DNA of 64,000 bases, from positions 104,284,001-104,348,000 of the forward strand of contig NC_091989.1 of the NCBI RefSeq assembly GCF_044704955.1, read 5' to 3'. The notes below the pieces were generated by a model that searched no databases, had not been told where the DNA came from, and worked only from the letters and a program-made list of their open reading frames with translations. The DNA comes from Pristiophorus japonicus (taxonomy: Eukaryota). Below, in pieces: positions 1-64,000 of this stretch. The translations under genes were made by a program, and so were the position numbers. Position 1 is the first letter of the stretch. Each line of letters opens with the position of its first letter.

Positions 1-847
1 TTCCTGTCCTGCTGTGCAGCAGAGCCACCCATGGTGCCATGAACTTGGATGCTGCTGCATTCCCCAGATGAGCCATCTCCCTCAACAGTACCCTAAACGG
101 TATATCTGTTTTGGAGGGAGCTGACCACAAAGGACAGCTGCACTATCTTCCTTCCACTGCTCTTCTTGCTGGTCACCCATTCCTATCTGCCTGTGTAACC
201 TTTGCCTGTGGTGTGACCAACTCATTAAATGTGCTATTCACGACATCCTTAGCATCGCAGATACTCCAGAGTGAATCCATTGCCACAATGAGATCTGTCA
301 GGAGCTGTAGCTAGACACACTTCCTGCAAACATAGTAGTCAGGGACACTGGAAGCGTCCCTGATTTCCCACATAGCAAAGGCAGAGCATGACACTGGTCT
401 GGGCTCTCCTGCTATGACGTAATCCTTAAATTAACTTAATTTGGCAACAATGCCAAAGGTTACCTACTGATAAGAAAAAAAGAAAAAGAAAAAGATTAAA
501 TACTCACCAATCCACCAGCCAATCACTTACCCGCTTGGCTGTGACGTCACACTTCGATTTCTTTTTACTTTTTTGTGTACCTTCTGCCCCTGCACCAGCT
601 AGTCTCCTCCCAATGGCCGCATCCATTTATTGGTCTCCCGGACTGCCGCTCCTGCTCCTGTGGCCTCCTCCTGAAGGCTGCGCCCTTTTATGGGTCTCCC
701 AAACTGCCACTCCCACTCCTGTGGCCTCCTCCCGACTGCCGCGCCCTTTTATGGGTCTCCCGAACTGCAGCTCCTGCTCCTGTGGCCTCCTCCCAATTGC
801 CGCGCCCTTTTATGGGTCTCCCAAACTGCCACTCCCGCTCCCGCTCC
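1..847 (-). mobile_element. CR1 LINE 5' part (5' UTR and N-terminus of ORF1), runs off window start
   Basis: The reverse strand matches the ORF1 N-terminus and 5' UTR of the CR1 copies at 11000-12600 and 56700-57680. It has the CRE palindrome GTGACGTCAC at 541-550 and CCAAT boxes. Confidence 0.85.
603..847. repeat. Tandem repeat, 4 copies of a 61-bp unit, in the CR1 5' UTR
   Basis: A CCCTTTTATGGGTCTCCC-like core recurs with a 61-bp period (the A at 629, 690, 751 and 812). Confidence 0.9.
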
Positions 848-1821
848 AGATATTTACAATATACATTAATGATTTAGATAAAGGAATTGAATGTAATACC
901 TCCAAGTTTGCAGATGACACTAAGTTGGCTGGCAGTGTGAGCTGTGAGGAGGATGCTAATACGCTGCAGGGTGACATGGACAGGTTAGGTGAGTGGGCAA
1001 ATGCATGGCAGATGCAGTATAATGTGGATAAAAGTGAGTTTATCCACTTTGGTGGCAAAAACGGGAAAGCATAATATTATCTGAATGGTGACAGGTTAGG
1101 AAAAAGAGAGGTACAACGAGACCTGGGAGTCATGGTACATCAGTCACTGAAAGTTGGCATGCAGGTACAGCAGTTGGTAAAGAAGGCAAGCGAAAGGATT
1201 AGAGTATAGGAGCAGGGAGATTTTACTGCAGTTGTAGAGAGCCTTGGTGAGGCAACATCTTGAATATTGTGTACAGTTTTGGTGTCCTAATCTGAGGAAG
1301 GACATTGTTGCTATTGAGGAAGTGCAGCGAAGGTTCACCAGACTGATTCCCAGGATGGCAGGACTGACATATGAAGAAAGACTGGATTGACTAGGCTTAT
1401 ATTCACTGGAATTTAGAAGAATGAGAGGGGATCTTATAGAAACATATAAAATTCTGACGGGATTAGATCAGATTAGATGCAGTAGGAAGTTTCCAGATGT
1501 TGGGGAAGTCCAGAACCAGGGTTCACAGTCTAAGGATAAGGGGTAAGCCATTTAGGACCGAGATGAGGAGAAACTTCTTCACTCAGAGAATTGTGAACCT
1601 GTGAAATTCTCTGCCACAGAAAGTTGTTGAGACAAGTTCGTTAGATATATTCAAAAGGGAGTTAGATGTGGCCCTTACGGCTAAAGGGATCAAAGAGGTA
1701 TAGAGAGAAGACAGGAATGGGGTAATAAGTTGCATGATCAGCCATGATCATATTGAATGGTGGTGCAGTCTCGAAGGGCCGAATGGCCTATTCCTGCACC
1801 TATTTTCTATGTTTCTATGTT
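848..1821 (+). mobile_element. CR1 LINE 3' fragment (RT C-terminus, 3' UTR, TTTCTATG tail)
   Basis: Encodes FTIYINDLD..SKFADDTKL..WQMQYNVDK, with stops. Ends TTTTCTATGTTTCTATGTT. Confidence 0.95.
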
Positions 1822-1825
1822 TATA

Positions 1826-2481
1826 CTTTAATGTTAGCCTTTATTGCAAGGGGGATAAATTATAAAAGAAGAGATGTCCTACTACAACTGTACATGATAT
1901 TGGTGAGGCCACACCTAGAGTACAGCATACAGTTTTAGTCTCTGTATTTAAGGAAGGATATACTGGCATTGGAGGTTGTTCAGAGAAGCTTCACTAGGTT
2001 GATTGCGGAGAAGAGGGGGTTGACTTACGAAGATAGGTTGAGTAGTTTGTGCCTTTATTCATTGGAGTTCAGAAGAATGAGAGTTGATCTTATCGAAACA
2101 TATAAGATAATGAGGTGGCTCGACAAGGTGGATGCAGAAAGGATATTTCCACTCATGGGTGAAACTAAAGCGCAGGGGCATAGTTTCAGAATAAGGGACC
2201 GTCCATTTAAAACTGAGATGAGGTGGGATTTCTTCTCTCAGAGGGTTGTAAATCTGTGGAGTTCTCTGCCCTGGAGAGCTGTGGAGGCTGGTTCACTGAA
2301 TATATATAAGGTGGAGATAGATGATGTTTGAGCGATAAGGGAATAAAGGATTATGAGGAGTGAGTAGGGAAGTGGAGCTGAGTTCTTGATCAGATCAGCC
2401 ATGATCTAATTAAATGGTGGAGCAGTCTCGAGAGGTCAAATGTGCAACTTCTTCTCCTATTTCTTATGTTCTTATGTTCTT
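1826..2481 (+). mobile_element. CR1 LINE 3' fragment, second subfamily (TTCTTATG tail)
   Basis: Encodes LVRPHLEY..QRSFTRLI..YSLEFRRMR..FFSQRVVNLW. Tail TTCTTATGTTCTTATGTTCTT. Confidence 0.9.
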
Positions 2482-2907
2482 ACTCTGACTTTAAATATGA
2501 TAAGGTGAAGAGAATGGTTTTCTTCACTCTCTGGGTTGGATGACTAAAGGCATTTCAAAGAATGCTCATACTTGCAATACCAAATGTTCTGCTGTAATAA
2601 AGTCTAAATACATGAAGTAAATTTTAAGCAACACTAAAATTACGTTATTTTTACATTTGATTTCCTCGTCTAATATTAATCATAGAATTGTAGAAACATA
2701 AAATCTTGCAGAACACAAGGAGGCCATTTGGCCCGGTGTGCCTGTGACAGCTCCTTGAAAGAGCTATCCAATTATTCCAGCACCTCGGCTATTTCCTCAT
2801 AATCCTCCAAATTAGCCTTCTTCAAATACATCTCAATTGCCTTTTGAAAGTTCATATGGAATCTGCTCCCACCACACTTTCACGTAGTACATTCCGAATA
2901 TTGACTA

Positions 2908-3685
2908 TCATCATCATAGGCAGTCCCTCGGAATTGAGGAAGACTTTCTTCCACTCCAAAAATGAGTTCTTAGGTGGCTGAACAGTCCAATACGAGAACC
3001 ACAGACCATCACCGATGGGCCAGATAGTCGTTGAGGGAAGGGGTGTGTGGGACTCATTTGCCACGCTCTTTCCATTGCCTGCACTTGTTTTCTGCATGCT
3101 CTTGGCGATGAGACTCGAGGTGCTCAGCGCCCTCCCGGATGCAAGACTTCCTCCACTTGGGGCAGCCTTTGGCCAAGGACTCCCTGGTGTCAGTGGGAAT
3201 GTTGCACTTTATCAGGGATGGACGTTTCCTCTGCCCATCCTTGGTTCATTTGCCGTGAAGGAGCTCCGAGTAGAGCGCTTTGTTTGGGAGTCTTGTGTCA
3301 GACATGCGAACAATGTGGCCTGCCCAGTGGAGCTGATCAAGTGTGGTCAGTGCTTCAGTGCTGGGGATGTTGGCCTGGTCAAGGATACTGACATTGGTGC
3401 GTCTGTCTTCCCACGGGATTTGTGGGATCTTGTGGAGACATCGTTGGTGATATCTCTCCAGCGACTTGAGGTGTCTACTGTACATGGTCCATGTTTCGGA
3501 GTCATACAGCAAGGTGGGTTTTACTACAGCCCATGAGCTTGGTGGCAGTTTTGAGGGCCTGGTCTTCAACCACTTTTTTCCTCAAACGGCCGAAGGCTGC
3601 AGTGGCAAACTGGAGGTGGTGTTTAATCCCGTCATCAATGCTTGCTCTTGTTGATAAGAGGCTCCCGAGGTATGGGAATATTGAC
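2908..3685 (-). mobile_element. RTE-clade LINE 3' fragment
   Basis: Minus-strand ORF 3246-3569 reads PTLLYDSETWT..LERYHQRCL..WEDRRTNVSILDQA..HWAGHIVRM..RLP, typical of the RTE RT C-terminus. The (TGA)n tail is read as TCATCATCAT at about 2908. Confidence 0.9.
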
Positions 3686-5752
3686 TAACATCTGTATCTC
3701 AAGAATTCTCCTAATTTTCCATCTACTATTTTTGCCAATTATTTTGCCATAAATAAGTGATCTCTAGCTATCGATCTAATTGTCTCAAATTTGAGAATAT
3801 ACAACTGGGGTATGCATTAATATAATAACCTGATAACGGAATATAACAATCAGATATAGCAGCATCAATTGTCAGTATGTTCAACTTCTCACGTACTCTG
3901 ATGAAACGTAAGAAAATAGCGAAACGTTTTGACTGTGTGGTTTTTGCAGTACTTAAACATGTTCGGAAATACTAAGAGGAGCACATCACGTTCCCACACT
4001 ACATAAAGATTGTGGCTCATCAGTTCAGCTCTACACAGCAGCAAATCAAGTATTACATTTCGCTCTGGTCATTGCAATATCCTGCGAAAGCGCTGCATAT
4101 GCGAAATGTGCACATTTAACCGCGACTATACTTAACATTTGCCCTGCAGATGCTATATCTGAGCCACTCTCTATACTTATCGACATTATACAACATTTTG
4201 AAAAGAACCTGCAGGTGTGTTCTAAATACTGGTGCTTTATTTTTTTGCCTACACTTCTCCTACAGTGAAAATAGTCAAATGCCTTTCACGAATTTCCTTC
4301 ATATACGACAACACTGTTCCACTGTTTTGAAATGTAATTTCTGGCCAGTTAGTTAAAACTTAAACAGAATTTAGTTTATGCGTAGGGTTTTTAAATTTAA
4401 TTTCCCCATTATTGTAACAATTTTAAGAGAAATGCTGCTAATTAAAGTTACCCTTTGTTACAGTGTGTTGCAGGTGCGAGGCGATCATGGAGGAGATATT
4501 GCGTAGTTCTTCTCCTCTCGTGACATCATGACATCGCTGGGCAGAGGATGGGACTCCCACTGTAACAATGGTTGGAAATCACAACAAGCGTGGAGAATTG
4601 GATAACATTTTGATTTGTGGGGAAATGCTGAAGAAGACGATGGGACGGATCCTGGGTTACAACACGTTGAGAGTGATTTATCTGCAACATAACTTCCAGA
4701 TACTTCGTCTGCTCACAGGCCGCCTGCATTCATCAATCATCACATGTTTAAATATAATTAAAATACAATTTAATTGAACAATTAAAACAAAAATTAAATT
4801 TTTTGAATAATAAATGTAAACATTTTTAAAGGGGCCAAAAATAACCTAAACTAATTCTAAAGATTTTTGAATGATTAAATGATTTAAGAAAAATATTTTT
4901 ACATTCATTTAAATCTTTACACTGGTAAAAATAAGTCCCTGTGCCTGCTTTTACCAGTGAAAGAGCTTCATGGGCATTCATTGGGCAGTACTTGTCCAAG
5001 TACCCAACTCTCTGCCAGCAAATGTCCATTTCCTGCGCATGCGGATGGTCTGTCAAGCTAAAACTTGACAGAACGCAAGTTGTGGGTTTTCGCGCACGCG
5101 TAGCACATGCGAAACCCAGAATATGGATGGCACTTACAGCGTGCATTGCCATAGGCCCCGTAAAACCCAGGCTATTGTTTCAGTGAATTAAACGGAAGAG
5201 AGCATTGATGTCCCAAGGTTAATACTCTGAACGAAGCAGTGTGATTCAACCCCACAGTTGGAGAAGCAGAAAAGAGTGGTGGCTTACAATACCAAAGGAT
5301 GGCGTCTATTGGGTCCATGCTGGCTGAATAATAAAGAAAATGCAAAACTAAGTCCAGCACCCTTTTGCTTCCTGGCGTATTTAATAACGTTTCCCCTAAA
5401 CTCAGATTAAAATGTTCACAGTTATTTGGTGTTGTTTGACGAACATAATACAAAGAAATATAATTTCAAATGAATGAGATCTTAAAATGAATTGTCAAAC
5501 ATCATTAATTATTATCCTTGTTGTTATTATCTTCATTCATATTGGTAGGTTTGGCGCTCATGCACATTGGTGTATATACTTGGTTTTTATTTGTAGAATC
5601 TTAGAGCACAAAAGGAGGCATTTGGCCCAACATGCCTGTACCGGCTGTTTGAAACAGCTATCCAATTAGTCCAACTAAGCTGCTCTTTCTCCGCCGCTCT
5701 TATTTAATCAATAAATACTCATGTATGTATATATGAATGTCATCACAGGCAA

Positions 5753-6356
5753 TGGGGAGAAATTGGCTTGCTTTGCTTCTCCTTTTAGCCTCTGCAGGGG
5801 GAGAAAACGGTGCGCTAAGGGTTACCGACTGAGCGCGGCGAATTCTGCAGCACACTTCCCTGATAGTTGTGCACTGGCACTAGCACTTAACGCCTCGCTC
5901 TCTTGTGGCCCAGAATTCGTGACGTCATCCGGTGCCCCACGGACTACTACCGTCCCAGATGCAATGTTTGCTCCTGCAGCTTCAACGGACGTTAACAACG
6001 ACAGCAGCAGGAGGCAGTGCCACCTCAGCTGGCCGCTTGGGGATGCTAATTAAACGCAGTGGTGGTCAGGTAGGACAAAATGTATTTAACTTCCCAGAGT
6101 AGTGTTTTGTGCTTTTTTTGCAACCCGCAATTGGGTGGTAAGGGGTCACTGTGCATGGCGATTACTTCATTGATGGTGGCGCGGCGACCCAGCACACGAC
6201 TGGAGGTGCATGGTGCTTCAGCCTCAGCAGCTCCACTAACTCTCGCGCAAATTCGTGGGAGCTGGTAGCACCACCTCCCCTGCCCCGTCTTGCCCTCCTG
6301 TCTAGGTGAAAACAGATGTTAACTGGAGGGACCACAACAGGGGAATTTCGTCCCCA
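5753..6356. mobile_element. MITE-like non-autonomous DNA element
   Basis: GC-rich non-coding block bounded by imperfect inverted termini TGGGGAGAAATT and AATTTCGTCCCCA. Confidence 0.55.
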
Positions 6357-6828
6357 CCCCACAAGGCAACAAATTCAAATTACGCATGTAGGCACTTCTG
6401 TGACAATGTCAAATTATTTCATTTTAATCGCTGTTTAGCTATATAAATTTGCATAGTCAGCATTCTTATCACAGAACAAAGGCTATGATATAATTTGAAA
6501 AATTTTCAAGTTTGAATCATTTATCTAGTGTAAATAGTCTGCGAGCCCTTGAATCGTTCAGGACTGAATAAAAATTCATTCAGGCAGTTTCTGGTCACGG
6601 GATGGTCAGCTCTATGACCTCCATTTCCTCAAACTAACTAAACAACAATAAACATTAAGGAGTCACATTTGTGAAAAGACCATTCAGGTGAAATTGCCCC
6701 TTTTTCAGAGGCCTGTTAGAGCCTTTGGGGGCGCTGATGGGATGCAAGATACTTTTCACTTTCAGGGTGGGGGAGGCGCTTCTGGCTCCATGGAAATTAC
6801 CCAGGTGTTTGTGAAGGACCTACCATGG

Positions 6829-9176
6829 CTCCAGGATAGTATGTTGCCTCCTTGATGCAAGGGTCAAGGATGGTTCAGAACGGTTGCAGGACATTTTGAA
6901 GAGGGAAGGTGAACAGCGAGTTGTCGTCGTGCATATAGGTACCAACGATATAGGTAAAAAATGGGATGAGGTCCGACAAGCAGAATTTAGGGAGCTAGGA
7001 GATAAATTAAAAAGTAGGACCTCAAAAGTAATAATCTCAGGGTTGCTACCAGTGCCACATGCAAGTCAGAGTAGGAATCGCAGGATAGCTCAGATGAATA
7101 CGTGGCTTGAGGATTGGTGCAGAAGGGTGAGATGCAAATTCCTGGGACATTGGAACCATTTCTGGGGGAGGTGAGACCAGTACAAACTGGACGGTCTGCA
7201 CCTGGGCAGGACTAAAACCAATGTTCTAGGGGGAGTGTTTGCAAGTGCTGTAGGTGAGAGGGTAAACGAATATGGAAGGGGGATGGGAACCTATGCAGGT
7301 AGACAGAGGGAGGTAGAATGGGGGCAGAAGCAAAAGATAGAAAGAAGAAAAGTAAAAGTGGAGGGCAGAGAAACCCAAGGCAAAAATCAAAAAGGGTCAT
7401 ATTGTAGCAAAATTCTAAAAGGGCAAAGTATGTTAAAATGACAAGCCTGAAGGCTCTGTGCCTCAATGCGAGGAGTATTTGTAATAAGGTGGACGAATTA
7501 ACTGCACAGGCAGCAATGAATGAATATGATATAATTGGCATCACGGAGACATGGCCCCAGGGTGACCAAGGCTGGGAACTCAACATCCAGGGGTATTCAA
7601 CATTCAGGAAGGATTGACAAAAAGGAAAAGGAGGTGCGGTGGCATTGCTGGTTAAAGAGGAAATTAACGCAATGGCAAGGAAGGACATTTGCTTGGATGA
7701 TGTGGAATATATATGGGTGGAGCTGTGGAGTACCAAAGGGCAGGAAACGCTAGTGGGAGGTGTGTACAGACCACCAAACAGTAGTAGTGAGGTTGGGGAC
7801 AGCATCAAACAAGAAATTAGGGATGCGTGCAACAAAGGTACAGCAGTTCTCATAGGCGACTTTAATCTACATATAGATTGGGCTAACCAAACTGGTAGCA
7901 ATACGGTGGAGGAGGATTTCCTGGAGTGTATTAGGGATGGTTTTCTAGACCAATATGTCGTGGAACCAACTAGAGGGCTGGCCATCCGAGACTGGATGAT
8001 GTGTAATGAGAAAGGACTAATTAGCAATCTTGTTGTGCGATGCCCCTTGGGGAAGAGTGACCATAATATGGTAGAATTCTTTATTAAGCTGGAGAGTGAC
8101 ACAGTTAATTCAGAGACTAGGTTCCTGAACTCAAAGAAAGGTAACTTCAGTGGTATGAGATGTGAATTGACTAGAATAGACTGGCAAATGTTACATAAAG
8201 GGTTGACGATGGATAGGCAATGGCAAACATTTAAAGATCACATGGATGAACTTCAACAATTGTATATCCCTGTCTGGTGTAAAAATAAAACAGTAAAGGT
8301 GGCTCAACCGTGGCTAACAAAGGAAATTAGGGATAGTGTTAAATCCAAGGAAGAGGCATATGAATTGGCCAGAAAAAGCAGCAAACCTGAGGACTGGGAG
8401 AAATTTATAATTCAGCAGAGGAGGACAAAGGGTTTAATTATACGGGGGAAAATAGAGTACGAGAGGAAGCTTGCTGGGAACAGAAAAACTGACTGCAAAA
8501 GCTTCTATAGATATGTGAAGAGAAAAATATTAGTGGGTCCCTTGCAGTCAGATTCAGGTGAATGTATAATGGGGAACAAAGAAATAGCAGACCCATTGAA
8601 CAAATACTTTGGTTCAGTCTTCACGAAGGAAGAGCCAAATAACCTTCCGGATGTACTAGGGGACCGAGGGTCTAGTGAAAAGGAGGAACTAAAGGTTATC
8701 CTTATTAGGCGATAAATTGTTTTAGAGAAATTGATGGGATTGAAGGCCAATAAATCCCCGGGGCCTGAGATGCAGTATCCCAGAGTAATTAGGGAAGTGG
8801 CCCTAGAAATAGTGGATGCATTGGTGATCATTCTTCAACAGTCTATCGAGTCTGGATCAGTTCCTATGGACTGGAGGGTAACTAATGCAACACCACTTTT
8901 TAAAAAAGGAGGGAGAGAGAAAACGGGAAATTAGAGACGGGTTAACCTGACATCAGTAGTGGGGAAAATGTTGGAATCAATTATTAAAGATGAAATAGCA
9001 GCGCATTTGGAAAGCAGTGACAGAAACGGTCCAAGTCAGCATGGATTTATGAAAGGGAAATCAAGCTTGTCAAAACTTCTAGAATTTTTTGAGGATGTAA
9101 CGAGTAGAGTGTACAAGGGAGAACCAGTGGATATGGTGTATTTGGACTTGCAAAAGTCTTTTGACAAGGTTCCACA
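6829..9176 (+). mobile_element. CR1 copy A, 5' part (ORF1 esterase C-terminus, APE endonuclease, RT start)
   Basis: Motifs VVVHIGTNDIG; GVYRPPN, IGDFN, GKSDHNMV; KSPGP; SQHGFMKGKS. Breaks off at FDKVPH. Confidence 0.95.
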
Positions 9177-10997
9177 TAGAAACATAGAAACATAGAAAAT
9201 AGGTGCAGGAGTAGGCCATTCGGCCCTTTGAGCCTGCATCGCCATTCAATGAGTTCATGGCTCAATATGCAACTTCAGTACCCCATTCCTGCTTTCTCGC
9301 CATACCCCTTGATCCCCCTCGTAATAAAGACTACATCTAACTCCTTTTTAAATATATTTAGTGAATTGGCCTCAACAACTTCCACAGGTTCACCACTCTC
9401 TGGGTGAAGAAGTTTCTCCTCATCTCGGTCCGAAATGGTTTACCCGTTATCCTTAGACTGTGACCCCTGGTTCTGGCCTTCCCCAACACTTGGAACATTC
9501 TAGCTGCATTTAACCTGTCTAAACCCGTCAGAATCTTAAACATTTTTATGAAATCCCCTCTCATTCTTCTGAACTCCAGTGAATACAAGCCCAGTTGATC
9601 CAGTCTTTCTTGATATGTCAGTCTCACCATCCAGGAAATCAGACTGGTAAACCTTTGCTGCACTCCCTCAATAGGAAGAATGTCCTTCCTCAAGTTAGGA
9701 GACCAATACTGTACACAATACTCCAGGTGTGGCCTCACCAAGGCCTTATACAACTGTAGTAACACCTCCCTGCCCCTGTACTCAAATTCCCTCGCTATGA
9801 AGGCCAACATGCCATTTGCTTTCTTAACCGCGTGCTGCACCTGAATGCCAACCTTCAATGACTGATGTACCATGACACCCAGGTCTCGTTGCACCTCCCC
9901 TTTTCCTTATCTGTCACCATTCGGATAATAGACTGTCTCTCTGTTTTTACTACCAAAGTGGATAACCTCACATTTATCCACATTATACTTCATCTGCCAT
10001 GCATTTGCCCACTCACCTAACCTATCCAAGTCACTCTTAGGCCTCATAGCATCCTCCTCGCAGCTCACACTGCCACCCAACTTAGTGTCACCTGCAAATT
10101 TGAAGATACTGCATTTAATCCCCTCGTCTAAATCATTAATGTACAATGTAAACAGCTGGGGCCCCAGCACAGAACCTTGCGGTAACCGACTAGTCACTGC
10201 CTGCCATTCTGAAAAGTACCCATCAACTCCTACTCTTTGCTTCCTGTCTGACAACCAGTTCTTAATCCACATCAGCACACTAGCCCCAATCCCATGTGCT
10301 TTAACTTTGCACATTAATCTCCTGTGTGGGACCTTGTCGAAAGCCTTCTGAAAGTCCAAATACACCACATCAACTGGTTGCCCCTTGTCCACTTTACTGG
10401 AAACATCCTCAAAAAATTCCAGAAGATTTGTCAAGCATGATTTCACTTTCACAAATCCATGGTGACTCGGACCTATCATGTCACCTCTTTCCAAATGCGC
10501 TGCTATGGCATCCTTAATAATTGAATCCATCATTTTACCCACTACCCATGTCAGGCTGACCGGTCGAGAATTCCCTGTTTTCTCTCTCCCTCCTATTTTA
10601 AAAAGTGGGGTTACATTGGCTACCCTCCACTCCATAGGAACTGATCCAGAGTCTATGGAATGTTGGAAAATGACTGTCAATGCATCCGCTATTTCCAAGG
10701 CCACCTCCTTAAGTACTCTGGGATGCAGTCCATCAGGCTCTGGGGATTTATTGGCCTTCAATCCCATCAATTTCCCCAAAACAATTTCCCAAATAATAAG
10801 GATTTCCCTCAGTTCCTCCTTCTTACTAGACCCTCTGACCCCTTTTATATCCGGAAGGTTATTTGTGTCCTCCTTAGTGAATACCGAACCAAATTACTTG
10901 TTCAATTGGTCTGCCATTTCTTTGTTCCCCATTATGACTTCCCCTGATTCTGACTGTAGGGGACCTTCGTTTGTCTTTACTAAGCTTTTTCTCTTTA
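9175..10997 (-). mobile_element. CR1 copy B, 3' part (inserted into copy A)
   Basis: The tail CATAGAAACATAGAAA begins at about 9175. Minus-strand RT ORFs lie at 9358-9894 and 9907-10779. Confidence 0.95.
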
Positions 10998-13900
10998 CTA
11001 TGCACCAGCATAAAGTGGCATTCGTGAGTTTGGTAAGTGGGTGAGTTTTAAGGGTTATTCTCTTTAAACCATTTGGAAACTGGAGTAAATTGTTAGTGGC
11101 AATTGCCAGTAGCTTATAAGTAAGTAGCAGTTTAATTTAAAGGGGAAAAGTTAAATAGTTGGGAATCTTTCAGGTTTCGGCAGAAAAAAACATGGTAACT
11201 CTCCAGTAGGAGGCAATTAGCAGCTAGTTAAAACCAGTTCTGTAAACAACTGACCAGTAGTGAGTCACCTGACCTAGATACAGTTTAAAAAGAGGCAGCT
11301 CGTACAGAGCACAATGTGCAGCAGCATAGAGTGGCATTCGTGAGTTTGGTAAGTGGGTGAGTTCGGGCAAAAGGGGGCGGCAGTTGCTGTTTTGTATTGT
11401 TTTTCCGAGCAGTGCTGACACTAGAGCAGCTGATAAGGAGTGCGAGAGTAGAAGACGGAGGCCCAGAGGCAAGCCCAACCCGCTGCAGACAAAGATGGAG
11501 GGGTGCGAAATTGAGAGGTGATGTCACAGCCAAGCTTGTAAGTGGTTGGCTGTTCGACTGGTAAGTATAACTCTCTTTTAGACTTACTTTTAGATTGGTT
11601 TAATTGACAGTGAACTACTAAGTAGCTGTTTGGTGTTTAAGTACATTTTAGTAAGTAAATTAATTAAAGGGCTAAGTCATGGCAGGAGAGCTCGGACCCG
11701 TGTCATGCTCCTCCTATGCTATGTGGGAAATCAGGGACTGACAACTAAGTGTGCAGGAAGTGTGTCCAGCTGCAGCTCCTGACAGACCGTGTGATGGCAC
11801 TGGAGCTGCGGATGGACTCACTCTGGAGCATGCGCGATGCTGAGAATATTGTAGATAGCACATTTAGTGAGTTGGTCACACCGCAGGTAAAGGTTAGGAC
11901 AGATAGTGAATGGGTGACCAAGAGACAAGGCAAGAGCAGGAAGGTAGTGCAGGAGTCCCCTGTGGTCATCTCCCTCTAAAACAGATGTACCGTTTTGGAT
12001 ACTATTGGGGGAGATGACTTACCAGGGGAAGGCACCAGCAGCTAGGTTCCTGACACCATGGGTGGCTCTGCTGCACAGAAGGGTGGGAAAAAGAGTGGGA
12101 GAGCTATAGTGATAGGGGACTCTATTGTAAGGCGAATAGATAGGAGTTTCTGCGGCCACAACCGAGACTCCAGGATGGTATGTTGCCTCCCTGATGCAAG
12201 GGTCAAGGATGTCTCGGAGCGGCTGCAGAGCATTCTGGAGAGGGAGGGTGAACAGGCAGTTGTCGTGGTACATGTAGGTACTAACAATATAGGTAAGAAG
12301 CGTGAACAGGGCCTACAAGCTGAATTTAGGGAGCTAGGAGTTAAATTAAAAAGTAGGACCTCAAAGGTAGTAATCTCTGGATTGCTACCAGTGACACGTG
12401 CTAATAAGAGTAGAGGGAGCAGGATAGTTAGAATAAATACGTGGCTTGAGCAGTGGTGCAAGAGGGAGGGATTCAAATTCCTGGGATATTGGAACCAGTT
12501 CTGGGGGAAGTGGGACCTGTACAAAAGGGACGGTTTGCACTTGGGTAGGACTGGAACTGATGTCTTGGGGGTAACCTTTGCTAATGCAGTTCGGGATTAT
12601 TTAAACTAATATGGCAGGTGGATGGGAACCTATACAGTGAGACAGGGCAAAGTAATATGGAGTCAGAAACAGATGGTGGAAAGGTAAAAAGCAATAGTGG
12701 AAGGCCGAGTAAACAAAGGCAAGAAACAAAAAGGCCATACTACATCATAATGCTAAAGGACAAAGGGTATTAAAAAAAAACAAGCCTGAAGGCTTTGTGT
12801 CTTAATGCAAGGAGTATCTGTAATAAGTTGGATGAATTAACTGTGCAAATAGATGTTAACAGATATGATGTGATTGGGATTACAGAGATGTGGCTCCAGG
12901 ATGATCAGAGCTGGGAACTCAACATCCAAGGGTAGTCAACATTCAGGAAGGATAGAATAAAAGGAAAAGGAGGTGGTATTGCTGGTTAAAGAGGAGATTA
13001 ATGCAATAGTTAGGAAGGACATTAGCTTGGATGATGTGGAATCTATATGGGTAGAGCTGCAGAACACTAAAGGGCAAAACACATTAGTGGGAGTTGTGTA
13101 CAGACCTCCAAACAATAGTAGTGATGTTGGGGAGGGCAACAAACAGGAAATTAGGGGTGCATGCAGTAAAGGTGCAGCAGTTATCATGGGTTACTTTAAT
13201 ATGCATATAGATTGGGCTAGCCAAACTGGAAGCAATACGGTGGAGGAGGATTTCCTGGAGTGCATAAGGGATGGTTTTCTAGACCAATTTGTCGAGGAAC
13301 CAACTAGGGGGGAGGCCATCTTAGACTGGGTGTTGTGTAATGAGAGAGGATTAATTAGCAATCTCGTTGTGCGAGGCCCGTTGGGTAAGAGTGACCATAA
13401 TATGGTGGAATTCTACATTAGGATGAAGAATTAAACAGTTAATTCAGAGACCATGGTCCAGAACTTAAAGAATGGTAACTTTGAAGGTATGAGGCGTGAA
13501 TTGGCTAGGATAGATTGGCGAATGATACTTAAGGGGTTGACAATGGATGGGCAATGGCAGACATTTAGAGACCACATGGATGAACTACAACAATTGTACA
13601 TTTCTGTCTGGCGTAAAAATAAAAAAGGGAAGGTGGCTCAACCGTGTCTATCAAGGGAAATCAGGGACAGTATTAAAGCCAAGGAAGTGGCATACAAATT
13701 GGCCAGAAATAGCAGTGCACCAGGAGACTGGGAGAAATTTAGAAATCAGCAGAGGAGGACAAAGGGTTTGATTAGGGCAGGGAAAATGAGTACAAGAGGA
13801 AGCTTGCAGGGAACATTAAGATGGACTGCAAAAGCTTCTATAGATATGTAAAGAGAAAAAGGTTAGTAAAGACAAACGTAGGTCCCCTGCAGTCAGAATC

Positions 13901-15680
13901 AGGGGAAGTCATAACGGGGAACAAAGAAATGGCAGACCAATTGAACAAGTACTTTAGTTCGTTATTCACTAAGGAGGACACAAACAACCTTCCAGATATA
14001 AAAGGGGTCAGAGGGTCTATTAAGAAGGAGGAACTGAGAAAATCCTTATTAGTCGGGAAATTGTGTTGGGGCAATTGATGGGATTGAAGGCCGATAAATC
14101 CCCAGGGCCTGATAGGCTGCATCCCAGAGTAATTAAGGAGGTTGCCTTGGAAATAGCGGATGCATTGACAGTCATTTTCCAACATTCCATCGACTCTGGA
14201 ACAGTTCCTATGGAGTGGAGGGTAGCCAATGTAACCCCACTTTTTAAAAAAGGAGGGAGAGAGAAAACAGGGAATTATAGACCGGTCAGCCTGACATGGG
14301 TAGTGGGTAAAATGATGGAATCAATGATTAAGGATGTCATAGCAGCGCATTTGGAAAGAGGTGACATGATAGGTCCAAGTCAGCATGGATTTGTGAAAAG
14401 GAAATTATGCTTGACAAATCTTCTGGAATATTTTGAGGATGTTTCCAGTAGAGTGAACAAGGGAGAACCAGTTGATGTGGTGTATTTGGACTTTCAGAAA
14501 CCTTTCGACAAGGTCCCACACAAAAGATTAATATACAAAGGTAAAGCACATGGGATTGGGGGTAGTGTGCTGACATGGATTGAGAACTGGTTGGCAGACA
14601 GGAAGCAAAGAGTAGGAGTAAATGGGTACTTTTCAGAATGGCAGGCAGTGACTAGTGGGGTACCGCAAGGTTCTGTGCTGGGGCCCCAGCTGTTTACATT
14701 GTACATTAATGATTTAGACGAGAGGATTAAATGTAGTATCTCCAAATTTGCGGATGACACTAAGTTGGGTGGCAGTGTGAGCTGCGAGGAGGATGCTATG
14801 AGGCCTAAGAGTGACTTGGATAGGTTAGGTGAATGGGCAAATGCATGGCAGATGAAGTATAATGTGGATAAATGTGAGGTTATCCACTTTGGTAGTAAAA
14901 ACAGAGAGACAGTCTATTATCCGAATGGTGACAGATAAGGAAAAGGGGAGGTGCAACGAGACCTGGGTGTCATGGTACATCAGTCATTGAAGGTTGGCAT
15001 TCAGGTACAGCAGGCGGTTAAGAAAGCAAATGGCATGTTGGCCTTCATAGCGAGGGGATTTGAGTTCAATGGCAGGGAGTTGTTACTACAGTTGTACAGG
15101 GCCTTGGTAGGCCACATCTGGAGTATTGTGTACAGTTTTGGTCTCCTAACTTGAGGAAGGACATTCTTGCTATTGAGGGAGTGCAGCGAAAGTTCACCAG
15201 ACTGATTCCCGGGATGGTGGGACTGACATATCAAGAAAGACTGGATCAACTGGGCTTGTAGTCACTGGAGTTCAGAAGAATGAGAGGGGATCTCATAGAA
15301 ACGTTTAAAATTCTGACGGGTTTAGACAGGTTAGATGCGGAAGAATGTTCCCAATGTTGGGGAAATCCAGAACCAGGGGTCACAGTCTAAGGATAAGGGG
15401 TAAGCCATTTAGGACCGAGATGAGGAGAAACTTCTTCACCCATAGAGTGGTGAACCTGTGGAATTCTCTACCACAGAAAGTTGTTGAGGCCAATTCACTA
15501 AATATATTCAAAAAGGAGTTAGATGTAGTCCTTACTACTGGAGGGATCAAGGGGTATGGCGAGAAAGCAGGAATGGGGTACTGAAGTTGCATTTTCAGCC
15601 ATGAACTCATTGAATGGCGCTGCAGACTCGAAGGGCCGAATTGCCTATTCCCATACCTATTTTCTATGTTTCTATGTTTC
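10998..15680 (+). mobile_element. CR1 copy C, near full length (5' UTR, ORF1 zinc finger + SGNH esterase, EN-RT ORF2, tail), decayed; nested in copy B
   Basis: ORF1 has IVIGDSIVR..VVVHVGTNNIG..DGLHL. EN lies at 12973-13434 and RT at 14063-14938. Tail at about 15660-15680. Confidence 0.95.
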
Positions 15681-16240
15681 TATATCTAAAGTAGCTTTTG
15701 CAGTCCGTCTTAATGTTCCCTGCAAGCTTCCTCTCGTACTCTATTTTCCGTGCCCTAATCAAACCATTTTTCCTCCTCTGCTGAGTTCTAAATTTCTGCC
15801 AGTCCCCAGGTTCACTGCTATTTCTGGCCAATTTGTATGCCACTTCCTTGGCTTTAATACTATCCCTGATTTCCCTTGATAGCCACGGTTGAGCCACCTT
15901 CCCTTTTTTATTTTTACGCCAGACAGGGATGTACAATTGTTGTAGTTCATCCATGCGGTCTCTAAATGTCTACCATTGCCCATCCACTGTCAACCCCTTA
16001 AGTATCGTTCGCCAATCTATCCTAGCTAATTCACGCCTCATACCTTCAAAGTTACACTTCTTTAAGTTGTGGACCATGGTCTCTGAATGAACTGTTTAAT
16101 TCTCCATCCTAATGCAGAATTCCACCATATTATGGTCACTCTTACCCAACGGGCCTCGCACAACGAGATTGCTAATTAATCCTCTCTCATTACACAACAC
16201 CCAGTCTAAGATGGCCTCCCCCCTAGTTGCTTCCTCAACA
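15681..16240 (-). mobile_element. CR1 copy B, 5' continuation
   Basis: Resumes where 10997 stops (..CTCTTTAC / TATCTA..GCTTTTGCAGTCC). Encodes YVEEATRGEAILDWVLCNE..GKSDHNMV. Confidence 0.9.
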
Positions 16241-17349
16241 TAAGCACATGGTTTAGGGGGTAAAGTACTGACCTGGATAGAGAACTGGTTGGCAGACAAG
16301 AAGCAGAGAGTTGGGATAAATGGTTCCTTTCAGAATGGCAGGCAGTGACTAGTGGGGTGCTACAGGGCTCAGTGCTGGGACCCCAGCTATTTTCAATATA
16401 TATTAATGATTTTGGAAGAATAAATTGAGTGTAATATTTCCAAGTTTGCAGATGACACTAAACTGGGTGGCGGTGTGAGCTGTGAGGAGGATGCTAAGAG
16501 GCTGCAGATTGACTTGGACAGGTTAGCCGAATGGGCAAATGCATGGCAGATGCTGTATAATGTGGATAAATATGAGGTTATTCACTTTGGGGGCAAAAAC
16601 ATGAGGGCAGAATGTTATCTGGATCGTGGCAGATTAAGGGGAGTTGCAACGAGACCTGCGTGTCATTGAAAGTTGGCATGCAGGTATAGCAGGCGCTGAA
16701 GAAGGCAAATAGTATGTCGGCCTTCATAGCGAGGGGATTTGAGTACAGGAGCAGGGAGGTGTTACTGCAGTTGTGCAGGGTCTTGGTGAGGCTTCACCTG
16801 GAATATTGTGTTCCTTTTTGTCGCCTAGTCTGAGGAAGGATGTTCTTGCTATTGAGGGAGTGCAGCGAAGATTCACCAGACTGATTCCCTGGATGGCAGG
16901 ACTGACATATGAGGAGAGACTGGATCGACTGAGCCTTTATTCATTAGAGTTTAGAAGGATGAGACATAGAAACAGAAAATTCTGACGGGACTGGACAGGT
17001 TAGATGCAGGAAGAATGTTCCCGATGTTGGGGAAATTCAGAACCAGGGGATACAGTCTAAGGATAAGGGGTAAGCCATTTAGGACTGAGATGAGGAGAAA
17101 CTTCTTCACTCAGAGTTGTTAACCTGTGGAATTCCCTACCGCAGAGAGTTGTTGATGCCAGTTCATTGGATATATTCAAGAGGGAGTTAGATATGGCCCT
17201 TACGGCTAAAGTGATCAAGGGGTATGGAGAGAAAGCAGGAAAGGGGTACTGAGGTGGATGATCAGCCATGATCTTAGTGAATGTTGGTGCAGTTTCGAAG
17301 GGCTGACTGGCCTACTCCTGCACCTATTTTCTATGTTTCTATGTTTCTA
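16241..17349 (+). mobile_element. CR1 copy A, 3' continuation
   Basis: Resumes at AAGCACATGG (the AHG motif just after FDKVPH). RT C-terminus and TTTCTATG tail follow. Confidence 0.85.
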
Positions 17350-17830
17350 TTGCCCCACAGCCCACGAGGCTGTCACAGGTGAGTGCCTACGCCAGCTTTG
17401 CCGGTTGCAAAGCTGGCTGACAACTGCTCGCGGGGTGGAAGTTCAAGGGGATGTTGCCAGCACCCTGCGCAGCCATCTTCCTCATTTTGCTGACTCACAG
17501 GTCAACTCTCCTGGTTTCCCCAAGCCTGACATTGTGCAGTGCATACTCGATTTTTGGTGCCGGGCTGCAGGCCCAGTACAACGCTGCTCTGGTGGTGACG
17601 TCCATCAGAGGCCTTGCAAAGTGCGCAGCAACCCTCCCCTTTAGGCGAAGGGGAGGAGTGTTGAAGCATGCCAATACTACGCAGAACATCCACGTAACGC
17701 TGCACTACTCACCTCATTAGCACCGCTGGTCCTGCTCCTAAAGGAAGTGGAGCACACGAGATTGCGCTCCGCTTCCTATGAGGGGCGGTAAGCCCAATTC
17801 AGCAGCCGGGGCTGGACTGCGTGCAAGTCC
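17350..17830. mobile_element. MITE-like element fragment, same family as 32208-32855
   Basis: Shares the blocks GCAGCAACCCTCCCCTTTAGGCGAAGGGGA..TTGAAGCA and GGGGCGGTAAGCCCAATTC with 32590-32770. Confidence 0.6.
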
Positions 17831-20800
17831 TCAAAGCTAGTAATCTCTGGGTTACTACCAGTGCCACGTGCTAATGAGTATAAGAATAGAAGAATAGAGA
17901 GGATGATCATGTGGCTGGAACGTTGGTGCAGGAGGGAGGGCTTTAAATTCTTGAGGCATTGGGACCGCTTCTGGGGGAGATGGTACCTTTACAAACTGGA
18001 CGGGTTGCACATCAATAGCGCCGGGACCAATATCCTCGTGGGGACTTTTGATGGTGCTGTTGGGGAGAATTTAAACTAGCTTGGCAGGTGGATGGAAGCC
18101 TGAGAATGAAAAAAGAAGGGAAGGAAGTAAAGCAGAGTTTTGATTGCAATAATCAAGAAAGCGAATCTGTAAGACAGAGGAAACAGGGCTTAGTATGTAA
18201 TACGCAAAGAGATCTTCCTGTGCTGAATGGTATATACTTTAATGCAAGGAGTGTCGCGAATAAGGCGGATGAGCCAAGAGCACAGCTTGACACTTGGGAG
18301 TAAGACATTATAGCCATTACAGAAACACGTCTGAAAGAGGGACAGGTTTGGCAGATCAATATTCCTGGCTACAGGATTTTTAGACAAGATCGAGAGGGGG
18401 GTAAAAAGGGGGAGGGGGGTTGCAGTACTGACTAAAGAAACTATTAAAGCAGTGAGGAGCGATGATAGGATAGAGGGATCATCAAATGAGACCATATGGG
18501 TGGAATTGACAAATAAAAAAGGGGCGATCAAACTGCTATCCATGTATTGTAGACCCGCAAAGAGTGGGAGGGAGATAGAGGAGCAAATATGTAGGCAAAT
18601 TGCTGAGAAGTCCAAAAACCATAGGGTAGTAATAGTAATAGATTTTGATTATCCAGATATTGATTGGGGCAAATTTACTGTGAAGGTATAGAGGGTGTCG
18701 AATTCTTGAAATGCATTCAAGAAAACTTTTTTAGTCAGTATGTAGAAAGCCCAACATGAGAGGGGACAGTCTTGGATTTAATTCTGGGGAATGAAGCTGG
18801 GCTGGTTGAAGGGGTATTAGTGGGAAAGCACTTGGGTGCCAGTGACCATAATTCAGTCAGATTCAAGTTGGTTATGGATAAGGACAAGAATTGGCCTGGA
18901 ATAAAAGTTCCAAATTGGGGAAAAACTAATTTTGTTAAGTTAAGGAGTGATTTGGCAATAGTGGACTGGAAACAGCTACCTGTGGGCAAATCACTGTCGG
19001 AACAGTGGGAGGCATTCAAGGAGGAGATCCGGAAGGCTCAAGCCAAACATATGCTCTTAAAGAAAAAGGTTGGGAAAAATAATTCCAGGGCCCCCTGAAT
19101 GTTTAAGGATTACAGGGGAGGATTAAGAAAAAAAGGGACGCTTATGTCATATATTAATGGCTAAATATCATAGAATCTTTAGAGGAATGTAGAAAGTTAA
19201 GAGGGAAAATTAAAAAGGATATTATGAATGCTAAGAGAGAGCACGAGAAATTCTTGGCCAGTAAAATTAAGGAAAAGCCTAAGATGTTCTATAAATATAT
19301 TAAGAGTCAGCGGGTAACTAAAGAAAGGATAGGGCCTATTAGAGACCATGAAGGTAAACTTTGTGTGGAGATGTTGGTAGGGTTCTTAATGAATATTTGC
19401 ATCTGTTTTCACAAACAAAAGGGGCAATGCAGATACTGCTATCAAGGAGGAGTGATATTCTGGATGAAATAAATATAATGAGAGAGTAAGTATTAAGGAG
19501 TTTAGAAGCTTTGAAAGTAGATAAGTCCCTAGGTCCGGATGAAATGCATCCCAGGCTGTTGAGCGAAGTAAAAGAGGAAATAGCAGAGGCCTTGACCATC
19601 ATTTTCCAGTCCTCTTTGTATCTGGGCATGATGCCGGAGCATTGGAGGACTGCTAATGTAGTACCCTTGTTTAAGAAGGGAGAAAGGGATAGGCCAAGTA
19701 ATTACAGGCCTGTCAGCCTAATCTCAGTGGTGGGGAAATTATTGGGAAAAATCCTGAAGGACAGGATAACTCTGCATTTGGAAAGGCAAGGATTAATTAG
19801 GACAGTCAGCACAGATTTATTAAGGGAAGATCGTGTTTGACTAAACTGATTGAATTTTTTGAGGAGGTAACCAAAAGGATCGATGAGGGTTGTGCATATG
19901 GTGTAGTATATATGGACTTTAGCAAGGCTTTTGATAAGGCCCCATGTGAGACCTTAGACTGGTCATGAAGGTTAACGCCCATGGGATACAGGGAAAAGTA
20001 GCAAGTTGGATCCAAAATTGGTTTGGAGGTAGGAAGCAAAGGGTAATGATTGATGGATTTTTTTTTGATTGGAAGGATGTTTCCAGCGGGGTTCCGCAGG
20101 GCTCAGTACAAGGTCCCTTGCTTTTTGTGGTATATATCAATGATTTAGATTTGAATATAGGAAGTATGATTAAGAAGTTTGCAGAAGACACTAAAATTTA
20201 CTGTGTGATTGATAATGAAGAGGAAAGTCATGGGCTGCAGGAGGATATCAATCTACTGGTCAGGTGGGCAGAGCAGTGGCAAATGGAATTTAATTCAGAG
20301 AAGTGTGAGGTGATACACTTTGGGAGGGCTAATAAGGAAAAGGTATACACATTAGGCAGTAGGCCACTTAATAGCGTAGATGAGCAAAGGGACCTTGGAG
20401 TGCTTGTCCACAGATCCCTGAATATAGCAGGCCATGTGGGTATAGTGGTTAAGGAGGCATACAGAATGCTTGCCTTTGTAGGCCAAGACATAGAATATAA
20501 GAACAGGGAGGTTATGCTTAAATTGTATAATACTTTGGTTGGGCCACAGCTGGAGTACTGCATGCATTTCTGGTTGCCGTATTATAGGAAGGACATGACT
20601 GCACTAGAGAGGGTGCAGAGGAGATTTACTAGGATGCTGCCTGGAATGGAAAATCTTAGTTTTGAGGACAGATTGGATAGGCTGGGTTTGTTCTCATTGG
20701 AACAGAGGAGGTTGAGAGGAGACGTCATTGAGATGTACAAAATATTGAGGGGCCTGGACATTGTGGACAGTCAGGGCCTATTTCCATTGGTGGAGGGGGC

Positions 20801-21444
20801 TATTATGAGGTGACATAGTTTTAAGGTGGCTGGTGGAAGGTTTAGAGGGGATTTGAGGGGATTTGAGGGGGGGGCTTATTTAAGCAGAGAGTTGTGGGGA
20901 TCTGGAACTTGCCTGGAAGAGTGGTGGATGCAGAAATCCTCACCACTTTTACGAGATGGTTGGATGGGCAGTTGAAGTGCAGTAACCTGCAGAGTTACGG
21001 ACCTAGAGCTGGTAATTGGGATTAGACTGGATTACCTTTCGTTGGACGGTGCAGATATAATGGTAAGTAATGCAGAGAATAGAATACAGCCATCATGATT
21101 TCCTGGACTAGTTTCAATCGCCTGGATGGGTCAAAGAGGAATTTTCCCAGATTTTTTCTTCCTAAATTGGCCTGGGTTTTTATCTGGTTTTTGCCTCTCC
21201 CAGTAGATCACATGGCTCCGGTTGAGGTGGAGTGTAGAATGTTTCAGTATAAGGGGTGTCGCAATTGTGTGAGGCTGAGTGGTTGGGCTGGATGCTCTTT
21301 GCCTTTCTGGCATTGTTCATATGTTTATATGTAACCTTTAGGGCTGCTGACCAAGGGTTGTGTGGCTCTTTGTCGGATGGCGCGGACACAATGGACCAAA
21401 ATGGCCTTCTTCTGCACTGTAATTTTTTATGTTTCTATGTTTCT
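17831..21444 (+). mobile_element. CR1 LINE of a divergent family (ORF1 end, EN, RT, long 3' UTR)
   Basis: Motifs WLERWCRREGFKF..DGLH; YFNARSV; GASDHNSV; KFAEDTK. Tail TTTTTATGTTTCTATGTTTCTA. Its 3' UTR is repeated at 50541-50846. Confidence 0.9.
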
Positions 21445-21639
21445 AAGAATTCCGGGCCCCAGCAGGTTACCACCTAACAAAGCAATTTCATTCCATCAGA
21501 TTTGTATAATTTTTTCTCTTGATCTGAAGCCTTTCAAAGTCCAGTTCATTTGATTAATAGCCTTTATGGATTTATATATTTATCCAACTTGTACAGATAC
21601 TTGGAATGAGTGATCATAGCATGATTGAATTTCAAATTC

Positions 21640-22281
21640 AGATAGAGCAGATGAATGAGTATCTGCAGAGATGGTGCAGGAGGGAGGGCTTTAGATTCCT
21701 AGAGCACTTTGGACCGGTTCTGGGGGAGTTGGGACCAGTAGAGGCCAGACGGGTTGCACATCAACAGGACCGGGACAAATATCCTCACTGGATGGGGGAG
21801 GGGGATTGCTAGTGCTGTTGTGGATGGTTAAAACAAATTTATCAGTGAGATAGGTACCAGGATGTAGCATCAGGAGAAACACGGTGCACAATGGAGTGGG
21901 AGAGACAGATAGCACCAGAGTAAGAGGTAGTACAGTATGAGGTGAAGTCAGACAAAAAGAAAATACGAGAAGGTCCAAGATAGGCTTACAGTACATGTGG
22001 TTAAATGCACAATGCGTGGTAAATAATGTTGGTGAGCTGCAGGTGCAAATATCCATGTGAGAATATAATGTTGTGGCTCAAAAAAGAGAAGATGTGGGTA
22101 CTAAATATTCCTGGATATAAAGAAGTTCAGGAAAGTTAGGGAAGGGAAGAAAAGAAAGGAGGTGGGGAGCAGTTTTGATCAAGGAGAATATTACAGTGCT
22201 GGAGAGAGAGAATCTCTTGGTGGAGTCAAGGTCATAATCTATTTGGTTAGAGATTGAAGTGGGACTTTAGAGGCCCACTAT
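21640..22281 (+). mobile_element. Old CR1 fragment (ORF1 end / EN start) abutting the ERV LTR
   Basis: Encodes LQRWCRREGFRFL, followed by degenerate EN N-terminal sequence. Confidence 0.75.
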
Positions 22282-22841
22282 TGTTAAGGAAAATAGGAAT
22301 TGGGCCTGCTATTAGAAACAGACATATTTTAGAATGTCAAATTATAGCAAAGCATTGCACACGAGCTGAGCAAAACAATTACAGGATGTAGCCTAATTGC
22401 TAGAAACTGCAAACTTGGCTACCTGAGTATTCTTAAACTAACAGGCAGGTCAAGATGAACATACATCTTCACAGATAAGAACATCTACCATGGTCAAGAA
22501 ATACAAACAACGGAAGAAATACAACTTCTAGCCCGCTAGGTAGGGGCAACTTGGAGACGTCTGTGAAAACATTCTCAAAAGTCATGAGCTTATATTCAGT
22601 TCTTGCAGTTAAGTCAGAGGCACTTTTGAAATGTCAGAGTCTGGGGTCAGTTCTTGGAACTGATGATGCATAATGGATTGTAGTTTTCGGCTTTAAATAC
22701 TATAAGCTGGCAGCCAGGCAGAGAGATGGAGTTTAGGGTTATACCCAAAACTGCTGTTCTCCCCTTGGCCAAGGTATTCTCAAATAAACATATTTTGTTC
22801 TTTAACAGACTTGTGTTGAGCTTTTATTTGGTTCCACAATA
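22282..22841 (+). mobile_element. 5' LTR of a retrovirus-like element
   Basis: Starts TGTTAAGGAA and ends TTCCACAATA (imperfect inverted termini). Has a TATA-like TTTAAATACTATAA at about 22692 and AATAAA at about 22783. Followed by a PBS. Confidence 0.7.
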
Positions 22842-22844
22842 AAT

Positions 22845-22862
22845 TGGCAATGTGGATGCGAT
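22845..22862 (+). promoter_or_regulatory. Primer-binding site, degenerate tRNA-Ser(GCU) type
   Basis: TGGCAATGTGGATGCGAT versus TGGCGACGAGGATGGGAT (recalled vertebrate tRNA-Ser 3' complement): 14/18 match, and two mismatches are CpG-type. Confidence 0.6.
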
Positions 22863-23199
22863 CCGCCAGGAGGCGGACAGACCAATGTCAACAGAAACAT
22901 CTCGGTGAGAGTAAGTTTAAAGTACCATTCCAAAATTAGACGAATTCTGTGATAAGACTGTCAAGTCAACCTGGGATTCCGAACTGTAAAGTCTGCTAAA
23001 GAACAAACTTTATTGGCGCGAGAGTGTGATAAGTTAGTTTAATGTAATTGATTTAGTTTAAAGTCATTGATTAGAACTGCGTTGTGCAGAAAGTATATCG
23101 GTGAAATAAGGCTAAGATTTAACATGAAGGTTGGAATAAACTACGGATTGGAGAGACGTGAAGTCATCGGACAGGTGACGTAGATCGTCAGACCATATA

Positions 23200-24456
23200 A
23201 TGTCATCGGGCAAAGGATTAGACTGGGGGTTAGACAACTCCCCTACTAAGTTCTATGTGGATGACCGGAAGGGATTAATCGACAAAATGTTAAAAGATGG
23301 GTGAGACCCGTTACAAGAACCAGCCGAGCAAAAGGCTTGGTGCGGAAAAGAGAAAACTAAGAGAGCCAAGAAAGCCGGTGTAATTATAGTGGGAGAGTTT
23401 TTACAATTTAGTGACAAGATGAAACCCAAAATTGAGGAATTAAGGCAATTAAGGGAAGAAGTAAAGAAACTAAGAGAAGCTAATGAAACCCGTTGTGTGT
23501 CCAGACTTTTTGGGAGACCCAGAGACTACGACAGGGACGAAGGCAGGGAGCCGGAGGCACCCACTTTCTATGAAAAAGCGAGAGTTACTGCACCCGAGTA
23601 TGACCTAGAGGATGATACTCAGCTCCCTGCAGCCCCATTGTGAACATCCAATACGGGACAGGGAGCTGACCGTAAAGTAGCAGTGAAATACATACCGTTT
23701 ACCCATTTGGAGAAACACGGGATCCTCAAGGATCTACCTTCTCTGAAGGAAAAACACAGCAATTCTGTATTTTGGAGATTGTTAAGGGAAATGTATGACA
23801 TCCACGAGATGCACGAGAGGGATGTACATCAGATAGTGAGGGCTAAATGCCCACGGCCTAAATGGGAGACATTAAGACAGCATTATAGAAATGGTGAATG
23901 GACTCCTTTGAATAATGCCAGTCAGGCAGTCCGACAGACAGCATACGATGATTTCACCCAGACAGTCCAAGCAGCCTTGCAAACTCCCGCTCCCAACTGG
24001 GGACTAATTTTGTTAGTCCGCCAGAAGAAAAATGAAAACAGCAGTGAGTATGGTCATAGATTGTGGACCGCCTATCAAGAATACTCAGGTCAGGCAGCCC
24101 CAGACAAGGAAGATCAGGCATTTTTAAAGATGTTTAAAGATGGCCCGTCAGCCGACCATCAGAAAATACTTAAGATGGGGGTAGTCGGCGCAGATACCTA
24201 TGCTGGACTGGTGAGCTGGGCATGCCAAGTGGATAATGAAGCCAGCCAACACCAGAAGCCGATCAAAGTAGAAATAGGAGCGGCACCTAGCAAAAGACCC
24301 AGTGGAGTTTGCTACAATTGTGGCAAACCCGGACACATATCCAAGGACTGTACGAGTCCACATCCCAAGTGCACCAAATGCCAGAAAATGGGGCACAACA
24401 AAAACCAGTGTTGGGTGCCGGGAGGGGCTGGAAAAGTCCCACACTATAGGGACTGA
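23200..24456 (+). pseudogene. gag: Retroviral gag with coiled-coil segment and two CCHC zinc knuckles (2 internal stops)
   Basis: A single frame from ATG 23200, with TGA at 23302 and 23641. Contains CYNCGKPGHISKDC and CTKCQKMGHNKNQC. Confidence 0.85.
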
Positions 24457-26200
24457 AAGCCAGTGGCCCCCACTCAGAGCGAAGGCGACCCTCGAATCGA
24501 CATAACAGTATTGTTAGGAGGCTGGCAATGGGAGATGTTGGTGGATACAGGAACCTCTGTCTGAATGACAGATATTCCCCTACCCACAACCAAACAGACA
24601 GATTTAATCACAGAGGTTGGGGGATCTGCCACCAGAGCACACTTAAGCAAAGTAATATTATTGGACGTGGCAGGGATTCTAATCCGTGCACAATTTTATG
24701 TTTGTCCCAATAATGAGGATACAATATTAGGAATCGATCTCCTAGAATAATTAGGAACGTTGATTGATCCCCGGGGGAAGAAAATAGTTTGGAGAAGCCC
24801 AAATGGTCACAAAACTGCTACCTTCAGGGAACAAAATAGATTGGACAACCATGCAAAGGTGGGGAGCGTACAACTCCTCACTAGGGTTTGGGATACATTA
24901 AAAGGATATGGCCCCGTGTGTCTGCAGATTGATGGAGTGTGGGCACGGTCCAAACAAGATTTTGGGCTGCTAGATATCGACCCAATCATTGTCCCGGGAC
25001 CCGAGCACACCCTTCATAAACAATATCCAATCAAACCTGAAGCCAGGGAGGCAGTCAAACAAATTGTACAAGATCTGCTGCACAGTGGCATACTCCGGGA
25101 AGCTGAGAGCACCACTAATTCACCCGTGTGGCCGTTAAAGAAGCCGGACGACTCATACCGACTGATTATAGATTACACGGCTCTGAATAAAGTGACACCT
25201 CGTCAGCACCCCATTGTAGCCAGCCCAGACACAATCTTTAACGGATTGAAACCCGACCATAAGATACTCACAGTCTTTGACATAGCCAATGGATTTTGGT
25301 CCATACCTGTGGCTCAGGAATCACAGGAAAGTTTGCCTTTACCTAGGGGACCTCCAGTATACCTGGACACGGGTGTCACAGGGATTCCACAATAGCCCGG
25401 CAATATTTCACCGGACTATGAGTCGAGCCCGAGAAAAGGTGGACCTAACCCTTTACAGAAGCACAGTCCTCCAGTATGTGGATGATCTGCTGATCGCCTC
25501 AGAGGATGAATGGGGCCACACGGGTGCTCTCTCAGAAATCTTAGAGACCCTACAAAGGGTGGGATTTAAAGCCAATCCCATGAAAGCCCAGATCGGACAG
25601 ACAGTGGTACAATATTTGGGACATGACATATCACAAGGGACCAGAACAATGTCTCAAGATAGGAAAGAAGCTATCAGAATCAGGCCCCACCCAAAGACAG
25701 TCCGAGGGGTACGGAAAGTACTGAGACGCTTTAATTACTGCAGAAACTTTATAGACAACTTCGCAGCCATAGCAGAACCAAAACAGAAATTGGTGAAAGG
25801 GGGGGAAACCCTCCCTAGAGAGTGTAGAATAGCGCCTGGAGCAGGAAGCAGCATATGGTAATCTGAATGAAGCCTTAATGTCTGCACCCGGCCTGCGACT
25901 CCGGAACATAGACATTTACTGCGAAAATGAGGAAGGATTCTATGGGGCAGTGGTCACTCAGATGCATGGGGACAGGATGCGTCCTGCAGCCTATTACTCA
26001 ACCCAACAGTCACCCGTGGTCTGTCACGGTGTGTGGCGGCTCTGGACTGTGCAACGTGGGCAGTAAAAGTCAGTGAACCGTTAGTGATAACCGGGGAGAT
26101 TGTACTGCTCACTAAACACACTCTGGAAGAAATGCTCAACACCGGGAAACTAAGATCCATGTCCAATGTACACAGGGCTAAATGGGAGGCAGTTTTACTC
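24457..26200 (+). pseudogene. pol: Retroviral pro-pol (protease, RT, tether/connection domain), truncated by CR1
   Basis: Protease MLVDTG..ILGIDLL. RT KQYPI..NSPVWP..LIIDY..DIANGFWSIP..YTWTRVSQGFHNSP..QYVDDLL. Tether GAVVTQ..RPAAYYS..CATWAV. Confidence 0.9.
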
Positions 26201-29178
26201 CTGTTGGGGAGGAGTTAAACTAATATGGCAGGGGGTTGGGAATCTATGAAGGGAGGCAGAGGGAAATAAAAGGGAGACAGAGACAAAAGATAGAAAAGAG
26301 AATAGTAAAAGTGGAGGGCAGAGAAACCCAAGGCAAAAATCAAAAAGGGCCACATTAAAGCAAAATTCTAAAGGGGCAAGGTGTGTTAAAAAGACAAGCC
26401 TGAAGGCTCTATGCCTCAATGCGAGGAGTATTCGGAATAAGGTGGACGAATTAACTGCGCAGATAGCAGTTAATGGATACGATGTAATTGGCATCACAGA
26501 GACATGGCTCCAGGGTGACCAAGGCTGGGAAATCCAGGGGTATTCAGCATTTAGGAAGAATAGACAGAGAGGAAAAGGAGGCGGGGAGGCGTTGCTGGTC
26601 AAAGAAGAAATTAATGCAATAGTAAGGAAGGACATTGGCTTGATGTGGAATCGGTATGGGTGGAGCTGCGAAATACCAAAGGGCAGAAAACGCTGGTGGG
26701 AGTTGTGTACAGGCCACCAAACAGTAGTAGTGAGGTTGGGAAAGCATAAAAAAAGAAATAAGGGATGTATGCAATAAAGGTACAGCAGTTATCATGGGCG
26801 ACTTTAATTTATATATAGATTGGGTTAACCAAACTGGTAGCAATGCGGTGGAGGAGGATTTCCTAGAGAGTGTATTAGGGATGCTTTTTTTGACCAATAT
26901 GTGGAGGAACCGACTAGCGAGCTGGCCATCCTAGACAGGGTGATGTGTAATGAGAAGGGACTAATTAGCAATCTTGTTGTGCGAGGCCCCTTGGGGAAGA
27001 GTGACCATAATACGGTAGACTTCTTTACTAAGATTGACAGTGACACAGTTAATTCAGAAACTAGGGTCCTGAACTTAAGGAAAGCTAACTTTGATGATAT
27101 GAGGCGTGAATTGGCTAGAATAGACTGGCAAATGATACTTAAAGGGTTGACGGTGGATAGGCAATGGCAAATATTTATAGATCACATAGATGAACTTCAA
27201 CAGTTGTACATCCCTGTCTTGAGTAAAAATAAAACAGGGAAGGTGGCTCAACCGTGGCTAACAAGGGAAATTAAGGATAGTGTTAAATCCAAGGAAGAGG
27301 CATTTAAATTGGCCAGAAAAAGTAGTAAGCCTGAGGACTTAGAATTCAGCAGAGGAGGACAAAGTGTTTAATTAGGAGGGGGAAAATAAAGCATGAGAGG
27401 AAGCTTGCCAGGAACATAAAAACTGACTGCAAAAGCTTCTATAGATATGTGAAGAGAAAAAGATTGGTGAAAACAAACGTAGGTCCCTTGCAGTCAGACT
27501 CAGGTGAATTAATAATGGAGAACAAAGAAAGTGAACAAATACTTTAATTCTGTCTTCACGAAGGAAGACACAAATGACCTTCCGGATATACTCGGGGACC
27601 GAGGGTCTAGTGAGAAGGAGGAACTGAAGGATATCCTTATTAGGTGGGAAATTGTGGTGGGGAAATTGATGGGATTGAAGGCCGATAAATCCCCAGGGCC
27701 TGATTGTCTGCATCCCAGACTTAAGGAGGTGGCCCTAGAACTAGTGGATGCATTGGTAATTATTTTCCAACAGTCTATCGACTCTGGATCAGTTCCTATG
27801 GACTGGAGGGTAGCTAATGTAACACCACTTTTGAAAAAAGGAGGGAGAGAGAAAACAGGTAATTATAGACTGATTAGCCTGATATCAGTAGTGGGGAAAA
27901 TGTTGGAATCTATTATTAAGGATGAAATAGCAGCACATTTAGAAAGTGGTGACAGGATCGATCCAAGTCAGCATGGATTTATGAAACGGAAATCTTGCTT
28001 GACCAATCTTCTGGAATTTTTTGAGGATGTAACTAGTAGAGTGGACAAGGGAGAACCAGTGGATGTGGTGTATTTGGACTTTCAAAAGGCCTTTGACAAG
28101 CTACCACATAAGAGATTGATGTACAAGATCAAGGCACATGGTATTGCGGGTAATGTACTGGCGTGGATAGAGAATTGGTTGGCAGGCAGGAAGCAGAGAG
28201 TCGGGATAAACTGGTTATTTTTGGAATGGGAGGCAGTAACTAGTGGAGTACTGCAGGGCTCAGCGCTGGGACCCCAGCTCTTCACAAGATACATTAATGA
28301 TTTGGATGAAGGAATTGAGGGTAATATCTCCAAGTTTGCGGATGACACTAAGCTGGGTGGCAGTGTGAGCTGTGAGGAGGATGCTAAGAGGTTGCAGGGT
28401 GATTTGGACAGGTTAGGAGAGTGGGCAAATGCATGGCAGATGCAGTATAATGTGGATAAATGTGAGGTTATTCACATTGGTGGCAAAAACACGAAGGCAG
28501 AATATTATCTGAATGGCAGCAGATTAGGAAAAGGTGAGGTGCAACGAGACCTGGGTGTCATGGTTCATCAGTCATTGAAAGTTGGCATGCAGGTACAGCA
28601 GGCGGTGAAGAAGGCAAATGGCATATTGGCCTTCATAGCTAGGGGATTTGAGTATAGGAGCAGGGAGGTCTTACTGCAGTTGTACAAGGCTTTGGTGAGG
28701 CCTCACCTGGAATATTGTGTTCAGTTTTGGTCTCCTAATCTGAGGAAGGACGTTCTTGCTATTGAGGGAGTGAAACGAAGGTTCACCAGTCTGATTCTCG
28801 GGATGGCTGAACTGACATATGAGAAGAGACTGGATCAACTGGGCCTTTATACAATGGAGTTTAGAATGATGAGAAGGGATCTCATAGAAACGTATAATAT
28901 TCTGATGGGACAGTACAGGTTAGATGCGGGAAGAATGTTCCCGATGTTGGGGAAGTCCAGAAATAGGGGACACAGTTTTAGGATAAGGGGTCGGCCATTT
29001 TTAGGACTGAGATGAGGAGAAACTTTTTCACTCAGAGAATTGTTAACCTGTGGAATTCCCTGCCGCAGAGAGTCATTGATGCCAGTTCATTGGATATATT
29101 CAAGAGGGAGTTAGATGTGGCCCTTACGACTAAAATGATTAAGCGGTATGGAGAGAAAGCGGGAAAGGGGTACTGAGG
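26201..29178 (+). mobile_element. CR1 LINE (ORF1 end through RT and partial 3' UTR)
   Basis: EN fragments at 26442-27371 and a 494-aa RT ORF at 27531-29015. Confidence 0.95.
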
Positions 29179-29179
29179 T

Positions 29180-31129
29180 GAAATTTAGAACTCAGCAGAG
29201 GAGGACAAAGGGTTTGATTAGGGCAGGGAAAATGGAGTACGAGAAGAAGCTTGCAGGGAACATTAAGGTGGATTGCAAAAGTTTCTATAGGTATGTAAAG
29301 AGAAAAAGGTTAGTAAAGACAAACGTAGGTCCCCTGCAGTCAGAATCAGGGGAAGTCATAACGGGGAACAAAGAAATGGCAGACCAATTGAACAAGTACT
29401 TTGGTTCGGTATTCACTAAGGAGGATACAAACAACCTTCCGGATATAAAAGGGGTCAGAGGGTCTAGTAAGGAGGGGGAACTGAGGGAAATCTTTATTAG
29501 TCGGGAAATTGTGTTGGGGAAATTGATGGGATTGAAGGCCGATAAATCCCCAGGGCCTGATGGACTGCATCCCAGAGTACTTAAGGAGGTGGCCTTGGAA
29601 ATAGCGGATGCATTGACAGTCATTTTCCAACATTACATTGACTCTGGATCAGTTCCTATGGAGTGGAGGGTAGCCAATGTAACCCCACTTTTTAAAAAAG
29701 GAGGGAGAGAGAAAACAGGGAATTATAGACCGGTCAGCCTGACCTCAGTAGTGGGTAAAATGATGGAATCAATTATTAAGGATGTCATAGCAGTGCATCT
29801 GGAAAATGGTGACATGATAGGTCCAAGTCAGCATGGATTTGTGAAAGGGAAATCATGCTTGACAAATCTTCTGGAATTTTTTGAGGATGTTTCCAGTAAA
29901 GTGGACAAAGGAGAACCAGTTGATGTGGTATATTTGGACTTTCAGAAGGCTTTCGACAAGGTCCCACACAAGAGATTAATGTGCAAAGTTAAAGCACATG
30001 GGATTGGGGGTAGTGTGCTGACGTGGATTGAGAACTGGTTGTCAGACAGGAAGCAAAGAGTAGGAGTAAACGGGTACTTTTCAGAATGGCAGGCAGTGAC
30101 TAGTGGAGTGCCGCAAGGTTCTGTGCTGGGGCCCCAGCTGTTTACACTGTACATTAATGATTTAGACGAGGGGATTAAATGCAGTATCTCCAAATTTGCG
30201 GATGATACTAAGTTGGGTGGCAGTGTGAGCTGCGAGGAGGATGCTATTAGGCTGCAGAGTGACTTGGATAGGTTAGGTGAGTGGGCAAATGCATGGCAGA
30301 TGAAGTATAATGTGGATAAATGTGAGGTTATCCACTTTGGTGGTAAAAACAGAGAGACAGACTATTATCTGAATGGTGACAGATTAGGAAAAGGGAAGGT
30401 GCAACGAGACCTGGGTGTCATGGTACATCAGTCATTGAAGGTTAGCATGCAGGTACAGCAGGCGGTTAAGAAAGCAAATGGCATGTTGGCCTTCATAGCG
30501 AGGGGATTTGAATACAGGGGCAGGGAGGTGTTGCTACAGTTGTACAGGGCCTTGGTGAGGCCACACCTGGAGTATTGTGTACAGTTTTGGTCTCCTAACT
30601 TGAGGAAGGACATTCTTGCTATTGAGGGAGTGTAGCGAAGGTTCACCAGACTGATTCCCGGGATGGCGGGACTGACATATCAAGAAAGATTGGATCAACT
30701 GGGCTTGTATTCACTGGAGTTCAGAAGAATGAGAGGGGACCTCATAGAAACGTTTAAAATTCTGACGGGTTTAGACAGGTTAGATGCAGAAAGAATGTTC
30801 CCAATGTTGGGGAAGTCCAGAACCAGGGGTCACAGTCTGAGGATAAGGGGTAAGCCATTTAGGACCGAGATGAGGAGAAACTTCTTCACCCAGAGAGTGG
30901 TGAACCTGTGGAATTCTCTACCACAGAAAGTAGTTGAAGCCAATTCACTAAATATATTCAAATGGAGTTAGATGAAGTCCTTACTACTCGGGGGATCAAG
31001 GGTTATGGCGAGAAAGCAGGAAGGGGGTACTGAAGTTTCATGTTCAGCCATGAACTCATTGAATGGCGGTGCAGGCTAGAAGGGCTGAATGGCCTGCTCC
31101 TGCACCTATTTTCTATGTTTCTATGTTTC
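29180..31129 (+). mobile_element. Young 5'-truncated CR1 LINE
   Basis: The RT is open to 30635 (CAG>TAG), then continues to the tail TTTCTATGTTTCTATGTTTC. Confidence 0.95.
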
Positions 31130-31424
31130 ATAAAAAATTATTTTAAGTGCTTGAGTGTTTTGGGTGATCCTCATTCATAGAGTATGCTGGGTTCCATATA
31201 TCCGGAATTAATGGGGATCCCCCTACTTGAATTGGTTGGGCCTGCCCACGTGATCCCAGGAACATGTACAAAGTGCTAAAGTCCCTGTAATATGTGGGCC
31301 TCTATGCAGGCCTTCGCATAGATGCCCAGGACAACAAGTCTCCGAAACTCCCTGACTATCAGGTATATTCATAGAAATTCTTCAGGACGGAGATATCCGG
31401 CTGCAATTGCTGGGCCATTGTTTT

Positions 31425-33300
31425 ATTTGAATTAAGAACTTGAAAGTAGATCGAGTAGCCAGGCCAGATGATATCCACCCGAGGGTCTTCCGGGAGATGG
31501 GACATGTGCTGTGTAAGCACTGGCCTTTATGTTTAATAGCTCACTGCACTCTGGAATAGTTTATATAAACTGGAAGCCTGCTAAAGCAGTTCCCATCTTC
31601 AAAAAGGTGACAAGATAGATGCAGGTAACTATAGGCCCATTAATTTAACATCAGTAATAGCAATATTTTTGAAGGAATCTTTGGGGATGCTACGTATGCA
31701 TACTTGGATAGAGAGGGACATATTAGGGACACCCAACATGTCTTCATAAAAAACGAGTTCCTCTACTGCAAATCTAATTCTACTTTTTGAGGAAGTTACA
31801 AAGTTGGTGGATGAAGGAAGTCCAGTAGACATGGTCAACGTAGATTTTCCAAAGATATTTTGATAAGGTACCGCATAAGAGGCTTCTCTATAAGATCGGA
31901 GCCTCTTGTATTAGAGGTAGTATCTTGAGCTGGATTCAGAACTGGTGGGCAGGACATAGTCAAAAGATGGTTATAGATGGATTTGCATCTGATTGGAGAG
32001 CAGTCACCAGTGGTGTCCCACGGGGATCAACGTTGAGTCCATTGGTCTATGCTATTTATATTAACGATCTGGATGTAGGTGTTGGGGTCACAATATGCAA
32101 ATTTGTAGATGATACCAATATCTGTGCAAGTTTTCAAACTGTAGATTATGCTTGTCTCCTTTAGATAGGTCTTAATGCGTTAGGAGATTGGGTGCAACAC
32201 TGGAAAATGGAGGACGAAATTGCCCATTTTTATAGCCCCATTTGCACCCGCAGCGAAGACATCATCGCCGTGTGCGTCAACCCCTCACCACCCCATGCCG
32301 ACCCTTTAATGCCCCACGAGCCTTGAGGATGGCATGGGCGGTTCTCAGCGCCAACTTCACAGGTGGCGAAGCTGGCAGACATCCACACTCGGGGGTCTGA
32401 GTGAAGGGGGAGGTATGAGGATCCAGGCCGCCATCTTTTTTCATCAGCCAGCTCTCAGGTCAGCTCGACAAAGGTGGATCTCGCATGCCGCTATCTCGCA
32501 GCCTGGTACTCCACCTTGGGTACTGGGCTGCTGGCCCAGTCGAGCATTGCCCTGGTGGCCTAGTTGATGCCATTAGAGGCCGTGCAGAGTATGCAGCAGC
32601 CCTCCCTTTTAATCGAAGGGGAAGGGCATTGAAGCACATTAGCACTTCGTGCAGCATCTGCGTAGTGCTTGATTCACCATCCCAGTAGTAATACGAGACC
32701 CATCCCTGAAGGAAGCAGAGTGCTGGAGTTTGCACTCCGCTTTCTTTCAGGGGTGGTAAGGGCAATTCCTAGTTGGGGGCAGGAGTCCCAGCGCTAAAAG
32801 TCCTGGCCTTAGAATATTAATGCCCCCAATCAGGGTGCGGGGCAATTTTGCCCCAAAGATGTATAACTTAGATAAGCACAGTGTTATGCACGGGGGTAGG
32901 CTGGGCAAATGCTCAACATTCATACAATTTCAGGGAAAGACATTAAAGGTGGTGGAGACAGAATAAGAGTTTGGCATTCTCGTGCATGCATCCTTAAAGT
33001 TACATTCGCAATGCTGTGTAGCAATATCTAGCGCAAATAAGGGGTTTAGGTGTATACATAGGACAATTGAGTAGAAGACGAGGCATAATGTTTTCATCTC
33101 ATACAAGATGTCAATCAGACCGCACTTGGAATTGGTTTTGGTTTCCGCACATGGTGGATGATATTGAGTCTTTGGAAAGGGCACAGAGGAGGGATACTAA
33201 ATTAGTTCCCAGTCTAAAGCATCTTAGTTCTAAAAATAGGCTAAAAGAGTTGGGACTCTATCCTTTGAGTAGCATAGCCTTACGGGCAATCTGAGTGAAG
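31425..33300 (+). mobile_element. Old degenerate CR1 RT fragment, split by a MITE
   Basis: GPDDIHPRV, FDKVPH, SGVPRGS and KFVDDT lie before 32208; YNLDK and ESLERAQRR lie after 32855. Confidence 0.85.
32208..32855. mobile_element. MITE-like DNA element with inverted termini
   Basis: Termini TGGAGGACGAAATTGCCC and GGGCAATTTTGCCCCA. It interrupts the CR1 RT between the W-K-M and Y-N-L-D-K codons. Confidence 0.75.
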
Positions 33301-33316
33301 TTATGAAAATAATGCA

Positions 33317-33700
33317 GTACCTCACACTTCTCCGAATTTTATTCCGCTTGCCACTGTTCTGCCCACTTGATCAGTTCTTTCATACTTCCCTGCAGTCTCC
33401 AGCTTTCTTCTTCATTATCAACCAGACAGCCAATTTTTGTATCATTTGCAAACTTCTTAATACTACCCCCTATATTCAAGTCCAGATCTTGATATATACC
33501 ACAAAAAGCAAGGGACCTAGTACTGAGCCCTGTGGAACCCCACTGGAAACAGCCTTCCAGTAACAAAAATACCCATCAACCATTATTCTTTGCTTCCTAC
33601 TTCTGAGCCAATTTTGGATCCAATGTGCCACTTTGCCTTGGATCCCATGGGCTTTTACTTTCATGACCAGTTTGCCATGTGGGTTCTTATCAAAAGCCTG
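33317..33700 (-). mobile_element. CR1 RT fragment
   Basis: Encodes [32 protein letters not shown]. Confidence 0.9.
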
Positions 33701-34439
33701 TTTCTATATTTGTAACTCGTGTTGATCTGGAATTGCATGGTATTCAGATGCGAATATCTGATCCAGTTGTGATTACTATGCTGATGGTTAGGAGCTTCTG
33801 GGCTCTGATGCATTAACCTGGTGTGGGATATTGATTGATTATACTTACCAATGTTTGTTGATAAAAGATGTGATGGCACAACAATGAAATCCGTCTTCCA
33901 TGATTATGTCTGATTTTTTTAGCCATGCATGCAATTAAGTAACCTCTATCGTAACTTCTCCTTCATCATTCTGACCAAGGAGCTCAGGCAATCTTGGGCC
34001 AGAAGGAATGGGTGATGGCTAAACATAAATAAGACTCTGGTAGATTAGAAGAAGAATCAAGGGTTAATGGCCGACCCCACAGTGAATGTAAAGAGTATCT
34101 GAATCCCACTGAGAGCCATCCATATGTACAGGCTGCAATTGACTTACTGCTAGAGTTAATGTAATCCATCAAGGATGATTCAGGGTGAATTCACCAATAT
34201 GGCTGGTAAAGTAACCAGATGGCAGTTGTCAATTAAGAATATATTAAAGGAAACACCTCCGTAAGCACCCATTGCTAAAGATTCATGCAAAAGGACGGTC
34301 CAGATCATTTCAACCAACCCCAACTCCAATGAACATAAGAACATAAGAAATAGGAGCTGGAGTAGGCCATACAGCCCCTCGAGCCTGCTCCACCATTTAA
34401 TATGATCATGGCTGATCTGATCATGGACTCAGGTCTACC

Positions 34440-34652
34440 ATCATCATAGGCAGTCCCTCGGAATCGAGAAGGTTTGCTTCCACTCCAAAAATGTGTTCTT
34501 AGGTGACTGAACAGTCCAATACGAGAATTACATTCTTGTCACAGACAGTTATTGAGGGAAAGGGTGGGTGGGACTGGTTTGCCGCAAGCTCCTTCCGCAG
34601 CCTGCACTTGGTTTCTGCATGCACTCGGTGATGAGACTCGAGTTGCTCAGCG
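34440..34652 (-). mobile_element. RTE 3' end fragment inside a minus-strand CR1
   Basis: TCATCATAGGCAGTCCCTCGGAATCGAG matches the RTE end at 2908. Confidence 0.85.
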
Positions 34653-34972
34653 CTGCTGTCAAGCCCCCTCAGAAACTTATATATTTGAATAAGATCACCT
34701 CTCATTCTTATAAACGCCAATCAATATAGCCCCAACTTGCTCAGCCTTTCTTCATCAGACAACCCAGTCAACCTAGTGAACCTTCTCTGAACTGCCTCCA
34801 ATACAAGTACATCCCCCCTTAAATGAGACCAAAACTGAAAGCCTTACTCCAGGTGTGGTCTCACCAGCACCCTGTAAATTTTAGCAAGACATCCCGATTT
34901 TATACTTCATCTCCCTTGCAATAAATGGCAACATTCAATTTGCCTAATTACTTGCTGTACCTGCATGCTAAC

Positions 34973-37900
34973 TGTTATGTATTTAACCCTTTGCAACCTG
35001 TATCACACCACCACCAGAGGGCCTTGGGAGCACTGTATATAAACAGGCCACCCACGATGTACCTGGAATCTTATTTAAGGAGCTAAGGTCACACTTGCTC
35101 ATTGTTCACAGTACTTAGTTTCATCGTTTATTATGAGTGTATCAATTGTGTTTGAGGTAACGAACAACCATGTGGAAATGCATACAAAAGTTGGTATCCT
35201 GGAGAAGTTTTCAGAAGGGGATGATTGGGAGGCCTTCATGGAGAGACTCAACCAATACTTTGTGGCTAACGAGCTGGAAGGGGACGAGAACGCTGCCAAA
35301 TGAAGGACGATTCTCCTTGCAATCTGTGGGGCAACAACCTATGGCCTCATGAAGAATCTTCTAGCTCCAGTAAAAACAGCAACCAAATCCTATGAAGAAT
35401 TGTGTACGCTGCTCCGGGAGCACCTAAATCATAAGGAAAACATTTTGATGGTGAGATATCTGTTCTACACGTGTCAACAGTTGGAGGACCAGGAAGTGAC
35501 AAGCTATGTTGCCGAACTAATGCGCCTCACAGGACATTGCGAATTTGAGGGATTCCTAGAACAAATGCTGAGAGATTTTTGTACTGGGCATTGGCCATGA
35601 GGTGATCCTTCACAAACTGTTGACTGTTGAAACTCTGAATCAAAGCAAAGCCATAATGATAGCCCAGGCATTTATGTCCACCAGCGACAACACCAAACAG
35701 ATTTCACTGAGTAAAGAGGTTTAGGCCAGTACTGTGCAGAAAGTAACGTCATTTTCGAGCAGGAATATACATGGCAGTACATACACACCGGCTGTTCCTG
35801 CATGACATCAGATGGCCTAGAGTCCACCATCAATCATTAATGCGAGGCAGTTAACATCTTATTGGCGTTGTGGAGGTGATCATCGGGCCCATCATTGCTG
35901 CTTCAAGCACTATGCGTGCAATGGCTGCAGAACAATGGGACACCTCCAGCGAATGTGCAGGCGAGCTGCAAACCCTGCAAACCAGCATGTTGCAGAGGAA
36001 GATCGATCCACTGTGGATCAGGGTGAATTAGAGACTCGTACCGAGGAGGCAGAAGTGTACGGGGTACACACATTCATCACGAAATGTCCACCAATAATGT
36101 TGAAAGTTGAACTGAACGGAATTCCAGCAGCTATGGAACTGGACACGGATGCGAATCAGTCCATAATGAGCAAAAAGGCCTTCGACAGGCTGTGGTGCAA
36201 CAAGGCACACAGGCCCAAGCTCAGCCCCATTCATACCAAACTAAGGACTTACACCAAGGAACTAATCCATGTAATTGGCAGTGCAGAAGTCAAACTCTCC
36301 TATGATGGAGCAGTACATGAACTCCCGCTGTGGATCATGCCATGGGATGGCCCCACACTGTTTGCCAGAAGCCATGTGCCTTGGTTCTGAGCAGCTTTCC
36401 ATCATTGTTCGAGCCAGGCATTGGAAGCTTCTTGGGGGTGAAAGTGCAGATCCACTTGGGTCCCGGTACATGACCCATCCACCACAAGGCACGGGCGGTA
36501 CCATATATGATGTGTGAGAAAGTGGAAATTGAGCTGAACACGCTGCAGCAAGAAGGCATCATCGCGCTGGAGGAATTCAAAAATTGGGCCAGTCCGATTG
36601 TCCCGGTACTTAAAGAGGATGGCACGGCCAGAATTTGTGGAGACTATAAAGTAACGATTAACCATTTTTTGCTACAGGACCAGTACCCAAGGCAGACGAC
36701 CTATTTGTGACCCTGGCTGGAAGGAAGACATTCACCAATTTGGACCTGACCTCGGCCTACATGACGCAGGAGCTGGAGGAGTCTTCGAAAGGCCTTACCT
36801 ACATCAACACGGACAAAGGTCTGTTCATCGATAACAGATGCCTGTTCGGGATTCGGTCGGCCGCAGCAATCTTCCAACGGAACATGGAGAGCCTGCTAAA
36901 GTTGGTTCCTCGCACCGTGGTTTTCCAGAATGACATACTGGTTAGAGGTTGGGACACCATTGAGCAATTGAAGAATCTGGAAGAGGTTCTTAGTCGGTTG
37001 GATCACGTGGGACTCAGGTTGAAACGCTCGAAGTGTGTTTTTCTGGTGCCGGAGGTCGTGTTCTTGGGAAGAAGAATGGCAGCAGACAGCATCAAACCCA
37101 CCGACGCCAAGACGGAGACCATCAACAACGCACCGAGGCCACAGAACATGATGGAACTGCAGTCATTCCTAGGACTCCTAAACTATTTCGATAATTTCCT
37201 ACCCGGGTTAAGCACCCCGCTAGCACCCCTACATCTGCTACTGCACAAGGGAGACGACTGGATATGGGGTAATTCACAAGAGGCTGCTTTTGAGAAAGCT
37301 AGAAATCTGTTGCTTTCAAACAAACTGTTTGTCCTGTATAACCCATGTAAATGATTAGTACTAGCTTGCGATGCGTCATCATGTGGGGTCGGGTGTGTTA
37401 AACAGGCTAATGAATCGGAGATTTTGCAACTGGTCGCTTATGCATCCAGAAGTTTGTCCAAGGCCAAAGTGTGATTGAAAAAGAGCCACTGGCATGCATT
37501 TACGGGGTTAAAAAAATGCACGAGTACTTGTTTGGGCTCAAGTTTGAGCTTGAAAATGACCACAAGCCACTCATATCGCTGTTCACTGAGAGCAAAGGGA
37601 TTAAAATCAATGCCTCTGCCCACATCCAAAGATGGGCGCTCACGCTGTCGGCATACAACTATGTAATCCATCACAGACCAGGTACAGAGAACTGTGCTGA
37701 TGCTCTCAGTCAGCTACCATTGCCTACGACCAGGGTGGAAATGGCACCGCCTCCGGACTTGCTCATGGTAATGGATGCATTCGAAAATTAAAAAATCACC
37801 CGTTACAGTTCACCAGATCAGGACCTGGAGTAGCCGGGATCCTTTGTTGTCCTTGGTAAAAAAAAACTGTGCCCTCCATGGGAGCTGGTCCAGCATCACA

Positions 37901-39304
37901 GCAGAGATGCAGAAGGCGATTAAGCTGTTTCACAGGCGCAAAGACGAAATGTCCTTGCAGGCGGACTCCCTGTTGTGGGGTAATCGCGTGGTCTTGCCCA
38001 AGAAAGGCAGACATACGTTCATTTGTTAGCTGCACAGCACCCACCCAGGCATTGTAATGATGAAAGTCATAGCCAGATCCCATGTGTGGTGACCGGGCAT
38101 CGACTCAGGTTTAAAGTCATGCGTGCGCCAGTGCAACACTTGCTGTCAGCTGATCAATGCACCCAGAGAGGCACTGCTAAGTTTGTGGTCATTGCCCTCC
38201 AAACAATGGTTGAGGATCCACGTGGTCTATGCGGGCCCATTTCTAGGCAAAATGTTCTTCGTTGTCGTGGATGTTTATTCGAAATGGATTGAATGTGCAA
38301 TAATGTCTGTAAGCACGTCCACGGCTACCATCGAAAGCCTACGAGCCATGTTTGCCCCGCACAGCCTGCCTGATGTCCTCATCAGCGACAATGGGCCGTG
38401 CTTCACCGGTGCTGAATTCATGGAATTCATGACCCACAATGGGATCAAGCACATCACATCTGCCCCGTTCAAGCCTGCATCAAATGGCCAGGCAGAATGG
38501 GCAGTTCAGATCATCAAGCAAAGCTTGAAACACATGTCCCTGCAGACCCGACTGTCCCAAATACTGCACAGCTACGCACCAGACCCCACTCACTCACCGG
38601 GGTTCCCCCAGCCGAGCTGCTCATGAAAAGGGTGCTCAAAACAAGGTTCTCTCTTGTCCACCCAGATCTTCATGATCACGTGGAGGGCAGGCGGCACCAA
38701 CAAAGTATGTACCATGACCGCGCAAATTTGTCATGTGATATTGAGGTCAATGACCCTGTGTTTGTACTCAATTATGGATATGGTCCCAAATGCTCGCTGG
38801 CATAGTCATAGCCAAATAAGGGAGTAGGGTGTTTCAGGTCAAATTAGCCAATGGACAAACATGCAGAAAACATTTGGAACAAATCAAACTGCAGTTCACC
38901 AACAGCTATGAACAACCAAATGAAGACACAACCAACTGTGACCCTCCAACACACACACAAGTGGCAACCGACATCATGGTTGACCACAAAGCCAAACTCA
39001 CCATCCCCAGCAGCCTGTCAAGGCTGGCTGCCCAGCAGCCCAGTGAACAACTAACAAACTCACCCATACCCGCATTTGTACAAGGGAGTGATGTTATGTA
39101 TTTAACCCTTTGCAACCTGTATCACACCACCACCAGAGGGCCTACCTGTTAGAGTCCCAAAGGATCCAAGCATCCCTTGGGAGCACTGTATATAAGCAGG
39201 CCACCCACGAGGTACCTGGAATCTGGAGTCTTACTAAAGGAGCTAAGGTCACACTTACTCATTGTTCACAGTACTCAGTTTCATCCTTTATTGAGAGTGT
39301 ATCA
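34973..39304 (+). mobile_element. Complete but decayed Ty3/Gypsy LTR retrotransposon (Mag / K02A2.6-like)
   Basis: LTRs at 34973-35144 and 39092-39304 (TG..CA), with TSD CTAAC at 34968-34972 and 39305-39309. Gag, protease MELDT, RT RICGDYK..DLTSAY..FQND, RNase H LACDAS and integrase HVVYAGP..SDNG..SNGQAE are present. The host CR1 is continuous across the insertion. Confidence 0.95.
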
Positions 39305-39565
39305 CTAACATTTTGTGTTTCATGGATGAGGACCTGCAGATCCCTCTGTACTGCAGCATTTTATAGTCTCTCTCCATTTAAATAATAATTTGGTGTTTTC
39401 TTCCGACCAAAATGGATAACCTAACATTTTACCACATTATACTCCATCAGCTGAAGTATTGCCAGCTCACAACCTATCCATATCCCTTTGCAGATTCGTT
39501 GTGACCTCCTCAAAACTTGCGTGTCCACCTATCTTTGTATTATCAGCAAATTTGTCTACAGTACA

Positions 39566-40250
39566 TAAGAAAATAGGATCATAAAAAATAGGAGCAGGAG
39601 TAGGACACTTGGCCTCTCGAGCCTGCTCCGTCATTCAATAAGAACACGGTTGACCTGATCTTGGCCTCAACTCCACCTTCATGCCCGCTCCCATAACTCT
39701 TCACTTATCTGTAGTTCAAAAATCTGTCTATTTCCATCTTTAATATATTCAATAACCTAGCCTCCACAGCTCTCTGGGCTAGCGAATTCCAAAGGTAGAT
39801 GACCATCGGAGAGAAGAAATTCCTCCTCATCTCTGTTTTAATGGGTGACCGCATATTCTGAAACTATGCCCCCTAGTTCTAGATTCTCCCACGAGGGGAA
39901 ACATTCTCTCTGTATCTACCCTGACAAGCCCTCTCAGAATGTTATATGCTTCTATAAGATTACCTTTCATTCTTCTAAACTCAAATGAGTATAGGCCCAA
40001 CCTGCTCAATATTTCTTCATAATCAACCCCTTCATCTTATGAATCAGCCTAGTGAACCTTCTCTGAACAGCCTCCAATGCAAGTATATCCCTCGTTAAAT
40101 AAGGAGCCGAAAACTGTACACTCGCTTCCTGTATCCAAGTCATTAATAGAGATTGTAAATAGTTGAGGCCCCAGCACTGATCCCTGTGGCAACCCACTAA
40201 TTACAGTTTTCCAACCTGAAAATATCCCATTTCTTGTGTTCTTGTGTTCT
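39566..40250 (-). mobile_element. CR1 3' fragment with internal deletion
   Basis: CATAAGA-type tail. Encodes GLYSFEFRRMKG and [13 protein letters not shown]. Confidence 0.85.
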
Positions 40251-40254
40251 ACAA

Positions 40255-40775
40255 GGCATAAGTCAGGATTAAGATGGAATACTCTCCACTTCCTTAGATG
40301 AGTGCACCTTCAACAATATTTATGAAGCTTGGCACCATCCAGGACAAAGCAGCCCACTTGATTGGCACCCCATTCACCATCTTAAACATTCACAACCTCC
40401 ACCACCAATGCACCATGACATATGTGTACCATCTGCAAGATGAACTTTAGCAACGACCCATGGCTTCTTTGGCAGCATCTTCAAAACCCGTGACCTCTAC
40501 CACCTAGAAGGACAAGGGCAGCAGGTGCAAAGGAATGCCATCACCTGCAACTTCCCCTCTATATTACACAGCATCCTAACGGAAATATACTGTCTTTCCT
40601 TCATAGTAGCTTGGTTTAAATCCTGGAATTCCAACACTAACAGCACTAGGAATACCTTCATCACATGGACTGCAGCTGTTCAAGAAGGCGGCTCACCACC
40701 AGCTTCTCAAGGACAATTAGGGATGAGCAATAAATGCTGACCTTGCTAGAGACTCTCACATCCGATGAACAAATA
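40255..40775 (+). mobile_element. LINE 3' end (CR1/L2-like)
   Basis: Degenerate RT C-terminus (..[19 protein letters not shown]) and a 3' UTR ending GCAATAAATGC..CACATCCGATGAAC plus an A-rich tail. Confidence 0.6.
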
Positions 40776-40799
40776 AAGAGAAAAAAACATAAATTAAAA

Positions 40800-42340
40800 A
40801 TAAGCACTTATTCCAAGCAAATCCTTCACTGCCTCCCATCCTGGTTATAACGCTGGTGTGCTCTTTATCTTCAACTGCTCACATCCAAGTTACACACACT
40901 TGACCGCATCTTGCAAAAGTGGTGGAGCCAGCCAAGGCCTATTCTGGTTGGACCAAGTGAACCATTGCAGAGTCTCACTGTAATTGTCCCGGAGAGCAAT
41001 GATAACCCATCGTTTATTTCCCTCTCCACCTACCACATGCTGACAGTTTTCTCCGCTAACGACAAATTCAAAGAGTTTATGGATTTCTTTGTCATCAAAT
41101 AGAGACCATTGGCCGAGCTGCATCTACTTCTTCCTCCTTTCCCCTTGCAGACCAGGCCAAATCTCTCCTCATGATGTAACCCAAATCCTTGTTTTCCAGT
41201 ATCTTCTCTTCTTTCTTCCCAAAATGCACTCTCTAAGCTAATCTAATTCACATGACCCACCTCCTGCTCCATACTTCCAATTCGGACTTAACCGCTGACA
41301 ACCCAACTTCCGTTTCTGGCCCCCATGATTGCTAAAGTTATTTATGGCCGCAGCTCCTAAGAGACTGTCCCCTTTCATTTGGAAACAGTTGCAATTGCCT
41401 TTTCCCAATAAACTCACACTCAACCGCCCTCTTCGTGCAAATTGCCACCACATCTCAGATCTCCATTTCCTCCCTTGAAACACTGGACCAAAAATTCTGG
41501 AAAGCGGCGTACTCCGGAGTTCGCCACTGAACTGCGAAAAGAATATGCACCAACTGAAGGCAGCCCTCCTGTGGAAATGTGTGGTCTGATGCTGCGAGCA
41601 GGCCTCCGGATCCCAGGGACGCAGCATGTGCGGAAGCGTACCTGGGATCACTTGGGCCTGGTTCTCGAATCAGAAAACTGATTTAGACTTTACATAATTT
41701 CAGAAGGGAATCTGGTAATCAAACTTAATGGAATCTGGTAATTAGATTTAATTATAATTTTCAGAATTGGAATGTTATTCCTAATTAGCTTCATTCTACC
41801 AACTTCACTAAAACTATAATTTTGTTGACAATAATTATCTACATCATTAAGACTGCAATATTTGGAGAAACAGGAAAAACTCATTTGATACATTTAAACT
41901 ATATGATTTCTGATGTGGAAACGTTCAAAACATACCTATGCTGATGCAAATAGGCCCTGTGTCTGCATCTGCCGTCAGCAATTGTTTTTTCTTGACCATG
42001 TGGGTGGCCTGTCACGCGCGGTGGATTTCAAAGGAGGTAAACTGAGAGTACACCGCCATACCCAGCGCAAAATCCGGGCCTATATCTGTTGTCACCTCCC
42101 AGCTGCCAACGTCTCCACCAGGTCCTGTTTCAATCTCCCCACTCAGTTTCTACCACTCACACAACAACAAACACGGCCTTAACCAAGGTCATGAAATATA
42201 ATATGCGTGACTGTGAAGATGGTGCATAATCTTAGAATTTTTCGTTATCAACCTCGATGGAGCATTTGACATGTTCTACCAAACCACCATTCTCCAACAC
42301 TTCTGCTTTGTATCCAACCTGGTTGGACTATCGTTACCTG
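40800..42340 (+). mobile_element. Degenerate L2-like LINE ORF2 fragment, split by a MITE-like insert at about 41484-42081
   Basis: Pyrimidine-rich L2-like sequence (ANCHISDLHF / AFDM-type motifs) resumes after the insert. The insert has GGACCAAAAATT / AAAATCCGGGCC ends. Confidence 0.55.
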
Positions 42341-42499
42341 CCAGGAAACAACACTGACTCCGCGAGTATCAGTAAATTCTGCATTTAGATGTCAAATATT
42401 TTCCCTTACCCTTTGCTGTCCGTCATACATGTGATCCGCTGTCGAAAAATTGAATAATTTAGAAAATCTCTCTCAAGAAATGAAGCCTAATTTCTGAAC

Positions 42500-42635
42500 C
42501 CGCAATTACAGGATGTCAAACGTCACTGCGATGTATCTCATAGAAAACTAACCGCAAACCAATGTTAACAGTTGTAAACTCGCAGTTCCTGCAGAAACTC
42601 ATTATTTGAATCTGTTGCTCAGAAAGTCGGCGAGT
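42500..42635 (+). promoter_or_regulatory. Putative TATA-less proximal promoter of the IgSF gene
   Basis: ETS-like CAGGATGT (about 42509), CRE half-site ACGTCA (42520), RUNX AACCGCA (42550), CCAAT (42559), MYB/E-box AACAGTTG (about 42567) and ETS TTCCTG (about 42586). Confidence 0.5.
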
Positions 42636-42678
42636 ATGCTTTTCCTGTGCCTGACTCTCCGGGGGATTATTTACACAG
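42636..42678 (+). CDS. IgSF receptor exon 1, leader peptide
   Basis: ATG..MLFLCLTLRGIIYT, then CAG|GTATCT; phase 1, matching the next exon. Confidence 0.75.
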
Positions 42679-42846
42679 GTATCTCTTTATTCATTGTCTC
42701 AGCTACTTTAATTTATAAAATGCTTCCAACATAGTTTCCACACCAACTTAGTGAAAAGTACTTCCTCTATCTAGATTATTTTCTGTCTTCCATCTCCATG
42801 TCCTGTCTAATACAATTAACCTGTACTTGACGATATTTCCTTCCAG

Positions 42847-43170
42847 CAGCGGGCCAGATTTCGTTTAGTGTGACTCAAGCGCCCAAACAAACGACTGTGT
42901 CCAGAGGTGGGAACATCACCTTCTATTGCATATTCCCCACCTCTCAGGACCCATTCTCCTGGGTAAGAGTGTATTGGTGGAAACAGGGTGAGAATGAATA
43001 CCTGCGCACAAGCACCGACAAAAGAAAACAATTTGGTCTGGAAAATAAAGCGAGCAGTTACTTTCAGTTGCTGAGCGCGACTTTCCAAGACTCTGGGGTC
43101 TATCAGTGCGCAGTGTTCTATCGGGGAGCAGTTAGAGGAAATGGAACCGGCTCACAACTAATTGTACATG
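42847..43170 (+). CDS. IgSF receptor exon 2, single-exon VJ-type variable domain (NKp30/NCR3-like)
   Basis: Acceptor TTTCCTTCCAG. Encodes SVTQAP..ITFYC..VYWWKQ..DSGVYQCAV..GNGTGSQLIVH. Donor G|GTAAGT; phase 1/1. Confidence 0.95.
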
Positions 43171-44210
43171 GTAAGTGTGAAACACAGGAGAGCGGGACTG
43201 TCGAAAATATATCGAATGTAACAAACGGGCATGTTTTGTGATTCTTTTATTGCGCCGTTTTTGGCAGTATAAACATGTCTATTAATACATTTCGCGATAA
43301 GTTAAGTTGTATGTTCGTGTTCTCTGCACAGAACTGCTAAGGAGACATTAAATATCACAGACAAAATACTGCTAAATGTATTACTATTAACCAATTAGAC
43401 TATAACTCCACAGACAATTTATATACCTGATCTCTGAAAGCGGCATTCAGAACAAATCCCACGCATATAACTGACTGAAAACCGTTCATATTAACGCCTC
43501 TGCCAACATATATCGGCTCTTAGCCCATTTCTGATGCTCTGGCTGCCCTCATCGCTTTTTTTGCGGTTTAACATTCCTGAAATTAATTCTCACATAATGT
43601 TAGCGTCAGGGATTTGAACGTCAGCCTGCAACTAACTGTTGATCAACGGGTTCATTCAACAAACTGGATCTTGGAACACACAACCTTGTCATCTCAATAA
43701 CCTCCAATAATTCAAACAGTACACCGGAACTGTGTTGCCGAAACCTCCTGAGGTTCAACCGAGTATAAATTCTTTCAGCAATTTTCATGTTTCGGCTGTG
43801 AGTTCTGTCCGATACCGACTAAGGGCGTGGTTTTATCATCAAAAATGTGCAGATTATTCGGCACAGACTGTGCGCAACAAACACGGAGAGACTCAGCGCG
43901 CCAACTTGTCTCGAGGTTTATTTACTTAACTATTTGGACTATGAAAAGCCAGCTTTCATTAGCAAATCGTTGCGACTTGTCTGCTGAGTAACCGAAAGTC
44001 TTGCACTTGATAGCGCAGGTAAAATTGAACAGATGCGGGTGTCTGTGAGCGATATGGATGTAGATGGTGAGCGTAACATTAAAAAGACAGGAGTCTGCGC
44101 TTTCGAATTGTGCTTTTATAATAAAATAGACAGAACTTAAATCAGCAACCTTATTTAATTTCTCTCAATGCTGTCCAGTAACTCGACTTTGTTCATTCTC
44201 TGTTCCGCAG

Positions 44211-44522
44211 CGGCCCCAACTCCACTGAAGATTGTCTCCGGGACAACTGAAGGGAGTTCATCTGTGTCTCTGACTCTTGTGTATAAAACGGCTGCGTTCT
44301 ATCCGGAGAATTTCACCCTCACTTGGTACAAAAATGGCGTAGAAATTGCATTAATAACAGATACAAATAAAGTGCAGAACACCGAGGGACTGTATGAAGT
44401 TTCCAGCTCTTTGGCTGAGACGCAGCCTGTCCCGAGCGACACCAATTATACCTGTTTGGTATCTCATGTCTCCCTCTCGACTCCAGCTGTGGTCACATAT
44501 ACTGTTTCTAAATCTAACCAAG
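44211..44522 (+). CDS. IgSF receptor exon 3, C1-set constant domain
   Basis: Acceptor TGTTCCGCAG. Encodes TLV(Y)KTAAFYPENFTLTWYKNG..GLYEVSSSL..NYTCLVSHVSL. Donor AAG|GTATGT; phase 1/1. Confidence 0.95.
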
Positions 44523-44785
44523 GTATGTGGCCAACAGTCCAAAAAGGTGAAACTGTTATATTCGTAAACAGATATAACTTACAGTTTGTACATGCTGATA
44601 ATCATGAACTTAGTCCACAGAAGTCCCATGGGAGATATCAACGAAAGCATTAAATTCATGTTTTAATATATAACATAAGTAAACCCGATCTGTTGAAAAA
44701 CTGGTTCGATCGCCCGCCACACATATATTCTCAGTCAAATCTAATTTGCCTTCCAATTCCTCTATTTGATGTATGATAAATATAA

Positions 44786-45620
44786 GAACATAAGAACATG
44801 AGAACATAAGAAATAGGAGGAACAGTAGGCCATACGGCCCATCGAACCTGCTCCACCGTTCAATAAGATCATAGCTGATCTTCTACCCCAACTCCATTTT
44901 TCCGTCCTATCCTCATATCCCTTGATTCCTTTAGTGCCCAAAAGCCTATCGATCTCAGGCTTGAATATTTTGATCGAGTGAGCATCCACAGCTAACCGGG
45001 GCAGAGTATTCCGAAGATTCACAAAAATCTGAATGAAGACATTTCTCCTCGTTCCAGATTCTCCAGTCGGGGGAACCGTCCTGTCAGTATTTACCCTGTC
45101 AAGCCTGTCAAGTGGAGGTACGGTAGCATAGTGGTTATGTTACTGGACTAGTAACACAGCGACCTGGAATAATGTTCTCAAAATCTGAATTTAAAACCCA
45201 CCATGGCAGCTGGGGAATTTAAATTCAGTTCATCAAATAAATCTGGAATAACACACTAGTATCACTAATGGTGACCATGAAACAATCGGACGAAGAAATT
45301 ACCAAATTTTCATAAAAACCCATCTGGTTCAAGAACAACGACTAATTTTTTTTTAAACTCTAAGAATGTTATACATTTCAAAGATATCACCTTTCATTCT
45401 TCTAAACTCCAGAGAATATAGGCCCGTTCTATTCAACCTCTCCTCACAGAACCTCCCTCTTATCCCTGGAATCAAACTAATGAATCTTCATTGCCTCTCA
45501 GGCAAGTATATCTTTCCTTAGGTAAGAAGACCAAAACTGTAAACAGTACCGCTCTCTCACCAACGGCCTATATAATTGCAGTAATAATTTCTTGTTCTTA
45601 ACCTCCAACTCCCTGGAAAC
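44786..45620 (-). mobile_element. Intronic CR1 3' fragment, interrupted by a SINE
   Basis: GAACATAA repeats at about 44786-44812. CR1 RT-like sequence resumes at about 45358. Confidence 0.8.
45113..45331 (+). mobile_element. tRNA-derived SINE fragment
   Basis: A-box-like TAGCATAGTGG at 45124-45134, a tRNA-like head, and the body GGTGACCATGAAAC..AAAAACCCATCTGGTTCA. Confidence 0.65.
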
Positions 45621-46697
45621 ATAAGCACCAATGTATATTTTATCCCATTATATTTCCTCTCCCACTTATTATTAATAATAATTTTCAGTTTCTTCTGTTT
45701 CTATGTTAATATTGTTTTACACTTTTCCATTGTCTGCTCCCCTTGCAAGACTGTTACCAAGATCTAGATTCATGTCGTTTGTGCTCGGGTTTCTCCCAAT
45801 ACAGTTCCTGATCCTGACCCCACTTTCGGAAAGTTCAGCTAAATATCACCAAGAGATTTATCTTTGTTGTTCCATTATATTTCATATTCTGGCCGTTAGT
45901 AATCATTATTTGTTTGTCTCCATGTTAAAATGATTTTATTCGTTTACATTATCTAGTTTTCCTGCATCAAGATTGTTATCAGGAGCGGTGGTGAAGCTGC
46001 CTGCACTCGCGCTTCTCCCAATGCAGAATACCGTCATGACCTTCCTTTTTCCGCGATCCCTGGTGAATTTGTCTGAAATTTATCCTCTGGCCAAATCTTA
46101 TACCTTATCTATCCATGGCATTGCGCCAAACCTCTCTCATACACTTAATTTAAAATGTGCTCACAACCTGCCTGCAATACAACCGGTTACATGTTTTTAA
46201 TAACTACTGATTGCCTCGCCAGACGTTTATTTATAAACCCGTCGCTCTCCTTTACTATTTACAGACATTCTTACTTCAATACATGCGATGTGTGTATTGC
46301 GGGTTTAACCGATTTCTGTAATTCGGCATTTATGCTGGCAACACCTAAACAATTGTCACTATCAAACAATTAAGTAAAGAACATAATAAAAGTCAAGAAC
46401 AATAACAAAGCATTTGGTCCAGGGAAATTGTCCCTCTAGTATTCCACCTCCGCTGCGCCAGTATTCGGAAACCTTAAATTCGGGATCCCGCAAATAATTC
46501 CAAATGCTTCTCATCCATTCGATGATGAAGTTCGCTTTAATATTTTATGTAAAAAAATAATTATTATACTTCAGTTTCCGTTCTATACTGCGAAGTTACA
46601 GAAGATGCCATTAGTTTAACCAATAAGCCCAGCTTAGGCCTCTTTTTACAAAACACCCATCATAATGTACCATTTAATGCTCCTATTTCTCTTGCAG

Positions 46698-46811
46698 ATA
46701 TTGCCGGTATATCCTCTTACTACTCGTGTTTTAGATATGCGGTGGGTGGACTGGTGATTCTCGTACTCTTTATCATCATTGGGAGGTACTGCCAATTTCA
46801 GATTAATAAAG
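46698..46811 (+). CDS. IgSF receptor exon 4, transmembrane segment
   Basis: Acceptor TATTTCTCTTGCAG. Encodes DIAGISSYYSCFRYAVGGLVILVLFIIIGRYCQFQINK. Donor AAG|GTAAGA; phase 1/1. Confidence 0.85.
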
Positions 46812-46995
46812 GTAAGATCTACTGTAAGCATTTGATTTTAATACAGAAATTCGGAGAGCAGACGGGTGAAGAGGAGTGAGTGTCTAGGAATAACACAGAA
46901 CAAGGGAAACTCTATTAGGGCTGAAACGTGAAGTCAGTGTTTTCTGTTTTCAGGGTCCACTGATCCAAACAGTAATAAATTCTGCAGTTCAAAAC

Positions 46996-47143
46996 ATAGA
47001 AACATAGAAAATAGGTGCAGGAGTAGGCCATTCGGCCCTTCTAGCCTGCACCACCATTCAATGAGTTCATGGCTGAACATGCAACTTCAGTATCCCATTC
47101 CTGCTTTCTCACCATACCCCTTGATTCCCCTGGTAGTAAGGAC
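46996..47143 (-). mobile_element. Short CR1 3'-tail insertion with an 8-bp TSD
   Basis: TTCAAAAC at 46988-46995 and 47144-47151 flanks the CR1 3' UTR and tail. Confidence 0.9.
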
Positions 47144-47690
47144 TTCAAAACGCAGAAATATTCCCAAAATCAAATTAAAAATAGATCCGATTATCTCCAT
47201 AAATGCAACAGAAATTTCCACTTTACGGTAAGTGATGAATGAAATTTGCCCTGACATACAATTACTTTCCAAACCAGTCCGTGTGGGTCAGCCATTAGTT
47301 TGAGTGAAGCGTTGTGAAGCTCTGATCCTGAATGGCTGTAGAAGAAGAGTGCAAGGTGCCTTTGTGACTTCTTTTAACAGCACACCAGCTACCACAGGGG
47401 CTTGGCAGAGCAAGGTCTTAGTCCAATGGCAAGGGGATCCAAGACGATTGCAGACCAGGTTCCTCTTTATGGGTCGAGTACCCACACAGATTCGACTCCG
47501 AGGGACTGCCTAAGACGAAATGGCTGCCGACCATTGCTGCTGGCTGCAGGAGCTGCAATGTCGGCAACATCTGAAACTGATAATCATGTTCGACTTATTA
47601 CGTTCTCGAGAAATATGATTGAAACCACTTATATAGAAATTGAGTAAATACGTCAATCATTCATTATGATTAAACGACATTAATTCACAG

Positions 47691-47740
47691 ATAAAAATGG
47701 TGTAAAAGAAGCGCAGCGCCGTGACGAACCAATACGTTGA
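47691..47740 (+). CDS. Candidate cytoplasmic exon 5 (DKNGVKEAQRRDEP; reads through to IR*)
   Basis: Acceptor TAATTCACAG, open in phase 1. The expected phase-0 donor position reads ATACGT instead of GTACGT. TGA at 47738-47740. Confidence 0.45.
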
Positions 47741-48384
47741 TTCATCCATCTGCGCAAAGGGCTGAAATATGAAGAAAGGTTGCTGTATTGGAGAGATGTT
47801 ATCATAATCATGTCAGAACAGTTTGTCGATGTTATAAAATTATTTGCCCTGCGTAACGGGTCATTCAAATCGTGTTTAGAAAAATGTTTAACACCAGGAG
47901 CTCGGGATGATATTGGTCTTCCGGAAAAAAAATCGAGCGTGGTGTAAACCCGGTTGCCGATTCGCTATGGCTGGTTTCGCGCTAATTTCTCACCCGCACC
48001 CGATGCTTACTGTTATAAATGGGTAAAGAGCAGAAATGAAAACTGTCAATTTCGTTGAAAATCAATCTCGGTAATAATTGTTTATACAGCCAATAATATT
48101 TGTTTTGGGGGAAAGAGCTTACTGAATCCGTCTTCTAGAACTACTGCACATTTAAATATTTCTGTAACTGTTTTGCTGAGATAACATCGATATGTTTAAA
48201 TATTAGTTACAATGACTGCAGTAATTATCGGCCTTCATATTCGCACTTATTTAAAGATAGTAATTTTGGTGTTTGTGTTTTATCTCTTGCCCAAACCATT
48301 CTGTTCAATGTTTCAGATGTGTGTAAACTGGTGAATGCAATGTAACAGATACATAACAAAGTATTTTGTTTCTGGCCCATGTAG

Positions 48385-48570
48385 GAAGCAAAGGCTGACA
48401 TCACTAATATGCAGCAGTAGATCGGAGCAGAACTATATAAACTCCAAGACCTAAACTTGAACTGGAGAGGGCCGAGGGACTGAGAAGCGGATCAATCAGA
48501 TGCAGTAGCACCGGCATTCATGCGATAACGGAGAAAAGAAGGTTGGCTGACTCTAGTCGTGTATTGTAGC
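48385..48570 (+). pseudogene. Candidate decayed terminal exon with an out-of-frame ITIM-like YAAV
   Basis: Acceptor TTTCTGGCCCATGTAG. Phase 0 gives EAKADITNMQQ*; the shifted frame gives YAAVDRSRTI*TPRPKLELERAE. AATAAA at 48820. Confidence 0.45.
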
Positions 48571-50540
48571 TCAGGCTGTTTGTGTGTTATTCTGATGACG
48601 ACTTTCAGCAGCTGCCAGGAAACTGGTAAAACGACCGATTAACAATCGTTCTAAACACGGCTTTAATGAACAAACAAGGGACCGACGCGACTATCGAATT
48701 ATCACGGTCCAAAAATCAAATGAAAACAGAGTAACTTATTCCAGTATTATATCATAGAATGTAGGTGTAATTTTATGTTATCGCTTTAATATTTGAGGAA
48801 TTTTCATTTAAACACTTGTAATAAAATGACCATTGCTTGTATATTTTTGATCAATCTGTAGTATTTAACAGACGACAAATATCTGCACTAATACGATCAT
48901 TCCTTTGCTATATCGAGTTATCATCATACATAAATTCAATAAAAAATAATACTATTAGATCTCTCTCTCATCAATCAACCTTTCATGATTTTCTTTGCGA
49001 ATAAAACTACAAAGCCTGAGTTTTGATGTGTGTGTTGGGTTACTGTATCCTGACTTCCACTGCAGGCCCTTCTCCTGATTTGGACGATCCAGTCTATGAA
49101 CTATTCCATAAACCATCTGAACGCAGCTTGCAGATGATGGGGCATGAGATGCCTTTCTCTAAATTCTGCATTACTATCCATTCCTATTTGAAACGATGCA
49201 ACCTGAAAACTTCAAGTTGCTAACAAAGAAATGGCCTCGAATATTCTCATTAGATTTTGTCTTAGAAAGGATAATGTTTCTAGAATGTTTCTAGTCAGAC
49301 GAGCAGCAGTAATGAATCCTAGAGGTTGTGAGAGGATCCCTGCAGAAGTTGTGAGAGGATCCCTACAGAATTAACGGCGAAGCGGCATTTAAACATTTCA
49401 AAGACGTGGACAATATCAATATTAGTAGCGAGTAAGGTTTGACATGTAGTCAGAATTAACAAGCCCCAGTAAGCGAGTATAACTACAATCATTTACCTAT
49501 TTTAACGTGGCTGCCTCGTCAGCTGAAATTTAACTGCGATTCCACGATTACACTGTGAGTATTGAGGAAGGAGATCACTTGACTTAAAGTGTTTAAACAT
49601 TGCGCGGCAAGTTACTGGAAGAAAGACAGCCCAACAGTTCCAGTGACACGCTTTTAGCTCCGAATTTAAAGATAATACAAGACGAAGTGAATCCGTTGCC
49701 TCTTCGGCCGAACTGTTCTGGATTGATGACTGTGTGCATTAACACGCATTTTAGAATCCTGAAATATTACAGCACAGATTTTGGTCAGGAGGCTCTAAAA
49801 GTCGGTACTTTTGTTCCTCCCCATTTGAAACACTTCGTTAGTTCCAATGTTCTTTTATATTTCTATTATCTTTAATATACCTCTTTTTCAAGCAACTAAT
49901 TCACTTCTAAAATAATTGCTGGGCGGTGATTCAACAACGTTCTGTGGCAGAGAACGTCCACATTCATATTCCAACAAGCCTCTGTGCAAAGAGTATTTTA
50001 CCGCTTTATGTTTTGCGATTATATTCAAGTTACGCTCACGCGTCACCGTCTACCTGTTATTGGAAATATTCTATCACTATTTGCTTATCATAAAGCCTCA
50101 TAGTCTTGAAAACTTATATCAGGTCACTCCTCAATCTTTTCAGCTTCACTGAAAAATGTCCACGCTTCTCAAATAATAACCGTCCATACATGGTCATTTA
50201 GACGGCACTTTTTAATTTCATTTTGTATTCTTCCATAGTTTACACAAGCTCTTACCTCATGTGAGCATTACCTCCTTGCTGGTATATATGTCACCAAATT
50301 CTAAATCAACAACTCCGATTACACTTTTACTGCATAATACATTTATGTTGCCACCATTCATTGAGATCCGTCTGCTCCTCTGCACCATTAAAAAGCCTAC
50401 CATTCAAGATGTATTTCTTGTTCCGACTTATACCTCCATAACTGCGGCATTTCTCATGTCTCTGCATTCTACATTAAACATGTATCTGCCCTTCGAGCTA
50501 ACTATCGATGTCGCCTGCAGCAATTCAGGATCTGCATCAT

Positions 50541-50846
50541 ATGGGTCGGAGAGGAATTTTCCCAGATTTTTTCTTCCTAAATTGGCCTGGGTTTTTAATC
50601 TGATTTTTGCCTCTCCCGGGAGATCACATGGCTCCGGTTGGGGTGGAGTGCAGATGTTTTTAGTATAAGGGGTGTCGCAGTTGTGTGAGGCTGTCTGGTT
50701 GGGCTGGGTGCTCTTTGCTTTTCCGTCATTGTTCATAGGTTTATGTGTAACCTTTAGGGCTGCTGACGGCGCAGCTCTTTGTCGACAGGTGTGGATACGA
50801 TGGGCTGAAATGGCCTCCTTCTGCGCTGTAAATGGCTATGTTTCTA
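50541..50846 (+). mobile_element. CR1 3' UTR fragment (family of 17831-21444)
   Basis: Near-copy of 21128-21443. Confidence 0.9.
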
Positions 50847-51731
50847 TAATTGCCTTCCCGACTCCCCTTTAGTCATCATCTGCAAATGTTAATGTTGTTC
50901 CCTCAATTTCTCAACAAGATTATTGATATTTAAAGTAAACATAATCAAACACAGTGTCCCTGGGTCACCACTCGGGGTGGCTTGCCAATCCTAGAAACGT
51001 CGTTTTATCCTTAAACTTATGTTGATATCGCCCAACCATCTCCCTATCCATCTACCATGGAGCCCTCACTTCCGTGTGCCTTCTTCACATGTGGTACCGC
51101 ATCAAATGCGTTTTTTAAATCCACATGAACTGCATCTGCTGCATTTCATTTATCTATTCCCTCTCTTATTTCTTCAGTGAATTGTGTAATTGAAGCACGA
51201 TCTGTCTTTTGCAAAATTCGTGCTGACTCGGCTGCATTAGCTCAACATTCTGCAAGAGATTAGCAGATTTATCTCGAATGATACAGGGCCTGCGAGCTGT
51301 AAGTAAATGTGCAACTGTTTACCTATCATTATGTTGCAATCTGTATCACATGATATTTTATGGTCTAATAATAATTCGTCGGCTTGAAGATGGAGATTAA
51401 ATCAGCGTGGAGTAGGTTACGTAAACGAAAGTAATGTACATCAGTAAAAGATGAGTATTTGAACGTCCTATCAGTCCTGTGTTCTGGCTGAATGAAAGGT
51501 ATCAACGGAAATGTTCACCGATCTTTTTTATTCGCTGCACGAGATGTGTTGCTAAATATTGGCACGAGCATATCGCTTTCTCGAGCAAAGTAAACACCAT
51601 GGCTCAGTAGCTCCGCTCCAAGCACCAACTGCTCAAAGTTTAAATTTATCTGTTAATTGCAACATCATGAACACGCGTTGGGTGTCGAATAATGGTGGGT
51701 ATTAAGCACCATGTTTCAATATAATTACAAC

Positions 51732-51958
51732 AACATAAGAACGTAAGAAATACGAACAGGAGTAGGCCATACGCTCCTGAGCCTGCTCCGCCATTCAATA
51801 AGATAATGGCTGATCTGATCGTGGACTCAGCTCCAGATCCCCGCCAACTCCCCATAACCCGTTATTCCCTTATCGTTTAAGAAATTGACTATTTCTGTCT
51901 TAAATTTATTCAATGGCACAACTTCCACAGCTCTCTGAGGCAGCAAATTCCACAGATG
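51732..51958 (-). mobile_element. CR1 3' tail fragment
   Basis: Begins AACATAAGAACGTAAGAAATA..GGAGTAGGCCAT. Confidence 0.8.
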
Positions 51959-51959
51959 T

Positions 51960-52678
51960 CTTGAATAGAATGTTTAATCAGTTGGTCACACCGCAGGTAA
52001 AGGTTACTCAGGCAGATAGGGAATTGGTGACCATCAGGAAGAGCAGTGGAAGGAAGGTAGTGCAGGGGTCCCCGCAAAACAGATTATTGGGGGAGATGAC
52101 TCATCAGAGGAAGGCAACACAGCCAAGTCCATGGCACCAGGGGTGGCTCTGCTGCACAGGACGGCAGGAAAAAGAGTGGGAGAGCTATAGTGATAGGGGA
52201 TTCTATTGTAAGGGGAATAGATAGGCTTTTCTGTGGCCACAAACGAGACTCCAGAATGGTATGTTGCCTCCCTGGTGCAAGAATCAAGGATGTCTCACAG
52301 CGGCTGCAGCACATTCTGGAGGGGGAGGGTGAACAGCCAGCTGTCGTGGTACACATAGGTACCAATGATATAGGTAAAAAACGGGATGAGATCCTACAAG
52401 TTAAGTTTAGGGAGCTAAGAGTTAAATTGAAAAGTAGGACCTCAAAGGTAGTAATCTCAGGGCTGCTACCAGTGCGACGTGCTGTTCAGAGCAGGAATGG
52501 CAGGATAGCTAAGATGAATACATGGCTTGAGGAGTGGTGCAGAAGCAAGGGATTCAAATTCCTGGGATATTGGAACCGGTTCTGGGGAAGGTGGGACCAG
52601 TGCAAACCAGACGTCTGCACCTGGGCAGGACCGGAACCAATGTCCTAGGGGGAGTGTTTGCTAGTGCTGTTGGGGAGG
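51960..52678 (+). mobile_element. CR1 ORF1 (esterase), host of the ERV-L-like provirus; continues at 61422
   Basis: Encodes IGDSIVRGID..VVVHIGTNDIG. Ends GCTGTTGGGGAGG at the LTR. Confidence 0.95.
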
Positions 52679-53185
52679 TGTTTTGGATCAATAATAATAG
52701 ACCAGGTTTGGGATCTGGATGAATGTTAAATAAGAGACAAGACAAATGAAGTAAAGAGTAAGATACTGTTTACTGAGAGAAAAGAAACATTAATAATACA
52801 GTTTAGGAAGATAAGAGAAGTATGATAAGAGGCAACAATGCTCACAGCCTTCCGCCCATCGGGAACTCCGCAAGCGACGGCTGGTCTGGAGCATTGGGGA
52901 TCCTGGCACCGCTCGCGAATCACAGTCCAAGGTGAAGTTCAAAGAGCTACGGGACAGTGCTGTACCTTTATACTATCAAATAAACATACTATTGAACAAA
53001 ACATGGGTGCATGTGGCTTATGGACAACTCCTAATCTGTAAGGCCCCAGATGCTTGTCCACAAAGCATGAGACCTCGAGCCACGAACCATCTCATTACAA
53101 GCTGGTGTGCATCTCAAGGTTGCTTCCCCTCTCTCTCAAGCAACAACATCTACGAGCGGAGCAGAGATACACTGTGAATGACTAA

Positions 53186-56100
53186 CATAGAAATATAGAA
53201 AATAGGTGCAGGAGTAGGCCATTCGGCCCTTCAAGCCTGCACCGCCATTCAATGAGTTCATGGCTGAACATGCAACGACAGTACCCCATTCCTGCTTTCT
53301 CGCTATACCCCTTGATCCCCGAGTAGTAAGGACGACATCTAACTCCTTTTTGAATATATTTAGTGAATTGGCCTCAACAACCTCCACAGGTTCACCACTC
53401 TCTGCGTGAAGAAGCTTCTCTTCATCTCGGTCCGAAATGGCTCACCCCTTATCCTTAGACTATGACCCCTGGTTCTGGACTTCCCCAACATTCTTCCTGC
53501 ATCTAACCTGTCCAACCCCATCAGAATTTTAAACGTTTCTATGAGATCCCCTCTCATTCTTCTGAACTCCAGTGAATACAAGCCCAGTTGATCCAATCTT
53601 TCTTGATATGTCAGTCCCGGCATCACAGGAATCAGTCTGGTGAACCTTCGCTGCACTCACTCAATAGCAAAAACGTCCCTCCTCAAGTTAGGAGACCAAA
53701 ACTGTACACAATACTCCAGGTGTGGCCTCACCAAGGCCCGGTACAAATGAAGTAACATCTCCCTGCCCCTGTACTCAAATCTCCTCGCTATGAAGGACAA
53801 CATGCCATTTGCTTTCTTAACCGCCTGCTGCACCTGCATGCCAACTTTCAATGATTGATATACCATGACACTCAGGTCTCGTGGCACCTCTCCTTTTCCT
53901 AATCTGTCACCATTCAGATTATAGTCTGTCTCTCTGTTTTTACCACCAAAGTGGATAACCTCACATTTATCCACATTATACTTCATTTGCCATGCATTTG
54001 CCCACTCACCTAACCTATCCAAGTCACTCTGCAGCCTCATAGCATCCTCCTCACAGCTCACACTGCCACCCAACTTAGTGTCATCCGCAAGTTTGGAGAT
54101 ACTACATTTAATCCCCTCGTCTAAATCATTAATGTACAATGTAAACAGCTGGGGCCGCAGCACAGAACCTTGCAGTGCCCCACTAGTCACTGCCTGCCAT
54201 TCTAAAAAGTACCCATTTACTCCTACTCTTAGCTTCCTGTCTGCCATCCAGTCCTCAATCCACGTCAGCACACTACCCCCAATCCCATGTGCTTTAACTT
54301 TGCATATTAATCTCTTGTGTGGGACCTTGTCGAAAGCCTTCTGGAAGTCCAAATACACCACATCAACTGGTTCTCCCTTGTCTACTGTACTGGAAACATC
54401 CTCAAAAAATTCCAGAAGATTTGTCAAGCATAATTTCTCTTTCACAAACCCATGCTGACTTGGACCTATCATGTCACCTCTTTCCAAATGCACTGCTATG
54501 ACATCCTTAATAATTCATTCCATCATTTTACCCACTACCGATGTCAGGCTAACCGGTCGATAATTCACTGTTTTCTCTTTCCCTCCTTTTTTAAAACGTG
54601 GGGTTACATTGGCTACCCTCCACTCCATAGGAACTGATCCAGAGTCTATGGAATGTTGGAAAATGACTGTCAATGCATCCGTTATTTCCAAGGCCACCTC
54701 CTTAAGTACGGTGGGATGCAGACCATCAGGCACTGGGGATTTATCGGCCTTCAATCCCATCAATTTCCTCACAACAATTTCCTGACTAATAAGGATTTCC
54801 CTCAGTTCCTCCTTCTTACTAGACCCTCTGACCCCTTTTTTATCCGGAAGGTTGTTTGTGTCCTCCTTAGTGAATACTGAACCAAAGTACTTGTTAAATT
54901 GGTCTGCCATTTCTTTATTCCCAGTTATGACTTCCCTTGATTCTGATTGCAGGGGACCTACGTTTGTCTTTACTAAACTTTTTCTCTTTACATATCTATA
55001 GAAGCTTTTGCAGTCAATTTTAATGTTCCCCGCAAGCTTTCTCTCGTACTCTATTTCCCCTGCCCTAATCAAACCCTTTGCCCTCCTTTGCTGAGTTCTA
55101 AATTTCTCCCAGTCCCCGGTTTCGCTGCTATTTCTGGCCAATTTGTATGCCACTTCCTTGGCTTTAATACTATCCCTGATTTCCCTTGATAGCCACGGTT
55201 GAGCCACCTTCCCTTTTTTATTCTTACGCCAGACAGGGATGTACAATTGTTGTAGTTCATCCATGCGGTCTCTAAATGTATGCCATTGCCCATCCACTTT
55301 CAATCCCTTAAGTATCATTCGCCAATCTATCCTAGCCAATTGACGCCTAATACCTTCAATTTTACCCTTCTTTAATTTCTGGACCATGGTCTCTGAATGA
55401 ACCATTTCATTCTCCATCCTAATGTAGAATTTAACCATATTATGGTCACTCTTCCCCAAGGGGCTTCGCACAATGAGCTTGCTAATTAATCCTCTCTCAT
55501 TACACAACACCCAGTATAAGATGGCCTCCTCCCTAGTTGGTTCCTCGACATATTGGTCTAAAACCCTCCTCCATCGTATTGCTTCCAGTTTGGTTAGCTC
55601 AATCTATATGCATATTAACCCATGATAACTGCTGCACCATTATTGCATGCATGCCTAATTTCCTGTTTGATGCCCTCCCCAACATCACTACTACTGTTTT
55701 CTGCCCCTTGGTATTCCGTAGCTCCACCCATACCGATTCCACATCATCCAAACTAATGTCTTTCCTTACAATTGCATTAATATCCTCTCTCACCAGCAAC
55801 GCCACCCCACCTCCTTTTCCTTTCTGTCTATCCTTCCTAAATGTTGAATACCCTTGGATGTTGAGTTCCCAGCCTTGGTCACCCTGGAGCCATGTCTCTG
55901 TGATGCCAACCACATCGTATCCGTTAACTGCTATCTGCACAGTTAATTTGTCCACCTTATTCCGAATACTCCTCGCACTGAGGCACAGAGCCCTCAGTCT
56001 TGCCTTTTTAACACACTTAGACCCTTTAGAATGTTGCTGCAAAGTGGCCCTTTTTGTTTTTTGCCTTGGGTTTCTCTGTCCTCCACTTTTACTCATTTCC

Positions 56101-57677
56101 TTTCTATCTTTTGCTTCTGTCTCCATTTTGTTTCCCTCTCTTTCCCTGGATTGGTTCCCATCCCCCTGCCATATTAGTTTAACTCCTCCCCAGCAGCACT
56201 AGCAAACACTCCCCCTGGGACATTGGTTCCAGTCCTACCTAGGTGCAGACCGTCCATTTTGTACTGGTCCCACCTCCCCCAGAACCAGTTCCAATGCCCC
56301 AGGAATTTGAATCCCTCCCTGCTGCACCACTGCTCAAGCCACGTATTCATCTGAGCTATCCTGCGATTCCTACTCTGACTAGCACGTGGCACTGGTAGCA
56401 ATCCCGAGATTACTTCTTTTGAGGGCCTACTTTCTAATTTAACTCCTATCTCCTTAAATTTGTCTCGTAGGACCTCATCCCGTTTTTTACCTATATCTTT
56501 GGTACCAATGTGCACCACGACAACTGGCTGTTCAACCTCCCTTTTCAGAATGTCCTGCACCCGCTCTGAGACACCCTTGACCCTTGCACCAGGGAGGCAA
56601 CATACCACCCTGGAGTCTCGGTTGCGGCCGCAGAAACGCCTGTCTATTCCCCTTACAATTGAATCCCCTACCACTATCGCTCTCCCACTCTTTTTCCTGC
56701 CCTTCTATGCAGCAGCGCCAGCTACGGTTCCATGAACTAGGCCGCTGCTGCTCCCCATTGATGAGTCATCCCCATCAACAGTACTCAAAGCGGTGTATCT
56801 GTTTTGCAGCGGGATGACCGCAGGGGACCCCTGCACTACCTTCCTTGCACTGTTCTTCCTGTTGGTCTTCCATTCCCTATCTGGCTGTGGACCCTTCACC
56901 TGCGGTAAGACCAAATCACTAAATGTGCTATTGACATCATTCTCAGCATCGTGGATGCTCCAGAGTGAATCCACCTTCAGCTCCAATTCCACAACGCAGT
57001 CCGTCAGGAGCTGGAGGTGGATACACTTCCCACACACATAGTCGTCAGGGACACCGGAAGCGTCCCTGATTTCCCACATAGTACAGGAGGAGCATAACAC
57101 GTGTCCGAGCTCTCCTGCCATGACTTAACACTTAGACACACTGAAATTGGCAACAACAGTGTTAAAAGTTACTCACTGATATATAAGAGAAAAAAGAAAA
57201 ATGACTCACCAATCACCAGCCAATCACTTACCCCCTTGTCTGTGACGTCACCTTTCTATTTCTCTCTACTTTTTTGCCTTCTCCCTGGAGCTGCACAAGC
57301 ATGCCTCTCCACGCACCTCCCGACTGCCACCGCGTTGGGCCTTTTATAGGCCTGTCACTGACCCCGGACTTGCGCGTCTTCATGCACCTCCCGACTGCCA
57401 CCGCGTTGGGCCTTTTATAGGCCTGTCGCCGACCCCGGACTCGCTCCTCTCCCCACACCTCCCGATTGCCACCGCGTTGGGCCTTTTATAGGCCTGTTGA
57501 TGACCCCGGACTCGCGCCTCTCCACGCACCTCCTTGGCTGCCGCCGCATTGGGCCTTTTATAGGCCTGTCGCTGACCTCGGACTCGTGCCTCTCCACATA
57601 CATCCTCGACTGCAGCCGTGCTGGGCCTTTTATAGGCCTGTCGCCAACCTCGGACTTGCGCCTCTCCACACACCTCC
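53186..57677 (-). mobile_element. CR1 copy D, full length, inserted into the 3' LTR
   Basis: Tail at 53186; RT and EN ORFs at 53360-56126; esterase at 56174-56674; zinc finger CSSC..CGKC at 56705-57121; monomeric 5' UTR. Confidence 0.95.
57304..57677. repeat. Tandem array, 5+ copies of a 71-72-bp monomer, each with TATAAAAG on the minus strand
   Basis: CTTTTATAGG starts at 57341, 57412, 57483, 57555 and 57627. Confidence 0.92.
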
Positions 57678-57782
57678 TAATATCATAATTAACCCTATAT
57701 GATTAACCCTATACAATACAATTCACCCTTGATATTTAGACATTCTAAGTAATATAATCAAGTTGAAGGCGTAATGCATCAG

Positions 57783-58106
57783 CTACATGTTGAGTATGCT
57801 CAGCAACACACGCAATCTACACCTAAGAATACATACAAGCAGTAATAACGCGACAAGTAAAACAACGATCAGTGTTAGCATTAGCTAAACGAATTAGGTC
57901 TACAGTGGGAGGAAGGTTAGTAATTGTCTTGCGTACGATCAGTGTTAGCAAACTGCCACCCTATACGGCCATCCGATGCTGTGTTTGAGGATGGAAGTAG
58001 CACATATCCGATGCTGTGTTTGAGGATGGAAGTAGCACATGCACAGATAACGAGACACAGAGACTGGCCAGCACGAGTTGGTAAGTCGCCATTTTGGGCA
58101 GAATTC
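57783..58106 (-). pseudogene. Vestigial env-like region (splice acceptor, signal peptide, TM anchor)
   Basis: TACTAATGCTTCCTCCCACAG|G, then aaaATGG (58092) encoding MATYQLVLASLCVSLSVHVLLPSS. MLTLIVVLLVALLLLVCILRCRLR lies at 57881-57783. Confidence 0.55.
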
Positions 58107-58134
58107 CTGTGGGAGGAAGCATTAGTATATTATT

Positions 58135-59900
58135 TCAGCCCTGTTTAGTCAATTTACCCTTGTCAACACAGAGAGGAATATCTTGACCAGTCAGGAGCAC
58201 CCAATAAGTGTTCCCTTCTCCTTTCGTTAAGATTTCCCATTCTTGTAAGGGTTTCTGGGGGTACTGCACCCACACTTTTCCTCCTTCACAAACTGTGTCC
58301 TGAGTCTGATTTTCTTTTTCAATAGTAGGGACACTAACTTTGCCTAACATGTGGCTTATGGGAGATCCCCCCTCCACCCCCCCCCCCCCCGCAATGGTCG
58401 GTGATTCAGATTGCGCACTGCTTGTGGTAAGACCTTTAACCACCCTTGCAATGTGTTAGTGAGAGTTAATATTTTAATCTGTTGCTTAAGTATTCCATTC
58501 ATGCATTCTATTAACACTGCAACTTGTGGATAATAAGGTATGTGAAACATCCAATAGATCCCATTGTCTGCCGCCGACTGTTGCACTGTTTGACCTGTGA
58601 AGTGCGACCCATTATTGGACTGTACTTCTGCTGGCTCACCGTAGTATGTGATTAAATTCTCCAGTCCTTTAATTGTACTTTGTTAATTCGCTTTAGTCAT
58701 TGGATAAGCTATCAAAAGTCCAGAATAGATATCAACAGCAGTGAGCAAATATTGGAAACATTATTGCAATGGTAAAGGTCCTACATAATCAACTTGCCAT
58801 ATTTGTGCTGGTTGAGTCCCTCTCTTAATATGGGCACCGGGTTGTCATTGTAGGGGAAAATGCTTCACCTTTTGACAAATTTCACAGGTGTTTATGATCT
58901 GTTTAACACGGTCCATAGACAAATTTAACCCCCTATTTCATCCCCATTGTATCGTACCCTGAATGCCCAAATGTCCAGATTTGTGGTGGGCCCATTTGTC
59001 TATGCCATATTCTTCCTCTTCCGCCTCTTTGACAGCCCGTACCCGGGCTATATTATCAATGGTGTTATTATAGTCAGAGGTCTTTGAAGTGTTTTTCATG
59101 TGAGCGTCCACATGATATACAGTTATTTTCATCTTCTGGGCTTTGGACCATATTTGTGCTTTCCCCACAAGTCTTTCCCAGTTATTTGCCAGTTATGTTT
59201 ATGCCAGTTTCGCATCCAGCTCGCCATGGCCATTGGCTACTGCCCATGAGTCAGTATATATGTTTACTTGTTGCTTTTCCTCTTCTAACACAAGGACTAC
59301 AGCTGCTCATTCTGCTAGCTGGCTGGAGCCTCCCATGCCCTCATCACGCACAATTGTCTGGGTTTTTGGATTGAAGGCAGCGGCTCGCCATCACCGAAGG
59401 CCATTTCGCCAGACCACTGAGCCATCTGTGAACCAGGCATGGCTACGCTCTTCAGGTTTTATCTGTTCAAAAGACACACCCCAGGAGATTGGTGACTCCT
59501 GGGTTAAACTGACAGATGACTGCGTAAGTTCACTCTCAACTGTTTGTGGGTATTCAGCCACATGCTCATGTAGTCGGTTGATTCCTTCTGTTCCTTTACT
59601 TGCTCTTTCTGCGATATTCCATCTCCAGTGCACTATGGAGCTTTGCTGCGCTCACCCAACCTTGTGCGTCTCATTGGCCACGTCGATTACCACATACCAC
59701 TCCGCACCTTCTTTAGACAGCCGCTCTGTTATAGTTACGACATCTGGGACAGCGGTTGTCAGGGCAGGGGCAAATTTCTTCAGTTGACGGTAATCTACAG
59801 TCATCCTCCAACTTTTGTCAGGTTTCTGCACAGGCCAAACAGGATGATTGTAGGGGGACACCGCATGTCTAATGATACCCGCCCCAAGAGCCCTTGTATG
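58135..59900 (-). pseudogene. pol: ERV-L-like pol remnant (RT N-terminus fused to tether end, RNase H, integrase)
   Basis: SPYNHPVWPVQKPDKSWRMTVDYRQL..AVPDVV..WYVVIDVAN, then a deletion at about 59672. Confidence 0.9.
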
Positions 59901-60253
59901 TTTTCCCCTGTAAGGTTCACACTTTCTCAAGACTTCCCAAATACAGGACAACACTACGAAGGGTTAAAACAACCTTCTCTGTTTGAAAAAGTGGCTGGAG
60001 CTGAAACAAACAGACAGCTCCACTATTTTTCCAAACAGGCTTTCAGACACATGAAAAATTCATTCCGCAGTCAAAAAATCACAAAAGCACTTTCTTTCAC
60101 AGACAGACATTCATAAATTCTTTCTTCATTCAACAAAACTTATTATGGTTACTCCCTTGTCAGGTAAGTAATCGGAATGTGTGGGTTCAGATCTCTGGGA
60201 GCTTGGGTTGATGTGGTTCTAACGGAGAGTGCTCCCGGATCCCGGCCACACCC

Positions 60254-60800
60254 CTAGTCGAGGGGATCTTCTACATCCTCTAACAGTCCTAACAATAGGC
60301 AGGCATGCCCCACCCGCTGCCCTTGGGTTGGTCCCAATAATGCGAGTAGCGCACCCCTCATCATAGGAGGGCCACTCTTCATCAGGCTGCTCCGCATTCC
60401 TGCCATCAAGAGCTCCTGATCTGGCCCCCAAGATTGTTGGTGATATATTCCTCCCTGTGTTGCCATGTTGCGCAACTGTATCGCATCCTCCGCCATAGTA
60501 TTCCAAGGTTTTACCTCCCCTTCGCAATCAACGGCAGAGGGATATTTTTGCCAGACCCTGATAGTAACCATATCCCATGGCGAACCTGTGCCCTGGACAT
60601 TCCGTAGCACTGTTGTGATATGGTGGCCCATAGTCATAGTCCCCATTTTTGTTAACTCTTCGGGGTTAAGTATTTCTTGTAGCTCACTAGTGGTGAAGTC
60701 ACGCACCCCTCTAGTGGTTACCAGCTGTTGCCCATCTTGCTGTTTTGTCTTATTTGTCATCCCTCATCCCTCGTGCTCCACCCCGGTATTCTATACTTCT
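60254..60800 (-). pseudogene. gag: ERV-L-like gag remnant
   Basis: RDFTTSELQE..VWQKYP..WNTMAEDAIQLRNMA..IY..GPD resembles ERV-L capsid motifs. It sits directly after the PBS. Confidence 0.7.
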
Positions 60801-60851
60801 CTCCCGCAGGAGGAGACTGCTTCTTGTCTTTTCTCTTAAACATTTTACCAG

Positions 60852-60869
60852 ATCCTGTTCGTGTTGCCA
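60852..60869 (-). promoter_or_regulatory. Primer-binding site, tRNA-Ser(CGA) type
   Basis: TGGCAACACGAACAGGAT versus TGGCGTCACGAACAGGAT (recalled tRNA-Ser-CGA 3' complement): 16/18 match, 3 nt from the LTR. Confidence 0.75.
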
Positions 60870-61421
60870 AAATGTTTTGGATCAATAATAATAGACCCAA
60901 ATTCGGGATCTGGATGAATGTTAAATAAGAGACAAGACAAATGAAGTAAAGAATAAGATACCGTTTACTGAGAGAAAAGAAACATTAATAATACAGTTTA
61001 CAAAGAAAAGAGAAGTATGATAAGATGCAACAATGCTCGCGGTCTTCCGCCCATCAGGAATTCAGCAAGCGATGGCTGGTCTGGAGCATTGGGAGTCCCG
61101 GCACCGCTCATGAATCACCGTCCAAGGTGAAGTTCAAAGAGCTACGAGACAGTGCTGTACATTTATACTATCAAATAAGCATACTATTGAACAAAACATG
61201 GGTGCATGTGGCTTATGGCCAACTCCTAATCTGTAAGGCCCCAGGTGCTTGTCCACAAAACATGAGACCTCGCGCCGCGGACCATCTCATAACAAGCTGG
61301 TGTGCGTCTGAAGGTTGCTTTCCCTCTCTCTCTAGCAACAACATCCACGAGGTGGAGCAGAGACACACGTGAATGATTAAATATCATAATTAACCCAATA
61401 TGATTAACCCTATACAATACA

Positions 61422-62730
61422 GGAGAGGTTAAACTAATATGGCAGGGAGATGGGAACCTATGCAGGGAGACAGAGGGAAGTAAAATGGGGGCAGAACCAA
61501 AAGATAGAAAGAAGAAAAGTAAAAGTGGAGGGCAAAGAAGCCCAAGGCAAAAATCAAAAAAGGCCACATTACAGCAAAATTCTAAAAGCCTGAAGGCTCT
61601 GCGCCTCAATGCGAGGAGTATTCATAATAAGGTGGACGAATTAACAGCACAGGCAGCTATTAACGAATATGATATCATTGGGATTATGGAGACATGGCTC
61701 CAGAGTGACCAAGGCTGGGAACTCAACATCCAGGGGAATTCAACATTCAGGAAGGATAGACAGTAAGGAAAAGCAGGGCGTAGGGTTGCTGGTTAAAGAG
61801 AAAATTAACGCAATAGTAAGGAAGGAAATTAGCTTGGATAATGTGGAATCTGTATGGGTACTGCTGTGAAATACCAAAGGGAAGAAAACAATAGTGGTAG
61901 TTGTGTACAGACCACCAAACATTAGTATAGTGAGGTTGGGGACAGCATCAAACAAGAAATTAGGGATGCATGCAATAAAGGTACAGCAGTTATCATGGGC
62001 AACTTTAATCTACATGTAGTATGGGCAAACCAAACTGGTAGCAATACGGTGGAGAGGGATTTCCTGGAGTGTATTAGGGATGGTTTTGTAGACCAATATG
62101 TCGAGGAACCAACAGGATGGCTGGCCATCCTCGACTGGGCAATGTGTAATAAGAAAGGACTAATTAGCAATCTTGTTGTGCGAGGCCCCTTGGGAAGAGT
62201 AAACATAATATGGTAGAATTATTTATTAAGATGGAGAGTGACACAGTTAATTCAGAGACAAGGCTCCTGAACTTAAGGAAAGGTAACTTCGATGGTATGC
62301 GATGTGAATTGACGAGAATACACTGGTGAATGATACTTAAAGGGTTGACCGATGGATAGGCAATGGCAAACATTTAAAGATCACATGGATGAACTTCAAC
62401 AATTGTACAACTCTGTCTGGAGTAAAAACAAAACGGGGATCATGGCTCAACCGTGGCTAACAAGAGAAATTAGGGATAGTGTTAATCGAAGGAAGAGGCA
62501 TATAAATTGGCCAGAAAAAGCAACAAACCTGAGGACTAGGAGAAATTAAGAACTCAGCAAAGGAGGACAAAGGGTTTAATTAGGAGGGGAAAAATAGAAT
62601 ATGAGAGGAAGCTTGCTGAGAATATAAAAACTGACTGCAAAAGATTCTATAAATATGTGAAGAGAAAAAGTTTAGTGAAGACAAACGCAGTTCCCTTGCA
62701 GTCAAAATCAGGTGAATTTATAGTGGGGAA
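61422..62730 (+). mobile_element. CR1 continuation (ORF1 end, EN)
   Basis: GGTTAAACTAATATGGCAGGG resumes the host element. Encodes LNARSI, ETWLQ and GNFN. Confidence 0.92.
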
Positions 62731-64000
62731 GAGTCACTAAAGTAAATGTTGGTCCTTTAGAAGATGAGAAGGGGGATTTAGTAATGGGAAATGTGGAAAT
62801 GGCTGAGACCTTAAACAATTATTTTGCTTTGGTCTTCACAGTGAAAGACACAAAAACCATGCCAAAAATTGCTGGTCACGGGAATGTGGGAAGGGAGGAC
62901 CTTGAGACAATCACTATCACTAGGGAGGTAGTGCTGGACAGGCTAATGGGACTCAAGGTAGACAAGTCCCCTGGTCCTGATGAAATGCATCCCAGGGTAC
63001 TAAAAGAGATGGCAGAAGTTATAGCAGATGCATTCGTTATAATCTACCAACATTTTCTGGACTCATGGGAGGTACCAGTGGATTGGAAAGCAGCTAATGT
63101 AACACCTCTGTTTAAAAAAGGGTCAGACAAAAGGCAGGTAACTACAGGCCAGTTAGTTTAACATCTGTAGTGGGGAAAATGCTTGAAGCTATCATTAAGG
63201 AAGAAATAGTGGGACATCTAGATAGGAATAGTGCAATCAAGCAGACGCAACATGGATTCATGAAGGGGAAAACAGGTTTAACTAATTTACTGGAATTCGT
63301 TGAGGATATAATGAGCATGGTGGATAGAGGTGTACCGATGGATGTGGTGTATTTAAATTTCCAAAATGCATTCGATAAGGTGCCACACAAAAGGTTACTG
63401 CAGAAGATAAAGGTACGCGGAGTCAGAGGAAATGTATTAGCATGGATCGAAAATTGGCTGGCTAACAGAAAGCAGAGTTAGGATAAATGGGTCCTTTTCA
63501 AGTTGGAAATCGGTGGTTAGTGGTGTGCCACAGGGATCAGTGCTGGGACCACAACTGTTTACAAACCTGGAAGAGGAGACAGAGTGTAGTGTAACAAAAT
63601 TTGCAGATGACACAAAGATTAGTGGGAAAGCGGGTTGTGTAGAGGACACAGAGAGGCTGTAAAGAGATTTAGATAGGTTAAGCGAATGGGCTAAGGTTTG
63701 GCAGATGGAATACAATGTCGGTAAATGTGAGGTCATCCACCTTGTTAAAAAAAACAGTAAAAGGGAATATTATTTGAATGGGGATAAATTACAACACGCT
63801 GCGGTGCAGAGGGACCTGGGGGTCCTTGTGCATGAATCCCAAAAAGTTAGTTTGCAGGTGCAGCAGGTAATCAGGAAGGCAAATGGAATGTTGACCTTCA
63901 TTGCGAGAGGGATGGAGTACAAAAGCAGGGATGTCCTGCTGCAACTGTACAGGGTATTGGTGAGGCTGCACCTGGAGTACTGCATGCAGTTTTGGTCACC
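62731..64000 (+). mobile_element. CR1 RT region, another subfamily, runs off window end
   Basis: Encodes KSPGPDEMHPRVLKE; QHGFMKGK; AFDKVPH; KFADDTK. Confidence 0.92.

Follow-up and report, generated by a model that had tools for sequence, protein, structure and literature searches.

The window analysed here, a 64,000-nucleotide stretch of the Pristiophorus japonicus genome, contains the dead 5′ half of an endogenous retrovirus. This copy encodes nothing functional. Its features, and those of the non-viral element that adjoins it, are as follows:

22255–22841, forward strand: 5′ LTR of 587 bp (TGAAGT...CCACAATA), which aligns with both LTRs of the two-LTR copies L016, L019 and L029
22845–22862, forward strand: degenerate primer-binding site for tRNA-Ser(GCU), with mismatches at 4 of 18 positions to the 3′ end of the host tRNA-Ser(GCT) gene
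23200–24453, forward strand: gag, with in-frame stops at 23302 and 23641 and a deletion of about 69 nt near its end
24310–24411, forward strand: two CCHC zinc knuckles (24310–24351 and 24370–24411; Pfam zf-CCHC, 2.2e-9)
24454–24456, forward strand: in-frame TGA at the gag-pro junction (GAC TGA AAG), a likely readthrough stop; TGA in 42 of 43 alignable copies
24457–26201, forward strand: truncated pro-RT-tether region, with stops at 24562 and 24748 and frameshifts in RT and tether
24465–24523, forward strand: candidate readthrough stem, in which GGCCCCC, 8 nt after the stop, pairs with GGGGGCC; weakened in the window copy
26202–29130 (end approximate), forward strand: non-viral LINE, presumably of CR1 type to judge from its ORF2 sequence, starting where the provirus stops

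All of the motifs listed by an initial annotation of this DNA, including the RT signatures, the two CCHC knuckles and a TGA within a shared gag/pro-pol frame, were located on the forward strand exactly where it had placed them. It set the start of the element at 22282; the true start, at 22255, is 27 bp earlier. The window LTR differs by 10–13% from the 5′ LTRs of L016, L019 and L029, with the stretch compared shifted by 2 bp. The Ser-type primer-binding site is borne out by the other copies of the family: in 13 of 20 the site has 0–3 mismatches to tRNA-Ser(GCT), while the remaining seven give no match. Two of three tRNA-pattern loci were not called as tRNA. At 26201 the provirus is truncated by the adjoining CR1 element; a search that began 10 kb before the window and ended 40 kb past it recovered neither the family's RNase H, IN and env nor a second LTR.

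Within the surviving half, gag shares 30% identity with the corresponding portion of Heterodontus P0183 (E 3e-53), and the missing stretch of about 69 nt falls just upstream of the TGA. The protease motif DTG (24544–24552) is in frame with that stop codon. Further downstream, the RT motifs KQYPI (25018–25032), LIIDY (25162–25176) and DIANGFW (25279–25299) are followed by YTWTRVSQGFHNSP at 25358–25399, which lies in the next frame downstream of a frameshift, and by YVDD at 25475–25486. The domain after RT reads IYCENEEG at the site where a Gypsy protein has LTTDASG. As the initial annotation had proposed from the lack of a TDAS motif, this domain is, by its sequence, a tether from which the catalytic motif is absent. 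In copy L025, Pfam returns the order RVT_1, RT_RNaseH_2, then RNase_H. A tether plus a second RNase H is common to all retroviruses.

The window copy is one member of a multi-copy family. A 601-bp RT probe recovered 1748 first-look candidates from the 5.9-Gb genome, 40 of which were scored and proved 89–100% identical. Probes for env, the junction and the LTR returned 517, 411 and 243 candidates, respectively, although such probe candidates are not equal to copy numbers. Fuller structure was read from 20 copies fetched at 10 kb. Two of these, L016 and L019, span 8844 and 8564 bp and have the order LTR-gag-pro-RT-tether-RNase H-IN-env-LTR, thereby supplying the RNase H, IN and env that the initial annotation had sought. 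Nine of the 20 belong to a subfamily without gag. Target duplications of 5 bp flank three of four copies examined, the fourth being unresolved; a 5-bp target-site duplication is a class III trait. No open pol or env was seen among the copies. The two LTRs of a copy have diverged by 0.035–0.100 (K2P) in five copies, one with a partial LTR. This corresponds to 8–23 My at the mammalian rate and to an age ten times greater at the shark rate assumed in PMC4422223, and this tenfold gap makes the insertion date loose. The closest named relatives of the family come from Mustelus, Heterodontus, Pristiophorus and Chiloscyllium.

The env of the fuller copies is broken, but preserves an RQKR-type cleavage site followed by a long ectodomain and a hydrophobic anchor. 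The CX6CC motif is absent from all 32 env alignment rows. Direct sequence comparison was uninformative: Pfam returned no envelope family and no Fusion_gly for the env fragments and their homologues, pairwise BLAST of the fragments against SnRV and other viral envs gave nothing significant, a search of the env profile against PDB sequences produced coiled-coil noise only, and atlas searches gave no usable match. The profile itself, built from seven natural fragments and searched against 1.84 billion proteins, matched 28 of them at E≤0.001; the nine that were looked up are from sharks and frogs. It also matched the env of WDSV (94.4%) and SnRV (90.4%) and a foamy profile (79.4%), with weak matches to single foamy envs (1–61%). 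Controls all fell below 5%, these being gamma, alpha, beta, delta, SSSV and Xenopus ERV envelopes, and all 15 reversed sequences.

One homologue of this env, the Chiloscyllium protein P0407, is uninterrupted. The family's env fragments align with it at 99.5% probability in hhalign over 471 columns, at an identity of about 15–19%. The structural model of P0407 has a mean pLDDT of 61, and mostly exceeds 70 over residues 180–250 and 370–600. Among PDB structures it matches the F proteins of RSV, hPIV3, henipavirus and hMPV (best E 1.2e-10), as well as foamy Env (9.8e-8); in BFVD it matches WEHV1 (E 1e-8), WDSV and feline foamy Env. Its VIA Z is 11.9 with 333 aligned positions, at a high rmsd of 17.6. 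A fragment of the family's own env, folded alone as a single sequence, reached a pLDDT of only 34 and was unusable. The F fold of the family is consequently a prediction made through a distant homologue. On this basis, the family env is predicted to share the fold of the F proteins found in paramyxoviruses and pneumoviruses, as well as of foamy Env. The relation to Mononegavirales F proteins that the initial annotation had suggested looking for thus emerges from the P0407 model, and not from a Pfam sequence match.

Reference sequences for phylogenetic placement came from IMG/VR contigs and protein searches; a single-protein scan of viral contigs gave no match, and a motif scan for ERV-L references returned 0 matches. 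The RT tree comprised 63 rows, after 31 short or redundant rows were dropped from 94, and the AU tests used 39 (24 more dropped). These trees are without ERV-L, ERV-S, XtERV-S, CmiERV or Odin rows. Rows L078–L092 we take to be foamy-type from their layout. L050 reads as P0057, named WEHV1, with L051 its sister in the trees, and L045 carries the UGA-AGA junction of SSSV. L043 was taken as SnRV on the strength of its length of 10,688 nt, UAG-GGC junction and single knuckle (PMC12193657, PMC13517186, PMC1224870). Loki-type rows were recognised by motifs that also appear in the supplement of PMC7947760.

The RT tree places the family inside the canonical retroviruses (100/99), and outside the loki (100/99), foamy (100/100) and gamma/epsilon/alpha/beta/delta (93/98) groups. 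The basal retroviral lineage proposed at the outset was right in that the family branches outside the last of these groups, but wrong as a lokiretrovirus. The nearest RTs are Heterodontus P0183, P0179 (which clusters with a Mustelus member) and P0180 (97/84), and the wider neighbours are shark, minnow, eel and unnamed elements. In ML trees, the family does not join SnRV; it shares a branch of its own with elements from eel and other fish, and a clade of the family and SnRV alone is rejected (AU p=0.033). A position beside SnRV appeared in a quick tree with one loki row, and vanished once eight loki-type rows and Gypsy outgroups were included. Membership of Ty3/Gypsy was rejected (AU p=3.7e-6; tether without the catalytic motif), as was an RT clade with either the epsilonretroviruses WDSV/WEHV (p=5.5e-67) or the gammaretroviruses (p=4.6e-9), so that the family nests in neither of the groups, Gypsy and epsilon, against which the initial annotation had wanted it checked. 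RNase H falls on the gamma/epsilon/SnRV side of a split from foamy plus loki (99/98), which corresponds to group III versus group I of PMC7947760. IN lies outside the loki IN clade (98/93; CGIN1 not included), and loosely groups with eel and P0007 elements, away from SnRV.

Filed by elimination and shared anatomy, with no clade recovered, the family likely fits best in the SnRV-related class III (clade Huo) grade. Like the family, SnRV has an in-frame stop between gag and pro-pol, a tether with a gamma/epsilon-type RNase H, and a homologous env. The two RTs are about 42–44% identical and share the motifs D-I-x-NGFW (LDISNGFW in SnRV) and YTWTR-x-PQGFH (YTWTRLPQGFH in SnRV). In contrast, SnRV has one knuckle where the family has two, UAG in place of UGA, and a length of 10.7 kb against 8.6–8.8 kb; no long 3′ ORF was noticed in the family, and SnRV is not its sister in the trees. 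Readthrough and a single knuckle are described for SnRV in PMC13517186 and PMC1224870. The elephant-shark CmiERV lineage I, known here by description, consists of SnRV-related ERVs (PMC4422223, PMC6001957). Taking all of this together, we think that the window element is probably the dead 5′ half of a multi-copy ERV, likely related to SnRV, whose ancestor was likely Ser-primed, likely used UGA readthrough and carried an env predicted to be F-type.

The family might instead belong to a distinct lineage of basal orthoretroviruses, found in aquatic vertebrates (sharks, eel, minnows and sturgeon), that is positioned between SnRV and gamma/epsilon and falls in none of the five named clades. The ML RT trees point this way, with SnRV branching first and the family next (91/87), as does the loose grouping of IN. 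However, support is below the starred level and sampling is thin, the AU test does not reject a wide clade with the SnRV group (p=0.205), and clade Huo is, by its description, a broad one that occurs in every vertebrate group (PMC6001957). We regard a separate lineage as unlikely.

Much less likely still is a foamy-like (clade Tu) element that has retained zinc knuckles and readthrough. The N-terminal RT fragment does find its best PDB match in foamy RT; the KQYPI/NGFW/YVDD motifs are shared with foamy viruses, as is the predicted F-like (class Ib) env fold (PMC11468914). The AU test does not formally reject family plus foamy (p=0.061), in a tree that has no fish foamy-like rows. Yet the 100/100 foamy RT clade excludes the family, its RNase H lies outside the foamy/loki group, and the C-terminal RT fragment matches gamma RT best. 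Its anatomy also differs: the family has zinc knuckles, a Ser primer and a pol that follows gag in frame after a stop, whereas foamy Gag is without zinc knuckles and foamy pol has its own start in a different frame (PMC1224870, PMC8278194). The spuma-like label of the initial annotation thus fails on anatomy, and the RT motifs that had seemed foamy are common to SnRV.

The stop codon at the gag-pro junction was compared in 44 distinct candidates (7 duplicates dropped), 43 of which aligned. These copies were picked by similarity, partly with a TGA-bearing probe, although the resulting bias is small over 400 bases. All but one of the 43 carry TGA; the exception has TCA beside an indel. Had CpG decay turned a CGA codon into TGA, copies with CGA and CAA would be expected, and there are none. 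A sister family carries TAG at this position in 18 of 24 aligned copies, and it shares the spacer and the stem arms. The position of the stop has therefore been kept while the codon changed. These alignments indicate that TGA is ancestral to the family and not a decayed sense codon. We consider it highly improbable that the TGA is a decayed codon of a single gag-pol frame, as the initial annotation had allowed, or that it is bypassed by splicing. The several other stops in the window copy would suit decay, as would the UGA-AAG context, which is not of the UGA-CUA/CGG readthrough type. Nevertheless, SSSV and a frog ERV are known with UGA-AGA and UGA-AGU contexts (PMC13517186), and the distribution of TGA and TAG across the two families speaks against it.

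The earliest Met downstream of the stop is two residues ahead of VDTG, which we infer leaves no room for initiating a complete protease, and continuing from gag into pro requires no frameshift. Programmed UGA readthrough is therefore the likely route to Gag-Pro-Pol. The junction stop is given as UGA in SSSV, ZFERV and a frog ERV, and as UAG in SnRV, by a review that calls the cis-elements of fish retroviruses unknown (PMC13517186). A candidate element in the present family is the GGCCCCC/GGGGGCC stem, which appears in the MFE structure of 31 of 41 family copies and 16 of 24 sister-family copies, with an 8-nt spacer that the MoMLV spacing resembles (PMC13517186). The stem is a lead only, because its stability equals that of the control (mean z -0.60 vs -0.59), so that the junction does not stand out by its folding z-score, and because covariation is almost absent; its 3′ arm falls in coding sequence.

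The initial suspicion of a lokiretrovirus, which would be the first in cartilaginous fish, is barely credible: the tether with a second RNase H and the F-like env are loki features (PMC7947760, PMC9040795), but RT placement with loki is refuted under the model used (AU p=1.5e-16), RNase H and IN also lie outside the loki clades, and identity is 30% to loki-type P0121 vs 61% to shark relatives. In the PMC7947760 supplement, 0 of 3 chondrichthyan genomes are lokiretrovirus-positive.

Other known elements share parts of this anatomy. XtERV-S, a class III frog ERV, has a serine primer, an in-frame TGA between gag and pol, and a tether, but it has YIDD rather than YVDD and also differs by its dUTPase-like region and by a TM of gamma type that contains CX6CC (PMC8278194). 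WDSV/WEHV resemble the family in readthrough, RNase H group and an env matching the same F-type profile, even though a shared RT clade is rejected. Consequently, what the initial annotation saw as a mosaic of features is not new, given readthrough and one knuckle in SnRV (PMC13517186, PMC1224870) and the Ser primer and TGA of XtERV-S.

The likely life cycle of the ancestral virus can be outlined. RNA would have been driven by the LTR, with Gag as the main product and Gag-Pro-Pol made through occasional UGA readthrough, perhaps helped by the stem 8 nt after the stop. Reverse transcription would have been primed by tRNA-Ser, integration would have produced the 5-bp target duplication, and cell entry would have relied on a furin-cleaved F-type trimer. 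Amplification in the germline may have proceeded partly through the gag-less subfamily, using Gag supplied in trans by a helper. Decay and the CR1 insertion would have been the final steps at this locus.

Some of these traits are already published, namely the Ser primer with an in-frame TGA (XtERV-S, PMC8278194) and SnRV-related ERVs of the elephant shark (PMC4422223). The present analysis adds a lineage with two knuckles, a UGA stop and an env predicted to be F-type, although members of it from other sharks may already be listed in the supplements of PMC6001957 and PMC4422223. Publications describe F-like envelopes in lokiretroviruses, foamy viruses and errantiviruses; orthoretroviral Env is placed in a separate subclass (PMC11468914), and epsilon Env has been described as a distinct, recent development (PMC9967133). 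A link between SnRV or WDSV env and the F fold was not found stated in the literature searched, which did not cover Calcraft 2024 (Cell).

The predicted F fold in a lineage that is canonical and yet not foamy, with an env profile that reaches the Env of SnRV and WDSV, suggests that a single old envelope type spans the base of the retroviral family, a reading likewise not found in the literature searched. We tentatively propose, as a possibility short of an even chance, that the F-type (class Ib) env is ancestral and was kept by loki, foamy, SnRV, WDSV/WEHV and, at the base of the orthoretroviruses, the aquatic lineage of this shark family, that the gamma and beta types replaced it later, and that a readthrough signal in which UGA and UAG can be swapped, with a stem 8 nt downstream, is equally old. 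The TGA and TAG sister pair would provide a small, testable readthrough element.

A relative of the multi-copy retrovirus family represented in the window was found nested inside one of that family's genomic copies (L025, positions 1-1960, minus strand), with further members at L153-L177. This sister family shares 49-76% identity with the main family over two RT pieces, and probing the genome yielded 526 first-look candidates. At its gag-pro junction, 18 of 24 copies carry TAG; the 8-nt spacer and the stem arms are identical to those of the main family, whereas the stem loop is longer.

The window and its surroundings hold further retroelements, together with immunoglobulin-domain exons:

8000-33700 and 52000-63200, both strands: dense stack of CR1-type LINEs
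35821-38626, plus strand: broken Gypsy-type pol with RT and integrase matches
42831-44653, plus strand: Ig V-set exon and C1-set exon (Pfam 1.6e-8 and 1.5e-9)
58569-60763, minus strand: second, very degenerate retroviral element with a gag-like ORF and short RT and IN matches
about 31-37 kb beyond the window end, minus strand: further retroviral element (L181) with pol and an env-homologue match

The pol of the L181 element matches P0179, one of the nearest relatives of the main family in the RT tree, at 45%, and its envelope match is to the env homologue P0391 (E 4e-8). Some CR1-type LINEs of the window contain a GDSL-esterase ORF1 (52100-52648). The V-set exon ends J-like, in GTGSQLIV, and the exon pair resembles an NCR3/NKp30-like receptor gene.

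The main-family env profile matched the envelopes of both SnRV (L043:6131-9532) and WDSV (L051:5962-9648). Long uninterrupted homologues of the predicted F-type envelope occur in Chiloscyllium punctatum (P0407, 739 aa; UniRef name Ig-like domain-containing), Pelodytes ibericus (P0415, 723 aa) and Xenopus tropicalis (P0419), and represent either young proviruses or domesticated genes. When the predicted F-like model of P0407 was used as a Foldseek query, modelled WEHV1 and WDSV envelopes were among the matches.

A cluster of retroviral Pol proteins (P0082) is annotated by NCBI as Klebsiella pneumoniae. It groups with bird ERVs in the tree, and the bacterial annotation is likely contamination.

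Nine of the 20 fetched main-family copies (L013, L017, L020, L021, L022, L024, L026, L027 and L030, in the host genome G000) form a gag-less subfamily, in which a common, unrelated segment of ~315 nt replaces most of gag while the TGA and pro-pol are retained. Three of them (L021, L022 and L027) also have an internal env deletion in common. This subfamily multiplied in its gag-less form, and its Gag was therefore likely borrowed in trans.

What the first reader, a model, noticed from the sequence alone, without database searches (positions are those of the whole stretch)
42636..48420. Non-rearranging VJ-C1-TM receptor: an antigen-receptor chain layout without V(D)J recombination
Seen: four phase-1 exons splice into leader, V, C1 and TM. 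The V exon already carries a J-like diglycine strand (GNGTGSQLIV) and I see no RSS. Known: single-exon VJ domains typify NKp30/NCR3, CD8 and SIRP, while C1 domains are largely confined to Ig, TCR, MHC, tapasin and SIRP. NKp30 has no C1, and mammalian SIRPs typically have V-C1-C1. Inference: one VJ plus one C1 plus TM is the predicted form of a pre-RAG antigen-receptor ancestor. This may be a member of a poorly characterised cartilaginous-fish innate receptor family lying in a TE-dense cluster.
Basis: partly seen in the sequence, partly recalled or inferred. Interest (0 to 1): 0.85.

Follow-up and report, generated by a model that had tools for sequence, protein, structure and literature searches.

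The report
Shark SIRP-like VJ-C1 receptor gene
This is a real, non-rearranging shark immune-receptor gene (one variable-type and one constant-type antibody-like domain plus a membrane anchor), but it is one copy of a large receptor family found in all sharks, rays and chimaeras checked, not a unique relic of the antigen-receptor ancestor, and this copy has lost its inhibitory tail and one key cysteine.

Summary
The four phase-1 exons (leader, joined VJ, C1, TM) are real; the three junction codons give the residues that homologues carry. There is no RSS. The gene is not a lone pre-RAG relic. It belongs to a large multigene family predicted in about 17 chondrichthyan species, which NCBI auto-names "SIRP-alpha-like", "SIRP-beta-like", "tapasin-related" or "Ig lambda-like". 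Its closest relatives are Heptranchias, Heterodontus, Mustelus and Scyliorhinus proteins (V 61-72%, C1 66-78% identity). Most family members carry 1-5 ITIM-type tyrosine motifs. A minority, including this copy, have an Arg in the membrane span and a short tail, the layout of an activating partner in a paired-receptor system. Probable relics of two ITIM exons lie 1.6-1.9 kb downstream, broken by a frameshift, two stops and lost tyrosines. The gene may therefore be recently crippled. Expression could not be tested. This scan has already reported the same family several times elsewhere in this genome.

The parts
42624..42626 (+). AAG at the position of the initiator Met of the closest homologues (MSASM...); here it reads K-S-A-S-M
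   Evidence: the leader is 13/14 identical to Heptranchias P0163/P0165, which start four codons earlier.
42636..42678 (+). Leader exon (MLFLCLTLRGIIYT + 1 base), donor GT at 42679; split leader, phase 1
42847..43170 (+). Single-exon VJ domain (324 nt, phase 1-1) with both canonical Cys, the Trp, D-x-G-x-Y-x-C and the J-like N-G-T-G-S-x-L-x-V; two N-glycosylation sequons (NIT, NGT)
44211..44522 (+). C1-set domain exon (312 nt, phase 1-1)
44282..44284 (+). TAT (Tyr) where 79/79 family members have the first disulfide Cys of the C1 domain (TGT/TGC expected)
46698..46811 (+). Stalk/transmembrane exon (114 nt, phase 1-1): D-IAGISSYYSCFRYAVGGLVILVLFIIIGRYCQFQINK
   Evidence: 62% identity over 29 aa to the short-tailed catshark protein P0002, E 1.7e-8
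46733..46735 (+). AGA = Arg in the outer part of the membrane span. The same position is Arg in short-tailed relatives from catshark, smooth-hound and stingrays
48385..48470 (+). Probable relic of the first ITIM exon. The AG acceptor is kept. There is a 1-nt frame slip just before the ITIM Tyr (YAAV at 48408-19) and a TAA at 48438-40. Spliced in phase 1 from the TM exon it gives GSKG then TGA (48396-98)
   Evidence: tblastn E 0.049/0.23 to the tails of P0164/P0163; best match in the window for the exon profile, but 4.8 bits is not above shuffled maxima
48609..48733 (+). Probable relic of the second tyrosine-motif exon: acceptor kept, TAA at 48627-29, 'TVYAQ' Tyr replaced, ITIM Tyr now Asp (GTDATIELSRSK versus LTYATLDLSGSK)
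   Evidence: (best match in the window for that exon profile, 2.7 bits)

Best explanation
This is a germline-joined (never rearranging) VJ-C1-TM gene. It belongs to a large multigene family of SIRP-like paired immune receptors, found so far only in chondrichthyans. Most members are inhibitory, with a long tail carrying 1-5 ITIM/ITSM-type tyrosines. This copy is of the minority 'activating-type' class: it has an Arg in the outer part of the membrane span and a cytoplasmic tail of about 13 residues. What look like its former ITIM exons lie decayed downstream. If it still works, the V domain binds a ligand at the cell surface. The TM Arg would then pair with an acidic residue of an ITAM-bearing adaptor (FcR-gamma/CD3-zeta/DAP12 type) to deliver an activating signal. 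That signal would counterbalance inhibitory paralogues with similar ectodomains. The anatomy, family membership, Arg/short-tail association and lack of RSS are shown. Adaptor pairing, the ligand and expression are inferred. The copy also carries two derived defects, C1 Cys24->Tyr and loss of the ancestral start ATG, so it may be recently impaired.
For: The exon model and junction residues match homologues. The V exon finds 164 representative clusters, 82 of them at E<1e-10. The best matches are Heptranchias P0163/P0165 (V 71-72%, C1 75-77%, leader 13/14), Heterodontus P0164 (C1 78%), Mustelus P0001 and S. canicula P0002. All named relatives are chondrichthyan and carry mutually inconsistent automatic names. 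Within each species most of them lie on one chromosome-size contig.

The V and C1 trees both place the gene in a 96% SH-aLRT subclade that holds ITIM forms and Arg/short forms together. Its end branch is short: 0.13, against medians of 0.27 and 0.23. All 15 conserved V sites and 20 of 21 conserved C1 sites are kept. An Arg embedded in the TM goes with tails of 40 aa or fewer: 13 of 16 versus 7 of 67, Fisher p 6e-8, not corrected for relatedness. The TM/stalk exon is 13/19 identical in the stalk to the short-tailed catshark P0002, against 6/19 to the ITIM-form P0163.

Two independent tail-exon profiles have their best matches in the whole six-frame window 230 nt apart. Both are in the right order, on the gene's strand, behind AG acceptors and 1.6-1.9 kb past the TM exon. 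About 74 relic codons carry 3 disabling lesions, while the 264 coding codons carry none (Poisson P about 2e-5). This suggests the ectodomain and TM stayed under selection after the tail died.
Against: The invariant C1 cysteine is Tyr and the ancestral ATG is lost. These changes fit an early pseudogene as well as they fit a working gene. The relic-exon matches are individually no better than shuffled controls: 4.8 and 2.7 bits against null maxima of 3.4 +/- 1.9 and 3.1 +/- 1.9. Only their position and order are improbable. The exon between the TM exon and relic A was not found. The Arg lies near the outer edge of the span and could be juxtamembrane. No adaptor was tested.
Confidence: 0.7

Rival explanations
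1. A recently inactivated pseudogene of the same family. The tail exons are dead, the ancestral start codon is gone, and the C1 domain has lost its disulfide, leaving an unpaired core Cys. The protein would then no longer be made or no longer fold.
For: Cys24->Tyr at a site invariant in 79 relatives. AAG at the homologues' initiator position. Decayed tail exons. No protein identical to these exons is present in the 15-billion-protein collection, and no RNA run was listed.
Against: There is no stop or frameshift in 264 codons, although the neighbouring relic exons have 3 in about 74 codons. All splice sites are intact. 35 of 36 family-conserved residues are kept, and the terminal branches are short; a rough Poisson P for at most 1 hit is 0.05. 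An in-frame Met conserved in the homologues remains. Short-tailed Arg forms are annotated as normal genes in other species.
Confidence: 0.3
2. One reading: a surviving representative of the pre-RAG antigen-receptor ancestor (VJ + C1 + TM), of special evolutionary standing.
For: The layout is the predicted one. It has a split leader, a single-exon VJ with a J-like G-x-G, a true C1 domain and no RSS. The family profile scores about as well against IgH, UrIg2 and SIRP-alpha. The V exon's best solved-structure matches are TCR V-alpha.
Against: It is one of dozens of paralogues per species in a family with ITIM tails. This copy is derived, not primitive. The same argument is already made in the literature for SIRP, UrIg/UrIg2, NKp30 and PRARP (PMC2785349, PMC12227049, PMC10751288). 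No MHC or Ig/TCR linkage was seen in the window.
Confidence: 0.07
3. A germline-joined immunoglobulin light-chain or TCR gene, as known in sharks. Some relatives are auto-named 'Ig lambda-1 light chain-like'.
For: V-C1 order, a J-like motif, and automatic names of some relatives.
Against: Solved Ig/TCR V domains match only weakly (E about 1e-6). The gene has its own TM exon and family-wide ITIM tails. The relatives form a separate large family with 40-78% identity to this gene. No RSS or J/C cluster structure is present.
Confidence: 0.02
4. A B7-family (NCR3LG1/B7-H6 or CD276-like) ligand, or an NKp30 (NCR3) family receptor, as some automatic names and fold matches suggest.
For: PD-L1 V domains are among the V exon's sequence hits (E about 1e-5). 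NKp30 is a top structural neighbour (TM 0.77). Some relatives are named 'NCR3 ligand 1-like' or 'CD276 homolog'.
Against: PD-L1 matches stop before the J-like strand (query residues 5-94). NKp30 shares only 20% identity, is absent from the top 60 sequence hits, and has no C1 domain. With the family profile, IgH, UrIg2 and SIRP-alpha fill the top of the list and no B7 entry is in the best 60.
Confidence: 0.03

Closest known systems
Predicted chondrichthyan 'tyrosine-protein phosphatase non-receptor type substrate 1-like / SIRP beta-1-like / tapasin-related-like' genes (e.g. Heptranchias perlo P0163 = 'tapasin-related protein-like', Scyliorhinus canicula XP_038661932.1, Mustelus asterias XP_078066559.1, Callorhinchus milii XP_007902824)
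   Same: Same domain order. V 61-72% and C1 66-78% identity. Same conserved motifs (NGTGSxLxV; PTPLKI; FYPxxxxLTWYKNG; GLYEVSS; YTCxVSH). The TM/stalk exon matches the short-tailed catshark member. The gene falls in a 96%-supported subclade in both the V and C1 trees.
   Different: This copy has Tyr for the invariant C1 Cys, a shifted start codon and decayed tail exons. No protein identical to it was found in the collection searched.
Mammalian SIRP family (SIRP-alpha inhibitory, SIRP-beta activating, SIRP-gamma short-tailed)
   Same: N-terminal V domain with a J-like strand followed by C1-set domain(s) and a TM. Paired logic of ITIM tails versus a basic TM residue with a short tail (PMC12975943, PMC2785349). 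SIRP-alpha is the best-scoring non-rearranging membrane receptor among solved structures, with a collinear V+C1 match (E 3e-33).
   Different: One C1 domain, not two. The basic residue is Arg near the outer leaflet, not the SIRP-beta Lys. With the single V exon, SIRP V domains are not among the 60 best solved-structure hits. Orthology, CD47 binding and synteny are untested. From memory only, the family's paired xTYAxLxL ... TEYAxIQ tail motifs resemble the SIRP-alpha tail; this is a lead, not a test.
UrIg / UrIg2 (non-rearranging shark VJ-C1 genes; PDB 9dmx; PMC12227049)
   Same: Elasmobranch, single-exon VJ with split leader, C1-type constant domains, no rearrangement. UrIg2 is the top solved-structure hit for the C1 exon by summed score (3.2e-12).
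   Different: UrIg has three C domains and is secreted; UrIg2 has nine or more C domains. The top rank comes from summing three weak domain matches (11-18 bits each), whereas a single IgG CH1 domain scores 21 bits. UrIg2 is not among the 60 best hits for the V exon. UrIg genes are one or two per genome, not a large ITIM-bearing family.
[quoted passage not shown] 2019, cited in PMC10751288)
   Same: Non-rearranging VJ-type IgSF genes put forward as antigen-receptor precursor relics. From my own recollection of that paper, they have a VJ + C1 + TM layout.
   Different: Could not be compared: the paper is not held and no PRARP sequence was available from any tool.
NKp30 / NCR3
   Same: Non-rearranging VJ domain with a G-x-G-containing, glycosylated G strand. 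TM Arg with a short tail. Close structural neighbour of the V model (3noi, TM 0.77).
   Different: NKp30 has no C1 domain. Identity is 20%, and it is not in the top sequence hits.

Membership tests
Chondrichthyan SIRP-like VJ-C1-TM multigene family (unnamed; known from NCBI gene predictions) | V domain significantly similar to family members, with conserved Cys/Trp/DxGxYxC and the NGTGSxLxV G strand | tested here: met
   phmmer E down to 2.4e-40, 61-72% identity to the closest members; 15/15 conserved sites kept
Chondrichthyan SIRP-like VJ-C1-TM multigene family (unnamed; known from NCBI gene predictions) | One C1-set domain with the family motifs, including both disulfide cysteines | tested here: inconclusive
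   66-78% identity and 20/21 conserved sites kept, but the first Cys (100% conserved) is Tyr
Chondrichthyan SIRP-like VJ-C1-TM multigene family (unnamed; known from NCBI gene predictions) | Placement inside the family in V and C1 trees | tested here: met
   Within a 96% SH-aLRT subclade in both trees, with Heptranchias, Heterodontus, Mustelus, Scyliorhinus and stingray members
Chondrichthyan SIRP-like VJ-C1-TM multigene family (unnamed; known from NCBI gene predictions) | TM exon of the family type (..GGL.FL.L.I.IG) followed by a cytoplasmic tail | tested here: met
   TM exon matches P0002 (E 1.7e-8), P0167 and others; the tail is short
Activating member of a paired-receptor family (SIRP-beta / activating KIR-like logic) | Basic residue within the transmembrane span | tested here: met
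   Arg (AGA 46733-35) four residues before the GG of the span. The same position is Arg in P0002, P0167, P0190 and P0003
Activating member of a paired-receptor family (SIRP-beta / activating KIR-like logic) | Short cytoplasmic tail without tyrosine motifs | tested here: met
   The phase-1 reading ends GSKG* at 48398; the ITIM-like codons downstream are out of frame or behind stops. The real 3' end is unverified, for lack of RNA data.
Activating member of a paired-receptor family (SIRP-beta / activating KIR-like logic) | Inhibitory partner with a similar ectodomain | tested here: met
   ITIM-bearing members share its subclade and are 72-78% identical in other species. A same-genome neighbour 5.4 kb past the window is only an unchecked scan note.
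Activating member of a paired-receptor family (SIRP-beta / activating KIR-like logic) | Physical association with an ITAM adaptor (DAP12, FcR-gamma, CD3-zeta) | not testable with these tools
SIRP family (mammalian definition) | V + two C1-set domains | tested here: not met
   Only one C1 exon lies between the V and TM exons, and tblastn finds no second one
SIRP family (mammalian definition) | Orthology / closest sequence relationship to SIRP | tested here: inconclusive
   SIRP-alpha scores E 3e-33 with the family profile, but IgA1 heavy chain (1.8e-40) and UrIg2 (1.2e-37) score higher. No tree with SIRP references was possible.
SIRP family (mammalian definition) | CD47 binding | not testable with these tools
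   -
Rearranging or germline-joined Ig/TCR chain | RSS-flanked segments, or a V nesting within Ig/TCR clades | tested here: not met
   No RSS. Solved Ig/TCR V domains match only at E about 1e-6, while family members reach 72% identity.
UrIg/UrIg2 | VJ followed by three or more C1-type domains; specific V similarity | tested here: not met
   Only one C1 domain. UrIg2 is absent from the 60 best V hits, and its per-domain C1 scores are below that of IgG CH1.
NKp30/NCR3 | Single VJ domain directly followed by stalk and TM (no C domain) | tested here: not met
   A C1 exon is present. NKp30 is only a structural neighbour at 20% identity.
PRARP | Sequence relationship to chicken PRARP1/2 | not tested
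   No PRARP sequence or paper text was available

The most novel reading that the evidence does not exclude
The family is the chondrichthyan counterpart of the SIRP/PRARP lineage, that is, a surviving branch of the pre-RAG V-C1 membrane receptor. This locus would then preserve a genomic fossil of how its activating members arise. An old Arg-bearing TM-exon lineage, shared by sawshark and catshark, is combined with an ectodomain kept similar to inhibitory paralogues. The disused ITIM exons are still recognisable downstream.
Probability: 0.2. Interest if true: 0.55.

Novelty: new member of a known kind. Interest (0 to 1): 0.35.

Why it matters
Sharks, rays and chimaeras carry a large family of non-rearranging V-C1 receptors in inhibitory and activating-type forms. 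The family is predicted by annotation pipelines, and I found no paper describing it. Such a family bears on two questions: how paired innate receptors work in the oldest jawed vertebrates, and which V-C1 genes stand closest to the precursor of Ig and TCR. This single copy adds little to that. It shows the family's activating-type design and probable leftovers of an inhibitory tail, and it may itself be decaying. It does not make the origin of antigen receptors more testable than UrIg/UrIg2 or SIRP already do.

Tried and rejected
- **Paralogues in the window.** tblastn of the four exon peptides against the window found none.
- **RNA evidence.** No RNA run was listed for the locus.
- **C1 exon homology search.** The search for homologous proteins with the C1 exon alone found nothing, as expected from its length filter.
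- **Orthologous DNA.** This ruled out dN/dS, a check of exon structure in relatives and synteny.
- **Tail profiles.** A whole-tail profile HMM and two exon-level profiles against the six-frame window ranked the relics first. Their scores did not exceed shuffled maxima, so the claim rests on position and order only.
- **Intermediate exon.** A profile for the exon between the TM exon and relic A found nothing convincing.
- **ESM Atlas.** A search with a homologue's cytoplasmic tail was uninformative.
- **Repeats.** Gapless repeat detection in the gene region found nothing. BLASTN showed that the intron-3 element is an interspersed repeat.
- **Literature.** Searches for a description of this shark family found only SIRP, UrIg and MHC papers. 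Several key papers are not held.
- **UrIg2 as closest relative.** Rejected, because its top rank is a sum of three weak domain matches.

Full report
**Anatomy**

On the + strand there are four exons with canonical AG/GT borders:
- a leader exon, 42636-42678;
- a VJ exon, 42847-43170 (324 nt);
- a C1 exon, 44211-44522 (312 nt);
- a stalk/TM exon, 46698-46811 (114 nt).

All are phase 1. The codons split by the introns read GCA, GCG and GAT (A, A, D). Homologous proteins have exactly these residues at the joints (...YTAAD......LIVHAAPTP......SKSNQD...).

Pfam gives V-set at 7.6e-9 over the whole profile and C1-set at 6e-10, against C2-set_2 at 1.5e-4. AlphaFold models built with family alignments are confident (pLDDT 92.6 and 84.7). 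Foldseek places the V model among IgNAR V, NKp30, CD79b and TCR/Ig V domains. It places the C1 model among MHC class II beta-2, class I alpha-3 and beta-2-microglobulin domains, all of them C1-set.

The J-like strand GNGTGSQLIV is there, and its G99-x-G101...L104-x-V106 is conserved in over 80-95% of relatives. No heptamer-spacer-nonamer RSS exists in the window. None of the nine bare CACAGTG heptamers, a chance-level number, lies in the gene.

1. *The fifth piece.* The stretch running to 48420 is not a clean terminal exon. In the phase imposed by exon 4, the splice to the AG at 48384 gives G-S-K-G and then TGA at 48396-98. The frame that ends in TAG at 48420 would need phase 0.
2. *The C1 cysteine.* Codon 24 of the C1 exon (TAT, 44282-84) encodes Tyr where all 79 aligned relatives have the first disulfide cysteine. 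Every other family-conserved position is kept: 15/15 in V and 20/21 in C1.
3. *The start codon.* The closest homologues start MSASMVFLCL. Here the first Met codon is AAG (42624-26), and translation would have to start at the conserved second Met.
4. *The cluster.* The window contains no paralogue. The rest of it is LINE reverse-transcriptase/endonuclease and retroviral gag-type ORFs.

**Family**

A phmmer search of 1.84 billion representative proteins with the V exon returned 164 clusters at E<=1e-3, 82 of them at E<=1e-10.

Every V+C1 relative for which a source name could be retrieved, about 90 in all, is chondrichthyan. The genera are Heptranchias, Heterodontus, Mustelus, Scyliorhinus, Carcharodon, Hemiscyllium, Chiloscyllium, Stegostoma, Pristiophorus, Hypanus, Hemitrygon, Mobula, Narcine, Amblyraja, Leucoraja, Pristis and the chimaera Callorhinchus.

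Their automatic names disagree: 'tyrosine-protein phosphatase non-receptor type substrate 1-like' (SIRP-alpha-like), 'SIRP beta-1-like', 'tapasin-related', 'CD276 homolog', 'NCR3 ligand 1-like', 'Ig lambda-1-like' and 'class II beta chain-like'. This is the signature of an uncurated family. In each species most members sit on one chromosome-size contig, often with consecutive accession numbers, which points to tandem clusters.

The closest proteins are:

| Protein | Species | V identity | C1 identity | Other |
|---|---|---|---|---|
| P0163/P0165 | Heptranchias | 71-72% | 75-77% | leader 13/14 |
| P0164 | Heterodontus | 69% | 78% | |
| P0001 | Mustelus | 67% | 72% | |
| P0002 | S. canicula | 61% | 66% | |

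Separate maximum-likelihood trees of the V and C1 exons both place the window gene in a subclade with 96% SH-aLRT support. That subclade mixes ITIM-bearing and short-tailed members. The gene's end branch is 0.13, against medians of 0.27 and 0.23.

**Two classes of members**

Most members have tails of 70-200 residues with a conserved series of motifs..Y-A-x-L-D-L-S...K-x-P-R-x-K, E-R-T-V-Y-A-Q, L-T-Y-A-x-L, T-E-Y-A-x-[LI]-Q. They carry 1-5 matches to the ITIM/ITSM pattern.

A minority have an Arg embedded in the outer part of the membrane span and a short tail. Examples are:
- P0002 ...SGFRYTVGGL... with 5 cytoplasmic residues;
- P0167 ...AIRCTVGGL... with 11;
- P0190 ...ISRCVMGGL... with 13;
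- stingray P0003 ...ILRCAMGVL....

An embedded Arg goes with tails of 40 aa or fewer: 13 of 16 versus 7 of 67 (Fisher p 6e-8). This count is not corrected for shared ancestry, but the pattern recurs in sharks, rays and the chimaera.

The window gene has ...SCFRYAVGGL..., with Arg at AGA 46733-35. Its stalk/TM exon is 13/19 identical in the stalk to catshark P0002, but only 6/19 to the ITIM-form P0163, whose ectodomain is the most similar. This is the design of paired receptors such as SIRP-alpha/SIRP-beta (PMC12975943). Ectodomains cluster by lineage, while the TM type is shared across a squalomorph and a galeomorph. That fits ectodomain homogenisation between paralogues, but it was not tested further.

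**Decayed tail**

tblastn with homologue tails finds YAAVDRSRTI*TPRPKLELER at 48408-48470, against YAALDLSKARKTPRLKGEEER in P0163 and YAAINLSRTSKTPRHKRE in P0164 (E 0.23 and 0.049). Directly behind the AG acceptor at 48384, the upstream residues EAKADITN lie in another frame, so there is a 1-nt slip just before the ITIM tyrosine. A TAA follows at 48438-40.

A second stretch behind the acceptor at 48608 reads QLPGNW*NDRLTIVLNTALMNKQGTDATIELSRSKNQMKTE, against ...EERTVYAQTKQG..NKLTYATLDLSGSKK.. in homologues. It carries a stop, and both tyrosines are replaced.

Exon-level profile HMMs put their best match in the entire six-frame window at exactly these two places (4.8 and 2.7 bits; next best 0.7 and 0.1). 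Shuffled windows, however, reach 3.4 +/- 1.9 and 3.1 +/- 1.9 bits, so the scores alone are not significant. What is improbable is the arrangement. Two independent best hits lie on the gene's strand, in the right order, 230 nt apart, each behind an AG, and 1.6-1.9 kb past the TM exon. My estimate of the chance of this is roughly 0.02 x 0.003. I therefore call them probable relics. The poorly conserved exon expected between the TM exon and relic A was not found.

If the relics are real, they carry 3 disabling lesions in about 74 codons, whereas the 264 codons of the four exons carry none (Poisson P about 2e-5). This suggests the ectodomain and TM stayed under selection after the tail was lost.

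**Functional state**

The evidence points both ways.
- *For a working gene:* intact ORF and splice sites, 35 of 36 conserved residues kept, short terminal branches, and a design that other species annotate as normal genes.
- *Against:* the C1 disulfide cysteine is replaced by a bulky Tyr, leaving Cys81 unpaired. The ancestral start codon is lost. No protein identical to these exons is present in the collections searched, and there is no RNA evidence.

A single G-to-A at 44283 could also be an assembly error or an allele. I put about 0.3 on 'already a pseudogene'.

**Comparison with known families**

- *Profile against solved structures.* The family profile scores IgA1 heavy chain (1.8e-40), UrIg2 (1.2e-37) and SIRP-alpha (3e-33, collinear V+C1) in the same range.
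- *C1 exon alone.* UrIg2 ranks first only because three weak domain matches (11-18 bits) are summed; a single IgG CH1 domain gives 21 bits.
- *V exon alone.* TCR V-alpha, PD-L1 and Ig V domains lead at E about 1e-6 to 1e-5. SIRP, NKp30 and UrIg2 are not in the best 60.

The gene therefore works like a SIRP-beta-type receptor and shares the V-C1 topology that made SIRP 'a link to antigen receptor evolution' (PMC2785349). Membership of the SIRP family proper is not shown: it has one C1 domain, not two, and orthology is untested. From memory, the SIRP-alpha tail has similar paired xTYADLxL / TEYASIQ motifs, which may explain NCBI's naming; I could not test this with a tool.

PRARP (cited in PMC10751288) could not be compared because neither the paper nor any sequence was available. 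None of the searchable papers describes this shark family. The UrIg2 paper does not mention it.

**Earlier notes of this scan**

These notes are unchecked leads. They attribute the genome to the Japanese sawshark. They report many other VJ-C1-TM(-ITIM) genes in it, including one 5.4 kb beyond this window's end and others 0.47 and 0.69 Mb further on the same piece. Follow-up agents reached the same 'SIRP-like family, activating form' verdict on other copies. One note on 46698-48570 of this window proposed the Arg plus dismantled-ITIM reading, which I tested as described above. One follow-up mentioned relatives in sturgeon and amphibians; among the roughly 90 named relatives I retrieved, none was non-chondrichthyan. 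All the MHC-related notes I retrieved lie on other pieces of the genome, so they give no sign of MHC linkage here. This is weak evidence.

**Limits**

No RNA run was listed, so no reads could be laid. No reference sequences of SIRP, PRARP, NCR3, TCR or IgL were obtainable for trees.

**Verdict**

This is a real gene and a new member of a known kind. It is of moderate interest as an example of an under-described chondrichthyan receptor family and of a probable inhibitory-to-activating conversion. It is not a unique ancestor-like relic.

Noticed in passing
window 44780-45110 (intron 3); also 2220-2482 (-), 34331-34418, 51719-51816; a similar element at about 46975-47150: An interspersed repeat beginning with AACATAAGAACAT...GGCCATWCGGCCC occurs in intron 3 and again just downstream of the TM exon. 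Further diverged copies (71-86% identity) lie elsewhere in the window.
   Followed up: partly
window 46804-46809: The last codons of the TM exon (ATT AAT AAA G|gt) contain a canonical AATAAA directly at the splice donor. Read-through of the donor would add 22 codons before a TGA. Whether this is ever used as a poly(A) signal is unknown.
   Followed up: no
window 42845-42849: Tandem NAGNAG acceptor (CAG|CAG) at the start of the VJ exon. The upstream AG gives the homologue-length signal-peptide end (YTAAG); the downstream one would drop one Ala.
   Followed up: no
window 7639-30632 and 53660-55510: Many LINE-type ORFs (RVT_1 at E 1e-12 to 2e-34; an endonuclease-RT domain) and a retroviral gag-like zinc-knuckle ORF at 23683-24453. 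Outside the receptor gene the window is almost entirely transposon-derived.
   Followed up: partly
Family proteins P0006 (1440 aa, 10 V-like stretches), P0019, P0039, P0050, P0062 (3550 aa, 16 stretches): The V-exon search also hits very long proteins made of many tandem V-like domains. One of them is from an ENA assembly and carries no name. Their relation to the VJ-C1 family was not examined.
   Followed up: no
P0162 (Scyliorhinus torazame, 413 aa): One close relative has two tandem VJ domains before its C1 domain (V-V-C1), which shows domain-number plasticity within the subclade.
   Followed up: no
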